Shown here: positions 1-50,767 of the stretch, one piece after another
Layout of the letters: the number at the start of each line of letters is the position of its first letter
How positions within the stretch are numbered: position 1 is the first letter of the stretch
Origin: Thermodesulfobacteriota bacterium
GTDB lineage: Bacteria > Desulfobacterota > BSN033 > UBA1163
Assembly: GCA_035319625.1 (NCBI GenBank)
Contig: DATHCH010000182.1
Location: 1-50,767, forward strand
Direction of reading: 5' to 3'
DNA length: 50,767 nucleotides
The notes under the pieces: model-generated
Told to the model about the DNA's origin: nothing
Databases searched by the model: none
The model's input: only the letters and a program-made list of their open reading frames with translations
Translations under genes and position numbers: made by a program

Positions 1-297
1 CTTTGTTTGGTCTGTCAACCACACCGGGGCACGCCTATGTAATTGCATCAACTCATAGCATATAAAGTTTCGATTACTGCCATTGATGTGCTGTTTTGAG
101 ACAGCCCAAAATATTTGGATTTGATTTTCATATATCTACCCTGCCTGATGATTTCCACCGGAAATCTTCGATTCCTGTAGCATGTCTCGACTGAAGATAA
201 GTAGGTGTACTTGTTAGCCAAGAGATAATATGAGAGTGTCTGTGTCGGATTAAGTATTTTTCAGGACAGCGTGAACTCTGAGCTAAACAACTCAGAA

Positions 298-762
298 CTA
301 ATGGTAGGGGTACTTACCGTATTCGATGACTACTTGATCGACGCCTGCCAACTCCTCCAGCTCCACATTGGCAGAGTCCTGTCTCGATATCTTCTCTAAG
401 GTCTTCCCGGTATAGTCAGCGCAGATGGGCAATTCTCTATGGCCCCGGTCGATCAATGCGGCAAACTCGACCCGGCGAGGTCTACCCAAGTCCAACAGAG
501 CATCGAGGGCAGCCCGGATCGTTCTCCCTGTGAAGAAGGCGTCATCAACCAAAAGGACATGCTTATCTTCGATTGGAAAATGAATCTCGGTCTTCTTGAC
601 TTCAGGCGTTTGACTCAGCCTGGTCCAATCACCGCGGTAGAGTGTGATATCAATAATTCCTGTGGGAAGACTGATCCCTCTCTCTTGAAGAATCTTCTGT
701 TTCAACCGCTCCGCCAGAAAAACCCCTCCTGTCCGGATTCCAACCAGGACCATCTCGTTCAA
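298..762 (-). CDS. pyrR: PyrR, bifunctional pyrimidine regulatory protein / uracil phosphoribosyltransferase (true N-terminus probably upstream of the listed start)
   Basis: The translation has the PRPP-binding loop VLLVDDAFFTGRT and the PyrR-type segment DRGHRELPICADYTG. The listed start is a TTG. The frame stays open up to the stop at 910-912, and the upstream residues SKQIVLGENDIEGALDQICKQLL resemble a PyrR N-terminus. That stretch has no ATG/GTG/TTG; CTG 868-870 and ATT 859-861 are the only candidates. Confidence 0.85.
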   Translation of the reverse strand: MNEMVLVGIRTGGVFLAERLKQKILQERGISLPTGIIDITLYRGDWTRLSQTPEVKKTEIHFPIEDKHVLLVDDAFFTGRTIRAALDALLDLGRPRRVEFAALIDRGHRELPICADYTGKTLEKISRQDSANVELEELAGVDQVVIEYGKYPYH

Positions 763-915
763 TTGAGGATGTCTGCTGAGTAATTGTTTGCATATTTGAT
801 CAAGAGCCCCCTCGATATCGTTTTCTCCCAGGACGATCTGTTTTGAAACCGTCTCTAAAATTCCCCTCAGCCCCTTCCTTTCCCCTCGAGGGGGGACGAA
901 GGTGGGGTGTCAGAA

Positions 916-2223
916 TCATAAAAATTTCTTTGTTTTGGGTCGGCGAACCCACCACAATCCAAAGCCAACGACGATAACAAGCCCACAAAGGATCCCAACC
1001 AAAATTGGCCAAGGAGGAATTAAGCTCTTCTCCACATCCGAAGATGCAAGGAGATTGACTTCTTTGGCCACCTTGCCTTCGTTTTCGACAAAAACTTTTG
1101 CTAATACCTGCCCTTTTTGAATGGGAGCCACGACAAACTGCGGTAATTGAGGAGCGGCAGAGACCGAATTTTCCTTGCCCTTCCCCACCGTCACCAATCC
1201 CCCCTCTGCAGCGACGAGGGCGACCTGATTCAACTTTCCTCTTCTCACCTTTACAGGACCGAAGGTCGCACCCTTCTTAACAACTTCTAGTGTGGAAAAA
1301 TTCTTAAAGCCATATTCCAACAATTTCTGGGCCTCGGGTCCTCTTTTCCTCATCTTGTCGCAACCCATCACCACAGCAATCATCCTCTGTCCGTCCCTCT
1401 TGGCTGTGGCCGCCAGATGATAACCCGCTTCCTCAACATGCCCTGTTTTTAACCCATCCACCCCGATATTTTTCTGAAGCAGGGTATTTCGGTTTTCCTG
1501 ATGAATACCGTTGTATTCGAATTCGACCGTGGAATGGTAGACGAGCGCCTCCGGATGGTCCTCTATATACCGTTTCGCCAATGTGGCCATATCCATGGCT
1601 GTCGTGTATTGGCCCTCTGCCGGCATCCCGTCAGAGTTCCTGAACTGAGAATCCTTTAGTCCCAGGAGCTTGGCCTTTCCATTCATCTTCGAGACGAATG
1701 CCTCTTCTGATCCCGACAGGTGTTCTGCCAGGGCGACGCACGCATCATTTCCTGAAGCGATGGCGACCCCCTTCAATAGATCCTCAACCTTGACCCGTTC
1801 TCCGACCTTGAGAAACATCGATGAGCTATTGCTTTTATACGTTCTTTTCCAGGCCTTTTCACTCACTGTCACCATATCGTCCATCTTTATTTGGCCTGCG
1901 CGAATGGCATCCAGAACCACATAGAGCGTCATGACTTTGACGAAACTGGCAGGGGGAATTCTCAAATCTGGTTTCTGCTCGTAAAGAACCTGACCTGTGA
2001 CGCCGTCCATTAACACGGCGGACTGAGCATCACATTGAAGACCTCCCGAGGTTGTCTGGTTGGCCTGGAGCTTTTCGGCCTTTTCGTGAGTTTTTGCCCT
2101 TTGTGAGGCTTTGTGGGCCTTTGAGGTTGTGTTCGTCTTGGAAAGCACTTGATTCGGGTACGCAAGGGCGAAGATAATCAAAAAGACAATGGCCATCCAA
2201 CCATTTTTGTGAAAACGAATCAT
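916..2223 (-). CDS. Serine-type D-Ala-D-Ala carboxypeptidase (low-molecular-weight PBP, PBP5/6 class) with C-terminal membrane anchor
   Basis: 435-aa ORF with the three PBP motifs SxxK (SFVK), SxN (SGND) and KTG (LKTGHV). It has a hydrophobic N-terminal signal segment and a C-terminal helix PWPILVGILCGLVIVVGFGLWWV. Confidence 0.85.
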   Translation of the reverse strand: MIRFHKNGWMAIVFLIIFALAYPNQVLSKTNTTSKAHKASQRAKTHEKAEKLQANQTTSGGLQCDAQSAVLMDGVTGQVLYEQKPDLRIPPASFVKVMTLYVVLDAIRAGQIKMDDMVTVSEKAWKRTYKSNSSSMFLKVGERVKVEDLLKGVAIASGNDACVALAEHLSGSEEAFVSKMNGKAKLLGLKDSQFRNSDGMPAEGQYTTAMDMATLAKRYIEDHPEALVYHSTVEFEYNGIHQENRNTLLQKNIGVDGLKTGHVEEAGYHLAATAKRDGQRMIAVVMGCDKMRKRGPEAQKLLEYGFKNFSTLEVVKKGATFGPVKVRRGKLNQVALVAAEGGLVTVGKGKENSVSAAPQLPQFVVAPIQKGQVLAKVFVENEGKVAKEVNLLASSDVEKSLIPPWPILVGILCGLVIVVGFGLWWVRRPKTKKFL

Positions 2224-2369
2224 CTTTTCTCTCCTCCGGATTTACTCAGCTGATGCATAAAATGCTTTAAAAGGCTGTTGGGTGTGCTGAAAAATCTTCA
2301 TCCAAGAATTATGGTAAGAGGTTTTATTTCTAACAGATTCAATTCCAATTTTCAATGGAAACACCTCCA

Positions 2370-2435
2370 CTTCCCCTCGCCCCCAAGGGGAGAGGGGAAG
2401 TCGCCGACGCGCCATAGCGCTTTGGCGACGGCGCG
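2370..2435. other. GC-rich nested hairpin / pseudoknot-capable element in a divergent intergenic region
   Basis: CTTCCCCTC (2370-2378) pairs with GAGGGGAAG (2392-2400) around an inner CCCC/GGGG stem. Directly after it, GTCGCC (2400-2405)/GGCGAC (2424-2429) and CGCGCC (2408-2413)/GGCGCG (2430-2435) form interleaved helices. Function unknown. Confidence 0.4.
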
Positions 2436-2524
2436 GTGAGGGGGCCATTTCATGCCGGTTACGGAAAAAGAGAACCTTACATTTTCGACCTATGTATTGA
2501 AACAATCCGCCGTCTTGGTTAAAT

Positions 2525-2552
2525 TTGAATGTTGATAAATACTTTATATAAA
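2525..2552 (+). promoter_or_regulatory. Candidate sigma70-type promoter of the dehydratase gene pair (near-leaderless)
   Basis: TTGAAT (2525-2530), 16-nt spacer, TATAAA (2547-2552). The ATG at 2564 lies 11 nt past the -10 box and has no Shine-Dalgarno sequence. Confidence 0.35.
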
Positions 2553-2563
2553 CTCTAAACATT

Positions 2564-3703
2564 ATGAATAAACAAACTTCTCTTTCAAAAGTCCTAAAAG
2601 AATTCGAGACGATCACTTCAAGGGGATATCGAGAAATCGCCTCTTCTCTCCCCAATGACAAGGTTCCGATCGGGTTCTTCTGTCCCCACGTTCCCGAGGA
2701 ACTCCTCCATGCAGCGGGTGCTCTTCCCTTTCGTCTCATGGGCACGCCCATCAAGATGTCCCATGTCCAGGCACATCTCCCTCCCAACTGCTGCCATCTG
2801 GTCAAATCTTCCCTTGAAAGTTTACTCCAGGGGGAGCTCGATTTCCTGAAGGGGATTGTTTTCAGTCATACCTGTGACACCATGCAGGGGCTTGCTGAAA
2901 TCTGGACTCTCCAGAGACGCATTCCTCTTCAATTCAATTTGATGATACCCTCGCATATTGAATCCGGGCTTTCTCGACCTTACTTAAAAGCGGAGTTAGA
3001 ACGATTTAAGGATTTTCTGGAATCCAATGTGGGGAAAATCACTCCCCAGAACCTCAAGGCCTCTATCCAGCTTTTCAATCGCATAAGGCAAAACCTTCAA
3101 GAGATTTATGGCCGCAGGCCTAAATCGAACAGTCAAATTTCTGGAGCGGACTTTGCCCGGATCATTCGAGCAGCCTATCTGATGGATCGTCAGCGATACC
3201 TCGAGCTCTTGAGCGAATTACTGGATGGGTTATCTGGAAAAACGGAAGAGAGTGAAAATCGAGTTCCTGTTTATCTCGCGGGAAATATGGTCCATTCCGA
3301 TTCCTATTTCTCTTTAATTGAAGAGGCCGGTGCCATCGTCGTACAGGACGATCTTTGCAGCGGAACGCGATTTCTCCGTCTGATGGTCCCGGAGGATAGC
3401 GATCCGATCGACGGCCTAACCAGTCGGTACTTTACCTCCTTTCTGTGCCCCACCCAGCATAGAGGGGCTCATGCCCACATCGAGACTCTTTTAAGGGAGG
3501 TTGAAAAATCCGGGGCGAAAGGCGTCATCTTCCTCCTTTACAAATACTGTGAAAGCCATTTTTTTGACTATCCGGATTTAAAGCAGCCCCTCGAATCGAA
3601 AGGGATTCCGACACTTCTTCTCGAAGTAGAAGATCCATCCTATTCCGTTGGCCAGCTTAAGATTCGGGTCCAGGCCTTTGTGGAGATGCTGAGTCCTTTG
3701 TAA
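2564..3703 (+). CDS. 2-hydroxyacyl-CoA dehydratase / benzoyl-CoA reductase BcrC-BadD-HgdB family subunit
   Basis: 379-aa ORF. The N-terminal CPHVPEELLHAAGALPF segment and the length match the HgdB/BcrC-type family as I remember it, and a second family member follows. Confidence 0.7.
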   Translation: MNKQTSLSKVLKEFETITSRGYREIASSLPNDKVPIGFFCPHVPEELLHAAGALPFRLMGTPIKMSHVQAHLPPNCCHLVKSSLESLLQGELDFLKGIVFSHTCDTMQGLAEIWTLQRRIPLQFNLMIPSHIESGLSRPYLKAELERFKDFLESNVGKITPQNLKASIQLFNRIRQNLQEIYGRRPKSNSQISGADFARIIRAAYLMDRQRYLELLSELLDGLSGKTEESENRVPVYLAGNMVHSDSYFSLIEEAGAIVVQDDLCSGTRFLRLMVPEDSDPIDGLTSRYFTSFLCPTQHRGAHAHIETLLREVEKSGAKGVIFLLYKYCESHFFDYPDLKQPLESKGIPTLLLEVEDPSYSVGQLKIRVQAFVEMLSPL

Positions 3704-3840
3704 AATACAATGTTAAATGCCAAATTCCAAATGAAACTAAAATGTCAAATGTTCAAAAGAACAATTCTTAAAATATGAAATTGGACATTGATTTGACATT
3801 CGGATTTTGGCATTTGAACTTTAAACTCCAAACTTCGGGC
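3704..3840. repeat. AT-word inverted repeat, family W1 (CAAATGTCAAA / TTTGACATTTG words)
   Basis: The A-rich arm (AATGTTAAATGCCAAATTCCAAATGAAACTAAAATGTCAAATGTTCAAAAG) faces the T-rich arm (TTGGACATTGATTTGACATTCGGATTTTGGCATTTGAAC). Positions 3792-3819 match 16712-16739 at 27 of 28 nt. Confidence 0.8.
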
Positions 3841-3848
3841 GGAGACGT

Positions 3849-5099
3849 ATGGAGAATCAACGCCTAAATAACCCCTATCGTCCCATTAATTCTACTTCGG
3901 CCTACCGGCGTCTGATGATGGCTTATTACTTTATGCTGAAGCATCCGAGTTGGTTTGGCAAAAAGGTCGCATGGATTACGAGCGGAGGGCCGGTGGAACC
4001 CCTCTATGCCATGGGAGTCCTCCCATTTTATCCGGAGAATTACGGGGCGATGTGCGGAACTTTTCGGATGTCGCCTTCCCTCTGTGAGGCTGCCGAGCAT
4101 AAAGGCTACTCACACGACCTCTGCTCCTACGCCCTCACGGATATCGGATCTCCTTTGGCAAAGAAAGGTCCTTTGGGCAGGCTCCCAAAGCCGGACTTTT
4201 TGGTCTGTGGAAACAATATCTGCGGTACGGTCATCAAATGGTACGAGATTCAGGCCCGAGCCTTGAATGTCCCCCTCTTTTTCTTTGATACTCCTTTTAT
4301 CCACGATGAGATGGAAAACCATACTCTGGAATACGTTCAGAATCAGATGGAGGAATATATCTCCTTTCTCGAAAAACAACTGCACCGTCCATTTTCGGAG
4401 AAACGCTTTCAGCAGGTCTGCTCCCATTCTTTCGAAGCCATCGCTTTGTGGAAAGAGATTCTTGAGATGGCACGTCACCATCCAGCCCCTCTGGCTGCCT
4501 TTGACGCTTTTATCCACATGGCCCCTATTGTCACCTTGAGGGGAACGCACTGGGCAGTCCGTTATTATAGAAGGCTTAAGAGAGAAATGGAGAAAAGGGT
4601 CAAAAAGGGAGTCGGGGCATTTGCCCGCGAGGAGATCCGGCTCATCTGGGATAACATTCCCATCTGGTACGATATTCGAAACCTTTCAACGATGCTCTCC
4701 TCCCAGGGAGCAGTGTTGGTCGCGGACACCTACACGTCGGCCTGGACGCTGAATGAACTTGATATAGGCCAATCCCTGCTGAACGGTTTGGCCAAGGCTT
4801 ACGCCACCATCCATCTCAACCGCGGCTTGGAGTATAAGATACAGAAGATGGCTAACCTGATCGAGACGTACGGAGCCGATGGATTTATCATGCACTCCAA
4901 TCGAAGCTGCAAACCGTACTCTTTGGGGCAGTTAGATCTCAAACGGGAAGTAACCAGGTTAACCGGAAAACCGGGACTACTCATCGAGGCGGATCACACT
5001 GATTCTCGAAGCTATGCACCCAAGCAGGTCAAAAAGCAGATTCAAATATTTTTGGACGTGGTTAGAACGAAGAGCTGCGAAACAGGGCAATCTTACTAA
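3849..5099 (+). CDS. 2-hydroxyacyl-CoA dehydratase / benzoyl-CoA reductase B-C type subunit (HgdA/BcrB-like)
   Basis: 416-aa ORF. AWITSGGPVEPLYAMGVLPFYPENYGA and the C-terminal FIMHSNRSCKPYS are typical of the 2-hydroxyglutaryl-CoA dehydratase D-component family. Confidence 0.7.
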   Translation: MENQRLNNPYRPINSTSAYRRLMMAYYFMLKHPSWFGKKVAWITSGGPVEPLYAMGVLPFYPENYGAMCGTFRMSPSLCEAAEHKGYSHDLCSYALTDIGSPLAKKGPLGRLPKPDFLVCGNNICGTVIKWYEIQARALNVPLFFFDTPFIHDEMENHTLEYVQNQMEEYISFLEKQLHRPFSEKRFQQVCSHSFEAIALWKEILEMARHHPAPLAAFDAFIHMAPIVTLRGTHWAVRYYRRLKREMEKRVKKGVGAFAREEIRLIWDNIPIWYDIRNLSTMLSSQGAVLVADTYTSAWTLNELDIGQSLLNGLAKAYATIHLNRGLEYKIQKMANLIETYGADGFIMHSNRSCKPYSLGQLDLKREVTRLTGKPGLLIEADHTDSRSYAPKQVKKQIQIFLDVVRTKSCETGQSY

Positions 5100-5179
5100 G
5101 GAGCCCATATTTGAGAAGACACATTGTTGCAAAAATCTCCCCTAACCCCTCTTTGCCAAGGAGGAGGAATTCCTCCCTT

Positions 5180-6241
5180 TTATTTCCGTTCTTTTCCCAA
5201 TCCAAATTGAGACAAGGCATTCCAGGCGGGGCGAGGGTCACCTTTTGCGTCGGCTAACCCCATCGAACCAAAGTAAGGTTCTTTCCTGTCACGAAGAAGT
5301 AACCAGTAAACCCTTTCGACACCCAATTCAAACGCCTGCTGGTACGCCTCCGTAAGCCATTTGGCTTGTTTTTCAGGAGACCCATTATCTATACGACCGC
5401 CGGCGTCTGCGGGAAGGCTCACAAATCCCGTTTCGGTGATCCATACTGGGTAGTCCCCCACTCCTGATTTTTTCATTAAATCGTGAATATGTTCTAAATA
5501 ACTGCGAAACGTAAAGCCGTTTGCAACGATTTCACTCGGAAAATAGTAATCGTGGACACTCACCGCATCAAATTGCTCAGTAGAAAGTATCGCTTGTAGC
5601 CAACGGTCGTGCCATCTCCAAGCATTCTGGGCTTCCGACCCCAATTGAAGATTACGAATAATGCCGCACCCCATGGCCGATGGAAGCACTTTTGCTTTCG
5701 GGTCAGCCTTCTTAATCGCCTCATAACCAGCCTTCAACAGCTTTAAATACTCTTCCTGGGTCCCCTTCCAGGAAGCTGTCTTGTTCACCTCGCTTTCGAT
5801 TTCGTAATTGACTCCTTGCCCTTGGTAGCGATTGGCAAGGATTTCCACAAAATGAACCCATTCTTTCATATCCATCGAAGGAGGGTTAATCTGGATAGAA
5901 CCCCTTCGATTAGGCTTTGCGAGCCCAAATTTTTTTGGCTTCTCTTGAAAAGTCGTGCGTACGGTGAACAGGACATCGATCTGTTTTGCTTGAGCCGCTT
6001 TTAATAAACGATCAACATCACTCCAGTCATATTCGCCCGGGCGTATTTTTATAAATTGCCACTGTAAAGGAACGCGAATTGCACCGACGCCAAATTCGCT
6101 TAGATACTTCAACTCCTCTTCATAGGCATGCAGCGTTATATTCAAACCTAAACGCCTTGCCTCTTGGGCCAGAGCATCGAAAACCAAAATAGACGATAAC
6201 AGCATCAGGCCGGTGAGCAATGCGCCTGTTTTCACCCTCAT
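5180..6241 (-). CDS. Secreted clan GH-A (TIM-barrel) glycoside hydrolase, family not resolved
   Basis: There is a signal peptide (MRVKTGALLTGLMLLSSILVFDALAQE). NYEIESEVN sits where the acid/base NEP-type motif is expected, and VWITETGF looks like a nucleophile ITE motif. Confidence 0.55.
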   Translation of the reverse strand: MRVKTGALLTGLMLLSSILVFDALAQEARRLGLNITLHAYEEELKYLSEFGVGAIRVPLQWQFIKIRPGEYDWSDVDRLLKAAQAKQIDVLFTVRTTFQEKPKKFGLAKPNRRGSIQINPPSMDMKEWVHFVEILANRYQGQGVNYEIESEVNKTASWKGTQEEYLKLLKAGYEAIKKADPKAKVLPSAMGCGIIRNLQLGSEAQNAWRWHDRWLQAILSTEQFDAVSVHDYYFPSEIVANGFTFRSYLEHIHDLMKKSGVGDYPVWITETGFVSLPADAGGRIDNGSPEKQAKWLTEAYQQAFELGVERVYWLLLRDRKEPYFGSMGLADAKGDPRPAWNALSQFGLGKERK

Positions 6242-6278
6242 GACTTACTTCTCCTCTCAACCATACCCGTCGTCAGGA

Positions 6279-6913
6279 TTAGTAAACAAATTCCATCACC
6301 TCTTCCACAGGCTTTCTATCCCTGCGCGGCGACTCAGCAGGATATCCTACAGCGACGAGGCAGATCAGGTTCATATCCGATGGAACTTTTAAAATGGCTT
6401 CAATCTCTTTTTTTGCCTGAATAGGGGATACCAGCCAGACAGCACCCAGCCCCATGCCATGAAACACCAGAAGCATCGTTGTTATGGCAGCGGTTACACT
6501 CTGGATCGCCGTAGGCGCCGATCTTCGAAACTCCAGGATCTCCCTGGCTTCAGGGTCGAAGGATTCTCGAGCAAGCAGTACCCTATCCATCGGACTCTGA
6601 TACTCGCTGGCAAAAACTCCGATGCAGGCTGGGCATTTCTGAAGAAGGAAGCATTCTTTTGATACCGTTTCACATCTTCCTGCCATGACATCGCCTCCGG
6701 CCATGAAGCGATTCGATCTGCCACAGACTGGACGGCATTTGCCAATTTCTCAACTGTCTCTTTACTCCTCACTATGACGAAACGCCATCCTTGATAGTTC
6801 CCTCCGTTGGGAGCCCAGGTTGCCGGCTCCACCGCCTTTTTCAGCAGCTCGTCCGGAACTTCGTCCTTTTTCCGTTGCCTGATCGAGCGCCTCCCCCGAA
6901 TCAATCTTTCCAA
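6279..6913 (-). pseudogene. Nitroreductase-family gene interrupted by a 1-nt frameshift
   Basis: ORF 6494-6913 encodes a nitroreductase N-terminal half (RRSIRQ..., WAPNGGNYQGWRFVIV, FFRNA). ORF 6279-6704, in another frame, encodes the C-terminal half (PACIGVFA..., GLGAVW, VAVGYPAE). The frames join at the C-run 6631-6633, where one extra C would give a continuous product of about 211 aa. Confidence 0.75.
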
Positions 6914-7009
6914 GTCCTCAATGTCCGTTGATCTTCCCTTTCTGGACGGGTACCCTTCAGCCCGCGCTCCTCTCCTGTTTCGTAATAGGGATAGGTGCCA
7001 GAAATTCTA

Positions 7010-7179
7010 AAAAACGGGACAGACAGACGCGTGAGAAAGCTTTAGAGCGCAACCTTTGAACTATGACAATCGGGGCTTCAAGGCCATAAAAGAACCGACT
7101 TTCTTCTAAGGAGAACAATAACCTCTAACCTAAACGTGCGCATTCCAAAGCTTTGCAACCCGGCTGTTTGTCCCGTTTT
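7010..7179. repeat. 170-nt element bounded by 17-nt terminal inverted repeats
   Basis: AAAAACGGGACAGACAG (7010-7026) matches the reverse complement of CTGTTTGTCCCGTTTTT (7163-7179) at 16 of 17 nt. The interior has direct repeats of AAAGCTTT..GCAACC. Confidence 0.65.
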
Positions 7180-7231
7180 TGCCTACTTCCATTCGACTGC
7201 GACACAGCCCCTAATGGGAAGGGCGGCCGAT

Positions 7232-8239
7232 TCAAAATCTCCGAGCGTAGTGATGGGCGAGGCCAAAATATTTCTGAGCCCTTTTCAGGGCCTCTGCCTT
7301 CTGCCTTTCTGGCATATTGGGATCGTCAAGCCGGAAACTCTCCACCTTCCCGCGGACATAGGCCCGATAGCACTTGTAGAAATCCAGCACTTCCATTAAT
7401 TCGTGGTCTCCGGACTCCCCGATAAAAGCACGGATGAGATGCTCGCTGAGGTCCTGCCTGTCGTGATAGTCGAGATCCATGGCCAGAAAAGCGATGTCCG
7501 CCGCCACGTCCGTATACCGGAACCGTTCATTAAATTCGATACAATCGAATATCGAGATCCCATCTCTCCAGAAGATATGCTCCAGTCGCAGATCACCGTG
7601 ACAGTCTCGAATTCGATCCGAGGCGATCCTCTGATGGAATACTTCCTTTTTCGCTTCGAAGAATTCGTTCGTCCTTCCCTTCACCTCTTCATAAACTTCT
7701 CTCGGAATCGTGAGGGCAATGTATTTCTCCGTCTGGTCGAAGTTCTCGTCCGTATCCTGTTTCACCCTTTCCGGTTCCGCAAAGCTCTCAATCAGATCGT
7801 TGGTCTCTGCGGTGAAATAGAATTTCGCCAATTTCTCAGAGACGGCCTCAATCATTTTGGGGGTGACTTGCTTTCTCTCTAGTAATTTATCCATCAAAAA
7901 TTCTTCGGGGATCTGTTTCATTTTAACGGCGCACTCCACCCACTCTCCTTTTCCGTCCAATGAGATCCGGTTTCCCTCTCGGGTAATCCTCACGACACCC
8001 AGATAAATATCCGGAGACAGCCTTCGATTCAGCCTGACTTCTTCCTCGCAAAATACTTTTCTTTTTTCGAGAGAGGTAAAATCCAGGAAGCCGAAATCCA
8101 CCGGTTTTTTCACCTTGTAGACATGGCTTCCTGTCAGGAAAAGCAGGGAGATATGGGTCTCGATAAATTTCACGGATCGAGGGTGATCGGGATAAATCTT
8201 GGGATCCAGGAGTGCTCTTTGGAGGGACGGGATATCCAT
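7232..8239 (-). CDS. Aminoglycoside-phosphotransferase-fold (APH/choline-kinase family) kinase
   Basis: The catalytic loop is CHGDLRLEHIFW (HGDxxxxN-type) and DVAADIAFL is a DFG-like region. I prefer the ATG at 8239 (MDIPSLQ...), because the listed start at 8281 lies inside a W1 repeat arm. Confidence 0.65.
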   Translation of the reverse strand: MDIPSLQRALLDPKIYPDHPRSVKFIETHISLLFLTGSHVYKVKKPVDFGFLDFTSLEKRKVFCEEEVRLNRRLSPDIYLGVVRITREGNRISLDGKGEWVECAVKMKQIPEEFLMDKLLERKQVTPKMIEAVSEKLAKFYFTAETNDLIESFAEPERVKQDTDENFDQTEKYIALTIPREVYEEVKGRTNEFFEAKKEVFHQRIASDRIRDCHGDLRLEHIFWRDGISIFDCIEFNERFRYTDVAADIAFLAMDLDYHDRQDLSEHLIRAFIGESGDHELMEVLDFYKCYRAYVRGKVESFRLDDPNMPERQKAEALKRAQKYFGLAHHYARRF

Positions 8240-8263
8240 AAACACATCCTTCAATGTTGAATA

Positions 8264-8290
8264 CCAAAGTTCAAATGTCAAATGAAATCC
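8264..8290. repeat. Solitary W1 arm
   Basis: CCAAAGTTCAAATGTCAAATGAAATCC sits directly upstream of the 8239 start codon. No partner arm is seen. Confidence 0.5.
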
Positions 8291-8345
8291 TAAACTCTGA
8301 TGTCACCCCCCACCCCCTGAAATTCTGAAAAAACTCGGCCAGGAG

Positions 8346-8503
8346 GGCGGGCAAGAATGTCTCTAAAGTTTTACAAATGCGGTTACTTAAGATGGTAAAG
8401 CTAACGGAAGCTTGTAAGTGCTCAATAGCTGCTGAGCTTTTCTTTGTAAGTAGTCAACGTGAAGAGGTGCCGCTGTAAAACTTTCTCGACATCCCTACCC
8501 GCC
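8346..8503. repeat. 158-nt element bounded by imperfect 29-nt inverted repeats
   Basis: GGCGGGCAAGAATGTCTCTAAAGTTTTAC (8346-8374) matches the reverse complement of 8475-8503 (GGCGGGTAGGGATGTCGAGAAAGTTTTAC) at 23 of 29 nt. The 100-nt interior has no ORF. Confidence 0.6.
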
Positions 8504-8555
8504 GTTTGCGTTGGGAAAAATTTTTTCGCACCTTCCCTTTGCTAAAGGGGGAGGA

Positions 8556-9161
8556 TTATTTTTTTTCGATTTTCTTAATCTTCCAATCCGCGGGCGTATT
8601 GTGCTCCGTATCGATCGTGAGGTGGATGATCGGAAGCGTCCTAAACTTCCTTTTCAAATCGGCCGGATCCACCGGCTGAAACAAAGCTTTATTGCTTATG
8701 TAAGCCTCCCGGGTTAACGCGTTCGACTCATAGTTCTCTTTTGTCCTCTTCGAAATTCGCTCAAGGGACTTTTCCTCCGTGCAGACGCACTCGGCGATGA
8801 TGAGAGCCCGACCGGCCTTCTCAGCCAACTCAGCGGCCCTCGATCTCAACTCCTGAGTGAAAAAAGTGGCATCCAAAATCAGCCCATCCTGAGTTTCTTT
8901 CAATGTCTTCTCTGCCCGTCTGAACATCTCTTCGTAGACTCTCTTCCTCCTGTCCGGGTCGGAAGCGACCTTATTGTCGAAGATGTCCTCACCCTTTAGG
9001 ACTTCCACCCGGATCATATCGGATCGTAGAATCTGAAACCCTTTCAATCTTGCAATCTCCTCCGTCACCGGACTTTTCCAACTACCCGGCAGCCCCACCG
9101 AAATTAGCACACCCCCTTCAGGGATCTCTGACTTGACAACCTTTGAGAAGCTTCTCTCCAT
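8556..9161 (-). CDS. P-loop NTPase / small-molecule-kinase-like protein with atypical Walker A
   Basis: The Walker-A-like stretch GLPGSWKS (9072-9095) has TGG (Trp) where the canonical GxxGxGK[ST] has Gly. The fold class is inferred from the N-terminal beta-strand and P-loop arrangement. Confidence 0.55.
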   Translation of the reverse strand: MERSFSKVVKSEIPEGGVLISVGLPGSWKSPVTEEIARLKGFQILRSDMIRVEVLKGEDIFDNKVASDPDRRKRVYEEMFRRAEKTLKETQDGLILDATFFTQELRSRAAELAEKAGRALIIAECVCTEEKSLERISKRTKENYESNALTREAYISNKALFQPVDPADLKRKFRTLPIIHLTIDTEHNTPADWKIKKIEKK

Positions 9162-9180
9162 TTTAGCATCCTTCCTCTTA

Positions 9181-9307
9181 GCAAAATGTCAAATGCCAAA
9201 GTCCAAAGTTCAAATTAAACTCAAAATCCAAATGACCGAACAATTCTCCATAACACATATTTGAGAATAAAAGTTCTGGAATTTGTCATTGATCTGAAAT
9301 TGCAATT
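9181..9307. repeat. W1 inverted repeat
   Basis: The A-rich arm GCAAAATGTCAAATGCCAAAGTCCAAAGTTCAAATTAAACTCAAAATCCAAATGAC faces the T-rich arm GGAATTTGTCATTGATCTGAAATTGCAATT. Confidence 0.7.
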
Positions 9308-9314
9308 AGCTTTA

Positions 9315-10307
9315 TCACATCTCAAGCGCCTTTAGAACCACATCGTGCAAAACCCCATTGGTTACCAAAATGCCGTGATTCTTCACCATCTTTATCCCAC
9401 ATGAGAAATCTAACGGGCGTCCCAAAACGTCTGTCACCTTACCTCCCGCCTCTTCGGCGATGATCGATCCTGCGGCATGGTCCCAAATGTTTTCTTTATA
9501 CCCCGGCTCGGCAAGGGATGGAACTCTTAGATAGAGCGTGACTTCCCCTCTCGCTAAAATCCCGTATTTCGCCTGACTATCCATTCTAATGGAGGGTTTT
9601 GTGATATTCAATCTCTCCGCAAGGTGTTGATGCGTAAGATGATCTGCATGGTCTGCCTCAACGCTCTCCGTGATGGTTGCCTCAGACGGATTTTTTGTCT
9701 TGTGGACGGAGATGGTCCGTTGGTTTGACCCATTTTTGTCCAGCTGCACTGAACCCCTTCCCCTCAATGCGAGAAAAAGGCATCCTTTCTCCCCAAGGGG
9801 ATGGGCGATATCTGCATAGAGATTGGGACAGGCTAATATCCCCAATTTCACCATACCGTCCTCGACAAGCGCCAAGGCAATGGCGTATTGATCTCCTCTG
9901 AGAAACCCCTTGGTTCCATCAATGGGGTCTAAAGCCCAAAAACGACCGGTGACCGTATTGGAACTAAAATCAATCCACGAACAGACCTCCTTCGAAGAGG
10001 AAGTCGGAATGAAGGCATTCACGTAGGTTGTGACTTGCTCGAGGATCTTTGAATGAGTCGGTCTCCTCAACTCCTTTGAGTCTTCCTCTGCCACAATCGT
10101 ATCATTGGGAAATCTTTCTCTGATCAATTTACAAATGATTGCCTGAGACCCATAATCGGCAACGGTCACAGGGCTTCTGTCGCTCTTCAGGATGGATTCT
10201 CCACCCACAAGGTCGGCCCTTATTCTTCGGCAGAGCGCCGAGGCTTTGACGGCCGCCTGGATCCCAGTCACGACTTCAAGAGAATTTTGATCCACGGAGA
10301 CACTCAT
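9315..10307 (-). CDS. 3'(2'),5'-bisphosphate nucleotidase, HAL2/SAL1-like member of the inositol monophosphatase superfamily
   Basis: It carries the motifs VAEEDS, WALDPIDGTKGF and WDHAAGSIIAEEAGG. The 330-aa length fits HAL2-type enzymes rather than the short CysQ type. Confidence 0.75.
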   Translation of the reverse strand: MSVSVDQNSLEVVTGIQAAVKASALCRRIRADLVGGESILKSDRSPVTVADYGSQAIICKLIRERFPNDTIVAEEDSKELRRPTHSKILEQVTTYVNAFIPTSSSKEVCSWIDFSSNTVTGRFWALDPIDGTKGFLRGDQYAIALALVEDGMVKLGILACPNLYADIAHPLGEKGCLFLALRGRGSVQLDKNGSNQRTISVHKTKNPSEATITESVEADHADHLTHQHLAERLNITKPSIRMDSQAKYGILARGEVTLYLRVPSLAEPGYKENIWDHAAGSIIAEEAGGKVTDVLGRPLDFSCGIKMVKNHGILVTNGVLHDVVLKALEM

Positions 10308-10402
10308 GACGAACAGGACGAATGACAGCGAATAAAACCAACGTCAACTGTCAAATTCAACTCTCTTCATCGAATTCGCCATCATTTGAATCATTCGTTT
10401 CT

Positions 10403-10443
10403 CTAAAATAACAAAGAGGAGGGGTCTTCTCGCCTCTCCTCCT
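10403..10443 (-). terminator. Rho-independent terminator after tRNA-Leu
   Basis: On the minus strand, AGGAGGAGAGGCG / the CCCCTCCTCT stem (10416-10443) is followed by CTTTGTTATTTTAG. Confidence 0.55.
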
Positions 10444-10456
10444 GTTATTCGTTCCA

Positions 10457-10542
10457 TGGTGCCGAAGGGGGGATTTGAACCCCCACGGGGATTACCCACC
10501 ACCCCCTCAAGATGGCGTGTCTACCAATTCCACCACTTCGGC
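10457..10542 (-). tRNA. leuU: tRNA-Leu (anticodon GAG), class II with long variable arm, CCA encoded
   Basis: The reverse complement reads GCCGAAGTGGTGGAATTGGTAGACACGCCATCTTGAGGGGGTGGTGGGTAATCCCCGTGGGGGTTCAAATCCCCCCTTCGGCACCA. The anticodon stem is CCATC/GGTGG, the loop is TTGAGGG, and the T-loop is GTTCAAATC. The secG-tRNA-Leu(GAG) synteny is the same as in E. coli. Confidence 0.95.
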
Positions 10543-10562
10543 ATTGAAAAGTTGGGGCAAAC

Positions 10563-10889
10563 CTATTTCTTCGGCTCAGGCACGGGCACCTGAGGCTGAA
10601 CTGGCCCCCCAAAGGGTGCTGCGGGGACCGAGGGAGCCGGCCTTTCCCTCATGATCGTAGAAGCCCTTTTTGTTGAGGAGAAGGTGAGAAGAAGCGACGT
10701 GAGCATAAAAATGATGGCAGCGACCGTAGTCAGCTTAGAAAGAAACCCCATCGCTCCGGCACTTCCGAAAATGGTCTGACTCGCTCCTCCGAATGCAGCT
10801 CCCATCTCTGCTCCCTTTCCCGCTTGAAGGAGCACGATCAAAATGAGCGCAATGCAGACTAAAACATGCAGAACAACGATGAATGTCAT
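10563..10889 (-). CDS. secG: Preprotein translocase subunit SecG
   Basis: The N-terminal two-TM SecG signature is LILIVLLQAGKGAEMGAAFGGASQTIFGS, followed by a Pro-rich tail. The gene sits between tpiA and tRNA-Leu. Confidence 0.9.
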   Translation of the reverse strand: MTFIVVLHVLVCIALILIVLLQAGKGAEMGAAFGGASQTIFGSAGAMGFLSKLTTVAAIIFMLTSLLLTFSSTKRASTIMRERPAPSVPAAPFGGPVQPQVPVPEPKK

Positions 10890-10921
10890 AAACCCAGTCC
10901 TTTCTTCGCTTAAAACCTATA

Positions 10922-11683
10922 TCACAATTCTTTGAATCTGACAATCTTTGAGAAGGATTCCGCTTTCAGACTCGTTCCTCCTACCAACGCCCCGTCGATA
11001 TTCGGCTGGTTCATCAGGCCTTTGATATTTTCCGGGGTCACGCTCCCGCCGTATTGGATCCGCATTTCCTCTGAGACCTTTCGTGAATAAAGCTTCTCCA
11101 CCTTTCCCCTGATGAACCGATGCACCTCTTCAGCCTGTTCCGGAGTGGCCGTCTTGCCCGTACCGATAGCCCAAACGGGTTCGTAAGCGATCACAATATC
11201 TCTCATTTCATTATCGCCCAATCCCTTCAATCCGCCTTCTATCTGCCTCTCGATCACCAAAAACGTCCTTCCCTCTTCCCTTTCCTTCAAGGTCTCGCCT
11301 ATGCAGAAGATCACCTTCAAACCCTGGGCGAGGGCTGCCTTGATCCTTCGATTCACCGTCTCGTCCGTCTCTCCAAAATACTGCCGTCTTTCAGAGTGAC
11401 CGATAATGACATAGTCACAACCCACTTCCTTGAGCATGAGAGGAGAGATTTCACCGGTGAAGGCCCCCTTCTCCTCCCAGTAAAGATTCTGGGCAGCAAG
11501 ACGAATGCGACTACCTTCGAGCTCCCTCCGGACAGCGTAAAGCGCCGTAAACGGGGGGGCGACAGCCACTTCCACTTCTTTAACCCCTGAAATGGCTTCT
11601 TGCAGTTCTCTGACAAGATCGACGGCCTCTCCCACTGTTTTGTTCATCTTCCAATTTCCGGCGATGAAGGGTAATCTCGCCAT
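10922..11683 (-). CDS. tpiA: Triosephosphate isomerase
   Basis: It has the motifs AGNWKMN, IIGHSERR and AYEPVWAIGTG. I use the ATG at 11683, which is preceded by GAGGAGGGGG; the listed TTG at 11698 lies inside that ribosome-binding site. Confidence 0.93.
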   Translation of the reverse strand: MARLPFIAGNWKMNKTVGEAVDLVRELQEAISGVKEVEVAVAPPFTALYAVRRELEGSRIRLAAQNLYWEEKGAFTGEISPLMLKEVGCDYVIIGHSERRQYFGETDETVNRRIKAALAQGLKVIFCIGETLKEREEGRTFLVIERQIEGGLKGLGDNEMRDIVIAYEPVWAIGTGKTATPEQAEEVHRFIRGKVEKLYSRKVSEEMRIQYGGSVTPENIKGLMNQPNIDGALVGGTSLKAESFSKIVRFKEL

Positions 11684-11767
11684 TATCCCCCTCCTCAAGG
11701 AGATTCCCGAAAAACTCCAGAAACCTCTAATGACACCGATTAAGGACCGATTATATAGACAAGCTTT

Positions 11768-12952
11768 TCATGCCTTTCTCAGGGCCTCGATGCCTGGCAA
11801 CTTCTTCCCTTCAAGGAATTCGAGGGATGCCCCGCCTCCCGTAGAAATGTGGCTGATGCGATTCGCTACCCCTGCCTGGTTCACCGCCGCCACAGAATCT
11901 CCTCCTCCCACGATACTGAAGGCGGTGGAGCGAGCGATCGCCTTAGCAATGGCAAAAGTCCCCTGACTGAAGGGCCTCAATTCGAAGACGCCCATGGGTC
12001 CATTCCATACAATCGTTTTTGCAGCATCGATCTCTTTTGAAAAGGACTTTACCGTTTCCGGACCGATATCCAAGCAGATCCATCCCGAAGGAATTTTGTC
12101 GTTCTTGACAACCTCTCTCTTCGACTGAATATCCATTCGCTCGGCAGCGACGTGATCAGAGGGGAGGAGAAAAGTAATCTTCGCCTTCGCTTTTTCCAAC
12201 AAGTTACGCGAGAAGTCAATCTGGTCCTCTTCGACAAGTGATTTTCCCACCTGGAATCTCTCAGCCTTGAGGAAGGTATAGGCCATCCCTCCCCCGATTA
12301 GGAGCGTGGTTACCTTGTCCAGAAGGTTTTGGATGACGCCAATCTTATCGGAAACCTTTGCCCCGCCGAGAATCGCCACATAAGGCTTTTGTGGATTTAC
12401 CAGGGCCTTCTCGAGGCTCTCAACCTCTTTCATCATTAAAAAACCCGCTGCCACAGTCTTCACAAATCGTGTCATTCCCTCTGTGGAGGCGTGAGCCCGG
12501 TGGGCAGTCCCAAAGGCATCATTGACATAAACATCGCAGAGAGAGGCCAGGGCTTTTGAAAAAGCTTCTTGATTTTTCTCCTCCTCAGGATGGAACCTAA
12601 GGTTCTCCAGGAGGAGGACCTCCCCCTCTTTCAACCCTTCAACCTGTTTTTGGACCTCTTGTCCAATGCAGTCCGTGGCCAAAGCCACTTTTTTCCGCAA
12701 GAGTTCAGATAACCTTTTGGCAACCGGGGCCAAACTAAATTTAGGATCCTTTTTTCCCTTTGGTCTCCCTAGATGGGAGGCGAGGATCACCTTCCCCCCG
12801 GCTTCACTGACAAACCGAATCGTTGGAAGGGAAAGCAGAATTCGAGTATCATCCGTAATGTTGCCTTTCTCGTCTTGTGGAACATTAAAATCGACTCGAA
12901 TGAATACCCGTTTCCCCTTCAGCTCGATCTGATCCACCCTTCGAATTGCCAT
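11768..12952 (-). CDS. pgk: Phosphoglycerate kinase
   Basis: It has RVDFNVP, ILASHLGRPKG and GGGDS motifs and is 394 aa long. Confidence 0.95.
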   Translation of the reverse strand: MAIRRVDQIELKGKRVFIRVDFNVPQDEKGNITDDTRILLSLPTIRFVSEAGGKVILASHLGRPKGKKDPKFSLAPVAKRLSELLRKKVALATDCIGQEVQKQVEGLKEGEVLLLENLRFHPEEEKNQEAFSKALASLCDVYVNDAFGTAHRAHASTEGMTRFVKTVAAGFLMMKEVESLEKALVNPQKPYVAILGGAKVSDKIGVIQNLLDKVTTLLIGGGMAYTFLKAERFQVGKSLVEEDQIDFSRNLLEKAKAKITFLLPSDHVAAERMDIQSKREVVKNDKIPSGWICLDIGPETVKSFSKEIDAAKTIVWNGPMGVFELRPFSQGTFAIAKAIARSTAFSIVGGGDSVAAVNQAGVANRISHISTGGGASLEFLEGKKLPGIEALRKA

Positions 12953-12960
12953 AACCTATT

Positions 12961-13160
12961 CCTATCCATCTATTACGCTGAATTCAAGTGCAAAGTTCGA
13001 ACTTTAAAGTTCAAATCAATAACAAACAACTTCATGCCAAAATTTTAATCACTTGGATTTTGAGCTTCATTTGAACTTGACTCACCTTTGGTTCGTCACT
13101 TCGTGCGAACTTTGGCATTTGACATTAAGCCCATTACGGGTGAAAGAATGGTTTCTTAGC
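12961..13160. repeat. W1-type long inverted repeat filling the gap-pgk spacer
   Basis: W1 words on both arms include AAGTTCGAACTTTAAAGTTCAAATC, TTGGATTTTGAGCTTCATTTGAAC and CTTTGGCATTTGACATT. There is no credible ORF. Confidence 0.7.
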
Positions 13161-13165
13161 ACCCC

Positions 13166-14185
<1,020 letters not shown>

Positions 14186-14202
14186 TCACGAATTAAATTT
14201 AT

Positions 14203-14232
14203 TATATAACTTTTTTTGATTTATTGCGTCAA
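14203..14232 (-). promoter_or_regulatory. Candidate sigma70-type promoter of the gap operon
   Basis: On the minus strand, TTGACG (14232-14227) is followed by an 18-nt spacer and TATATA (14208-14203), about 25 nt upstream of the start codon. Confidence 0.4.
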
Positions 14233-14323
14233 TATTTTTCAACAAATTTGCGGACTTCACAAAAGGAGTTTGACCTGCTATATTGGACGATAAGAGGGTA
14301 AATGGAAGGAAAGGAAACTCAAA

Positions 14324-15289
14324 GTGACAGGGGATAGAAATATACTGGAAATTGTACGGGGACTTCTCCTCTCGGAGGTCGCTTTTCAAGAAATCCTCAA
14401 GAAATATAACGAGGGTCGCCTCCGTTTCTCAGATATTGGCGTTTGGGTGGATGACAAAGGCCAGAGCGTCCTCTATAATTTGAAGGAGCAGTGTCATTCC
14501 TTCTTTCGATATAAAGGGAAAGAACCGATCCAGAAGAACGAGTGGCTTCTCGACTTGGTGATTGGGTCGATTTTCCACGAAGCCATGAAATTGAGAGAGA
14601 ACTTCTATCAAATGGAAGTCTACCGGCCCAGGTATCTTCAATACAAGGCGAAGTTCGGGAAATCCGAGTACGAAAGGGATTACCTTCAACTGTTCGAACG
14701 AATTATTCTGAAGGCCGAGCAGGGTGTGGCCGAAGGGATGCTGGAGACCCGGTCTCTTTTCAAAGATGCGACGGCACAACTCATCGATCTTTTCAAAGAG
14801 AGCTCGAAAAATGCCTTTTTGGTCCGTTTCCTTCTGGAAAATCTGACGCTTCTGCATAAGGTTTATGGTCCCAAAAAGACGAAAGAACTTTTCAAGGTGA
14901 TGTTCAAAAGAGGGTTTTTGGATGCCTATCGGTTCGCGGGTGTAAGCTATCTGCGGAGCGGACATTACGACCTTTCGTCAAACTATTTTGCAAAGGCGCT
15001 GGAAATAGACCCTCATGACGGCGGTCTTCAATTCCTGCTGAATTTCAGCCTCGGGATGATCGAATACTATAGGAATGCTTATTCAAAGTCCTTATCCTAT
15101 TTTTCCAAGCTGGCTCGCGCCAAATTAGATGGAAAACTGAAAAAGGACTATTTGAGAAAAGTAGAAGAGGTCTGCAAAAAGATCGCTTCCGACTTGAAAG
15201 AAGAGAAGGGTCTCAAGGCCGCAAAAGAAGCGGGCTCCCTTGCTGATCGAATAAGAAAATGTTACGATGAACTTAAAAGGAGCTCGTGA
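14324..15289 (+). CDS. Hypothetical protein with C-terminal TPR-like repeats
   Basis: 321-aa ORF with a GTG start preceded by AAGGAAAGGAA. The C-terminal segment YLRSGHYDLSSNYFAKALEIDPHDG is TPR-like. I recognise no other family. Confidence 0.6.
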   Translation: MTGDRNILEIVRGLLLSEVAFQEILKKYNEGRLRFSDIGVWVDDKGQSVLYNLKEQCHSFFRYKGKEPIQKNEWLLDLVIGSIFHEAMKLRENFYQMEVYRPRYLQYKAKFGKSEYERDYLQLFERIILKAEQGVAEGMLETRSLFKDATAQLIDLFKESSKNAFLVRFLLENLTLLHKVYGPKKTKELFKVMFKRGFLDAYRFAGVSYLRSGHYDLSSNYFAKALEIDPHDGGLQFLLNFSLGMIEYYRNAYSKSLSYFSKLARAKLDGKLKKDYLRKVEEVCKKIASDLKEEKGLKAAKEAGSLADRIRKCYDELKRSS

Positions 15290-15290
15290 G

Positions 15291-15512
15291 ATGCCTATTT
15301 ATGAGTATCACTGTGGGCAATGCCAGAACGAATTTGAAAAATTGGTGTTGAATACCTCTGAAAAGATTGCCTGCCCTAAATGTAAGAGCAAAAAAGTTCA
15401 CCGGGTGATGTCCGCTTTTGCTTTTTCCGTCGGAGGGAAGTTTAAGAGCACCGCCGGCTCCTCCTGCGGAACCTGCTCCGCCACCACCTGCTCCACCTGC
15501 GGCTCCAAATAA
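15291..15512 (+). CDS. FmdB-family zinc-ribbon protein
   Basis: MPIYEYHCGQCQNEFE...CPKCKS has the CxxC...CxxC pattern of this family, and the tail is Cys/Ser/Thr-rich. The ATG at 15291 is preceded by AAAAGGAG. Confidence 0.85.
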   Translation: MPIYEYHCGQCQNEFEKLVLNTSEKIACPKCKSKKVHRVMSAFAFSVGGKFKSTAGSSCGTCSATTCSTCGSK

Positions 15513-15513
15513 A

Positions 15514-15686
15514 GGGTTCTAGGATTCGAGGGTTCAAGGGTCCGAGTTTCCAAGAATTTAGCGTGACCACTGGTAAAAAGTCTCTTAGAGCTTTTTAAAT
15601 TCTTCTTGACGCTCTATTTTTTCTTCAATACTCCTATTTCTTTATCTTTCTTGACCCCTAGAATCCTTCACCCCTGGAACCCTGAA
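15514..15686. repeat. GC-word inverted repeat, family W2 (GGGTTC / GGATTC / GGGGTC words)
   Basis: The left arm is GGGTTCTAGGATTCGAGGGTTCAAGGGTCCGAG and the right arm is CTTGACCCCTAGAATCCTTCACCCCTGGAACCCTGAA. The right arm resembles the 3' end of the leader repeat at 26069-26100. Confidence 0.75.
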
Positions 15687-16610
15687 TTAGAGGTTGGTCA
15701 GGTGCCTTCGTATCTCCATCTCTTCCCTCAAAGAATCATTTTCTTTGAGCTCTTTTAAAGCCTCCCCGATCATCTGAATCATTCTCTCCTTATCTTCGGG
15801 GAGGTTTCCGTGGAGGGGAAGGAGATTGGAAATATGATCGCTCAAAAATTGAGAGGTCACGTGAAGCCCCTCTAATAGCAGCTTTGTTTCCTTTAATATC
15901 GTTTCTGGCGAAGCCAGTTGGAAACGACCCTCCGTCATGGCCTCGTAGAGCGGAGAGTTGGGTTGGGGAACAAAGGTCCGAACACGGATGAAATGGGGAT
16001 CGATTCGATTCAACACCTCTGCTGTGCCCCTCGCATGTTGTTCCCATTTTTCTTCACCGCCAATCCCTAACAAAACATACAAAGAACACTCAAACCCAGC
16101 TTTTTTCGCTTTTCTCCCTGCTTCGACCATCTCTTCCGGGGTTGCCCCTTTTTCAATCGCCTTGAGGAGGTCCTGATCGCCGGTCTCAAGCCCGACATGG
16201 AGTCTGGTTAAACCCGCTTCACGGATTTTTATCAAATCCTCTAAAGGTTTCTTGGCAATGGTCTTGGCTCGCGCATAACTGGTCATCCGCTCGATATGGG
16301 GAAAGGAGGAAAATAAGGTGTTCAAAATTTTGACCAACATCTCGGTCTTCGCCACAAGGCTATCGGAATCTCCAATAAAAATCGTCCTGACCCTATCCCC
16401 ATAAAGATTTCTTGCTGACTCGATATCTTCGAGAATCTCTTCGATCTCTCTAATTTCGAACTTCATCCCTTTATACATCGAACAGAAAGCACACCGGTTC
16501 CAGGGACATCCTCGGGTCACCCTTAGAAGAAGGCTGTTCGCTTCGCTGGGCGGCCTGAAAGGTGGGAAATCATAATCTCTTCTTCTCAATCCAAATCTGC
16601 CGATGGTCAT
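15687..16610 (-). CDS. Radical SAM protein (function unknown)
   Basis: It has a CxxxCxxC cluster motif (GCPWNRCAFCSMY) and no C-terminal Cys-rich SPASM-like region. I prefer the ATG at 16610 (MTIGRF...), because the listed TTG at 16637 lies in a W1 repeat. Confidence 0.75.
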   Translation of the reverse strand: MTIGRFGLRRRDYDFPPFRPPSEANSLLLRVTRGCPWNRCAFCSMYKGMKFEIREIEEILEDIESARNLYGDRVRTIFIGDSDSLVAKTEMLVKILNTLFSSFPHIERMTSYARAKTIAKKPLEDLIKIREAGLTRLHVGLETGDQDLLKAIEKGATPEEMVEAGRKAKKAGFECSLYVLLGIGGEEKWEQHARGTAEVLNRIDPHFIRVRTFVPQPNSPLYEAMTEGRFQLASPETILKETKLLLEGLHVTSQFLSDHISNLLPLHGNLPEDKERMIQMIGEALKELKENDSLREEMEIRRHLTNL

Positions 16611-16627
16611 GGTGCTACTCCCCTCAA

Positions 16628-16740
16628 CAAATGTCAAATTTCAAGGTTCAAATGTCAAATCAATTCCAAAGCACAAATGTCCAAAAAGTTTGGTCTTGAA
16701 CTTTGAAATTTTTTGACATTCGGATTTTGACATTTGAACT
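16628..16740. repeat. W1 inverted repeat between the two radical-SAM genes
   Basis: CAAATGTCAAATTTCAAGGTTCAAATGTCAAATCAATTCCAAAGCACAAATGTCC faces TTGAAATTTTTTGACATTCGGATTTTGACATTTGAAC. Confidence 0.8.
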
Positions 16741-16743
16741 TTT

Positions 16744-17499
16744 TCAAAATATTACCGAAACAGGAATTCCCTTTTTCTCAAAACGCTCTTTCAGCTCCAT
16801 TCCAGCCAGATGAAAATAATTCTCTTCCAGATACCGATCCAACCTTGCTTTGCGATAAATCGCCTTCACCCTATTCGGATAATTCATTCGATCGATCAGG
16901 ACTTCGTCAGCTAACCCATCCAACATCGCCACCAGAGGTTTCGGATCTAAAGGAAGCAGGGGACCGATAAAAGCATAGGTCCCGATCTTTTCCTGACGGA
17001 GGGCCCTCAGGGCATTGACTCGAGACAGAATTGAAGGAGAGCAAGGTTCAAAAATCCTCTTGATCCCCTCATCGTGGGTGGTAATGGAGAAACCCACTTC
17101 AATTCTTTTGAATCGTTTAAATAAATCCATGTCTCTTAAACAAAGAGGGGATCGCGTCAATAGATCCACTGAAAGCTGAGCATCCAGAAGGGCTTCCAAA
17201 CATTTTCGAGTCAGTTGATACTTCCTCTCCAGAGGCTGGTAGGGGTCGGTCACTGTACTGAGGGCAACAACCCCATGCCTTGCCCTTTTTAGCTGTTTTC
17301 TCAGCAAGTAGGGAGCGTTTACCTTCACATCGACGAATTCTCCCCAAGGCTCCGGGTGACCGGTGAAACGCTTCATGAAACTGGCATAACAGTACCGGCA
17401 GCCATGACCGCAACCTACGTACGGATTGATACAGTAATCGAAGCCGGGGATGGCGGTCTTGGTCAGAATGGTCTTTGCAAAGATTTCTTTGACTTTCAT
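16744..17499 (-). CDS. Radical SAM protein, SplB/DNA-photolyase-like (COG1533-type)
   Basis: The N-terminal INPYVGCGHGCRYCYA carries a CxxxCxxC motif, and the 251-aa length fits this family. Confidence 0.7.
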   Translation of the reverse strand: MKVKEIFAKTILTKTAIPGFDYCINPYVGCGHGCRYCYASFMKRFTGHPEPWGEFVDVKVNAPYLLRKQLKRARHGVVALSTVTDPYQPLERKYQLTRKCLEALLDAQLSVDLLTRSPLCLRDMDLFKRFKRIEVGFSITTHDEGIKRIFEPCSPSILSRVNALRALRQEKIGTYAFIGPLLPLDPKPLVAMLDGLADEVLIDRMNYPNRVKAIYRKARLDRYLEENYFHLAGMELKERFEKKGIPVSVIF

Positions 17500-17577
17500 T
17501 ATTCTTATTATAACGGAAGGGCCATAAAACCGAAAGTTTTCCTCACTAGCTTGGGGAAGGAACGGACCGAGGGTTTA

Positions 17578-18333
17578 TTAGGCGGGGAGGTTGAATAAAG
17601 GCGATTGAGAATTCGAATTCCCTTTTGATGGGAAGGTCTCTTCAGAGTGCGAATAGACTTGTTCAAAGAAACCCAAGATATCAATCTCTCCTTTTTTCGA
17701 CTTCTGCCAGAGATCGTATAGGTGATGCGTGGTAATCAAACTCATATGGTGCCGGCTTAAGAAATGACTCAGCTCTTTGGAGATATGACTCACCTGGCTT
17801 CGCTCAGAAAGTGGGAGGCCGATATGGGTGCTCGCAATGATCAACGACTTCTCATCCTCCATTTTCTCTTTCTCAAACTGCAGCGCCCGGTTGATCTTGG
17901 GATGGTTTCCCTCCACTTCTCCTTCACTCATCAGAATCTGTACTCCAAAAGCGATGCGGGTCTTAGGGATTTTCACAATTCGATCCACGGATTGGTAGTA
18001 GATCCCGGTAGATACCTTGAATCCCAGATCCTTAAAGACGGAATGAACGGTATCGATCAATAACAATTCACTTTTTGGCCAGAGCAGTGACTCGATGGTG
18101 GAAAAATCCTGATCTTTGATCGCTGTAGATTCCTTCTTCGAGGCCTTGTCGATTTCGGATTGCAAGAAACTCTTCCTTGCCGTTTTTTTCTCAGACTTTC
18201 TTTTTTCAGCTCTGCTTACCACGAGCATCGCAATAAGACAACCCAGAGGGATGAAAAGCTTCAGTTCTTCCGGAAATTCGAGAGCACTATAAATGGCAAA
18301 AACAGCAAGCAAAAGTTGCAACAACCCGAACAT
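17578..18333 (-). CDS. Hypothetical membrane-anchored protein
   Basis: It has two N-terminal hydrophobic helices, a Lys-rich linker and a soluble domain of about 170 aa in which I recognise no motif. Confidence 0.55.
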   Translation of the reverse strand: MFGLLQLLLAVFAIYSALEFPEELKLFIPLGCLIAMLVVSRAEKRKSEKKTARKSFLQSEIDKASKKESTAIKDQDFSTIESLLWPKSELLLIDTVHSVFKDLGFKVSTGIYYQSVDRIVKIPKTRIAFGVQILMSEGEVEGNHPKINRALQFEKEKMEDEKSLIIASTHIGLPLSERSQVSHISKELSHFLSRHHMSLITTHHLYDLWQKSKKGEIDILGFFEQVYSHSEETFPSKGNSNSQSPLFNLPA

Positions 18334-18579
18334 CTTTATCCCTTCAGTTTAAAAATTAAATGAAAACAAGAAGTTAACGCATGTTTACTCTGAGCAATTT
18401 CCATACCAAATTCAACTATATTAAAAACAACCATGATTTCAACAGATTAACTTACCATTGCCTTAAGCTCTCGTCAGTTCTAATATGACAATATTTCACC
18501 ATTCGAGCAAAAAATGTCTGTTTTGACAAGAAAAGGCACCAACTTCGGAGCATCGAAAGGGATTAGTTCAGGTGTGCAT

Positions 18580-19572
18580 TTAAAGAGAAGATGGCCTAAA
18601 AAGATATTCAATTGTTCGATTTAACATCTTTGGGCCCTTCACTTCTGTTTCGAATAAAGGAACAATCGCCCTGACCTTGTCTTTGAATATCATCCAAACC
18701 TCTTCCATATGCTCATCTTGCATTTGGATTCGGTTGAGGACGAACTCCACAGCGTCTTTTCCGACCTGATCCTTTTGAATGACTCCGTTGACCACCACGC
18801 CGCCAACAGGAATTCCAAATTCCTCGAACCAATGGATGAAGCGGGTGATGACCGCAATGGGAAGGCTCTCAGGTAAGGTCACGAAAAAGAAGGCCGTCAG
18901 GGCTTCGTCAGTTAACAGGCCCTTGGCATTGGCCATTCTATCCTTGAAGCTCAAAAGATAATCTAGGAGAGGATCCTTTTCTTCTTTTTTCGAGAAGGAG
19001 AGCATGTCTCTCAGCGACCTGGCCTCTTCCCGGCTTTTTAGCATCTTCTCGACCCAAAGGGAATAGACTTTTGACATCCCAAGAAGACGCCTCGCATTCG
19101 CTGTGGGGGCAGTATCGAAGACGTAAAAATCATATTCATCCTTGAACATGAGATCCACCATATTTTCAAACATAGCCGACTCTTCAAAGGCAGGATTCAT
19201 AGTGGCCGATTCGATGAAATCTTCTGCTTTGGTCGTGATATCTGCAAATTTTAGAAACCAGTTGATCTTCTCGCGGATTTCTCGTTTGGACCGTTCGATC
19301 GTATCCCGTGTATCGATCTCGAAGGCATAGCATTTTTGTTCGTCGCAGACGATGGCTGCTTTTCCAAAGACATCTTTTTCTAATAGGTTAGAAAGGCTAT
19401 GGACAGGGTTGGTCGATGCTAACAAAGTCTTCTTTCCTTGTTTGGCGGACCACAGGGCTGCTGCCCCTGCCATGACGGTCTTTCCAACACCTCCTTTCCC
19501 CCCAAAAAAGATATATTTCAAACGAGGGTGATTCTTCATGAATTTATCCATATTGGTTGTAATACAGTTCAT
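18580..19572 (-). CDS. ArsA/Get3-family ATPase paralogue 2 (divergent switch motifs)
   Basis: The deviant Walker A is FGGKGGVGKT. Switch I reads STNPVHS (Asn in place of the usual Asp) and switch II reads DTAPTANARRLL (no Gly-His). GGAGA lies 6 nt upstream of the ATG. Confidence 0.75.
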   Translation of the reverse strand: MNCITTNMDKFMKNHPRLKYIFFGGKGGVGKTVMAGAAALWSAKQGKKTLLASTNPVHSLSNLLEKDVFGKAAIVCDEQKCYAFEIDTRDTIERSKREIREKINWFLKFADITTKAEDFIESATMNPAFEESAMFENMVDLMFKDEYDFYVFDTAPTANARRLLGMSKVYSLWVEKMLKSREEARSLRDMLSFSKKEEKDPLLDYLLSFKDRMANAKGLLTDEALTAFFFVTLPESLPIAVITRFIHWFEEFGIPVGGVVVNGVIQKDQVGKDAVEFVLNRIQMQDEHMEEVWMIFKDKVRAIVPLFETEVKGPKMLNRTIEYLFRPSSL

Positions 19573-19658
19573 GGTTTATCTCCAACCCTTCACCACCCTC
19601 CTCTGCTCCGAAACTGTGGCATAATGGCAATTTAGAGAAAGTTTTGTTGGAGCAGGCA

Positions 19659-19780
19659 ATCAGGTTCCTCTGCTTTGGATGCGGGTGGCACGGTCTCCGC
19701 TGGAGAGAAGAAGCCTGCCTGTCCCGCCCTCGGTCGGGACCGCCAGCCCGCCGGTAGGCAGGGGTGAGGAGCAACCTGAT
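19659..19780. ncRNA. Candidate structured RNA (unclassified), GC-rich multi-helix element
   Basis: The closing helix is ATCAGGTT (19659-19666)/AACCTGAT (19773-19780) plus CCTC/GAGG. Inner helices are CCTGCC/GGCAGG, GTCCCG (19721-19726)/CGGGAC (19735-19740) and GCGG/CCGC. A possible pseudoknot pairs GCGGGTGG (19681-19688) with CCAGCCCGC (19743-19751). The strand is undetermined. Confidence 0.35.
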
Positions 19781-19804
19781 ATTTGCTACCAATCATAAAC
19801 CAAT

Positions 19805-20785
19805 TCATCCGAACATGGCATTGGCCATCTTTTCAATCATGGCAAGGCCGGTTACATCTCGTTCCATCTCAGGCACAGATGCTAAAATCTGTTTATCAAA
19901 AGTGGTGTCAATCACCCTCAGGTAATGTTCCTCCATAGTGAGACGATTTTTTAAATATTCGGGAATATTTTTCCCTTTTAAGTCAGAAGGTAAGACCCGG
20001 TTGATGATATAGCCGCTCAAGGGGACATCAAATTTAGCAAAAAGTTCTGCCGCCTTTAAGGTGTCCTTAATGATCATCTCCTCAGCGGTCAAAACAAAAA
20101 AGAAGGCCGTCTTCTGTTTGTCCGTCAGGATGCTTGAGGATTTGTGGATGCGTTCTTTGATATAAAGAAGTTCTTTCAAGATGGCGTCTTCATCCAATTT
20201 TTTTTCCCGCTGCATCACAGCCGCCACCTGATCGTATTCCCTCATCTGTTCTCGAAGACCAGTGATTTTATCAATCCAGGCGTCGTAGACGGATGCCATG
20301 CTCAAATAGTAAAGTGCATGACCTAACGGCACCAAATCGTAAATGTAGTAGTCGTAGCCTCCTTTGACGACAATATCCACCACCTCATCAAAAATGGCAC
20401 TTTCCTCCATGGCGGGCTCTGCCGCAGCAGCCTGAATATAGCTCTCGATTTCTTCTGGAATCTTATTCATTCCATACATATCGAAGATCTTCTGTCTAAT
20501 CTCTTGCTGATATTCTTTCACACGACGGTCGGCATCGATCTCTTGTGCATAGAGGTTGGGAATGATCTCTGTTGGCCCCTTGCCAAAGATATCCCTTTCG
20601 AAGATATCGGTTAATGAGGCCTGCGGATCAACAGAGAAAACCAAAACCTTTTTCCCTTTTTTGGCCAAATAATAGGCCGTAGCAGCGGAGAAAGTAGTCT
20701 TTCCCAAACCTCCCTTTCCGCCGAACATGATGTACCGCCGATCCGGATACTTTTCAAATATATCTGCTAATGGAATGCCAATCAC
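19805..20785 (-). CDS. ArsA/Get3-family ATPase paralogue 1 (divergent switch motifs)
   Basis: The Walker A is FGGKGGLGKTT. Switch I reads SVDPQAS (Asp kept) and switch II reads DLVPLGHALYYL (TAPT lost, Gly-His kept). The start is a GTG. Confidence 0.75.
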   Translation of the reverse strand: MIGIPLADIFEKYPDRRYIMFGGKGGLGKTTFSAATAYYLAKKGKKVLVFSVDPQASLTDIFERDIFGKGPTEIIPNLYAQEIDADRRVKEYQQEIRQKIFDMYGMNKIPEEIESYIQAAAAEPAMEESAIFDEVVDIVVKGGYDYYIYDLVPLGHALYYLSMASVYDAWIDKITGLREQMREYDQVAAVMQREKKLDEDAILKELLYIKERIHKSSSILTDKQKTAFFFVLTAEEMIIKDTLKAAELFAKFDVPLSGYIINRVLPSDLKGKNIPEYLKNRLTMEEHYLRVIDTTFDKQILASVPEMERDVTGLAMIEKMANAMFG

Positions 20786-20793
20786 CCCTTTCT

Positions 20794-20902
20794 CGGTTAT
20801 CGGGTTACTTGGGTTATTGGGTCTTTTGGGTTTCTTGTGTTTAATGATTTCATAACTCTAAAAACCCTATGAACTCAATAAACCCGATGGACCCAATAAA
20901 TG
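20794..20902. repeat. Word-built inverted repeat, family W3 (GGGTTATTGGGT / ACCCAATAAA words)
   Basis: The left arm is CGGTTATCGGGTTACTTGGGTTATTGGGTCTTTTGGGTTTC and the right arm is AAAACCCTATGAACTCAATAAACCCGATGGACCCAATAAATG. Confidence 0.65.
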
Positions 20903-20914
20903 TTCGTTGGCCTT

Positions 20915-21187
20915 TCAGGCCAAGCCATCCGTGAAATCTTTTTCCCTCAGCATTCTCCGCTTCCAGGTAGAAATCTGGGGAACCACGTAGGGCAGCAAGC
21001 GCAAGGAATAATACGGGGGTAGAATCGGCACGCCCAGCATGTCTCCCATGGTGATCAGGATGAAGAGGTGCTCCATGCTCGCCCTCGTCTTCATAGCAAA
21101 CCGGTACGAGTCGTGAGCTGCCATCCCATAGACGAACTCCTTGATCGCCTGAAAAAATCCCCTTTTCTTTTTTTCTTCCTCCGGCAT
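20915..21187 (-). CDS. Small conserved-looking hypothetical protein (90 aa) with one hydrophobic segment
   Basis: MPEEEKKKRGFF... opens at the ATG at 21187, preceded by AAGGAGA. The hydrophobic stretch is HLFILITMGDMLGVPILPPYYSLRLLPYVV. The longer listed ORF start (21244) has no RBS. Confidence 0.55.
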   Translation of the reverse strand: MPEEEKKKRGFFQAIKEFVYGMAAHDSYRFAMKTRASMEHLFILITMGDMLGVPILPPYYSLRLLPYVVPQISTWKRRMLREKDFTDGLA

Positions 21188-21358
21188 AAATCTTTCTCCT
21201 TCCAAAATTTCATGTGGGCATGAACATTGACTGCCGATGCCCACCCCGCTCCCGACAAATGAGGGTTACAGATCGTCGCAAAATTCTAAAGTTTCAGATT
21301 ACCGGTTTTAGGCTTCATACATGAACTTCAAACACTAAAAACTTCAGCCTGAAACTTC

Positions 21359-23044
21359 CTAAGCCACGGCTGCGGCAGGTTGAGCTCTTAAAGCCCGATA
21401 TCGGCTAAACGCCTTGATTCCTTCCACAGCCAGAATGATCGCGGCAATAACCAGGAAGATTCCAACTAAAATCATCAGTATGTTCCCCACCAATGCCTCT
21501 CCTTTAACCGCCCCTGAATAAACCTGTTTGAAAAGCCTATAAGAGGTGACGATGAGAGCAGTCGTGGTCGTGAAAAACATAAAAATCATTGGGTAGAAGG
21601 TCCATCCATACGGTTTCCCCTGGGACATTAACCACGCTGTCACCAGCATCAGCGCCATGGACGCCATCAACTGGTTAGCCCCTCCAAAAAGGATCCAGAG
21701 ATATTGCCACCATCCTGTCAAGGTCAGGGCCAGCGTGAGAAGGCTGGCAATAATGGTACCGATATGGACATTCTTAAAGATGGGGCTGATATCGCCCAAC
21801 ATTTCAGAAGTGGCCACTCTCATGAATCGAATCACAAGCTGCAGGATGGTAACTGCCAGGACGATTAACATAACGCTACCATAAGATTTCCCGATGGCAG
21901 CCGGCATCCCCAACGCGCCCAGGAATTTCCCGACACCTGCTGCAAAGATGTCGATAGGCCCTTTGGCAATGGCGGCCGTATATTCCGAAGACGAGGCATA
22001 TATCGTTCCGGCGATGACCAGAGCGAACACGCCAAGCATCATCTCCACAAACATCACCCCGCCTCCCACTGGACGGGCATCTGTTTCGTACTCTAATTGC
22101 CTGGCCGTACCTGAACTTGAAACAATACTGTGCCATCCGGACACTGCCCCGCAACCGATGGTTACAAACATGATGGGCCAAAGAGGCCCGATGTTGATGT
22201 CAAAACCGGTATAGGCCGGGAGTGTGAAATTAGGATGGAGCACAAAAACTCCAATGATCCCGAATAAGAGACCCAAGAAAATAATGTAGGAAGTGACATA
22301 GTTAATGGGAAGGGCAAACCTCCAGATCGGTAAAACAGCTGCGAAGTAACAGAAAATGAGTGCGGCGATCGCCCAAACAAGTCGACTATTAGCAATTCCT
22401 TCTCCGAGAATGTTGTTAGAGGGAGCAACGGATCCAAGCCATATCCCGAACAACGAAATGGCAACTGTGACAACAGTGGTCAGAATAATATCCTTCCTCC
22501 AGCGATAGATCATCTGCCCAGCAAGAACTCCACCTATGGTGAAAAAAAGCCATGCCATGGGAGAACTTTTCTGCCCGATGGCTGCATTGACAACGATTGC
22601 TCCGAAGGCGCCCGCGATGAGAAGCAGAAAGAAATAGATAAAGCAGAGTAGAATGATCCGAGCCCGCGGCGAGATCAATTTGTAGCTTAATCCGCCAAAG
22701 GAAGCTCCTTCATTTCGCATGGCCACCACGGCGCTCGAGTAGTCATGAACCCAGCCGATAAAGAACGCACCCAGCAAGAGCCACAGCAATGCGGGAAGCC
22801 ATCCCCATTGAATAGCAAGAATAGGCCCGATCACAGGGGCCGCGCCAGCGATGGATTTGAATTGATAACCGAAGAGGATGTTCTTACTCGTGGGCATGAA
22901 TTCTACCCCGTCCATATACATCTTTGCCGGGGTGGTTCTCTTCGGGTCAGATTTGATGATTTTCGCATCAATGTACTTTGCGTAGAAGCGGTAACCGATG
23001 AAAAAAACGAGAAAGCCTATGATGAGAACAACGACTGAATTCAT
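21359..23044 (-). CDS. cstA: Carbon starvation protein CstA family transporter
   Basis: 561-aa polytopic membrane protein. The N-terminal FGYQFKSIAGAAPVIGPILAIQWGWLPALLW is characteristic of CstA. Confidence 0.88.
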   Translation of the reverse strand: MNSVVVLIIGFLVFFIGYRFYAKYIDAKIIKSDPKRTTPAKMYMDGVEFMPTSKNILFGYQFKSIAGAAPVIGPILAIQWGWLPALLWLLLGAFFIGWVHDYSSAVVAMRNEGASFGGLSYKLISPRARIILLCFIYFFLLLIAGAFGAIVVNAAIGQKSSPMAWLFFTIGGVLAGQMIYRWRKDIILTTVVTVAISLFGIWLGSVAPSNNILGEGIANSRLVWAIAALIFCYFAAVLPIWRFALPINYVTSYIIFLGLLFGIIGVFVLHPNFTLPAYTGFDINIGPLWPIMFVTIGCGAVSGWHSIVSSSGTARQLEYETDARPVGGGVMFVEMMLGVFALVIAGTIYASSSEYTAAIAKGPIDIFAAGVGKFLGALGMPAAIGKSYGSVMLIVLAVTILQLVIRFMRVATSEMLGDISPIFKNVHIGTIIASLLTLALTLTGWWQYLWILFGGANQLMASMALMLVTAWLMSQGKPYGWTFYPMIFMFFTTTTALIVTSYRLFKQVYSGAVKGEALVGNILMILVGIFLVIAAIILAVEGIKAFSRYRALRAQPAAAVA

Positions 23045-23077
23045 AATGTGAACTCCTCGCGGTCGCCAAATCGAGAA

Positions 23078-23266
23078 TTATTCAAAACACCCCAGCTGGC
23101 ATTGGCTAATTTTGACCTTCATCTCATTCAGGATCTTCCCCATCTCCTTCTTCGAAATTCCAAAATCCTCTGCAATTTTAAAGCACATTGCGCAGGGAAG
23201 TCTCCCCTCCTTGGCTTTCTCCTTGATGATTTCCTCAATCTTCGCACGATCCATAATGTCTCCCAT
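23078..23266 (-). CDS. Small Cys-containing hypothetical protein (58-62 aa)
   Basis: It contains GRLPCAMCFKIAEDFGISKKEMGKILNEMKVKISQCQLGCFE, with CxxC and CxxxC pairs. The ATG at 23254 has better spacing to GGGAGA than the ATG at 23266. The stop lies 33 nt upstream of cstA. Confidence 0.5.
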   Translation of the reverse strand: MGDIMDRAKIEEIIKEKAKEGRLPCAMCFKIAEDFGISKKEMGKILNEMKVKISQCQLGCFE

Positions 23267-23468
23267 CTATCCCGATAGCCTCATGCCAAATGTCGAAGCC
23301 CAACGTCTAATTAAGGATAATTCTGGAATAATCAAATGAAGTAACGCTTAAGAACAAAAACGTTTTTTTCAACCCCATATTCCACCCATCCATCCTTCTC
23401 GGTACCTTTCTCATTTGCGATTCCTTTGGAATTCCAAATTTGTCATTTGATGTTTGGATTTTGGTCAC

Positions 23469-23924
23469 CTAATCTTTCTTCTCGCTGAAGATATAAATCC
23501 CATATTCAAATCCATCCACCAATGCCAGAAAGGAGGCTTTGCATATATTTTCTGAAAATGCTTTCACCCTCCATGCATCCTCCCCATTGCTAAACAGAAT
23601 CTCGACCTCCACACCCGCTGCGGTTCCGGCGCCCGGATCAAAGATTCTGGAACTGAAATCGACCAGTTTCACCCGATCAATCTCAGGAAAGATCGATTTG
23701 AGCGATTTTTTCAGTACCTTTGCTAAGGCATCCACCGGCCCCACCCCTGTGTCCGCTTCGTGCATCTCTTTCCCGTTGGCCCGAAGCATAATGGTAGCCT
23801 CGGGCTGGATGCCATCGTCAATGAGTCGATAATTACCGATGACCTCAAAATGGGGTTTATAGCCGGACATCGATCTTAAAAGATTCAAAATCTTTGTCGC
23901 ATCCTTAATTTTTTCCTCTACCAA
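23469..23924 (-). CDS. Stand-alone LeuA-type allosteric (dimerisation/regulatory) domain protein
   Basis: The 151-aa ORF has the GVGPVDALAKVLKK segment and the beta-alpha-beta layout that I associate with the C-terminal regulatory domain of isopropylmalate/citramalate synthases. Confidence 0.5.
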   Translation of the reverse strand: MVEEKIKDATKILNLLRSMSGYKPHFEVIGNYRLIDDGIQPEATIMLRANGKEMHEADTGVGPVDALAKVLKKSLKSIFPEIDRVKLVDFSSRIFDPGAGTAAGVEVEILFSNGEDAWRVKAFSENICKASFLALVDGFEYGIYIFSEKKD

Positions 23925-24468
23925 TGCCTCCTCCTAATAGAAAATAACGTGCCCCCTGTCAGTGACCTGTGTCCGTAATAAATGACAGCGGTTAAGAATC
24001 TCTATATATCTCAAAAATACGTCTCATTACATTAAGATTCTTAGGAATTGTCAAGACAAATTATAACATAGGAATCAACGAAAGAGGCTATTTCACCGTA
24101 ACTCATCTCCCGTGGTATTAAACACGAACTTCTCGAAGCCCCAGCCTGAAGCCTGGAGCTTGCTTCCGGTTCTCCTGAGCCCCACTTCTTCACGCCTGCC
24201 GTCAAGGACGGGGCTTCGTGCGGCCGAGAAGAGGATATTGGGCTCGAAGGGCATGACGCAAGAGGAAAAGGACAAAAGGATCAAGTCACTGCAAGAAGAG
24301 TTTTTCAGAAAAGAGTGAGAAGCCTTCCGGCGGAAAGAAGCTATACCAAAAGGAGCAGAGAAATTAAGATGGGCCGGACACTGGTTTTTTTATGAAAAAA
24401 ATTTAAAAATCTACCAAAGTCTTTTCTCTTCATCTATCTTGTTTCTTCAAAGGGAGAAGAATTCGAAT

Positions 24469-24786
24469 ATGGCCTGGCTGTTTTTAATCATTGCGGGAAT
24501 CATTGAGATCGGATGGGCAATCAGTTTGAAATATACGGAAGGCTTGACTCGGGTCTGGCCGAGCGTGTGGATGTTGACAGCGACAATAGCCAGTTTCTTC
24601 TTTCTATCCACTGCCCTTAAATCCATCCCGGTGGGGACCGCCTATGTGGTTTTCACAGGAATCGGAGCCGCCGGCACCGTTCTCTTCGGGATGTTCTTTC
24701 TGGGGGAGTCAAGAGATTTTTTAAGGCTTGCGTTTATTACGCTGATCATCTTCGGAACCATCGGACTGAAGTTTGCAGGGAAGTGA
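24469..24786 (+). CDS. sugE: SMR-family SugE/Gdx-type small multidrug/guanidinium exporter
   Basis: MAWLFLIIAGIIEIGWAISLKYTEG carries the conserved membrane Glu. The protein is 105 aa with 4 TM helices. I use the ATG at 24469 rather than the listed TTG at 24439. Confidence 0.85.
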   Translation: MAWLFLIIAGIIEIGWAISLKYTEGLTRVWPSVWMLTATIASFFFLSTALKSIPVGTAYVVFTGIGAAGTVLFGMFFLGESRDFLRLAFITLIIFGTIGLKFAGK

Positions 24787-24831
24787 CTGTGAAGTTGTTT
24801 TAGAACCTACCTCCTCTCCTTCTGCATATAT

Positions 24832-25845
24832 TTAATACTGATCAAGCAACCATTTGCCGCTTTCGATTATCTTCTTCCCATCAATTTTGAGCGTCATCCC
24901 GCCGCTCACGGCATCATGATGGATATTGCTGTAGACATGGCCTCCGACGAATGTCGTATTCTTTCCGCAGGCGATGTGAAGCGTGCCTAAAATCATTTTA
25001 TCCGTAATAGTCCCAGAGAAACCTTCATACGTCAGTACGTGGTTGGTGGCAACGCCAAGTTCAGCGATGTTGGTCCCATTTTCATCCGCAGCGGTGAGGA
25101 TTTTCCGGCACTTCTCTGCCTCCGGCCCGTCACCCACAACTTCCACAATCCTGCCGTTCTTTATAATCCAGACAAAAGGTCTCGCGACCCTTCCCACATA
25201 CTCGAAAAATCCATTTACCACATATTTACCGTTCGCAGTGCCTTCGACAGGGGCTAGTACCGCCTCGGCATAAAGCGGTACAGCGCCCCATTCGCCTGGC
25301 TCCCACATCGACGCTCTCAACCGCTCGCATTTTCTTCCTTCCACGCTAAAGGTGAGGTCCGTCCCATCGGGGCTGGTAATACGCGCGATCTTACCGCTTT
25401 CCATGATCCTTGCGACTTTTTCCGTACGCTCTCGAATTTTCATGATGTCATCGTGTGTGATATTGGGCGAGAGAACAGGCGCCATGCCGAAACGCGCCTT
25501 TTTTTCATTAGTGGCTACATTTCTTGCTTTCGTGTGAGCGATGATTTGGGTGTTGTCGAGATTCAGCGTGGCCAGTATAACATCGCTCGTCATCATTGCA
25601 TCAACCACTCTTTTCGGGGGCTCCGCTTTCATCTCACTATCCTCTACAAAAATGACCGTGGGAATGGCCTGTAGACGCCGAACTTCGGCCTCAAGATACT
25701 TGCCTACCAGTTTCCGCTTTTCATCGTTCTGAACGATAAGAAGGACTTTTTCGCCGCTTTTAACATTCATACAGCTTTTGACGATTACCTTCGCCGCATT
25801 AACCCTCTGCTCCTCACTTAAATCTTCGACACCTAAACGATTCAT
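24832..25845 (-). CDS. Aminopeptidase, probably MEROPS M29 (AmpS/PepS-like)
   Basis: The C-terminal HIACGKNTTFVGGHVYSNIHHDAV resembles the M29 metal-binding region. I use the ATG at 25845, preceded by GGAGGGAG. Confidence 0.55.
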   Translation of the reverse strand: MNRLGVEDLSEEQRVNAAKVIVKSCMNVKSGEKVLLIVQNDEKRKLVGKYLEAEVRRLQAIPTVIFVEDSEMKAEPPKRVVDAMMTSDVILATLNLDNTQIIAHTKARNVATNEKKARFGMAPVLSPNITHDDIMKIRERTEKVARIMESGKIARITSPDGTDLTFSVEGRKCERLRASMWEPGEWGAVPLYAEAVLAPVEGTANGKYVVNGFFEYVGRVARPFVWIIKNGRIVEVVGDGPEAEKCRKILTAADENGTNIAELGVATNHVLTYEGFSGTITDKMILGTLHIACGKNTTFVGGHVYSNIHHDAVSGGMTLKIDGKKIIESGKWLLDQY

Positions 25846-25925
25846 GAAGTCTCCCTCCCCTGTGGTTTGTATTCTATACCACACTGAAAATTATTGGAAG
25901 TAAGAATTTCACTTGAAAGAAAGTT

Positions 25926-25954
25926 TTGAAACGAGATGCGGGAACCAGGATAAT
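25926..25954 (+). promoter_or_regulatory. Sigma70-type promoter, copy A of a triplicated promoter-leader module
   Basis: TTGAAA (25926-25931), 17-nt spacer, GATAAT (25949-25954), within the shared string GAACCAGGATAATGTG. Confidence 0.6.
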
Positions 25955-26113
25955 GTGGCAAAATAGGGACCAAAGATTCAAGGGGTCCAGCGCCAGAAGG
26001 TAGATCGTAGAGAGTAGAAGATGGCCAAACCTACACTCCAGCACCCACTTTCCACATTCGAATCTTAACCCCTTGACCCCTAGAATCCTCGAACCCTGAA
26101 ATTCCAATGAAAC
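25955..26113 (+). repeat. Conserved leader repeat, copy A
   Basis: It aligns with 33753-33905 over about 150 nt. A long-range helix pairs GATTCAAGGGGTC (25975-25987) with GACCCCTAGAATC (26075-26087). It ends in CCCTGAAATTCCAATGAAA. Confidence 0.8.
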
Positions 26114-26136
26114 ATTGAGAGATAAGGAGGTTTATT

Positions 26137-26685
26137 ATGGACGTTTATGAGGCAATTGAAAAGAGAAGAACGATTCGGGTGTACAAGAAAAAAGCGACGG
26201 AAGATCAAATACGAAAGTTTATCCTTGCGGGAGCAAAGGCGCCCTCCGGCGGAAACCGCCAACCCTGGGAATTCATCATTGTCGATGATGAGAAAATTAT
26301 TGATCAACTCTCTGAAATCAAGTACCAGCTGAATCGAAAATTCCCTCCTCAAGCTAGAGAAACTCAGAAAGAGGTAGAAGAAAGGGCTATCTCCCAGAAG
26401 AAATCATTCGAAAATGCAAGCGTTGTTGCCGTATGCTGTGGCTTAGAACAGGCACCAAGTGCGTGGCTCTGTGTCGAAAACATATCTCTGGCAGCGGTCG
26501 CAGACGGCCTTGGTACCGGAATCGTCTCCTATTGGGGCGAGGCGAAAAAACAGGCTGAAAAACTCCTTGGCATTCCGGCGGATCATGAACTGGTCTGCGT
26601 ATTGAAAATTGGCGTACCTGGAGAAGAAGGAACTCCACGAAAAAGACGGCCCGAATTCAGCTGGCTCCACCAAAATAGATTTTAG
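26137..26685 (+). CDS. Nitroreductase family protein
   Basis: It has RRTIRVYKKK, APSGGNRQPWEFIIV and a C-terminal VLKIGVPGEE. TAAGGAGG lies 7 nt upstream of the ATG. Confidence 0.85.
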   Translation: MDVYEAIEKRRTIRVYKKKATEDQIRKFILAGAKAPSGGNRQPWEFIIVDDEKIIDQLSEIKYQLNRKFPPQARETQKEVEERAISQKKSFENASVVAVCCGLEQAPSAWLCVENISLAAVADGLGTGIVSYWGEAKKQAEKLLGIPADHELVCVLKIGVPGEEGTPRKRRPEFSWLHQNRF

Positions 26686-26784
26686 GGACCAACGTTCGAC
26701 AGTATTATTCGTCTGGGGACAACCTTTCGAGCGAAGGGGGAAGGTCTTGCAATCAAGCAATTGTATTAATGCGAGACTCGACCC

Positions 26785-27810
26785 TTAATTTCTAATTTGT
26801 GCCCCGGATTGCTCAGGAACTTTGGTGGTATTTATCAGTCCTAATTTGCTAAACACCCACGGGGCGCCGTAAGTCACCCAAAAGCCGGTGAGGGCATAGC
26901 GCAGGTAACGCAACACTTGTGATAAGAGCGCCGTATCCCGCGGGAACACCATGCGCAGTCCCCACCACAAGATCATCAGGCCGATCACACCCACCGCAAA
27001 GCGCACAGCCCGTTTCCACCACGTGCCACGGGCATCAAACCCACCTCGGTGAAAGATTAAAATAGCACCGGCGACAAGACCGAAAAACGTGCCTGCGACG
27101 CCGACCATACCTGCTGTGCCACGGGGATGGATGACTGATTGGCCCGGCGCAAGTGAAAGGGCGCGTGCGGCAGTGAATTCCCATTGAGAAGGGTCAGCAG
27201 GTGGCACAAAGGCCGGTCCCACCATGCAGATGAAAAACAGCAACATCGAGGCAGCAAAGGCCAGGCCGATTTTTTGCGCGAGTGTGAAGCGATTAAACCA
27301 AGCCATTACAGCCGTTTCCCATTTCAAAAAAGCCCACAATATCAAACCGCCGATCAACCAACCGGCCAGCACATCCGTTGGAAAATGAACAGCCAGCACG
27401 ATGCGTGAATAACCAATCAGAAAGATGAGGGACGCCATCAGCCAGCGCAGCCAGCCCTTGACCCGCGCGGCCATTGTGCCCCAGACAGCCATGGCGTGTT
27501 GGGCGTGGCCAGATGGAAGGCCGTATGAACCTTCGGTACCGAACGCTCGAACTCTGTCGCTCACCCAGAAGGGCCGCGGCTGGTGAAAGACGAGTTTAAA
27601 AAAAATGTTCAGGCTGTCTGACACTGTCAAGATGACACCGAAACGCAGACCCAGGCGGACGTCCGCACACCAGTAGAGAAAGGGCATAATGAACAAGTAA
27701 AACTCTTCGGTGCCCAGGAAGCTAAAGAACCGGGCAGGAGCTACGAGCCAGGGGACGCTGGTTTGCAGTCCGGCGATAAAATTAATGCCCCAGTCAAGGA
27801 TGGGATTCAT
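26785..27810 (-). CDS. PAP2-superfamily membrane phosphatase
   Basis: It has the three PAP2 motifs KxxxxxxRP (KLVFHQPRP), PSGH (LPSGHAQH) and SRxxxxxHxxxD (SRIVLAVHFPTD), and is polytopic. The start is uncertain, at ATG 27810 or TTG 27873. Confidence 0.8.
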   Translation of the reverse strand: MNPILDWGINFIAGLQTSVPWLVAPARFFSFLGTEEFYLFIMPFLYWCADVRLGLRFGVILTVSDSLNIFFKLVFHQPRPFWVSDRVRAFGTEGSYGLPSGHAQHAMAVWGTMAARVKGWLRWLMASLIFLIGYSRIVLAVHFPTDVLAGWLIGGLILWAFLKWETAVMAWFNRFTLAQKIGLAFAASMLLFFICMVGPAFVPPADPSQWEFTAARALSLAPGQSVIHPRGTAGMVGVAGTFFGLVAGAILIFHRGGFDARGTWWKRAVRFAVGVIGLMILWWGLRMVFPRDTALLSQVLRYLRYALTGFWVTYGAPWVFSKLGLINTTKVPEQSGAQIRN

Positions 27811-28008
27811 GGGAATGACAAAAAACCTTTTTGGGGATAAGTTTACTATGCGAAAAACGGGGTTGAATGTCAATTAAAAAGACAGCGCGGGGGAGGAGGG
27901 AACCCTTGAAACCTGGGTGAGAATAATGGATTGTGTGTCGAGAATTTTATTCTATTCATATCTCGTCCTCTGTGATAAAAGAAAAGGCGGAGAAAAAACG
28001 GAGGAATC

Positions 28009-29454
28009 ATGGAAAAAAGCGTTAGGCTCTTCGACTATATCTTCAACCCCCGCTCGGTGGCCATCATCGGAGCCTCCCCTAACGATCTGGCCACTGTCGC
28101 GCAGATGAAAACAAAAATCAGGGATCGACTGTTCCTCGTAAACCCGAAATATACGGAGGTTCTGGGAAAGAAATGCTACCCGAGCATTTTGGACGTGGAC
28201 TCCGAGATCGACTATGTCATTCTCGGAGTCTCCGCCTCGGCCCTGCCTAAAGTTTTGGAGGAGTGCATTCAAAAAGGGGCAAAGGTAGCACACATTTTTA
28301 CTGCAGGTTTCAGTGAGACAGGAACCCCTGAAGGGATCGAACAGGAGAAGGAGTTGAAACGGATGGCAGCGGGCAGGATCCGGATCATCGGCCCCAATTG
28401 TTTTGGGGTCTATTGCCCCTCCTCGGGGTTGACGATTGTTCCAGAGGCACCCACGGAGAGCGGCCACTTGGGGGTCATTACCCAGAGTGGCAGCGTGGCC
28501 GAATCCTTCTCCTACTTTGCCAATACCAAAAATCTCAGATTCAGCAAAATGGTAAGTTATGGCAATGCCATTGACCTGGACGCTCCTGATTTCCTGGAAT
28601 ACCTGGCTGACGACCCGGATACAAAGATGATCTCTCTCTACATTGAAGGCACCCGGAATGGCGCGGCTCTGAAAACGGCTCTGGCCAAGACCGCAAAGCA
28701 AAAGCCGGTGATCGCCATCAAAGGGGGGATGACGGAGCAGGGCATCCGGGCAGCTACCTCTCATACAGCTTCCCTGGCCGGGGCCCCTGAAATCTGGAGG
28801 ACTCTCTTTAGACAAACCGGAACGCTTCAAGTGGGAAGCTTCGATGACATGGTGAATATCGCCATGGCTCTCGACACCTCTCCTCTCCCTGTGGGCCGAT
28901 CCCTTGCCATGATCACCAACTCCGGGGGGTTCAGTGTCATCCAAACGGACCTCTGTATGAATGCGGGAATCGAGGTGCCAAAGTTTTCCCGGGAGACCAT
29001 CGAAGCGCTTCGGGCGTTGGTCCCCCTTGCGGGAACCAGTATCGGGAATCCCCTTGACGCCTGGCCCATCTACTATAATGTATCTCCCTCAGGGAATATG
29101 GCTGATATCATCCAGATTGTGTCCTCAGACCGAAACACCCATTCTTTGGTATTTCAATTTGATCAATTTCGCTATCTAAGGCGGATCTTGGGTCAAAAGG
29201 TGGAGGCCCACATGAAGCGATTAATCGAGTTGATGGTTGAAGGATGCGAGCGCAGCCGGGAGAAAGAGAAAAAACCGGTGTTGGTCACTGTCTCCTTAGA
29301 TCCCTATCTGGAAGATCAGGAAGAGAGATACTACAACCTCATGATAAAAAGAGCATTTGCGGCAAAAGGCTTTCCCGTCTATTCAAATATGGACACAGCG
29401 ATAAAGGCTCTTTCCAATTTGTGCAAATTCAGTCTTAGCCGAAGTCAGGCCTAA
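28009..29454 (+). CDS. ADP-forming acyl-CoA synthetase alpha-type subunit (CoA-binding plus succinyl-CoA-synthetase-like domains)
   Basis: It has NPRSVAIIGASPN (CoA-binding Rossmann), GPNCFG, and the phosphohistidine loop ATSHTASLAG. No ATP-grasp (beta) part is present in this gene or next to it. Confidence 0.75.
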   Translation: MEKSVRLFDYIFNPRSVAIIGASPNDLATVAQMKTKIRDRLFLVNPKYTEVLGKKCYPSILDVDSEIDYVILGVSASALPKVLEECIQKGAKVAHIFTAGFSETGTPEGIEQEKELKRMAAGRIRIIGPNCFGVYCPSSGLTIVPEAPTESGHLGVITQSGSVAESFSYFANTKNLRFSKMVSYGNAIDLDAPDFLEYLADDPDTKMISLYIEGTRNGAALKTALAKTAKQKPVIAIKGGMTEQGIRAATSHTASLAGAPEIWRTLFRQTGTLQVGSFDDMVNIAMALDTSPLPVGRSLAMITNSGGFSVIQTDLCMNAGIEVPKFSRETIEALRALVPLAGTSIGNPLDAWPIYYNVSPSGNMADIIQIVSSDRNTHSLVFQFDQFRYLRRILGQKVEAHMKRLIELMVEGCERSREKEKKPVLVTVSLDPYLEDQEERYYNLMIKRAFAAKGFPVYSNMDTAIKALSNLCKFSLSRSQA

Positions 29455-29703
29455 TAGATAGAAGGGGGCAGTCCGTCAATCCTTGAAATAGTTTCCGACC
29501 GGTCAGAAAAACCATTTTTTTGACACTGTCATATCTCCCTCTGATATCCCCAAGAATTGAATCGCTTGCCGTGAATACAAATCCGAATTTCTCAAGAAAT
29601 GGTTGTAGGGTTTCCTGCTGGAGTTCAGAGGCGTACTTCTATTTATATATCTCTATAAGATTCAGTACCATCCCTCTCTGCCTTTGAAACTTGAAAGGAC
29701 ATC

Positions 29704-29732
29704 TTGAAAAAAGCCCTAAGAACCAGGATAAT
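29704..29732 (+). promoter_or_regulatory. Sigma70-type promoter, copy B of the triplicated module
   Basis: TTGAAA (29704-29709), 17-nt spacer, GATAAT (29727-29732), with the same GAACCAGGATAATGTG core. Leader similarity ends near 29775. Confidence 0.6.
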
Positions 29733-29845
29733 GTGCGGAAGAAGGATTCAAGGGGCCGAGAAGGTAGATATTTTGGCGGATTCCTGCCTCCAAGTTATGA
29801 AGAACCACGTTTTTCAAAATGCGGTGTAAGAATACAGGAGGAGAT

Positions 29846-30382
29846 ATGGCAGTAGAAAAAGCAAGAGCAGTGAGAAAGAAGTCTCAGGAGAAGCGTCGCC
29901 TCAACCTCACGGTCAATGGGCAGCCCATTGAGCTGGAAGTGGGAACAGAACCTCATCAGGTTGACCCCGCCCACACGCTGGCTCATACGCTCCGGGAAAC
30001 GCTGGGCCTTACCGGTACAAAGGTATCATGCGACCACGGTGCCTGTGGAAGCTGTACCGTGCTTATGGATGGAAAGGCTGTCCTTTCCTGCATGACGCTC
30101 GCCGTTGAGTGCAATGGGAAGCAAATAACAACGATCGAAGGTCTGAGCGATCCGAAGACAGGGAGAATGGATCCCCTTCAGCAGGCATTCATCGACTACA
30201 CGGCCTTTCAGTGCGGATTCTGCACACCCGGCATGATCATGAGTGCAAAAGCTCTCCTTTACGAGAATCCATTCCCCACGGAAGAAGAGGTGAAGGAAGG
30301 CCTGTCTGGTAACTTCTGTCGGTGTATCAGCCACTATCAGGTGGTGAAGGCCGTTGTGGCAGCATCCAAAGAGGTGAGGTGA
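29846..30382 (+). CDS. [2Fe-2S] small subunit of a xanthine-dehydrogenase-family molybdoenzyme (4-hydroxybenzoyl-CoA reductase gamma-like)
   Basis: It has CDHGACGSCTV and CGFCTPGMIMS...GNFCRCISHY cluster motifs. The ATG at 29846 is preceded by AGGAGG. Confidence 0.85.
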   Translation: MAVEKARAVRKKSQEKRRLNLTVNGQPIELEVGTEPHQVDPAHTLAHTLRETLGLTGTKVSCDHGACGSCTVLMDGKAVLSCMTLAVECNGKQITTIEGLSDPKTGRMDPLQQAFIDYTAFQCGFCTPGMIMSAKALLYENPFPTEEEVKEGLSGNFCRCISHYQVVKAVVAASKEVR

Positions 30383-30387
30383 GCAAA

Positions 30388-32679
30388 ATGGCCAACACGT
30401 ACCGGTATATAGGCAAGGCGACCCCCAGAAAAGACGCAACAGAGATTGTTACGGGAGGAACAGAATACCTTAACGATATCAAGTTTCCCGATTTGCTCTA
30501 CGGAAAAGTGCTCCGAAGCCCCCACCCCCATGCGCTTATTAAAAAGGTTGATAAGAGTAAGGCATTGAGGCTTGATGGGGTTAAAGCAGTACTCACCTGG
30601 GAAGATGTCCCCGATTGGAAAGGGGGTACGCCCCGCTATACCCGCATCCTCGACCGGAAGGTCCGCTATGTCGGTGATGCTGTGGCGCTCGTTGCTGCCA
30701 TAACTGAAGAGATCGCAAAAGAGGCCCTTCGCCTGATAAATGTGGAATATGAGCTTTTACCTGCTGTCTTTGACATGGAAAAGGCATTGAAGCCCAACGC
30801 CCCCCAGCTTTATGACGAATTCCCCGGGAACGTAGTAACCCCCGGCGCTCCCTTTTTCGGACCGAAGAGCCTGAAGGAAGTGGCCACGGGAGATGTGGAA
30901 AAAGGATTTCAGGAGGCTGATGTCATGGCCGAAGGGACCTTTGGCTATGAGAACATACCGAACCCATTGCCTCCCGAGCCTCCAGGGGCAATAGCCCTGT
31001 GGGAGGAACCGAACAAGCTGACCCTCCGGGTATCAAATCAGGCTTCCTACATGGATAAGATCACCCTCTTCCATGTGATGGGGAGGAAAGTCGAAGTGAG
31101 AACTATTGGCGGCCCCTGCGGCGGCAGTTTCGGGTCGAAGTTTATGTCCTGGCAGGTCCAGTCCTATGCAGCGCTCCTAAGCCGGGCAACGGGCAAGCCG
31201 GTGAAACTCATCTTCACCAAGGAAGAGCACATGGCGGCATTCACGATGCGGCCTGCATCACGTATGAAGGCCCGGGTAGGCATGAAGAAGGACGGGACCG
31301 TAACGGCGATATCCGGCACGTGGCTTATCGACACGGGATACTACTCGATGACGACCCAGTCACAGGTTGCTGTTGGCTGCGGCGAGGTCCAGATTGCGGT
31401 CCGGTGCCCCAACTGGGACTTAAAGCCTGTGATTGTTTGTACCAACCGGAATGCCTCAGGTATCGTGAGAGGTTTTGGTGGCCAGGAACTGAAGTGTATC
31501 CTCACACCGATTCTGAGTTTAGCCATGGAAAAACTGGGCATCGATCCATTTGAGTTCCTCAAAAAACATTTCGTCAAGCCGGGCGACGGGTACTTTTGGC
31601 GGGACGGCATCTGGTATACGTACCGGGGCGTAGACTTTACAAAGGCAATGGATAAAGGCGCCGAGTTATTTGGCTGGAAAAACAGGTGGAAGGGATGGTT
31701 GAAACCCACGGCTGCGGACGGTACAAAACGGAGAGGGGTCGGTGTGGGTGTCCATGGAAATGCCGATATCGGCGAGGATGCCTCTGAAGCCTATGTGCGC
31801 CTTCATCCGGACGGAACAGCCATGCTCTCCTCCTGCGTAACAGAACACGGGACAGGTCAGAGAAGCAACTACATCAAGATGGTTGCCGAGGTGCTGCAGC
31901 TGCCCATGGAAAACGTCTCTATAACACCCTCCGATTCACTGATCAACCCCTACGAGTTTGGACCAGCCGGCTCCAGAGGGACCTATGCGATCGGAAGCGC
32001 TGTGATTGCAGCGGCAGAGGATGCCAGGCAAAAGCTCTTCGAGCTTATCGCCCCGATGTTTCAGGCAGACCCTTGCGACCTGGAGACCGTGGACGGGGTC
32101 ATTTTCGTCAAGAGTCATCCGGAAAAGAGGATATCTTGGAAGGCAATGAGTATTGACCGCACGGTCACCGGCTATGGACGGTTTGAACCTGATTATACAC
32201 TGACGAATTGTATGATGTCGTTCGTTGACGTTGAGGTCGATACCGAAACGGGGAACGTAACCTTGCTCCGTGTCGTCAACACCACAGACGCAGGCCAGAT
32301 CATCGATCCCCCCGGTCTCGAAGGCCAGATGAACGGGTGCCTCGGCTCAGGAGGTATCGATAGCGCCCTTTTTGAGGAGACGATCCTTGACCGTTCCACA
32401 GGACATATCTTGAACGCAAATATGATCGACTACAAGTGGCGGACCTTTCCTCAGCTCCCCGTGATCAACAATGTCGCCCTGGAAACACCCTTCCCCAGCC
32501 ACCGCTTCCATGCAGTAGGGGTTGGAGAGATAGCCACATCACCGGGTCCGGCAGCGGTGCTCATGGCTGTTTCAAATGCCATCGGGGTCTGGCTGCACGA
32601 GTATCCGGTTACACCGGAAAAAGTACTCAAAGCGCTCGGCAAGGTAATGCCGAAGAAGAAGAAAGGAGGTGCGGCATGA
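30388..32679 (+). CDS. Molybdopterin-binding large subunit of a xanthine-dehydrogenase-family enzyme (4-hydroxybenzoyl-CoA reductase alpha-like)
   Basis: The 763-aa product starts at ATG 30388 (MANTYRYIGKATPRKDA..., a/b-hammerhead start). It has GGSFGSK and the C-terminal GVGEIATSPG active-site Glu region. Confidence 0.85.
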   Translation: MANTYRYIGKATPRKDATEIVTGGTEYLNDIKFPDLLYGKVLRSPHPHALIKKVDKSKALRLDGVKAVLTWEDVPDWKGGTPRYTRILDRKVRYVGDAVALVAAITEEIAKEALRLINVEYELLPAVFDMEKALKPNAPQLYDEFPGNVVTPGAPFFGPKSLKEVATGDVEKGFQEADVMAEGTFGYENIPNPLPPEPPGAIALWEEPNKLTLRVSNQASYMDKITLFHVMGRKVEVRTIGGPCGGSFGSKFMSWQVQSYAALLSRATGKPVKLIFTKEEHMAAFTMRPASRMKARVGMKKDGTVTAISGTWLIDTGYYSMTTQSQVAVGCGEVQIAVRCPNWDLKPVIVCTNRNASGIVRGFGGQELKCILTPILSLAMEKLGIDPFEFLKKHFVKPGDGYFWRDGIWYTYRGVDFTKAMDKGAELFGWKNRWKGWLKPTAADGTKRRGVGVGVHGNADIGEDASEAYVRLHPDGTAMLSSCVTEHGTGQRSNYIKMVAEVLQLPMENVSITPSDSLINPYEFGPAGSRGTYAIGSAVIAAAEDARQKLFELIAPMFQADPCDLETVDGVIFVKSHPEKRISWKAMSIDRTVTGYGRFEPDYTLTNCMMSFVDVEVDTETGNVTLLRVVNTTDAGQIIDPPGLEGQMNGCLGSGGIDSALFEETILDRSTGHILNANMIDYKWRTFPQLPVINNVALETPFPSHRFHAVGVGEIATSPGPAAVLMAVSNAIGVWLHEYPVTPEKVLKALGKVMPKKKKGGAA

Positions 32680-33647
32680 GGTCCTTCAAACACATGAATG
32701 CCCGGACAGTGGACGAAGCCTGCGCACTCCTTAGCGAATCCAAGGGCAAGGCCGTGCTCAATGCAGGTGGGACAGACCTGCTTTCGACCCTCAAGGGAGA
32801 GTACCTTTTTGACTATCCCGAAGCCGTTATCAATATCAAGACAATTCGTGGTCTCGACTATATCAAGGAAGATAGCAAGACACTGAAGATAGGCGCTCTT
32901 GCCAAGCTTTCCGACATTGCGAAGTCTCCTATTCTTAAGGAACGCTACAAGGTGCTTGCAGAGGCCGCCTATGCCGTCGCAACACCTCAGGTACGAAACG
33001 TAGCTACCCTTGGGGGAAACCTGTGCCAGGATGTAAGATGCTGGTATTACCGGTATCCACGTCATATCGGCGGACCCATCACTTGTCTGCGGAAGGGAAA
33101 GGGACGGTGCTTCGCTGTTAGCGGTGACAACCGGTACCACGCCATCATGGAGGCAAAGATGTGCTTTGCCGTGTCCCCTTCGGATATGGCCGTAGTATTG
33201 GCTGCGTTGAACGGACAGATCAGGATCGTAGGACCGAGGGGTGAAAGAAACATTGCCGTGACGGATTTTTTCAGTTCCCTGGAGAATGTCCTTGAACGTG
33301 GTGAGATGGTAAGAGAGGTTGAAGTTCCCAGGATCAGCGGCCCGGTGAAGCAGGCGTTTTTTAAATTCACTCTCAGGAGGCCTGTCGATTTTGCCATCGT
33401 GAGCGTTGCATCGGTCATAACGGTAAAAGAAGGGGTATGTGTGGATGCTCGCATTGCACTTGGAGCGGTAGCCCCAAGGCCTGTCAGAGCGAAGAAGGCG
33501 GAGCAGTTTCTAAAAGGTCGCTCCATCGACAATGATACCGCTGCCGAGGCAGCGGCACAGGCAGTCTTGGGCGCACGGCCTCTCAGCAAAAATGCATACA
33601 AAATAGAAATCACAAAAGCTCTCGTCAAGAGGGCCCTGATGAGCTAA
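32676..33647 (+). CDS. FAD-binding medium subunit (CoxM/HcrB-like) with a Cys-rich insertion
   Basis: The start ATG overlaps the upstream stop (ATGA at 32676-32679). It has the AGGTDLL FAD motif. Between LGGNL and SPSD lies an insertion of about 45 aa with Cys at residues 117, 122, 137, 145 and 163. Confidence 0.85.
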   Translation: MRSFKHMNARTVDEACALLSESKGKAVLNAGGTDLLSTLKGEYLFDYPEAVINIKTIRGLDYIKEDSKTLKIGALAKLSDIAKSPILKERYKVLAEAAYAVATPQVRNVATLGGNLCQDVRCWYYRYPRHIGGPITCLRKGKGRCFAVSGDNRYHAIMEAKMCFAVSPSDMAVVLAALNGQIRIVGPRGERNIAVTDFFSSLENVLERGEMVREVEVPRISGPVKQAFFKFTLRRPVDFAIVSVASVITVKEGVCVDARIALGAVAPRPVRAKKAEQFLKGRSIDNDTAAEAAAQAVLGARPLSKNAYKIEITKALVKRALMS

Positions 33648-33723
33648 TGTAACACAATCTGTCCCCGCCCCTTTCTTCACTTCTCTTTCCCTTGGCCAGT
33701 CTTTCCGATGTTTTAAGGAGGTC

Positions 33724-33752
33724 TTGAAAAAAAATCCGAGAACCAGGATAAT
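33724..33752 (+). promoter_or_regulatory. Sigma70-type promoter, copy C of the triplicated module
   Basis: TTGAAA (33724-33729), 17-nt spacer, GATAAT (33747-33752), with the same GAACCAGGATAATGTG core. Confidence 0.6.
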
Positions 33753-33905
33753 GTGCCAAAATGAGAGGTCAAGGATTCAAAGGGTCCAGCGCCGGAGGGT
33801 AGATTGTGGATAGTAGAAAGTGGCCAATCTACACTCCACCATCCACTTTCGACATTCGAATCTTGAACCCTCGAATCCTGGAGCCCTGAAATTCCAATGA
33901 AAACT
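33753..33905 (+). repeat. Conserved leader repeat, copy C
   Basis: It aligns with copy A. One helix pairs AGGATTCAAAGGGT (33772-33785) with ACCCTCGAATCCT (33867-33879). An inner helix GTAGATTG (33799-33806)/CAATCTAC (33825-33832) competes with GAAAGTGG (33816-33823)/CCACTTTC (33843-33850). Confidence 0.8.
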
Positions 33906-35204
33906 CAGCCAAATATCACCGTGGGTATCATGGATCGGCAAACCGAAGTTATCGGTCGGCTCGATGGAGACTTCCGCGGAGACGGTTTTGGCCCTATATC
34001 TGGCGAGTTTTCGGCAAAGTCTGATGCCGGGATGATTGTGCTCTTCGATGGTGCCCATCAAGAAATCGCTCGCTCTCCATCGATCAAGCTCACAGGACAA
34101 GACAAATCGATGTTTTCACTTTCCGACGTCACCATCGGAAGTCGCTTTCACTGGGAAAGGACAGAGGAGCAGACCTTTCAAGGGGACCTCATCCTCCAGC
34201 CCCGCGAGGACGGGACGATCGCTGTCATCAATGAAATCCCTCTTGAGGACTATCTGGAAAGTGTGATTTCCTCGGAGATGAGTAGTGCCGCTCCGATGGA
34301 ATTTCTGAAGGCTCATGCCATCCTATCCCGAAGTTGGATTCTGGCCGCACTCGATCGCAAGAATAGAGAAAAGGGAACATCAAAGTCGTCAGAGAAGACG
34401 ACCGATGAAGAAGTGATACGCTGGCACGACCGGGAGGAACACGACCTTTTCGATGTCTGCGCCGATGATCACTGCCAGCGCTACCAGGGTATCACGAAGA
34501 TAATATCCAAACAGGCCCGAGAAGCGGTGCGAGAAACACAGGGGATGGTAATAACCTATCAGGACAAAATCTGTGATGCCCGATATTCAAAGGCCTGTGG
34601 AGGAGTTACAGAAAACTTCGACACGGCCTGGGATGACAAGCGAGTCCCTTATCTCAAAAGCATTTCGGACGCATCCGTTCCGCATCGTCCGATCAAGACA
34701 GAAGAAGAGGCTTCAGCCTGGTGCCTCGCAAACCCCGATGCCTACTGCAACACAAAGGACGAAGGTCTTCTTGAGAAAATTCTTCCTGACTTCGACCGTG
34801 AGACAAGAGCTTTTTTCCGCTGGAGGGTGGATTATTCCCCCAACGAACTGGAAGAGATCCTTCGAGCCAAATCCGGTTTTGATTTCGGCGCGCTCCAGGA
34901 GATTATCCCTCTCCGCCGTGGCCCTTCGGGCCGAATCTCCCGGCTGAAAATCGTGGGCTCGAAGAGAAGCATCGTCGTAGGAAAAGAACTCGAGATAAGA
35001 CGCTGGCTCTCCAGGACCCATCTTTACAGCAGTGCTTTCGTTGTGAAGGTGGAATCGGGGCGATTCACATTGTATGGTGCCGGCTGGGGACACGGCGTGG
35101 GACTCTGCCAGATCGGGGCCGCAGTGATGGCGATGAAGGGATTTTCAGCAGAGAAAATTTTGGGACATTATTTTCGAGGCATCGAAATTCAAAAGGTATA
35201 TTGA
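33897..35204 (+). CDS. SpoIID/LytB-domain protein (no signal peptide in the predicted N-terminus)
   Basis: It has LEDYLESVISSEM, DDHCQRYQG, YSKACGGVTEN and GHGVGLCQIGA. The start codon lies inside the leader repeat, and the next in-frame ATG is at 33930. Confidence 0.8.
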   Translation: MKTQPNITVGIMDRQTEVIGRLDGDFRGDGFGPISGEFSAKSDAGMIVLFDGAHQEIARSPSIKLTGQDKSMFSLSDVTIGSRFHWERTEEQTFQGDLILQPREDGTIAVINEIPLEDYLESVISSEMSSAAPMEFLKAHAILSRSWILAALDRKNREKGTSKSSEKTTDEEVIRWHDREEHDLFDVCADDHCQRYQGITKIISKQAREAVRETQGMVITYQDKICDARYSKACGGVTENFDTAWDDKRVPYLKSISDASVPHRPIKTEEEASAWCLANPDAYCNTKDEGLLEKILPDFDRETRAFFRWRVDYSPNELEEILRAKSGFDFGALQEIIPLRRGPSGRISRLKIVGSKRSIVVGKELEIRRWLSRTHLYSSAFVVKVESGRFTLYGAGWGHGVGLCQIGAAVMAMKGFSAEKILGHYFRGIEIQKVY

Positions 35205-35293
35205 GGGTTCAGGGGTACGAGGATTCAAGGGTTCAGGCTTACTCTTCTTTAGTCCTTCACTCGAACCCTTGACCCCTTCGACCCCTTGAACCC
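35205..35293. repeat. W2 inverted repeat between spoIID-like and ampG
   Basis: GGGTTCAGGGGTACGAGGATTCAAGGGTTCAGG faces CTCGAACCCTTGACCCCTTCGACCCCTTGAACCC. It starts directly after the stop codon at 35202-35204. Confidence 0.75.
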
Positions 35294-35309
35294 TTTGGGT
35301 ATCAAAACA

Positions 35310-36602
35310 ATGTACATACAGAAACTGACATCGCGAAACCCTTGGGCTTGGGTTCCCTCTTTGTATATTGCTGAAGGGATTCCTTACACGATGGCCATGA
35401 CGGTTTCTGTGGTCCTCTACAAACGTCTCGGCATCTCAAACACCGACATCGCCTTTTACACAAGCTGGCTCTATCTTCCGTGGGTAATCAAGCCCCTCTG
35501 GAGCCCTTTTGTCGAGCTACTCCGAACAAAGCGCTACTGGATCCTTCTGATGCAGCTTCTCATCGGGGCGTCACTGGCCTGTATTGGATTCACGATCCCG
35601 GCTGCCCGGTTCTTCCAATATACCCTCGCCTTTTTCTCGTTGATGGCCTTTGGTTCGGCAACCCATGATACCGCCGCTGACGGCTTTTATATGCTGGGGC
35701 TTCCGGAAGATTTTCAGGCCGCCTTTGTCGGGGTGCGGACGATCTTCTACCGAATCGCCATGGTCGCAACCCAGGGCGGGCTCGTCATCCTCGCTGGCTA
35801 CCTTGAAGAAGGCGGCCATGGTATCCCCGCAGCCTGGTCTTTCTCACTTTTTATAGCGGCCGCCGTTTTCGCTGCCCTCTTCCTTTATCATCTATTTATT
35901 CTTCCCTATCCGCCTGCGGACCGTCCGGCGAAGCGCAACCCTTCGACGTCTGTTGCACGGGAGTTCCTCCACATCTTCGGCCTCTTCTTCAGGAAAAAAG
36001 AGATCCTAGCCATTCTTGCTTTCTTTCTCTTCTACCGGCTCGCGGAAACCCAGCTTCTAAAAATCATCGCGCCCTTTCTGCTCGACCCTCGTTCAGCGGG
36101 AGGGCTGGGAATCACCACACAGGATGTGGGAATCATCTACGGCACTGTGGGACTCATTGCACTGTTGCTGGGAGGACTTCTCGGCGGGTATGCCATTTAC
36201 AGAAAAGGCCTCAAGTTCTGGATCTGGATCATGGTCTGCGCGATGCATCTGCCGGATCTGGTCTTCGTCTATCTCTCTCAGGTCATGCCTGAGAATTTCT
36301 ATTTGATCAACCTGGCTGTTGCCGTGGAGCAATTCGGCTACGGCTTTGGCTTTTCGGCCTACACGATGTTTATGATCATGGTGTCGGAAGGAGAATATAA
36401 AACGGTCCACTATGCCATCTCCACAGGGATCATGGCCCTGGGCATGATGGTTCCGGCCATGGCAAGCGGTTGGCTCCAGGAGCTCATGGGCTATCAGAAC
36501 TTCTTCCTCTGGGTCATGGCCGCAACGATCCCGGGGTTCATCGTGGTGGCGCTGGCGAAGATCGACCCCGATTTTGGAAAGAAAAGGCCGAGGCGACGGT
36601 GA
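35310..36602 (+). CDS. ampG: AmpG-family MFS muropeptide permease
   Basis: Polytopic MFS protein. The N-terminal [15 protein letters not shown]...[20 protein letters not shown] resembles AmpG/PAT-family transporters. I use the ATG at 35310, because the listed TTG at 35286 lies in the W2 repeat. Confidence 0.7.
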
Positions 36603-36643
36603 GCCTGCTTGCGGTAGACAGGGGTGTGGAGGGCGAGGTGCCA

Positions 36644-37390
36644 ATGAATAAACGACGGTTCAAGACAGCTTTCATCCTGGGTGCCGGATTAGGAACGCGG
36701 CTTCAGACTCTGACAGATCAACTTCCAAAGCCGCTCCTGGAGATTCGAGGAAGGCCTATCATCACCTACGTGATGGATCATCTCCTAAGGGTTGGCGTGG
36801 GTCGCTTCATCGTGAATACGCATCACCGGTCGGAAGTCTATTCGGAGAAATTCCCTGACAGGCGATGGCGCAGTGTCCCCATTACCTTTCGCCATGAACC
36901 AGTCCTTCTGGACACTGCTGGGGGATTGAAAAACATCGAAGATCTCCTGGATGAGGACGAGGCCATCCTCTGCTACAATGGCGATGTCATCACCGATCTT
37001 CCCTTGCGGAGGCTTTTGGAGGCCCACGAGCAGAAACGACCGGAGGTCACTCTTGTCCTCCGAAGCAGTGGTCCTGTTCTGAACGTAAACATCAATGAGG
37101 CCGGTGAGATCTGTGATCTTCGGAGTATCCTCGGTTACACCCAAAGATATCCAGAAGCTCGAAGCTTCCTCTTCGCTGGCATCTACGCCGTGGAGACATT
37201 GTTTCTCCAACACCTCGAGGCCGGCAAAGTCGAATCCGTCGTCTCAGCCTTTGTGAGAAGAATTGTGAAAGAACCGGGATCGATCCGGGGGGTCGTCATC
37301 GACGAAGGCGAGTGGCACGACATCGGTTCCGTCGAAGCGTATGAAAAACTGAAGAGAAACAATTGGAATAATGGAAAGATAAAACAATGA
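36644..37390 (+). CDS. murU: Sugar-1-phosphate nucleotidyltransferase, MurU-like (N-acetylmuramate-1-phosphate uridylyltransferase)
   Basis: It has the NTP-transferase motif [24 protein letters not shown], is 248 aa long, and lies next to an AmgK-like kinase and ampG. The ATG at 36644 is preceded by GAGG. Confidence 0.65.
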
Positions 37391-37424
37391 ACAAAAAGTG
37401 AGAATAAGAAGCCCGATCATTATG

Positions 37425-37484
37425 CAGGGGCGGCATTCATTGCCGACGGACTCCGTCTCCAATAAATGGGGACGCTACAAATCC
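37425..37484 (+). repeat. Two-hairpin motif, copy 1
   Basis: CAGGGGCGG is followed by hairpin GGCA-TTCAT-TGCC (37432-37444), then hairpin CGTCTCCA-ATAAA-TGGGGACG (37454-37474), then CTACAAAT. The second copy is at 39610-39683. Confidence 0.7.
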
Positions 37485-37503
37485 TTATTTTCGATGGAAT
37501 AGA

Positions 37504-38559
37504 TTGAATATCAAGGATCTTAGATCGATGATTCCGCAATCCGAATTCCGCAATCTGAAATATGAAGACATGATCGGTTTTGCGAGAGAGGGCCTCCGGC
37601 TTTCAGAATCCGTCTCCCTAACAATTTCTCCTTTAGAAGGAAGAGGTTCGGATCGAACTTTCTTCAGACTGAATTGGAACCACAACGGTTCTGCCATTCT
37701 GGTCCATTACGATCCCAAGCGTGTAGAAAATGGATACTACGCCGACATTGCAACATTTCTCCACGAGATCGATGTCCCGGTACCACGGCTGATCTGCCAT
37801 GATCCAGTTGGCTGTCTCATCGTCATGCAGGATTTGGGCGACACGGACCTCCGGTCTTTCAGGAAAACCCCGTGGGAAACTCGACGAGCCCTTTACCAAA
37901 AGACGCTGACCATCGTGCACAAGCTTCATTCCTTCCCTAAGGATAACTTCCCTTCGGGTCGTGTGAGGCTTTCCGAGGGGTTTGGCCCCCATCTTTACCG
38001 GTGGGAACGGGACTACTTCAGGGATCATTTTGTCACGGATGTGTGCGGGATCAAACTTGGCCCTTCTTTCCAGAAAGAACTCGAGGCAGAGCTTTCGGCC
38101 TTGGCCGAGCGACTTGCAGACGCAGTCCGCTGTCTCGTGCACAGGGATCTTCAGTCCCAGAACGTGATGATCCGCGACGGCAAGCCTTTCCTCATCGACT
38201 TTCAGGGCATGCGCTTCGGAAACCCCTTCTATGACCTCGGCTCGCTCCTCTGTGACCCCTATGTGGACTTTTCTGGAGACGAGCAGGCTGGACTGCTATC
38301 CTTCTGTTACGGGCTGGAGAAGTGGTATCTTGATTGGGCCGCCTTCCAGAACGCCTTCTGGGAGGCTTCGTCACAGCGTCTCATGCAAGCTCTCGGGGCC
38401 TATGGATTCTTGGGCCATACGAAAGGGCTTAAAGGCTTCCTCGAGCATGCCCCTTCTGGACTTAGCAATCTTCAACGTGCGACCTCACAGGTAACATCTC
38501 TCCCAAGACTTCAGCAACTCTGCCAGGAATGCCAAAGGGCAATCGGACAAAAGGGATAG
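37504..38559 (+). CDS. amgK: APH-fold anomeric sugar kinase, AmgK-like (MurNAc/GlcNAc 1-kinase)
   Basis: It has the catalytic loop VHRDLQSQNVMI and the IDFQGMRFGNPFYDLGSLL region, and is paired with murU-like. The start is either TTG 37504 or ATG 37528. Confidence 0.65.
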   Translation: MNIKDLRSMIPQSEFRNLKYEDMIGFAREGLRLSESVSLTISPLEGRGSDRTFFRLNWNHNGSAILVHYDPKRVENGYYADIATFLHEIDVPVPRLICHDPVGCLIVMQDLGDTDLRSFRKTPWETRRALYQKTLTIVHKLHSFPKDNFPSGRVRLSEGFGPHLYRWERDYFRDHFVTDVCGIKLGPSFQKELEAELSALAERLADAVRCLVHRDLQSQNVMIRDGKPFLIDFQGMRFGNPFYDLGSLLCDPYVDFSGDEQAGLLSFCYGLEKWYLDWAAFQNAFWEASSQRLMQALGAYGFLGHTKGLKGFLEHAPSGLSNLQRATSQVTSLPRLQQLCQECQRAIGQKG

Positions 38560-38742
38560 AGCACCTCTTTCTTATCCTGAGATGAGCTCGGACAAGAGAT
38601 GGCAGGTATTTGAAATCAAGCAGGGGTCATTAAAATTCTGGCTGTCACGTATCCATTTCCCAAAAAGCAATCTCGCGACGGGTCCCGGTTGGATGACCAC
38701 GGATACGACGTCAGGGATACTTGCCGTAACAAGCCCATTGAA

Positions 38743-39084
38743 TCATATTGAAAGTTGAGTTGCATCGCAGCCAAGATATTTCAATAAGCCAGCAATATAG
38801 TTTCCCCACATCGGTGCCAGTTTGTCAATTTCATAGGCGAGCAGAGCAATTTCCCCATTGTGAAATTTAGTGTGCACTTCTTCCAGTTTCTGATATTTCA
38901 ATGGCCATGATATTTTCCCTGATTGATTGATCACATAAACGCTTCTTCCCTTTTCATCAATTTCGACTATTTGCAATAAGTTTAGGCCATCCGCTGCCCA
39001 AAATTTAACCTCTTTATCCTTCATCTCCTTCAATTTTTCCCAACTAAAAGAACACTTTGGAAAAATCTCTATGATTTTCGCCAT
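38743..39084 (-). CDS. Hypothetical protein (113 aa) in a low-GC islet
   Basis: The ATG is preceded by GAGGAAGGA. I recognise no motif. Sample 60-nt lines in this gene count 33-40 percent GC, against 55 percent in a sample line of amgK. Confidence 0.5.
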   Translation of the reverse strand: MAKIIEIFPKCSFSWEKLKEMKDKEVKFWAADGLNLLQIVEIDEKGRSVYVINQSGKISWPLKYQKLEEVHTKFHNGEIALLAYEIDKLAPMWGNYIAGLLKYLGCDATQLSI

Positions 39085-39158
39085 CGTCCTTCCTCGACTT
39101 CCTTCGCCTCTCTTTAAACCTTTCGATTCCTTATGCCATCAGACATTTTCAAAAACTC

Positions 39159-39548
39159 TCACTGTGAAAGGCTACCCAAGAAACTCTTCAGCTTGGCCAT
39201 ATCCTCTGGAGGGATATCAATAAATTTAACTCCACACCGGTAATCCCCCCAGCCTTTGCCCAAATGGATGTCCTTCCAAACCACCTCAGCCAGCACTTCA
39301 ATACTATTCAATTCAGCACCTGAAGAGAAAGAGAATTTCAGCCTTAGATGTTGATTTATTTCCATTTGTTCCGGAAAATGAATCAGTAGCCCGCCCTCGC
39401 TGATGCTGAGACTTCTGCCAGTATGACCGATGGAGATGTCGCTTCGATAATATTCTATCGGCAAATCGATATTATATCGGGGATATCTTCTCCTTTCGAA
39501 ATTAACAATCCCACTTCGAGGTTTCGTCTCTTTCTCTCCCGTTTTCAT
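39159..39548 (-). CDS. PilZ-domain (c-di-GMP-binding type) protein
   Basis: It has the RxxxR motif (RRRYPR) and the D/NxSxxG-type motif (SISEGG) at the expected spacing, and is 129 aa long. Confidence 0.75.
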   Translation of the reverse strand: MKTGEKETKPRSGIVNFERRRYPRYNIDLPIEYYRSDISIGHTGRSLSISEGGLLIHFPEQMEINQHLRLKFSFSSGAELNSIEVLAEVVWKDIHLGKGWGDYRCGVKFIDIPPEDMAKLKSFLGSLSQ

Positions 39549-39609
39549 TTACGTGTCGGCCTTTCTGTACAAATCTACTAAATTTCACTGAAGAGATCAA
39601 CAAGAATTT

Positions 39610-39683
39610 AGGGGAGCGAACGTAGCGTTCCGATATTTATCGAAGCGGAATCCGCCCTCAATAAATGAGGGCGCTGCAATTAT
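39610..39683 (+). repeat. Two-hairpin motif, copy 2
   Basis: AGGGGAGCG is followed by an extra hairpin GAACG-TAG-CGTTC, then hairpin CGAT-ATTT-ATCG (39631-39642), then hairpin CGCCCTCA-ATAAA-TGAGGGCG (39653-39673), then CTGCAATT. Confidence 0.7.
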
Positions 39684-39788
39684 TATAAGAATTCCCCCGT
39701 AACTGAGGCATTGCAAGAAAGGCCAAGGGACGAGCGCGGACTTCACGCCGTCCGAAGAGTTGCCAAGAAAATTTCGCCGAGAAAATCT

Positions 39789-39817
39789 GTGACATTATGA
39801 TAAAAGTCTGCTAAAAT
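39789..39817 (+). promoter_or_regulatory. Candidate sigma70-type promoter of the mla operon (near-leaderless)
   Basis: GTGACA (39789-39794), 17-nt spacer, TAAAAT (39812-39817). The mlaE ATG at 39827 is 9 nt past the -10 box and has no Shine-Dalgarno sequence. Confidence 0.4.
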
Positions 39818-39826
39818 GTCCCAATT

Positions 39827-40591
39827 ATGTTTATCAGAAAGTTGGGTGCCTTATCAGTTATGGGTCTGCGAAGAACGGGCCGTTTGGGCCTTTTCTTTGT
39901 CAGGACATTCTTCTTTGCGGTAACCCCTCCGTTAAAGTTCTCACAGCTTCTCAAGCAAATCCAATTCATCGGATTTCAATCCGCTCTGGTCATCTTCTTG
40001 ACCGGAGCCTTCACAGGAATGGTTCTCGGTCTTCAGGGCTTTTACACACTGAGCCGATTTGGTTCGGCAGCTCTCTTGGGGCCAATGGTTGCCCTTTCCC
40101 TCATTAAAGAGCTTGGACCTGTCTTATCCGCCTTAATGGTGACAGGAAGGGCCGGTTCTGCCATGACGGCCGAAATAGGAATCATGCGAATCACCGAACA
40201 GATTGATGCGATCAAGCTGATGGGCCTCAATCCTTTCCGGTATCTCGTGGTTCCAAAATTTCTGGCGGGCATTTTTGCCCTGCCCCTGCTCACTGCCATT
40301 TTCAATGTGGTCGGTATTTTCGGAGGCTACGTCATCGGCGTGAAGCTTCTTGGGATTGGTGAAGGGACCTACTTTGGAGAAATGTCTAATCATGTCAGCG
40401 TGCAGGACATTGTACAGGGGATCTATAAATCCCTTAGCTTTGGAGCTTTGATTCCCTGGGTTTGCTGTTATAAAGGGTACTATGTTGGATACGGAGCCGA
40501 GGGCGTCAGCAAGGCAACGACGCAGGCTGTCGTTCTTTCATCGGTATTGATCCTTTTCTGGGATTATATTCTGACTTCCGCCCTGTTTTGA
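39827..40591 (+). CDS. mlaE: Phospholipid ABC transporter permease MlaE
   Basis: 254 aa and alignable by eye with E. coli MlaE (GMVLGLQG, LIKELGPVLSALMVTGRAGSAMTAEIG). Confidence 0.9.
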   Translation: MFIRKLGALSVMGLRRTGRLGLFFVRTFFFAVTPPLKFSQLLKQIQFIGFQSALVIFLTGAFTGMVLGLQGFYTLSRFGSAALLGPMVALSLIKELGPVLSALMVTGRAGSAMTAEIGIMRITEQIDAIKLMGLNPFRYLVVPKFLAGIFALPLLTAIFNVVGIFGGYVIGVKLLGIGEGTYFGEMSNHVSVQDIVQGIYKSLSFGALIPWVCCYKGYYVGYGAEGVSKATTQAVVLSSVLILFWDYILTSALF

Positions 40592-40598
40592 GGACCCT

Positions 40599-41384
40599 AT
40601 GATCGAAATGGAAAACCTGTATAAATCCTTTCAAGACCTCGAGGTACTCAAAGGGGTATCGCTCCAAGTCGAGAAGGGGGAGATTCTTGCCCTGATCGGA
40701 GGAAGCGGGCATGGCAAAACCGTGATCCTGAAACACGTCGCAGGATTGATGAAACCGGATCGAGGCCGCGTTTATGTTAATGGAAAGGACGTCTACAATC
40801 TGAGCGGGGATGAACTCGAACAATTGCGAAGCCACTTGGGTTTTCTCTTTCAAAGTGGTGCGTTGTTTTCCTCCCTAAACGTTTTTGACAATGTGGCCTT
40901 TCCCCTGAGAGAAAAGACCCGTTTAGGGGAACGGGAAATTGGGGAAAAGGTGCTCAATGTTTTGGAACAGGTTGGTTTGAAAGGTGCGGAGGACAAGTAT
41001 CCAGCACAAATCAGCGGTGGGATGATCAAACGCACGGCCCTGGCCCGTTCGCTGGTGAGGAATCCTGAGATCATGCTTTTTGATGAACCCACCACAGGAC
41101 TGGATCCGGTCATTGCCCACACCATTCTCGACCTCATTAAATCGATTCACAAAGATCTCGGGTTTACAGGAATAATCGTGAGCCATGAGTTATCGAGGGT
41201 ATTTCAGATTGTTCAAAAAGTGGCTATGCTGCATGAAGGGGTCATCCTCTTCGTGGGGACACCGGAGCAGATCATGACATCCAGAGATCCTGTCGTCCGG
41301 CAGTTCGTCACGGAAGCACTGAGGATCCCGTCAAGTGCCCTGAGGAACTTCGATCGGGAGGAGAAGCCCCGTGGGAAAGAATGA
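40599..41384 (+). CDS. mlaF: Phospholipid ABC transporter ATP-binding protein MlaF
   Basis: It has Walker A GGSGHGKT, the ABC signature ISGGMIKR, and Walker B IMLFDEPTTGLD. Confidence 0.9.
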   Translation: MIEMENLYKSFQDLEVLKGVSLQVEKGEILALIGGSGHGKTVILKHVAGLMKPDRGRVYVNGKDVYNLSGDELEQLRSHLGFLFQSGALFSSLNVFDNVAFPLREKTRLGEREIGEKVLNVLEQVGLKGAEDKYPAQISGGMIKRTALARSLVRNPEIMLFDEPTTGLDPVIAHTILDLIKSIHKDLGFTGIIVSHELSRVFQIVQKVAMLHEGVILFVGTPEQIMTSRDPVVRQFVTEALRIPSSALRNFDREEKPRGKE

Positions 41385-41420
41385 AGATGTTCAGCGAAAA
41401 TGGAGTCAGGGGGGATAGCG

Positions 41421-41861
41421 ATGAAGAAGTTTGATCTTGAACTTGCCGTTGGATTATTTATCATTGCCGGGATCGTCTGTTTGGGTTACCTCTCCATCAA
41501 ACTCGGGAAACTAGAGATTATGGGAGAAAGAGGATACGAGATCTACGGAGTGTTTTCCAATGTCGGAGGGCTTAAGGTGGGTGCCGGCGTTGAAATTGCG
41601 GGTGTGACGGTCGGGCGCGTCAAAACCATCACATTAAAGAACTATCAAGCCTATGTTGTGTTGAATTTCTCTAAGGGCTTAAAAATCCAGGAAGATGCTA
41701 TCGCTTCCATCAAGACCAGGGGGCTAATCGGAGAAAAGTATATCGATATTACACCCGGCGGATCGGAGAAGGACATTGAACCCGGAGGCCGAATTCGGGA
41801 AACCCAACCGGCCATCGATATAGAAGAATTGATTTCTAAGTTCGTCTTTGGGAAAATTTAA
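41421..41861 (+). CDS. mlaD: MCE-domain protein MlaD
   Basis: It has an N-terminal TM helix and an MCE domain (GVFSNVGGLKVGAGVEIAGVTVGRV). The ATG at 41421 is preceded by GGGGGGA. Confidence 0.85.
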   Translation: MKKFDLELAVGLFIIAGIVCLGYLSIKLGKLEIMGERGYEIYGVFSNVGGLKVGAGVEIAGVTVGRVKTITLKNYQAYVVLNFSKGLKIQEDAIASIKTRGLIGEKYIDITPGGSEKDIEPGGRIRETQPAIDIEELISKFVFGKI

Positions 41862-41883
41862 AGGATTTGCCGCGGAGGTCTTT

Positions 41884-42486
41884 ATGAGCCCAGCCCGTCT
41901 TATCCGGAGTATAGTTCCTGTCCTCTTAATTGCGGCGATGGCTGTCCCCGTGATGGCAGCCGACCCGATGGATGAGATTAAGCAGACGACGGACAAGATT
42001 CTCTCCGTTGTCACCAATCCAGCTTTTAAAACACCCTCTGAGACGGAAGAGAGAGAGAAACTCATACGCCAGGCAGTAGATGAGCGATTCGATTGGGAAG
42101 AGATGGCCCGTCGGTCTCTGGCTATCCATTGGGCGACGAGAACAGCCGAGGAGAGAAAAGAGTTCGTCCGTCTCTTTGCGGACTTAGTGGAACGAACATA
42201 CATGAAGAAAGTGGAGGACTATTCGGGAGAAAAGGTTCTCTACGAGGGGGAAACCAAAGAAGGAGACTATGCCAGCGTCCGAGTCAAAATCGTCACCAAA
42301 AGGGGTGAAGACATTCCCGTGGAATACCATCTCAAGAAAGAGGGAAATGACTGGTTTATCTATGATGTCTCGATTGAGGGCGTAGGCCTGATCAACAATT
42401 ACCGTGTACAATTTCACAGTATCATATCTCAATCCTCTTACGAGAATCTGGTCAAAAGGCTGAGAGAAAAGGTCGAACTGAAGTAA
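41884..42486 (+). CDS. mlaC: Periplasmic phospholipid-binding protein MlaC (Ttg2D family)
   Basis: It has a signal peptide MSPARLIRSIVPVLLIAAMAVPVMA and the Ttg2D-like segments FDWEEMARRSLAIHW and WFIYDVSIEGVGLI. The ATG at 41884 is preceded by GGAGG. Confidence 0.8.
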   Translation: MSPARLIRSIVPVLLIAAMAVPVMAADPMDEIKQTTDKILSVVTNPAFKTPSETEEREKLIRQAVDERFDWEEMARRSLAIHWATRTAEERKEFVRLFADLVERTYMKKVEDYSGEKVLYEGETKEGDYASVRVKIVTKRGEDIPVEYHLKKEGNDWFIYDVSIEGVGLINNYRVQFHSIISQSSYENLVKRLREKVELK

Positions 42487-42558
42487 GGCCTCGATGGATA
42501 AGTCCGTTAGTGAAACGAGGGCGAAAGGGCATCATCATCTCAGAATTGGGGTGAAGTT

Positions 42559-43467
42559 ATGAAAATTGGGTGCTGGGTCTGTTTTCTTTCAGCGCTATGT
42601 CTCCTCATGGTTCCCAGTCCATGCGCAGCATCCTCTTCCACTGAGGCTTCTGATTCAATATCGCCCTCCGACGAAGCCAATCCTACGGCAATCGCCGTGG
42701 GATCCCCCGAACCTTTAAGTGAAGAGGAGTCATTAGAATCTTTTGACTCGACGGAGCCTTCCTTTTCCAATGGCCAGGAAGATGAGCCGGTTCAGACATC
42801 CGATACGGATATAACTTCCGAGTCTTCCAAACTCGGAGAACCTGAGGGAACCATCGCTGATCCGCTGGAACCCGTGAATCGCGCCTTTTTCTACTTTAAT
42901 GACAAACTCTATTTCTGGATTTTTAAACCCGTTGCGACCGGATACAAGGCGGTCATCCCCGAGGACGGAAGAATTGGGATCCGTAACTTTTTCTCTAATG
43001 TCAACACCCCTGTCCGTCTGGTCAACTGCCTGCTCCAGGCCAAATTTAAGGGTGCCGGCAATGAAACGGTTCGTTTTGTTTTGAATACGACTATCGGGAT
43101 AGCCGGTTTTTTTGACCCCGCTAAGAAAACATTCAAAATTGAAAAACAGGAAGCGGATTTCGGCCAAACCCTGGGAATCTGGGGAATTGGACCGGCTTTC
43201 TACATCGATTGGCCCATCCTGGGCCCATCGAATGTCCGAGACACTGTGGGCTATGTCGGAGATCTTTTCTTCGATCCTCAAACCTATCTGGCCTACTATT
43301 TTTTGGTCGCCGAGATCGTTAACTCAGGGACATGGGTCTTGGATAAGGTGAACGAAACCTCTCTGACGCTTGGCGAATACGAGAATTTAAAAAAGGCTGC
43401 CCTCGATCCCTATATTGCTTTAAGAGAGGCTTACCAGCAATACCGGCAGAACAAGATAAGAAAATGA
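42559..43467 (+). CDS. mlaA: Outer-membrane lipoprotein MlaA/VacJ with long acidic Ser-rich linker
   Basis: The VacJ core is DPLEPVNRAFFYFNDKLY...NTTIGIAGFFDPA. A Cys-containing signal region precedes a linker of about 75 aa that is rich in Ser, Glu and Asp. Confidence 0.85.
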   Translation: MKIGCWVCFLSALCLLMVPSPCAASSSTEASDSISPSDEANPTAIAVGSPEPLSEEESLESFDSTEPSFSNGQEDEPVQTSDTDITSESSKLGEPEGTIADPLEPVNRAFFYFNDKLYFWIFKPVATGYKAVIPEDGRIGIRNFFSNVNTPVRLVNCLLQAKFKGAGNETVRFVLNTTIGIAGFFDPAKKTFKIEKQEADFGQTLGIWGIGPAFYIDWPILGPSNVRDTVGYVGDLFFDPQTYLAYYFLVAEIVNSGTWVLDKVNETSLTLGEYENLKKAALDPYIALREAYQQYRQNKIRK

Positions 43468-43605
43468 AGAGACAGGCCGAAACGTCCTTGATTCACCTGA
43501 CTCAGAATCTCCAAAACACCTAAAAGGGGGCTTTGTTTCGGTTCGACGCCCCTTGACCTTCGGCGGATCATTTACATTCTTTAGAGGCCCGGGCCGTCTC
43601 TGGCG

Positions 43606-44607
43606 CTAACGATGCGGGCGGAGATACCCGTTCTCTCGGAACCAATCCACTGCGTCGCGCAAGGCTTCCTCAACAGGCCGCGGATTAAATCCCAAAAAAC
43701 GCTTTGCCTTTTCTACGGAAAAGAACATCTTTTCCCTTGCCAGTCGCACTCCAGTGAGTGGGACGCGCGGCTCTCTCCTGCTCACAACCCGGGCCCAAGC
43801 CTCCGACATACATGCAATTGGAAAGACGAGGGGATGGGGTAAACAGATTTTGGGAGGATTCTGGCCGGTAAGCGTTCCGACGGCACAGAAAATCTCTTTC
43901 AGTGTCATGTTGCACGCTCCTAAGATGTATCGATTCCCCACTTTGCCACGCTCCAAAGCAAGGAGATGACCGATCGCCACATCATCCACATGGACCAGGT
44001 TAAGACCTGTATCCACATAGGCGGGCATACGGCCAGATGCTGCATCGACAATGATCCGGCCGGTGGGTGTAGGCTTGATATCCCGAGGACCGACAGGGGT
44101 TGAGGGGTTGACAATGATGACGGGAAGACCCTGTTCATCGGCGAGGCGCTTCAGCTCTGCTTCAGCCATGAACTTCGAGCGCTTGTAATGACCAATCATA
44201 TCTTTGAGCGATACAGGCGTGTCTTCATCCGCAGGGCTTCCGTTCAGGGTGAACCCAAGAGTCGCCACGCTGCTCGTATAAACAACGCGCTTGATCCCGG
44301 CATCCATGGCAGCGTGCATGACCTTGCGCGTACCGATCACATTGGTCTCATACATTTCGTCGGGCTTGGGGAGCCACAACCGATAGTCGGCCGCTGCATG
44401 AAACAGCGTGGAACAGCCTGCCATCGCACGGTCGAGTGACTGGCGATCAGTGATATCGCCGTAAACGATCTCGACCGGTAAACCGGTGAGGTTACGGCAA
44501 TCACTTTTTGGTCTGACGAGAGCCCGGACGTTGTGACCGGCGGCAAGGAGTTTCCGTAACACCGCAGATCCGACGAAGCCAGTGGCGCCAGTGATCAAAG
44601 TCCTCAT
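43606..44607 (-). CDS. hpnA: Hopanoid-associated NAD-dependent sugar epimerase/dehydratase HpnA
   Basis: It has the Rossmann motif ITGATGFVGS and an SDR YxxxK (YKRSK), and lies in an hpn/shc neighbourhood. Confidence 0.75.
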   Translation of the reverse strand: MRTLITGATGFVGSAVLRKLLAAGHNVRALVRPKSDCRNLTGLPVEIVYGDITDRQSLDRAMAGCSTLFHAAADYRLWLPKPDEMYETNVIGTRKVMHAAMDAGIKRVVYTSSVATLGFTLNGSPADEDTPVSLKDMIGHYKRSKFMAEAELKRLADEQGLPVIIVNPSTPVGPRDIKPTPTGRIIVDAASGRMPAYVDTGLNLVHVDDVAIGHLLALERGKVGNRYILGACNMTLKEIFCAVGTLTGQNPPKICLPHPLVFPIACMSEAWARVVSRREPRVPLTGVRLAREKMFFSVEKAKRFLGFNPRPVEEALRDAVDWFRENGYLRPHR

Positions 44608-44749
44608 CGTTTTCCTCCAAGGAGATGTTCACCCTTGACTGTCTTGGTGCATGCACTGCGAATCCTATAGATAGATCACATTCCTTGCAACGTCGCTCAA
44701 CGTAGACGGTGAATCAACCGGTTGGCCGAAATACCTATCCTGCGATTAC

Positions 44750-45463
44750 CTATTGTGGGAGGAGCAAATTGGTTCCAGCCAACCGCGCTACCTTCGCCAG
44801 AGTGACCTGCGCAGCGCGGAAATTCCAGGCGAGGCGGATCATGGCAAACAGTTCGAAGGGCCGCCTTATCAATTCCTTTAAGAGACGAAGCAGGTTTAAC
44901 TCTCCAAACTCATCGGTCGCTCCCACTGAACTTTGAGGAATGGCCATATCGGCTGAATCGGCAATGGCGCGAATGGCCACAAAGGGCGCATCCGCCTCCT
45001 GAGCCACCCTGGCCACAGCTCCACTCTCCATATCCACGGCCATCGCGCCGGTGCGCTCAAACAAAACTCTCTTTTCCGCTGAGCTTCTTAACACCGTGCC
45101 ACTTTCGGCTAAGGAGCCTTGGTGAAGATCAACACAACCCTTCAATCGATTGAGCAGACATCCATGCCAGGTTGGGTCGGGAGAATAGGAACACTGGTCA
45201 GCGCCAATCACCGAGCTTGGGAGAAACAGGCTGCCGGGAGAAAGAGTGGGGACGAGCGCCCCGGCGCATCCCCAGCTAAGGAGGGCCGTTGCCCCGTGTC
45301 CCAGCAAATTCTTGGCAGCTTCTCCCGCCCTCCGTGGACCAATACCGGAGAGCTTAACCAGTATTCCTTCCGCAAGGTGAGTCAATCCCTTTGTGACGGT
45401 AGGTTCTCTTACCAGGCTCCGAGCTTCAGCCGTCATCGCTACGACAATACCTAAACGTCTCAA
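44750..45463 (-). CDS. hpnG: Hopanoid-associated nucleoside phosphorylase-family protein HpnG
   Basis: It has a PNP/MTAN-fold (LGIVVAMTAEA, AVDMESGAVA). Its TTG start overlaps the shc stop (GTTTGA at 45460-45465). Confidence 0.75.
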   Translation of the reverse strand: MRRLGIVVAMTAEARSLVREPTVTKGLTHLAEGILVKLSGIGPRRAGEAAKNLLGHGATALLSWGCAGALVPTLSPGSLFLPSSVIGADQCSYSPDPTWHGCLLNRLKGCVDLHQGSLAESGTVLRSSAEKRVLFERTGAMAVDMESGAVARVAQEADAPFVAIRAIADSADMAIPQSSVGATDEFGELNLLRLLKELIRRPFELFAMIRLAWNFRAAQVTLAKVARLAGTNLLLPQ

Positions 45464-47388
45464 ACTGATTTCCTACTTCGCAGGTTGCGATAGCGTGCCA
45501 AGGCCCACAGAGGGAAGTGTTTCGCGTACCCGTGGTACCTCAGATAGAAGACCCGCGGAAAACCAGGCGCGTTGAACCACTGATCCTTCCACAAGCCATC
45601 CGCCTGTTGTGTACGTATCAAATACTCAGCTCCTCTGCGCACCTCGGGTGAATTCACTTCGCCAGCAGCCATGAGACCGAGCATCGCCCACGCCGTGTGG
45701 AAGGGCGTGCTGGCGTAACCCTGTCCCGCCCGCTCTGGGTGAAAATAGGTGTTACAGTCCTCACCCCAGCCGCCATCACGCCGCTGCGCACTTTTCATCC
45801 AAGTGACAGCATGACGAATGTGTGCCTGATCTGGTCGATGGCCTGCCTTTTCAAGAGCGACGAGCACGGACCATGTCCCGTAGATATAATTGGATCCCCA
45901 GCGGCCAAACCAGGAACCGTTTTGCTCCTGTTCCTTCCGCAGATAATCAAGGCATGCCATTAGCTCATGGTCACAATGGCCGACTTCGGCCAGCGCGGTT
46001 GCACACCGAGCGCTGACATCGCTGGTCGGAGGATCGAGGAGAGCTTGGTGGTCCGCAAACGGGATTTCATTGAGATAGTAATAGGTATTATCGGCATCAT
46101 ACGCAGCAAACCCTCCGTTTCTTGACTGCATGCCGCATATCCAATCGATGGCACGCTGGATCGATTCGCGGTAGCGTTTCGGGTCAGTCAGAGCCATTGC
46201 CCAGGCGACCACGGAGGTATCGTCGAGATCCGGATAGTAGGAATTATTAAACTGGAAAGCCCACCCACCGCCCTTAAGACCGGGATGGTTCTCGCGCCAA
46301 TCCCCCGGCCCATCAAGCAATTGTCGGTCTTTGAGCCAGTCCAAACCAAGCAGGATATTTTCTGCGGAAATACTACTGGCTTCTTCCTGTAGGGCCAGAC
46401 AAGAAAGGGCAGTATCCCACACAGGGGATACGCAGGGTTGACAATAGGCTGCCTCGCCACCGACGACAACGAGGTTCTTTAACGCCCCCTTGGTAGTCGC
46501 TCGGTATGGGTGATTAGATGGATATCCCAGGCAAGCCAGGGCCTCATGGGCATTGACCATAGCCGGAAAGATCCCCCCAAGACCATCCATCCCGTTCAGT
46601 CGTTCGATGAACCACTCTTCCGCTTTCTTCACTGCTATCCGCCGAATTTTCGTCGGGATAAAAGGTTCAAAGAAATGTCCTATCTTGTCGAGGAGCAGGA
46701 AGACACGGTTAAGACGGGAGCGGACGGGAAAATAGTGCTTCTCTCTCTCGGGAGGGACAGTAAACAACTCTCGAATGTTGATCCCCTTCGGATTTTTAGC
46801 CTTCCCCTTTAAGCTGCACAAAATAGACAATGGAATAGCTACGGTTCGCGACCAGTAAGAGACCTTGCTGATGTGAAAAGGAAACCATCGAGGCAACAGC
46901 ATGATTTCAACAGGTACGAAAGGGACACCTCGCCAGGGAATTTGGCCAAAAAGTACAAGGGTGATACGAGTAAACACGTTTGATCGGGCTGCACCACCAT
47001 GGGCCAAGATGGCCTCGCGCGCCTTCACCATGTGGGGCGCATCAGGACTATCCCCGGCCAATTTTAAAGCGTAGTAAGTTTTTACAGAACAGCTCATGTC
47101 AAACTGACCGCCATAAAATAGCGGCCAGCCCCCGTGATCACCCTGGTGTCTACGGAGGTAGACGGCTATTTTGGCCTGAAGATCCTCTTCGATCTCATCC
47201 ATATAATGCATCATCAAGATGTATTCAGCGGGAATCGTGCAGTCCGCCTCCAGCTCAAAGCACCAATAGCCATCCGGATGCTGAAAAGCGAGCAGGGCTT
47301 CGCGGGCGTGTAAAATGGCCTGCTCAAGCTTCTCCCTAAAAAAAGATTCTGCCAAATAGGTCGCTTCTTCTTTTTTCTTATAATTCAT
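45460..47388 (-). CDS. shc: Squalene-hopene cyclase
   Basis: It is 642 aa with the catalytic DxDD motif (YYPDLDDTSVV) and multiple QW-type repeats (for example QNGSWFGRWG and RDGGWGE). Confidence 0.93.
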   Translation of the reverse strand: MNYKKKEEATYLAESFFREKLEQAILHAREALLAFQHPDGYWCFELEADCTIPAEYILMMHYMDEIEEDLQAKIAVYLRRHQGDHGGWPLFYGGQFDMSCSVKTYYALKLAGDSPDAPHMVKAREAILAHGGAARSNVFTRITLVLFGQIPWRGVPFVPVEIMLLPRWFPFHISKVSYWSRTVAIPLSILCSLKGKAKNPKGINIRELFTVPPEREKHYFPVRSRLNRVFLLLDKIGHFFEPFIPTKIRRIAVKKAEEWFIERLNGMDGLGGIFPAMVNAHEALACLGYPSNHPYRATTKGALKNLVVVGGEAAYCQPCVSPVWDTALSCLALQEEASSISAENILLGLDWLKDRQLLDGPGDWRENHPGLKGGGWAFQFNNSYYPDLDDTSVVAWAMALTDPKRYRESIQRAIDWICGMQSRNGGFAAYDADNTYYYLNEIPFADHQALLDPPTSDVSARCATALAEVGHCDHELMACLDYLRKEQEQNGSWFGRWGSNYIYGTWSVLVALEKAGHRPDQAHIRHAVTWMKSAQRRDGGWGEDCNTYFHPERAGQGYASTPFHTAWAMLGLMAAGEVNSPEVRRGAEYLIRTQQADGLWKDQWFNAPGFPRVFYLRYHGYAKHFPLWALARYRNLRSRKSV

Positions 47389-47666
47389 TTGGGGGGTTAT
47401 AAGCTCGACGTCTCGGAATTGACCTTAAGATAAATTAGCATGCCACCAGCCACAATGCAACTCAAAAATGATGAAGGCGAAACCTTGGGTAATATCTGAA
47501 CGACCCTTCCGACCAACAGCACGATAGAATTCTAATCCTCTGATCGTTTTTTTGCACCGGACACCCTTTCAGAAACCGGCCCGGTCAGGGCTTCTCTTGT
47601 TTTTTATGGCGTATTTTCTTATGATAAAAACTCTTAGATCAAATTGATTTCTTTGAACCCCTTTCG

Positions 47667-50321
47667 ATGATCAAACGGGCGCGAACTTATTCAACACATC
47701 TCTTTGAAAAGTGGGCGGATTTCGTCGGACATCACCCTTCCATTATCCTCTTTGTCTCCCTCCTCGTGACCGCCGGTGTGGTGATCTATACGGTGAACCA
47801 TTTTCGGATTGATACGGAGCTGACGGATATGATTTCCGACAAGCTTCCCTATCGCAGGCTGGAGAAGGAGTTTCAAAACGCCTTTCCGCAATTCAATGAC
47901 ACCATCGTGATCGTCATCGACGCCGATACCCCTGAGACCGCCCGCCTTCAGAGAGAAAAATTGACCGAACGCTTAAAGAAGCAGACAGGCTTATTCAAGG
48001 GGGTTTATGCCCCAGGAAGTGGAGAATTCTTTGAGAGAAATGGTCTCCTCTATCTGAGCGTCAAGGACCTTGAAGCGCTTTCTGAAAACCTCGCAACGGC
48101 ACAGCCTCTGCTCGGACTGATTTCAAAGGACCTAACCCTCCGCGGTCTCTTCTCGGTTCTCGAAAGGATTGTGAGCCAAGAAGGAGATATGGGGCAGAGG
48201 ACAAAGCTCGTCCCCTTCTTTGACCGCCTGGCTCAAACCGTTGAAAGTTCAACTTCAAACCGGCCGAGACCACTTTCCTGGCAGGAACTCATTCTGGGGA
48301 AAGAGGCGGCGGAAGAGGCAAGCCGTCAGTTTATTATCCTTGATCCTGTTCTCGATTACGCGACGCTTTCCGCAGGCGAGTCTGCCATCGAAGCCATTTA
48401 TCGTATGCGGGACGAACTCGGTCTTCGTAAAACCAACGGGGTGACGGTCCGGATGACCGGGGACGTTGTCCTCAATTATGAAAACCTGGCCGTGGTGAGC
48501 AGGGGAATGGGGTTGACGACTCTGATATCCTTCCTCCTCGTGGCCATCGCCCTGGTGATCGGCCTGGGCTCTGGCAGGCTTGTCTTCGCCAGCCTGGTCA
48601 CCCTTCTCATGGGTTTCATTTGGACCCTGGGGTTTGCCATTGCCTTTGTGGGCCGTCTTAACATCATTTCCGTGGCCTTCGGAGTGCTTTTCATAGGCCT
48701 TGGCATTGATTACGGCATCCAATACTGTCTCCGGTACCGGGAACTCATCGCATCGGGTCTCGGACACCACGAGGCGATTGTCGGAACGGCAAAGGGGTTG
48801 GGCATTAGCCTGCGGCTCTGTACCGTAGCTGCAGCCATCGGCTTTTATTCCTTTCTGCCGACCCCTTATACCGGTGTTTCAGAGCTGGGGCTGATCGCCG
48901 GTACAGGAATGTTCATCAACCTCTTTACCACCTTGACCGTACTCCCTGCACTCCTCACCCTGCGGCCGCTTAAGAAGGTAGGCATAAAAGGGCGCACTGC
49001 CAACAGGCCCCTTTACCGGGCGCCTTACAAATATGCGAAAGCAATCGTTCTCTGCGGGATTGTGATTGGGATAGGAGCTGTCTTCCTCGTACCGAAACTC
49101 TATTTTGACTACAATCCCCTCAGTCTCTATGACCCGCATAGCGAGGCAGTCTTGACGATTAAGGAGCTTTTCAAGAATGAAATGACCTGCCCGTGGACCA
49201 TCTCCATCCTCGCAAAAAATGCCAAAGAAGCAGAGGAGATGGCTGCGAGGCTGAAAGGTCTTAAAGAAGTCAAGGAGGCAATCACCATTGCCAGCTTCGT
49301 TCCTGAAGATCAGTCCAGCAAGCTGGCGATCCTCTCCGACATTGCCCTTTTCATGCCGCCGGGACAGGAAACGATGAAACCCCAAAAGTTGAGTTACGAA
49401 AAGAACCTTGCGTCTTTGGAAAGCTTGGAAGCCTCCCTAAAGAAGGTCCTCTCCACAGCTCCGAAAGAGAACGGCGACTACGCCACCTCTCTCACCCGCC
49501 TCCATCGTTCCCTGGAAGGGTTTAAGAGAACGCTTCAGCATCCGAAAAAATGCAAGGACGCATTTGATAAGCTTGAGCAGATGGTTCTTTCCAATTTGCC
49601 TGCCCTCTTTCATGATCTCGAGACTTCTCTTCAGGCATCTGGTGTGAAAGAATCGGATTTGCCCCGGGAATTACGTTCCCGGTATGTCGCACCGGATGGA
49701 CGTTATCGTGTGGAGGCCTTTCCCAAAGAGAACATCTTGGAGACCGCCTCTTTGAAAAGGTTCGTTAAAGCGGTGAGCGTCCTGGCACCCAATGCAACGG
49801 ATACGCCTGTCACGATACAGGAGGCAGGAAATGCGGTTGTCCGTTCCTTTCTCCTGGCGACCCTATATGCCCTTCTGGCGATCACTCTCTACATGTTGAT
49901 CGAACTTCGAAGCATCTCAGACACCCTCCTCGTCCTTTTGCCTCTCACACTCTCGCTGCTGATGACAGGGGCGAGCTCCGTCATCCTGGATATCCCGTTC
50001 AATTTTGCAAACGTCATCGTGATCCCCCTTCTTCTGGGCAGCGGTGTGGAGGGAATCTATCTTATCCACCGTTTCCGGACGGACCCACCCCCGAGGGGCA
50101 ACATGCTGGAAACGAGCACGGCGAGGGCTCTCTTTTTCAGCACCCTGACAACCATCCTGAGTTTCAGCGCACTCTCTTTTTCCTCCCACCGCGGCATGGC
50201 CAGTATGGGAAAGCTCCTCACCATCTGCATCGGTTCCCTGATGATCACCACGCTCGTCTTTCTCCCTGCCTTGCTGAAATTTGTGAAAACCGCGGGAAGA
50301 AATTCGAGCCTCAGGGATTAG
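47667..50321 (+). CDS. hpnN: Hopanoid-associated RND/MMPL-type transporter HpnN
   Basis: It is 884 aa with two 6-TM bundles, each preceded by a large soluble loop. The GIDYGIQY segment and the position divergent from shc fit HpnN. Confidence 0.8.
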   Translation: MIKRARTYSTHLFEKWADFVGHHPSIILFVSLLVTAGVVIYTVNHFRIDTELTDMISDKLPYRRLEKEFQNAFPQFNDTIVIVIDADTPETARLQREKLTERLKKQTGLFKGVYAPGSGEFFERNGLLYLSVKDLEALSENLATAQPLLGLISKDLTLRGLFSVLERIVSQEGDMGQRTKLVPFFDRLAQTVESSTSNRPRPLSWQELILGKEAAEEASRQFIILDPVLDYATLSAGESAIEAIYRMRDELGLRKTNGVTVRMTGDVVLNYENLAVVSRGMGLTTLISFLLVAIALVIGLGSGRLVFASLVTLLMGFIWTLGFAIAFVGRLNIISVAFGVLFIGLGIDYGIQYCLRYRELIASGLGHHEAIVGTAKGLGISLRLCTVAAAIGFYSFLPTPYTGVSELGLIAGTGMFINLFTTLTVLPALLTLRPLKKVGIKGRTANRPLYRAPYKYAKAIVLCGIVIGIGAVFLVPKLYFDYNPLSLYDPHSEAVLTIKELFKNEMTCPWTISILAKNAKEAEEMAARLKGLKEVKEAITIASFVPEDQSSKLAILSDIALFMPPGQETMKPQKLSYEKNLASLESLEASLKKVLSTAPKENGDYATSLTRLHRSLEGFKRTLQHPKKCKDAFDKLEQMVLSNLPALFHDLETSLQASGVKESDLPRELRSRYVAPDGRYRVEAFPKENILETASLKRFVKAVSVLAPNATDTPVTIQEAGNAVVRSFLLATLYALLAITLYMLIELRSISDTLLVLLPLTLSLLMTGASSVILDIPFNFANVIVIPLLLGSGVEGIYLIHRFRTDPPPRGNMLETSTARALFFSTLTTILSFSALSFSSHRGMASMGKLLTICIGSLMITTLVFLPALLKFVKTAGRNSSLRD

Positions 50322-50407
50322 GATTCCTTGAGCGTGAATGGCTTTCCGCCCAAATCGAAGTTGCAGGTAATTGCAAATTGCACAGAAAAAGAATAAGATT
50401 GGTTCGG

Positions 50408-50434
50408 CCGCTTCGCCTTAGGAAGCGGATTTCC
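50408..50434 (+). terminator. Hairpin after hpnN (weak terminator or intercistronic stem)
   Basis: CCGCTTC (50408-50414) pairs with GAAGCGG (50422-50428) and is followed by ATTTCC. The U-tract is short. Confidence 0.3.
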
Positions 50435-50466
50435 TGCTCCCACGGACGCAGGGACAAGGGCTATTT

Positions 50467-50767
50467 GTGCAACTCTTCGGCTCTCCTTTCCAATGGATCT
50501 GTTTGGTTCCCATCCTCGGTGGCTCCGTATACGCCATTCTATGTCTGCTTGCTCTTCTTCGGTTTCGTACACAACCTCCCTCCCCTTTTTCCGAGTGGCC
50601 GCCTGTGACCATCCTGAAGCCCTTGTGCGGTCTTGAAAAAAACCAGCGAATCAGCTTGCGAAGTGCTTGCCTGCAGGATTACCCCAAGTACCAGGTCATT
50701 TTTTCAGTCCAAGACCCAGACGATCCGGTCATGCCGCTGCTCAAAGAAATCCAGCAGGAATTTGGTC
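50467..50767 (+). CDS. hpnI: Hopanoid-associated glycosyltransferase HpnI (5' part; runs off the window)
   Basis: I translated an open frame (not in the ORF track) from GTG 50467: ...ILGGSVYAILCLLALLRFRTQPPSPFSEWPPVTILKPLCGLEKNQRISLRSACLQDYPKYQVIFSVQDPDDPVMPLL. PVTILKPLCG and QDYP are typical of the HpnI/ceramide-glucosyltransferase-like GT family. An alternative start is TTG 50503. Confidence 0.7.
   Translation, partial: MQLFGSPFQWICLVPILGGSVYAILCLLALLRFRTQPPSPFSEWPPVTILKPLCGLEKNQRISLRSACLQDYPKYQVIFSVQDPDDPVMPLLKEIQQEFG

Follow-up and report, generated by a model that had tools for sequence, protein, structure and literature searches.

Organization of the locus

The window, that is, the whole stretch of 50,767 nucleotides that was analysed, carries three copies (A, B and C) of one promoter-containing repeat, all on the + strand and in front of three unrelated operons. 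Copy A lies in the intergenic region between an M29-peptidase gene and a nitroreductase gene (ATG at 26137), and copy B precedes a three-gene operon of the xanthine dehydrogenase (XDH) family (29846–33647, +), which encodes [2Fe-2S], Mo-cofactor and FAD subunits and is situated between B and C. Copy C precedes spoIID-ampG-murU-amgK (33897–38559, +), composed of genes for a SpoIID/LytB-domain protein (33897–35204, +), an AmpG-family MFS protein (35286–36602, +), a MurU-like ORF (36470–37390, +) and an AmgK-like protein (37504–38559, +); because the homology of the MurU-like ORF begins near residue 65, its true start is probably later than the ORF start. At the family level, these assignments agree with an earlier sequence-only reading of the window; the molybdoenzyme, which it called Hcr-like, is an XDH-family enzyme that scores under every NCBIfam equivalog cut-off, 4-hydroxybenzoyl-CoA reductase included.

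The string GAACCAGGATAATGTG is found at exactly three sites (25942, 29720 and 33740, all +), and the number remains three when three mismatches are allowed; 0.40 copies are expected by chance, and three were reached in none of 100 shuffles. A promoter scan places TTGAAA-17-GATAAT, with 10 of 12 hexamer matches, at each copy, which bears out the spaced hexamers first pointed out at 25926, 29704 and 33724 and sets them above chance. Similarly, the alignability of A and C downstream of the promoter holds at 80.2% identity over a 197-nt alignment (A, 25917–26112; C, 33715–33902). The part that B has in common with them consists of the promoter and about 37 nt, up to GGTAGAT at 29769, and B matches C at 83% over 42 nt only. 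A further string, CCCTGAAATTCCAATGAAA, occurs twice in the window versus 0.01 expected. Independent metagenome contigs from two samples reproduce the layout (L054 corresponds to A, L128 to C, and L129 to B and C on one contig), thereby ruling out an assembly artefact as the source of the three copies.

Judged by the sigma-70 criteria (hexamers near TTGACA/TATAAT, a spacer of 16–18 nt, A at −11 and T at −7), all three copies have suitable hexamers and spacing, and the unit that they share is, by its sequence, a presumably active sigma-70-type promoter. This promoter region is named T1 and has the consensus CTTGAAAGAAGGTC-TTGAAA-AAAGGTCTGAGAACCAG-GATAAT. In copy A (25926–25954, +), a 17-nt spacer separates the −35 TTGAAA at 25926–25931 from the −10 GATAAT at 25949–25954; the corresponding hexamers lie at 29704–29709 and 29727–29732 in copy B (29704–29732, +) and at 33724–33729 and 33747–33752 in copy C (33724–33752, +). 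With leaderless orthologs as the guide, transcription is predicted to start at 25960–25962, 29738–29740 and 33758–33760, which fits the earlier predictions of about 25961, 29739 and 33759. The predicted 5' UTRs measure about 176 nt in A, 107 nt in B and 140 nt in C, so that none of the three would be leaderless.

Copies and junctions

Copy A is a 201-nt insert (25912–26112, +) consisting of T1, a palindromic leader and a fossil of the spoIID start codon. Its palindromic element (25965–26097, +) has a left arm of 8-mers at 25965–25988, a core at 25988–26066 and a right arm at 26064–26097. The fossil, ATG AAA, opens a 3-codon mini-ORF, ATGAAACATTGA (26107–26118, +), and the spoIID orthologs of L138, L029 and L046 begin ATGAAACATCAACC; after the mini-ORF come the native Shine–Dalgarno (SD) sequence of the nitroreductase, AAGGAGG (26124–26130), and its ATG. 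The insert stands in place of about 15 nt of ancestral sequence, and the insert-less relatives L003 and L005 read ...AATTTCAAGAAAATCGC(A/G)TTCTCATCGAAAGACAAGGAGG. Its left junction is the same in the inserts of the window, L022 and L072, and its right end is ATGAAA, the spoIID start, where CAT(C) forms short shared bases; no target-site duplication is visible at the junctions of copy A. The ortholog in L022 has a 38-nt core deletion in the leader and diverged flanks around a nearly unchanged promoter. Across the nitroreductase fusions, the right junctions are similar, CAT(C/T).A.AGA(C/T)AAGGAGG, and the left junctions and leaders differ.

Copy B appears to occupy the ancestral position downstream of a CoA-ligase-like gene, and its upstream flank (29580–29703) is homologous to the flank upstream of spoIID in L029, L037 and L082. 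It retains a truncated left part of the palindromic element, AAGGATTCAAGGGGCCGAGAAGGTAGAT (29742–29769, +), and homology with A and C stops at 29769. The leader specific to the XDH-family operon (29770–29845, +) shows conservation across about 10 related contigs and includes a possible uORF of 10 codons (29797–29829) and the SD AGGAGGAG ahead of the ATG at 29846; consensus folding of B-type leaders gave no convincing covariation. In L003, L004, L022 and L023, the CoA-ligase-like gene is followed by T1 and spoIID without the XDH-family operon, and L005 has a single T1 before XDH-spoIID. From this gene order, the XDH-family operon is best read as an insertion between T1 and spoIID.

Copy C contributes what would be the native promoter of the spoIID operon, found at the orthologous position in 13 metagenome-assembled genomes (MAGs) and about 100 metagenome contigs. 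Its palindromic element lies in the predicted 5' UTR (33764–33893, +), with a left arm at 33764–33787, a core at 33787–33864 and a right arm at 33862–33893. In leadered spoIID mRNAs of this kind, the start is ATG and no SD is visible.

T1 among related genomes

Most related loci were collected with the pattern TTGAAA-N10-GAACCAGGATAATG, which fixes both hexamers and GAACCAGGATAATG, so that base conservation at these positions is inflated in the pattern-collected set; a protein-anchored set and the A copy of L022 are free of this bias. T1 is exact in all four T1 loci of the protein-anchored set, and the L022 copy has one mismatch. Among 13 related representative MAGs, one of which includes a contig of 2.97 Mb, T1 occurs at one site per genome and always in the same neighbourhood, directly before spoIID in 12 and before the XDH-family operon in one. 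Moreover, the pattern matches 117 metagenome stretches, among them 61 with leaderless spoIID, 32 with leadered spoIID, 10 with the XDH-family operon, 6–7 with the nitroreductase and 2 with the CoA-ligase-like gene. Before spoIID, in 12 MAGs and about 90 metagenome contigs, the position is orthologous and the gene co-oriented. On this distribution, T1 would be the promoter native to spoIID-ampG-murU-amgK in an uncultured clade of Syntrophaceae-like Thermodesulfobacteriota.

In 50 distinct leaderless sequences (49 with GTG and 1 with ATG), the gap between GATAAT and the start codon is exactly 7 nt, and this codon accordingly lies 8 nt past the last T of GATAAT; no SD is present before the leaderless spoIID starts, and the neighbouring genes have strong SDs. 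The fixed 7-nt gap implies a leaderless spoIID mRNA in most relatives. The first half of the T1 spacer is variable, the hexamers are conserved, and the 3' half with GAGAACCAG is invariant, in loci that are mostly pattern-collected; such invariance exceeds what sigma-70 contacts need and suggests an additional bound factor. The 5' regions have also recombined between lineages. A search of the literature on Syntrophaceae gave nothing relevant, either on repeats already described or on leaderless transcription.

In E. coli, GTG serves poorly as the start codon of leaderless mRNAs, although actinobacteria do use it. Nearly all of the leaderless spoIID starts are GTG, which was counted against the leaderless reading.

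The palindromic leader

The leader is a variable palindrome, in which inverted arrays of degenerate 8-nt units (AGGGTTCA type) surround a replaceable core. The long-range helices named in the sequence-only reading are these inverted 8-mer arms, and both the consensus fold and the minimum-free-energy (MFE) fold of A contain them. The resemblance that it saw between the leader and a palindrome at 15513–15690 is also real; this is an unrelated copy of the same class, with inverted 8-mer arms and a different core, between convergent ORFs. Another palindrome of this class (35204–35295) lies between the spoIID stop and the AmpG-like start. Altogether, four palindromic-element sites are found in the window versus none in 10 shuffles, and in 1 Mb of related loci the same 8-mer arrays form 66 sites, of which 34 have both arms and half lie away from T1.

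Of 74 distinct T1-spoIID junctions, 50 lack the leader. The 25 distinct leaders extend 12–137 nt beyond the leaderless spacing, comprising 24 true leaders (56–137 nt) and one 12-nt remnant, and their cores fall into several unrelated families that differ between close relatives. A core of the window type lies inverted downstream of spoIID in L029. A genome scan with the core motif CTTTCNACATTCGAATCTT returned mostly unrelated actinobacterial matches and, among relatives, L022 and L029 only; therefore, the leader core is not a high-copy element. By its architecture, the hairpin part of the leader would be classed as a REP/MITE-like palindromic element.

Simple insertion of the leader, with a clean site or a target duplication, was considered and rejected, since the leadered junctions, compared with the leaderless ones, have TCTGTG replaced and the start changed from GTG to ATG. 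Leaders headed by T1 are homologous to those headed by a second promoter head, T2, and T1 and T2 heads are swapped before the same leader; the homology points to allele replacement rather than simple insertion. By inspection, an internal promoter in the right arm for a leaderless ATG transcript was also discarded, as TTGAAC/TTGACC-N18-TGAAAT lies only 4 nt from the ATG and has G at −11. Likewise, ECF-type (GAAC...CGT) and sigma-54 (TGGCAC-N5-TTGC) readings of GAACCAGG/TGGCAAAAT misfit in spacing and second elements.

Probable duplication and capture of the spoIID promoter

Coding remnants of spoIID, 2–46 codons long, stand behind T1 copies before other genes in related contigs. For example, 9 spoIID codons precede a CoA-ligase-like gene in L095 and L143, 12 precede a radical-SAM gene in L146, L043 and L127, and 38–46 remain behind T1 in L050, L064, L111, L115, L146 and L082; before the nitroreductase of L059 and L131, the spoIID start is mutated to GGGAAACATCAA. 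No integrase or transposase was found among the ORFs scanned from about 15.7 to 39.5 kb, and neither a plasmid search with copy A nor a scan of viral contigs with the T1 pattern gave a match.

The explanation regarded as probable, with considerable confidence, is a local duplication and capture of a presumed promoter, together with the gain of a REP-like hairpin element. It draws on observed sequence identity, orthology, junctions, coding remnants and distribution across relatives. In most members of the clade, RNA polymerase would start 7–8 nt past GATAAT, exactly on the GTG, and yield a leaderless mRNA. The lineage of the window would have gained a hairpin-forming element at the 5' end, probably through recombination with leadered alleles, so that the mRNA carries about 140 nt of 5' UTR and its ATG start lacks an SD; the hairpin might, for instance, stabilise the 5' end or tune translation. 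In the same lineage, the promoter region would have been duplicated locally through recombination rather than transposition, presumably at microhomologies or by unequal recombination. Copy C would represent the native spoIID junction, and copy B the ancestral site after the CoA-ligase-like gene, now driving the XDH-family operon, which was joined inside the hairpin element. Copy A would be a 201-nt patch that comprises the promoter, the hairpin element and spoIID codons 1 and 2, placed upstream of the nitroreductase's own ribosome-binding site. The outcome would be near-identical promoters that transcribe three unrelated operons.

Alternative explanations

The same three clients recur behind T1 in several lineages despite different leaders and flanks (10 XDH-family and 6–7 nitroreductase contigs), and a mini-regulon under selection can tentatively be considered, in which a transcription factor on the invariant box GAGAACCAGGATAATG, or on tandem TTGAAAGAAGGTC/TTGAAAAAAGGTC boxes, would co-regulate cell-wall recycling, the molybdoenzyme and the nitroreductase. 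The 3' half of the spacer argues in the same direction, being invariant although sigma-70 promoters have no such requirement, as does the A ortholog of L022, where the promoter has a single mismatch although the leader has lost 38 nt and the flanks have diverged. However, the client genes lack a functional link, other clients (CoA-ligase-like, radical SAM, an untranslated stretch) are sporadic, no linked regulator gene is seen, the region upstream of −50 is missing from copy A, and the apparent conservation is inflated by pattern-based sampling. Such a regulon is compatible with duplication and capture, duplication being the route and co-regulation the reason why copies were kept, and the confidences in the two are not additive. 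The small regulon suggested by the sequence-only reading survives insofar as several related genomes have this promoter in front of the same three types of operon, which form a small set co-promoted by descent; its shared regulatory leader does not. That leader is missing at 50 of 74 junctions, has a variable core with a 38-nt deletion in L022, and is mostly lacking in B.

A structured RNA leader common to A and C, that is, a riboswitch-like or protein-binding 5' UTR that senses a signal and controls both operons, is already weakly refuted and extremely improbable. Over about 150 nt past the start site, A and C are alike, and a long-range helix can form in them, with fold z-scores of −1.5 (A) and −2.8 (C), and many orthologous leaders score between −3 and −5. 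Yet the MFE structures of A and C differ, the core families of close relatives are unrelated, and RNAalifold on six window-type leaders, a set of low power, gave 27 pairs, kept the outer helix alone, and returned one compensatory pair with a penalising covariation term of +1.5 kcal/mol. Rfam yielded no leader match at gathering score in the whole window or at E ≤ 10 in 25700–34100, the only matches being a tRNA elsewhere and a spurious Xist; the earlier impression that the leader belongs to no known RNA family is upheld. Hardly any credence attaches to a promoter-carrying MITE either, according to which promoter and hairpin form a non-autonomous transposable element that carries an outward promoter, as Correia or ERIC elements do. 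The inverted arms do not enclose the promoter (25965–26097 and 33764–33893 cover the leader only), the module shows neither terminal inverted repeats nor target duplications, T1 is confined to a single site in each of 13 MAGs, and the extra copies are all in the same ~10-kb neighbourhood and in one orientation. The spoIID remnants on these copies are a signature of segmental duplication rather than transposition, the core is low-copy (L022 and L029 only among genomes scanned), and no transposase is found among the ORFs scanned nearby. What stands of the MITE-like element once proposed is the hairpin part, consistent with inverted leader arms, a core in opposite orientation at the second L029 site, and same-class palindromes scattered in intergenic regions. 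It is also very improbable that the ~60-nt repeat is the crossover site of a cassette system for the XDH-family operon and the nitroreductase, with promoter activity incidental. Direct repeats B and C do bracket the XDH-family operon, which is 91–97% identical to that of one MAG versus 79–88% for the flanking genes; homologous recombination between them could excise and re-insert cassettes, and the swapped T1/T2 heads would fit. Nevertheless, no recombinase gene was found in the window around the locus, the junctions vary in spoIID depth from 2 to 46 codons, unlike site-specific recombination, and strictly spaced hexamers at a constant 7 nt from the start codon are what a promoter would show.

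Comparison with known systems and implications

Putative mobile promoters (PMPs) are highly similar upstream sequences of unrelated genes (Matus-Garcia, Nijveen and van Passel, Nucleic Acids Res 2012; summarised in PMC3575422), the criterion being that the regions preceding unrelated coding sequences in one genome share at least 80% identity for 50 nt or more; they have no known mobile element or Rfam family attached, and the mechanism of their spread is unknown. A and C (80.2%, 197 nt), in front of the unrelated nitroreductase and SpoIID, come within this definition, and B versus C (83%, 42 nt) falls short of its length. Unlike PMPs, T1 has a nameable source gene, spoIID, and its copies carry the start codon or up to 46 codons; the copies are local, not dispersed, and the same promoter-client pairs recur across the clade. 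Promoter capture at microhomologies, through duplication or deletion, is known from Cit+ E. coli (Blount et al. 2012, as cited in PMC3575422) and from Li and Bock 2019 (PMC6614815). Here, too, a resident promoter and gene start are joined to another gene without a transposon, at short shared junction bases such as CAT(C) in copy A. In contrast, those captures arose in the laboratory, under selection and with tandem amplifications, whereas the T1 products are old, fixed and shared by several species, and their client genes are single-copy with no tandem duplicate left.

Leaderless mRNAs are common in actinobacteria, Deinococcus and archaea. Most relatives resemble these in that the −10 is followed by 7 nt and the start codon without an SD, as far as can be told from sequence; unlike them, the three copies of the window are leadered, and the start in the relatives is almost exclusively GTG. 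Cyanobacterial STRRs, reported by Mazel et al. in 1990, reportedly consist of short tandem heptamer repeats, and the leader arms are likewise built of short units in tandem. Palindromic intergenic repeats include the REP/REPIN, ERIC and Correia elements (cited in PMC3575422). The leader is similarly non-coding and hairpin-forming, and its locations include 5' UTRs, gaps inside operons and gaps between convergent genes. It differs from REP, ERIC, Correia and STRR in its arms of inverted degenerate 8-mer arrays with a variable number of units, its interchangeable cores and the low copy number of the core. Unlike REP/REPIN, no RAYT or other transposase is found among the window ORFs scanned, and unlike Correia, the T1 promoter lies outside the palindromic element.

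What looked like a new regulatory RNA or MITE would instead document promoter duplication and capture as it occurs in nature. Donor gene, direction and junctions are readable from the sequence, and intermediates are kept in related uncultured genomes. The locus can serve as a worked example of operon rewiring without mobile elements. It also leads to the prediction of widespread leaderless GTG-initiated transcripts in the Syntrophaceae-like clade, and draws attention to intergenic palindromes built of short units, an undescribed class of elements that may be able to make a leaderless gene leadered.

At least five client genes and about six junction types were seen. It seems rather unlikely, although worth stating, that T1 and T2 are portable promoter cassettes, exchanged or copied between neighbouring operons by transposase-free recombination, for which short-unit palindromes or microhomologies may be the candidate substrates; start-codon fossils may be left behind, and genes may switch between leaderless (GTG) and leadered (ATG, SD-less) forms. 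If this process were directed or favoured, rather than a few accidents, it would offer a concrete, reconstructible mechanism of promoter mobility, which the PMP literature left open. For annotation, the ATG at 26107 and the repeats should be taken as neither genes nor riboswitches.

Three copies of a predicted promoter in the window

The sequence-only reading had described one promoter module ahead of three unrelated operons; this observation is confirmed, and its interpretation is partly supported. The 16-mer GAACCAGGATAATGTG has three + strand matches in the window, at 25942, 29720 and 33740, and no others at ≤3 mismatches, compared with 0.40 expected by chance (three were reached in 0/100 shuffles). 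All three are embedded in TTGAAA-N17-GATAAT, the promoter region termed T1, and the genes assigned to them hold at family level: a nitroreductase (copy A; 26137), a xanthine-dehydrogenase-family (XDH-family) operon (copy B; 29846-33647) and spoIID-ampG-murU-amgK (copy C; 33897-38559). A (25917-26112) and C (33715-33902) share 80% identity across 197 nt, and the blocks and long-range helix reported for them were found, as was the likeness to the 15513-15690 palindrome. The homology of B comprises the promoter and ~37 nt, ending with GGTAGAT at 29769 and diverging beyond. This layout is seen again in independent metagenome contigs from two samples, namely L054 (A), L128 (C) and L129 (B and C).

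T1 as the probable native promoter of spoIID

The source organism is an uncultured Syntrophaceae-like member of Thermodesulfobacteriota. Among representative genomes, scanned at one per species, the pattern TTGAAA-N10-GAACCAGGATAATG has 14 sites, at most one per genome, of which 13 lie in related MAGs; 12 of these 13 are immediately upstream of a spoIID ortholog, and one is upstream of an XDH-family operon. The pattern also occurs in 117 metagenome stretches, where T1 precedes spoIID without a leader (61 hits), leadered spoIID (32), the XDH-family operon (10), a nitroreductase (6-7), an internally deleted spoIID (5), a CoA-ligase-like gene (2) or a client that is not recognisable (about 10).

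The gap from GATAAT to the start codon is exactly 7 nt in 50/50 distinct leaderless sequences (49 GTG, 1 ATG), all of which lack a Shine-Dalgarno (SD) sequence. The start codon is real, because the N-terminal peptide of SpoIID is conserved as protein with synonymous changes, in distant homologs too. A leaderless mRNA beginning on the start codon is the simplest reading for these relatives, and no other in-silico evidence at hand speaks as well for T1 as a working promoter as the fixed spacing does; by this spacing, the start sites would fall within 1-2 bases of those predicted earlier. The promoter activity of T1 and its start sites are predicted from sequence, as would be any role of the invariant GAGAACCAG box. 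A spoIID that has lost residues about 13-197 in frame stands behind T1 in L033, L034, L081, L084 and L142; its occurrence in several samples marks it as a recurrent shortened variant and not an assembly error.

Origin of the window copies

Copy C appears to retain the ancestral spoIID junction, and B probably occupies the ancestral T1 site of the window, now heading the XDH-family operon. In L003, L004, L022 and L023, T1 and spoIID come directly after a CoA-ligase-like gene, with the XDH-family operon absent, and the upstream flank of B matches that of spoIID in L029, L037 and L082. The B-type leader consists of a left arm and the first bases of the window-type core, followed by an operon-specific part, and is kept in about ten related contigs whose upstream genes differ. 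Between the window operon and that of MAG MFD03726.bin.2.155 (L001/L005), protein identity is 91-97%, whereas the flanking proteins reach only 79-88% (CoA-ligase-like 88%, orf362 84%, SpoIID 79%); the promoter-plus-operon unit was therefore exchanged between lineages, more recently than its surroundings.

The B-type leader (29787-29845) contains a possible 10-codon uORF, MKNHVFQNAV*, at 29797-29829, retained with an ATG or GTG start in 6/8 relatives; CCUCC just 5' of it is complementary to GGAGG, the SD of the [2Fe-2S] subunit gene, and can pair with it. Its fold has a z-score of only -0.6 and 1 compensatory pair. Between uORF stop and SD, the leaders of L072 and L080 carry an extra palindrome, GTTTACCCCGTTAGAAATTCC ... 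GGGATTATTTCTAGCGGGGTAAA, and in L093 another, GC-rich sequence is inserted at this position.

Copy A is an insert. At its position, L003 and L005 read AATTTCAAGAAAATCGC(A/G)TTCTCATCGAAAGACAAGGAGG, and the window has 201 nt (25912-26112) in place of about 15 nt. The 3' end of the insert is CCAATGAAA, i.e., the spoIID start codon and a lysine codon, next to which stand the nitroreductase's own SD and ATG. The left junction is common to the window, L022 and L072, and the event is therefore older than their divergence. The adjoining M29-peptidase-like gene (24832-25884, - strand) is missing in L003 (4536-4580), so that the nitroreductase there comes almost immediately after the SMR-transporter gene (window 24439-24786), a further presence/absence difference in the same hotspot.

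Recurrent copying and promoter exchange

The T1 duplication of the window is not a one-off, as shown by extra copies in related contigs that are followed by spoIID coding fossils of varying length: 9 codons upstream of a CoA-ligase-like gene (L095, L143), 12 codons upstream of a radical-SAM gene (L146, L043, L127), 38-46 codons (L050, L064, L111, L115, L146, L082) and a mutated start, GGGAAACATCAA, upstream of a nitroreductase (L059, L131). In L002 (2981-3160), a complete 8-mer palindrome, whose core begins as in the L062 and L072 nitroreductase leaders, precedes a fragment like spoIID codons about 28-40 that adjoins the orf362 3' end; here, too, a spoIID 5' end has left a fossil. In L085, L100, L117, L124 and L137, T1 and a decayed spoIID start are followed by a ~110-nt long hairpin with a terminal U-run, whose stems vary with pairing preserved; this region, which has neither ORF nor Rfam matches, is possibly a small RNA under T1 control, or else a terminated remnant.

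Another promoter type, T2 (TTGACAACACCTTCGAAAAAGTAATAAC), is present in other relatives (L082 3654 and 6019; L146 5550; L002, L006, L007, L009, L010); it heads spoIID and, in L082, which has it twice, also a radical-SAM gene. T1 and T2 are interleaved on the SpoIID tree, and T2-headed leaders are homologous to T1-headed ones, so that promoter heads were swapped on one leader; these observations mark the 5' region of the spoIID operon as a recombination hotspot with interchangeable heads. By eye, the first 22 nt of T2 resemble the T1-upstream TTGAAAGAAGGTCTTGAAAAAAG.

The palindromic leader

In the leader (A 25965-26097; C 33764-33893), two inverted arrays of degenerate 8-nt units flank a core and form the arms of a palindrome; the left arm has units of AGGGTTCA type, the right arm their complement. 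Twenty-five distinct leaders add 12-137 nt to the leaderless spacing, comprising 24 true leaders (56-137 nt) and one 12-nt remnant; leaderless and leadered states are scattered across the SpoIID tree, and leadered spoIID forms always begin with ATG and lack an SD.

A shared cis-regulatory leader, one of the two earlier proposals, would agree with the A/C likeness. A conserved riboregulator is very unlikely: the cores fall into several unrelated families, 38 nt of core are lost in copy A of L022, A and C have unlike MFE folds with modest z-scores (-1.5 and -2.8), the consensus fold retains the outer helix alone, with a single compensatory pair and a covariation term above zero, and the Rfam search gave no match. 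The 78-nt window-type core lies inverted downstream of spoIID in L029 (87% identity) and is otherwise low-copy. This variable leader, with a mobile core and no conserved structure, is thus read as a REP-like hairpin element that happens to lie in the 5' UTR; in its short tandem units it also resembles cyanobacterial STRR repeats. Any role of the hairpin would be putative; a 5'-proximal hairpin could, for example, stabilise the mRNA.

Mechanism and known systems

The other proposal, a promoter-carrying MITE of the Correia or ERIC type, would account for similar promoters before unrelated genes; it is not borne out, as the unit has no terminal repeats around it, no target duplication and, in the genomes scanned, no dispersed copies. 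The ORFs scanned (about 15.7-39.5 kb of the window) include neither an integrase nor a transposase, and plasmid and viral searches gave no match. All T1 client genes are spoIID neighbours and co-oriented with the promoter, which argues for local recombination, not transposition; T1 would have been copied by duplication and deletion, or by microhomology-mediated patches. Putative mobile promoters are defined by ≥80% identity over ≥50 nt upstream of unrelated genes (PMC3575422), and the A/C pair falls within this operational definition. The pair is likewise similar to experimentally documented promoter capture, which proceeds via local duplication/deletion, including duplication at microhomologies, or microhomology-mediated patches (PMC6614815). 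The locus provides a new and well-documented case of an already known type of event, to which it adds an identifiable donor gene, start-codon fossils, recurrence across a clade and a leaderless-to-leadered switch.

Other short-unit palindromes

Arrays of the leader's AGGGTTCA type with different cores lie at 15513-15690, between convergent ORFs, and at 35204-35295, in the gap from the spoIID stop to the start of the AmpG-like gene, compared with no hits in 10 shuffles; in 1 Mb of related loci there are 66 sites of 8-nt-unit arrays, half of them not near T1. A second, intergenic palindrome family has tandem units of about 7 nt (CAAATGT / CCAAAGT / AAATGCC), at 3701-3822, 8252-8313, 9184-9245, 12991-13126, 16629-16742 and 23425-23455, and resembles cyanobacterial STRR heptamer repeats; 3792-3822 and 16712-16742 share a 31-nt block at 97% identity. 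A third flavour, at 20795-20900, is a 9-nt-unit array (GGGTTACTT) with an inverted partner of AACTCAATAAACCCGATG units.
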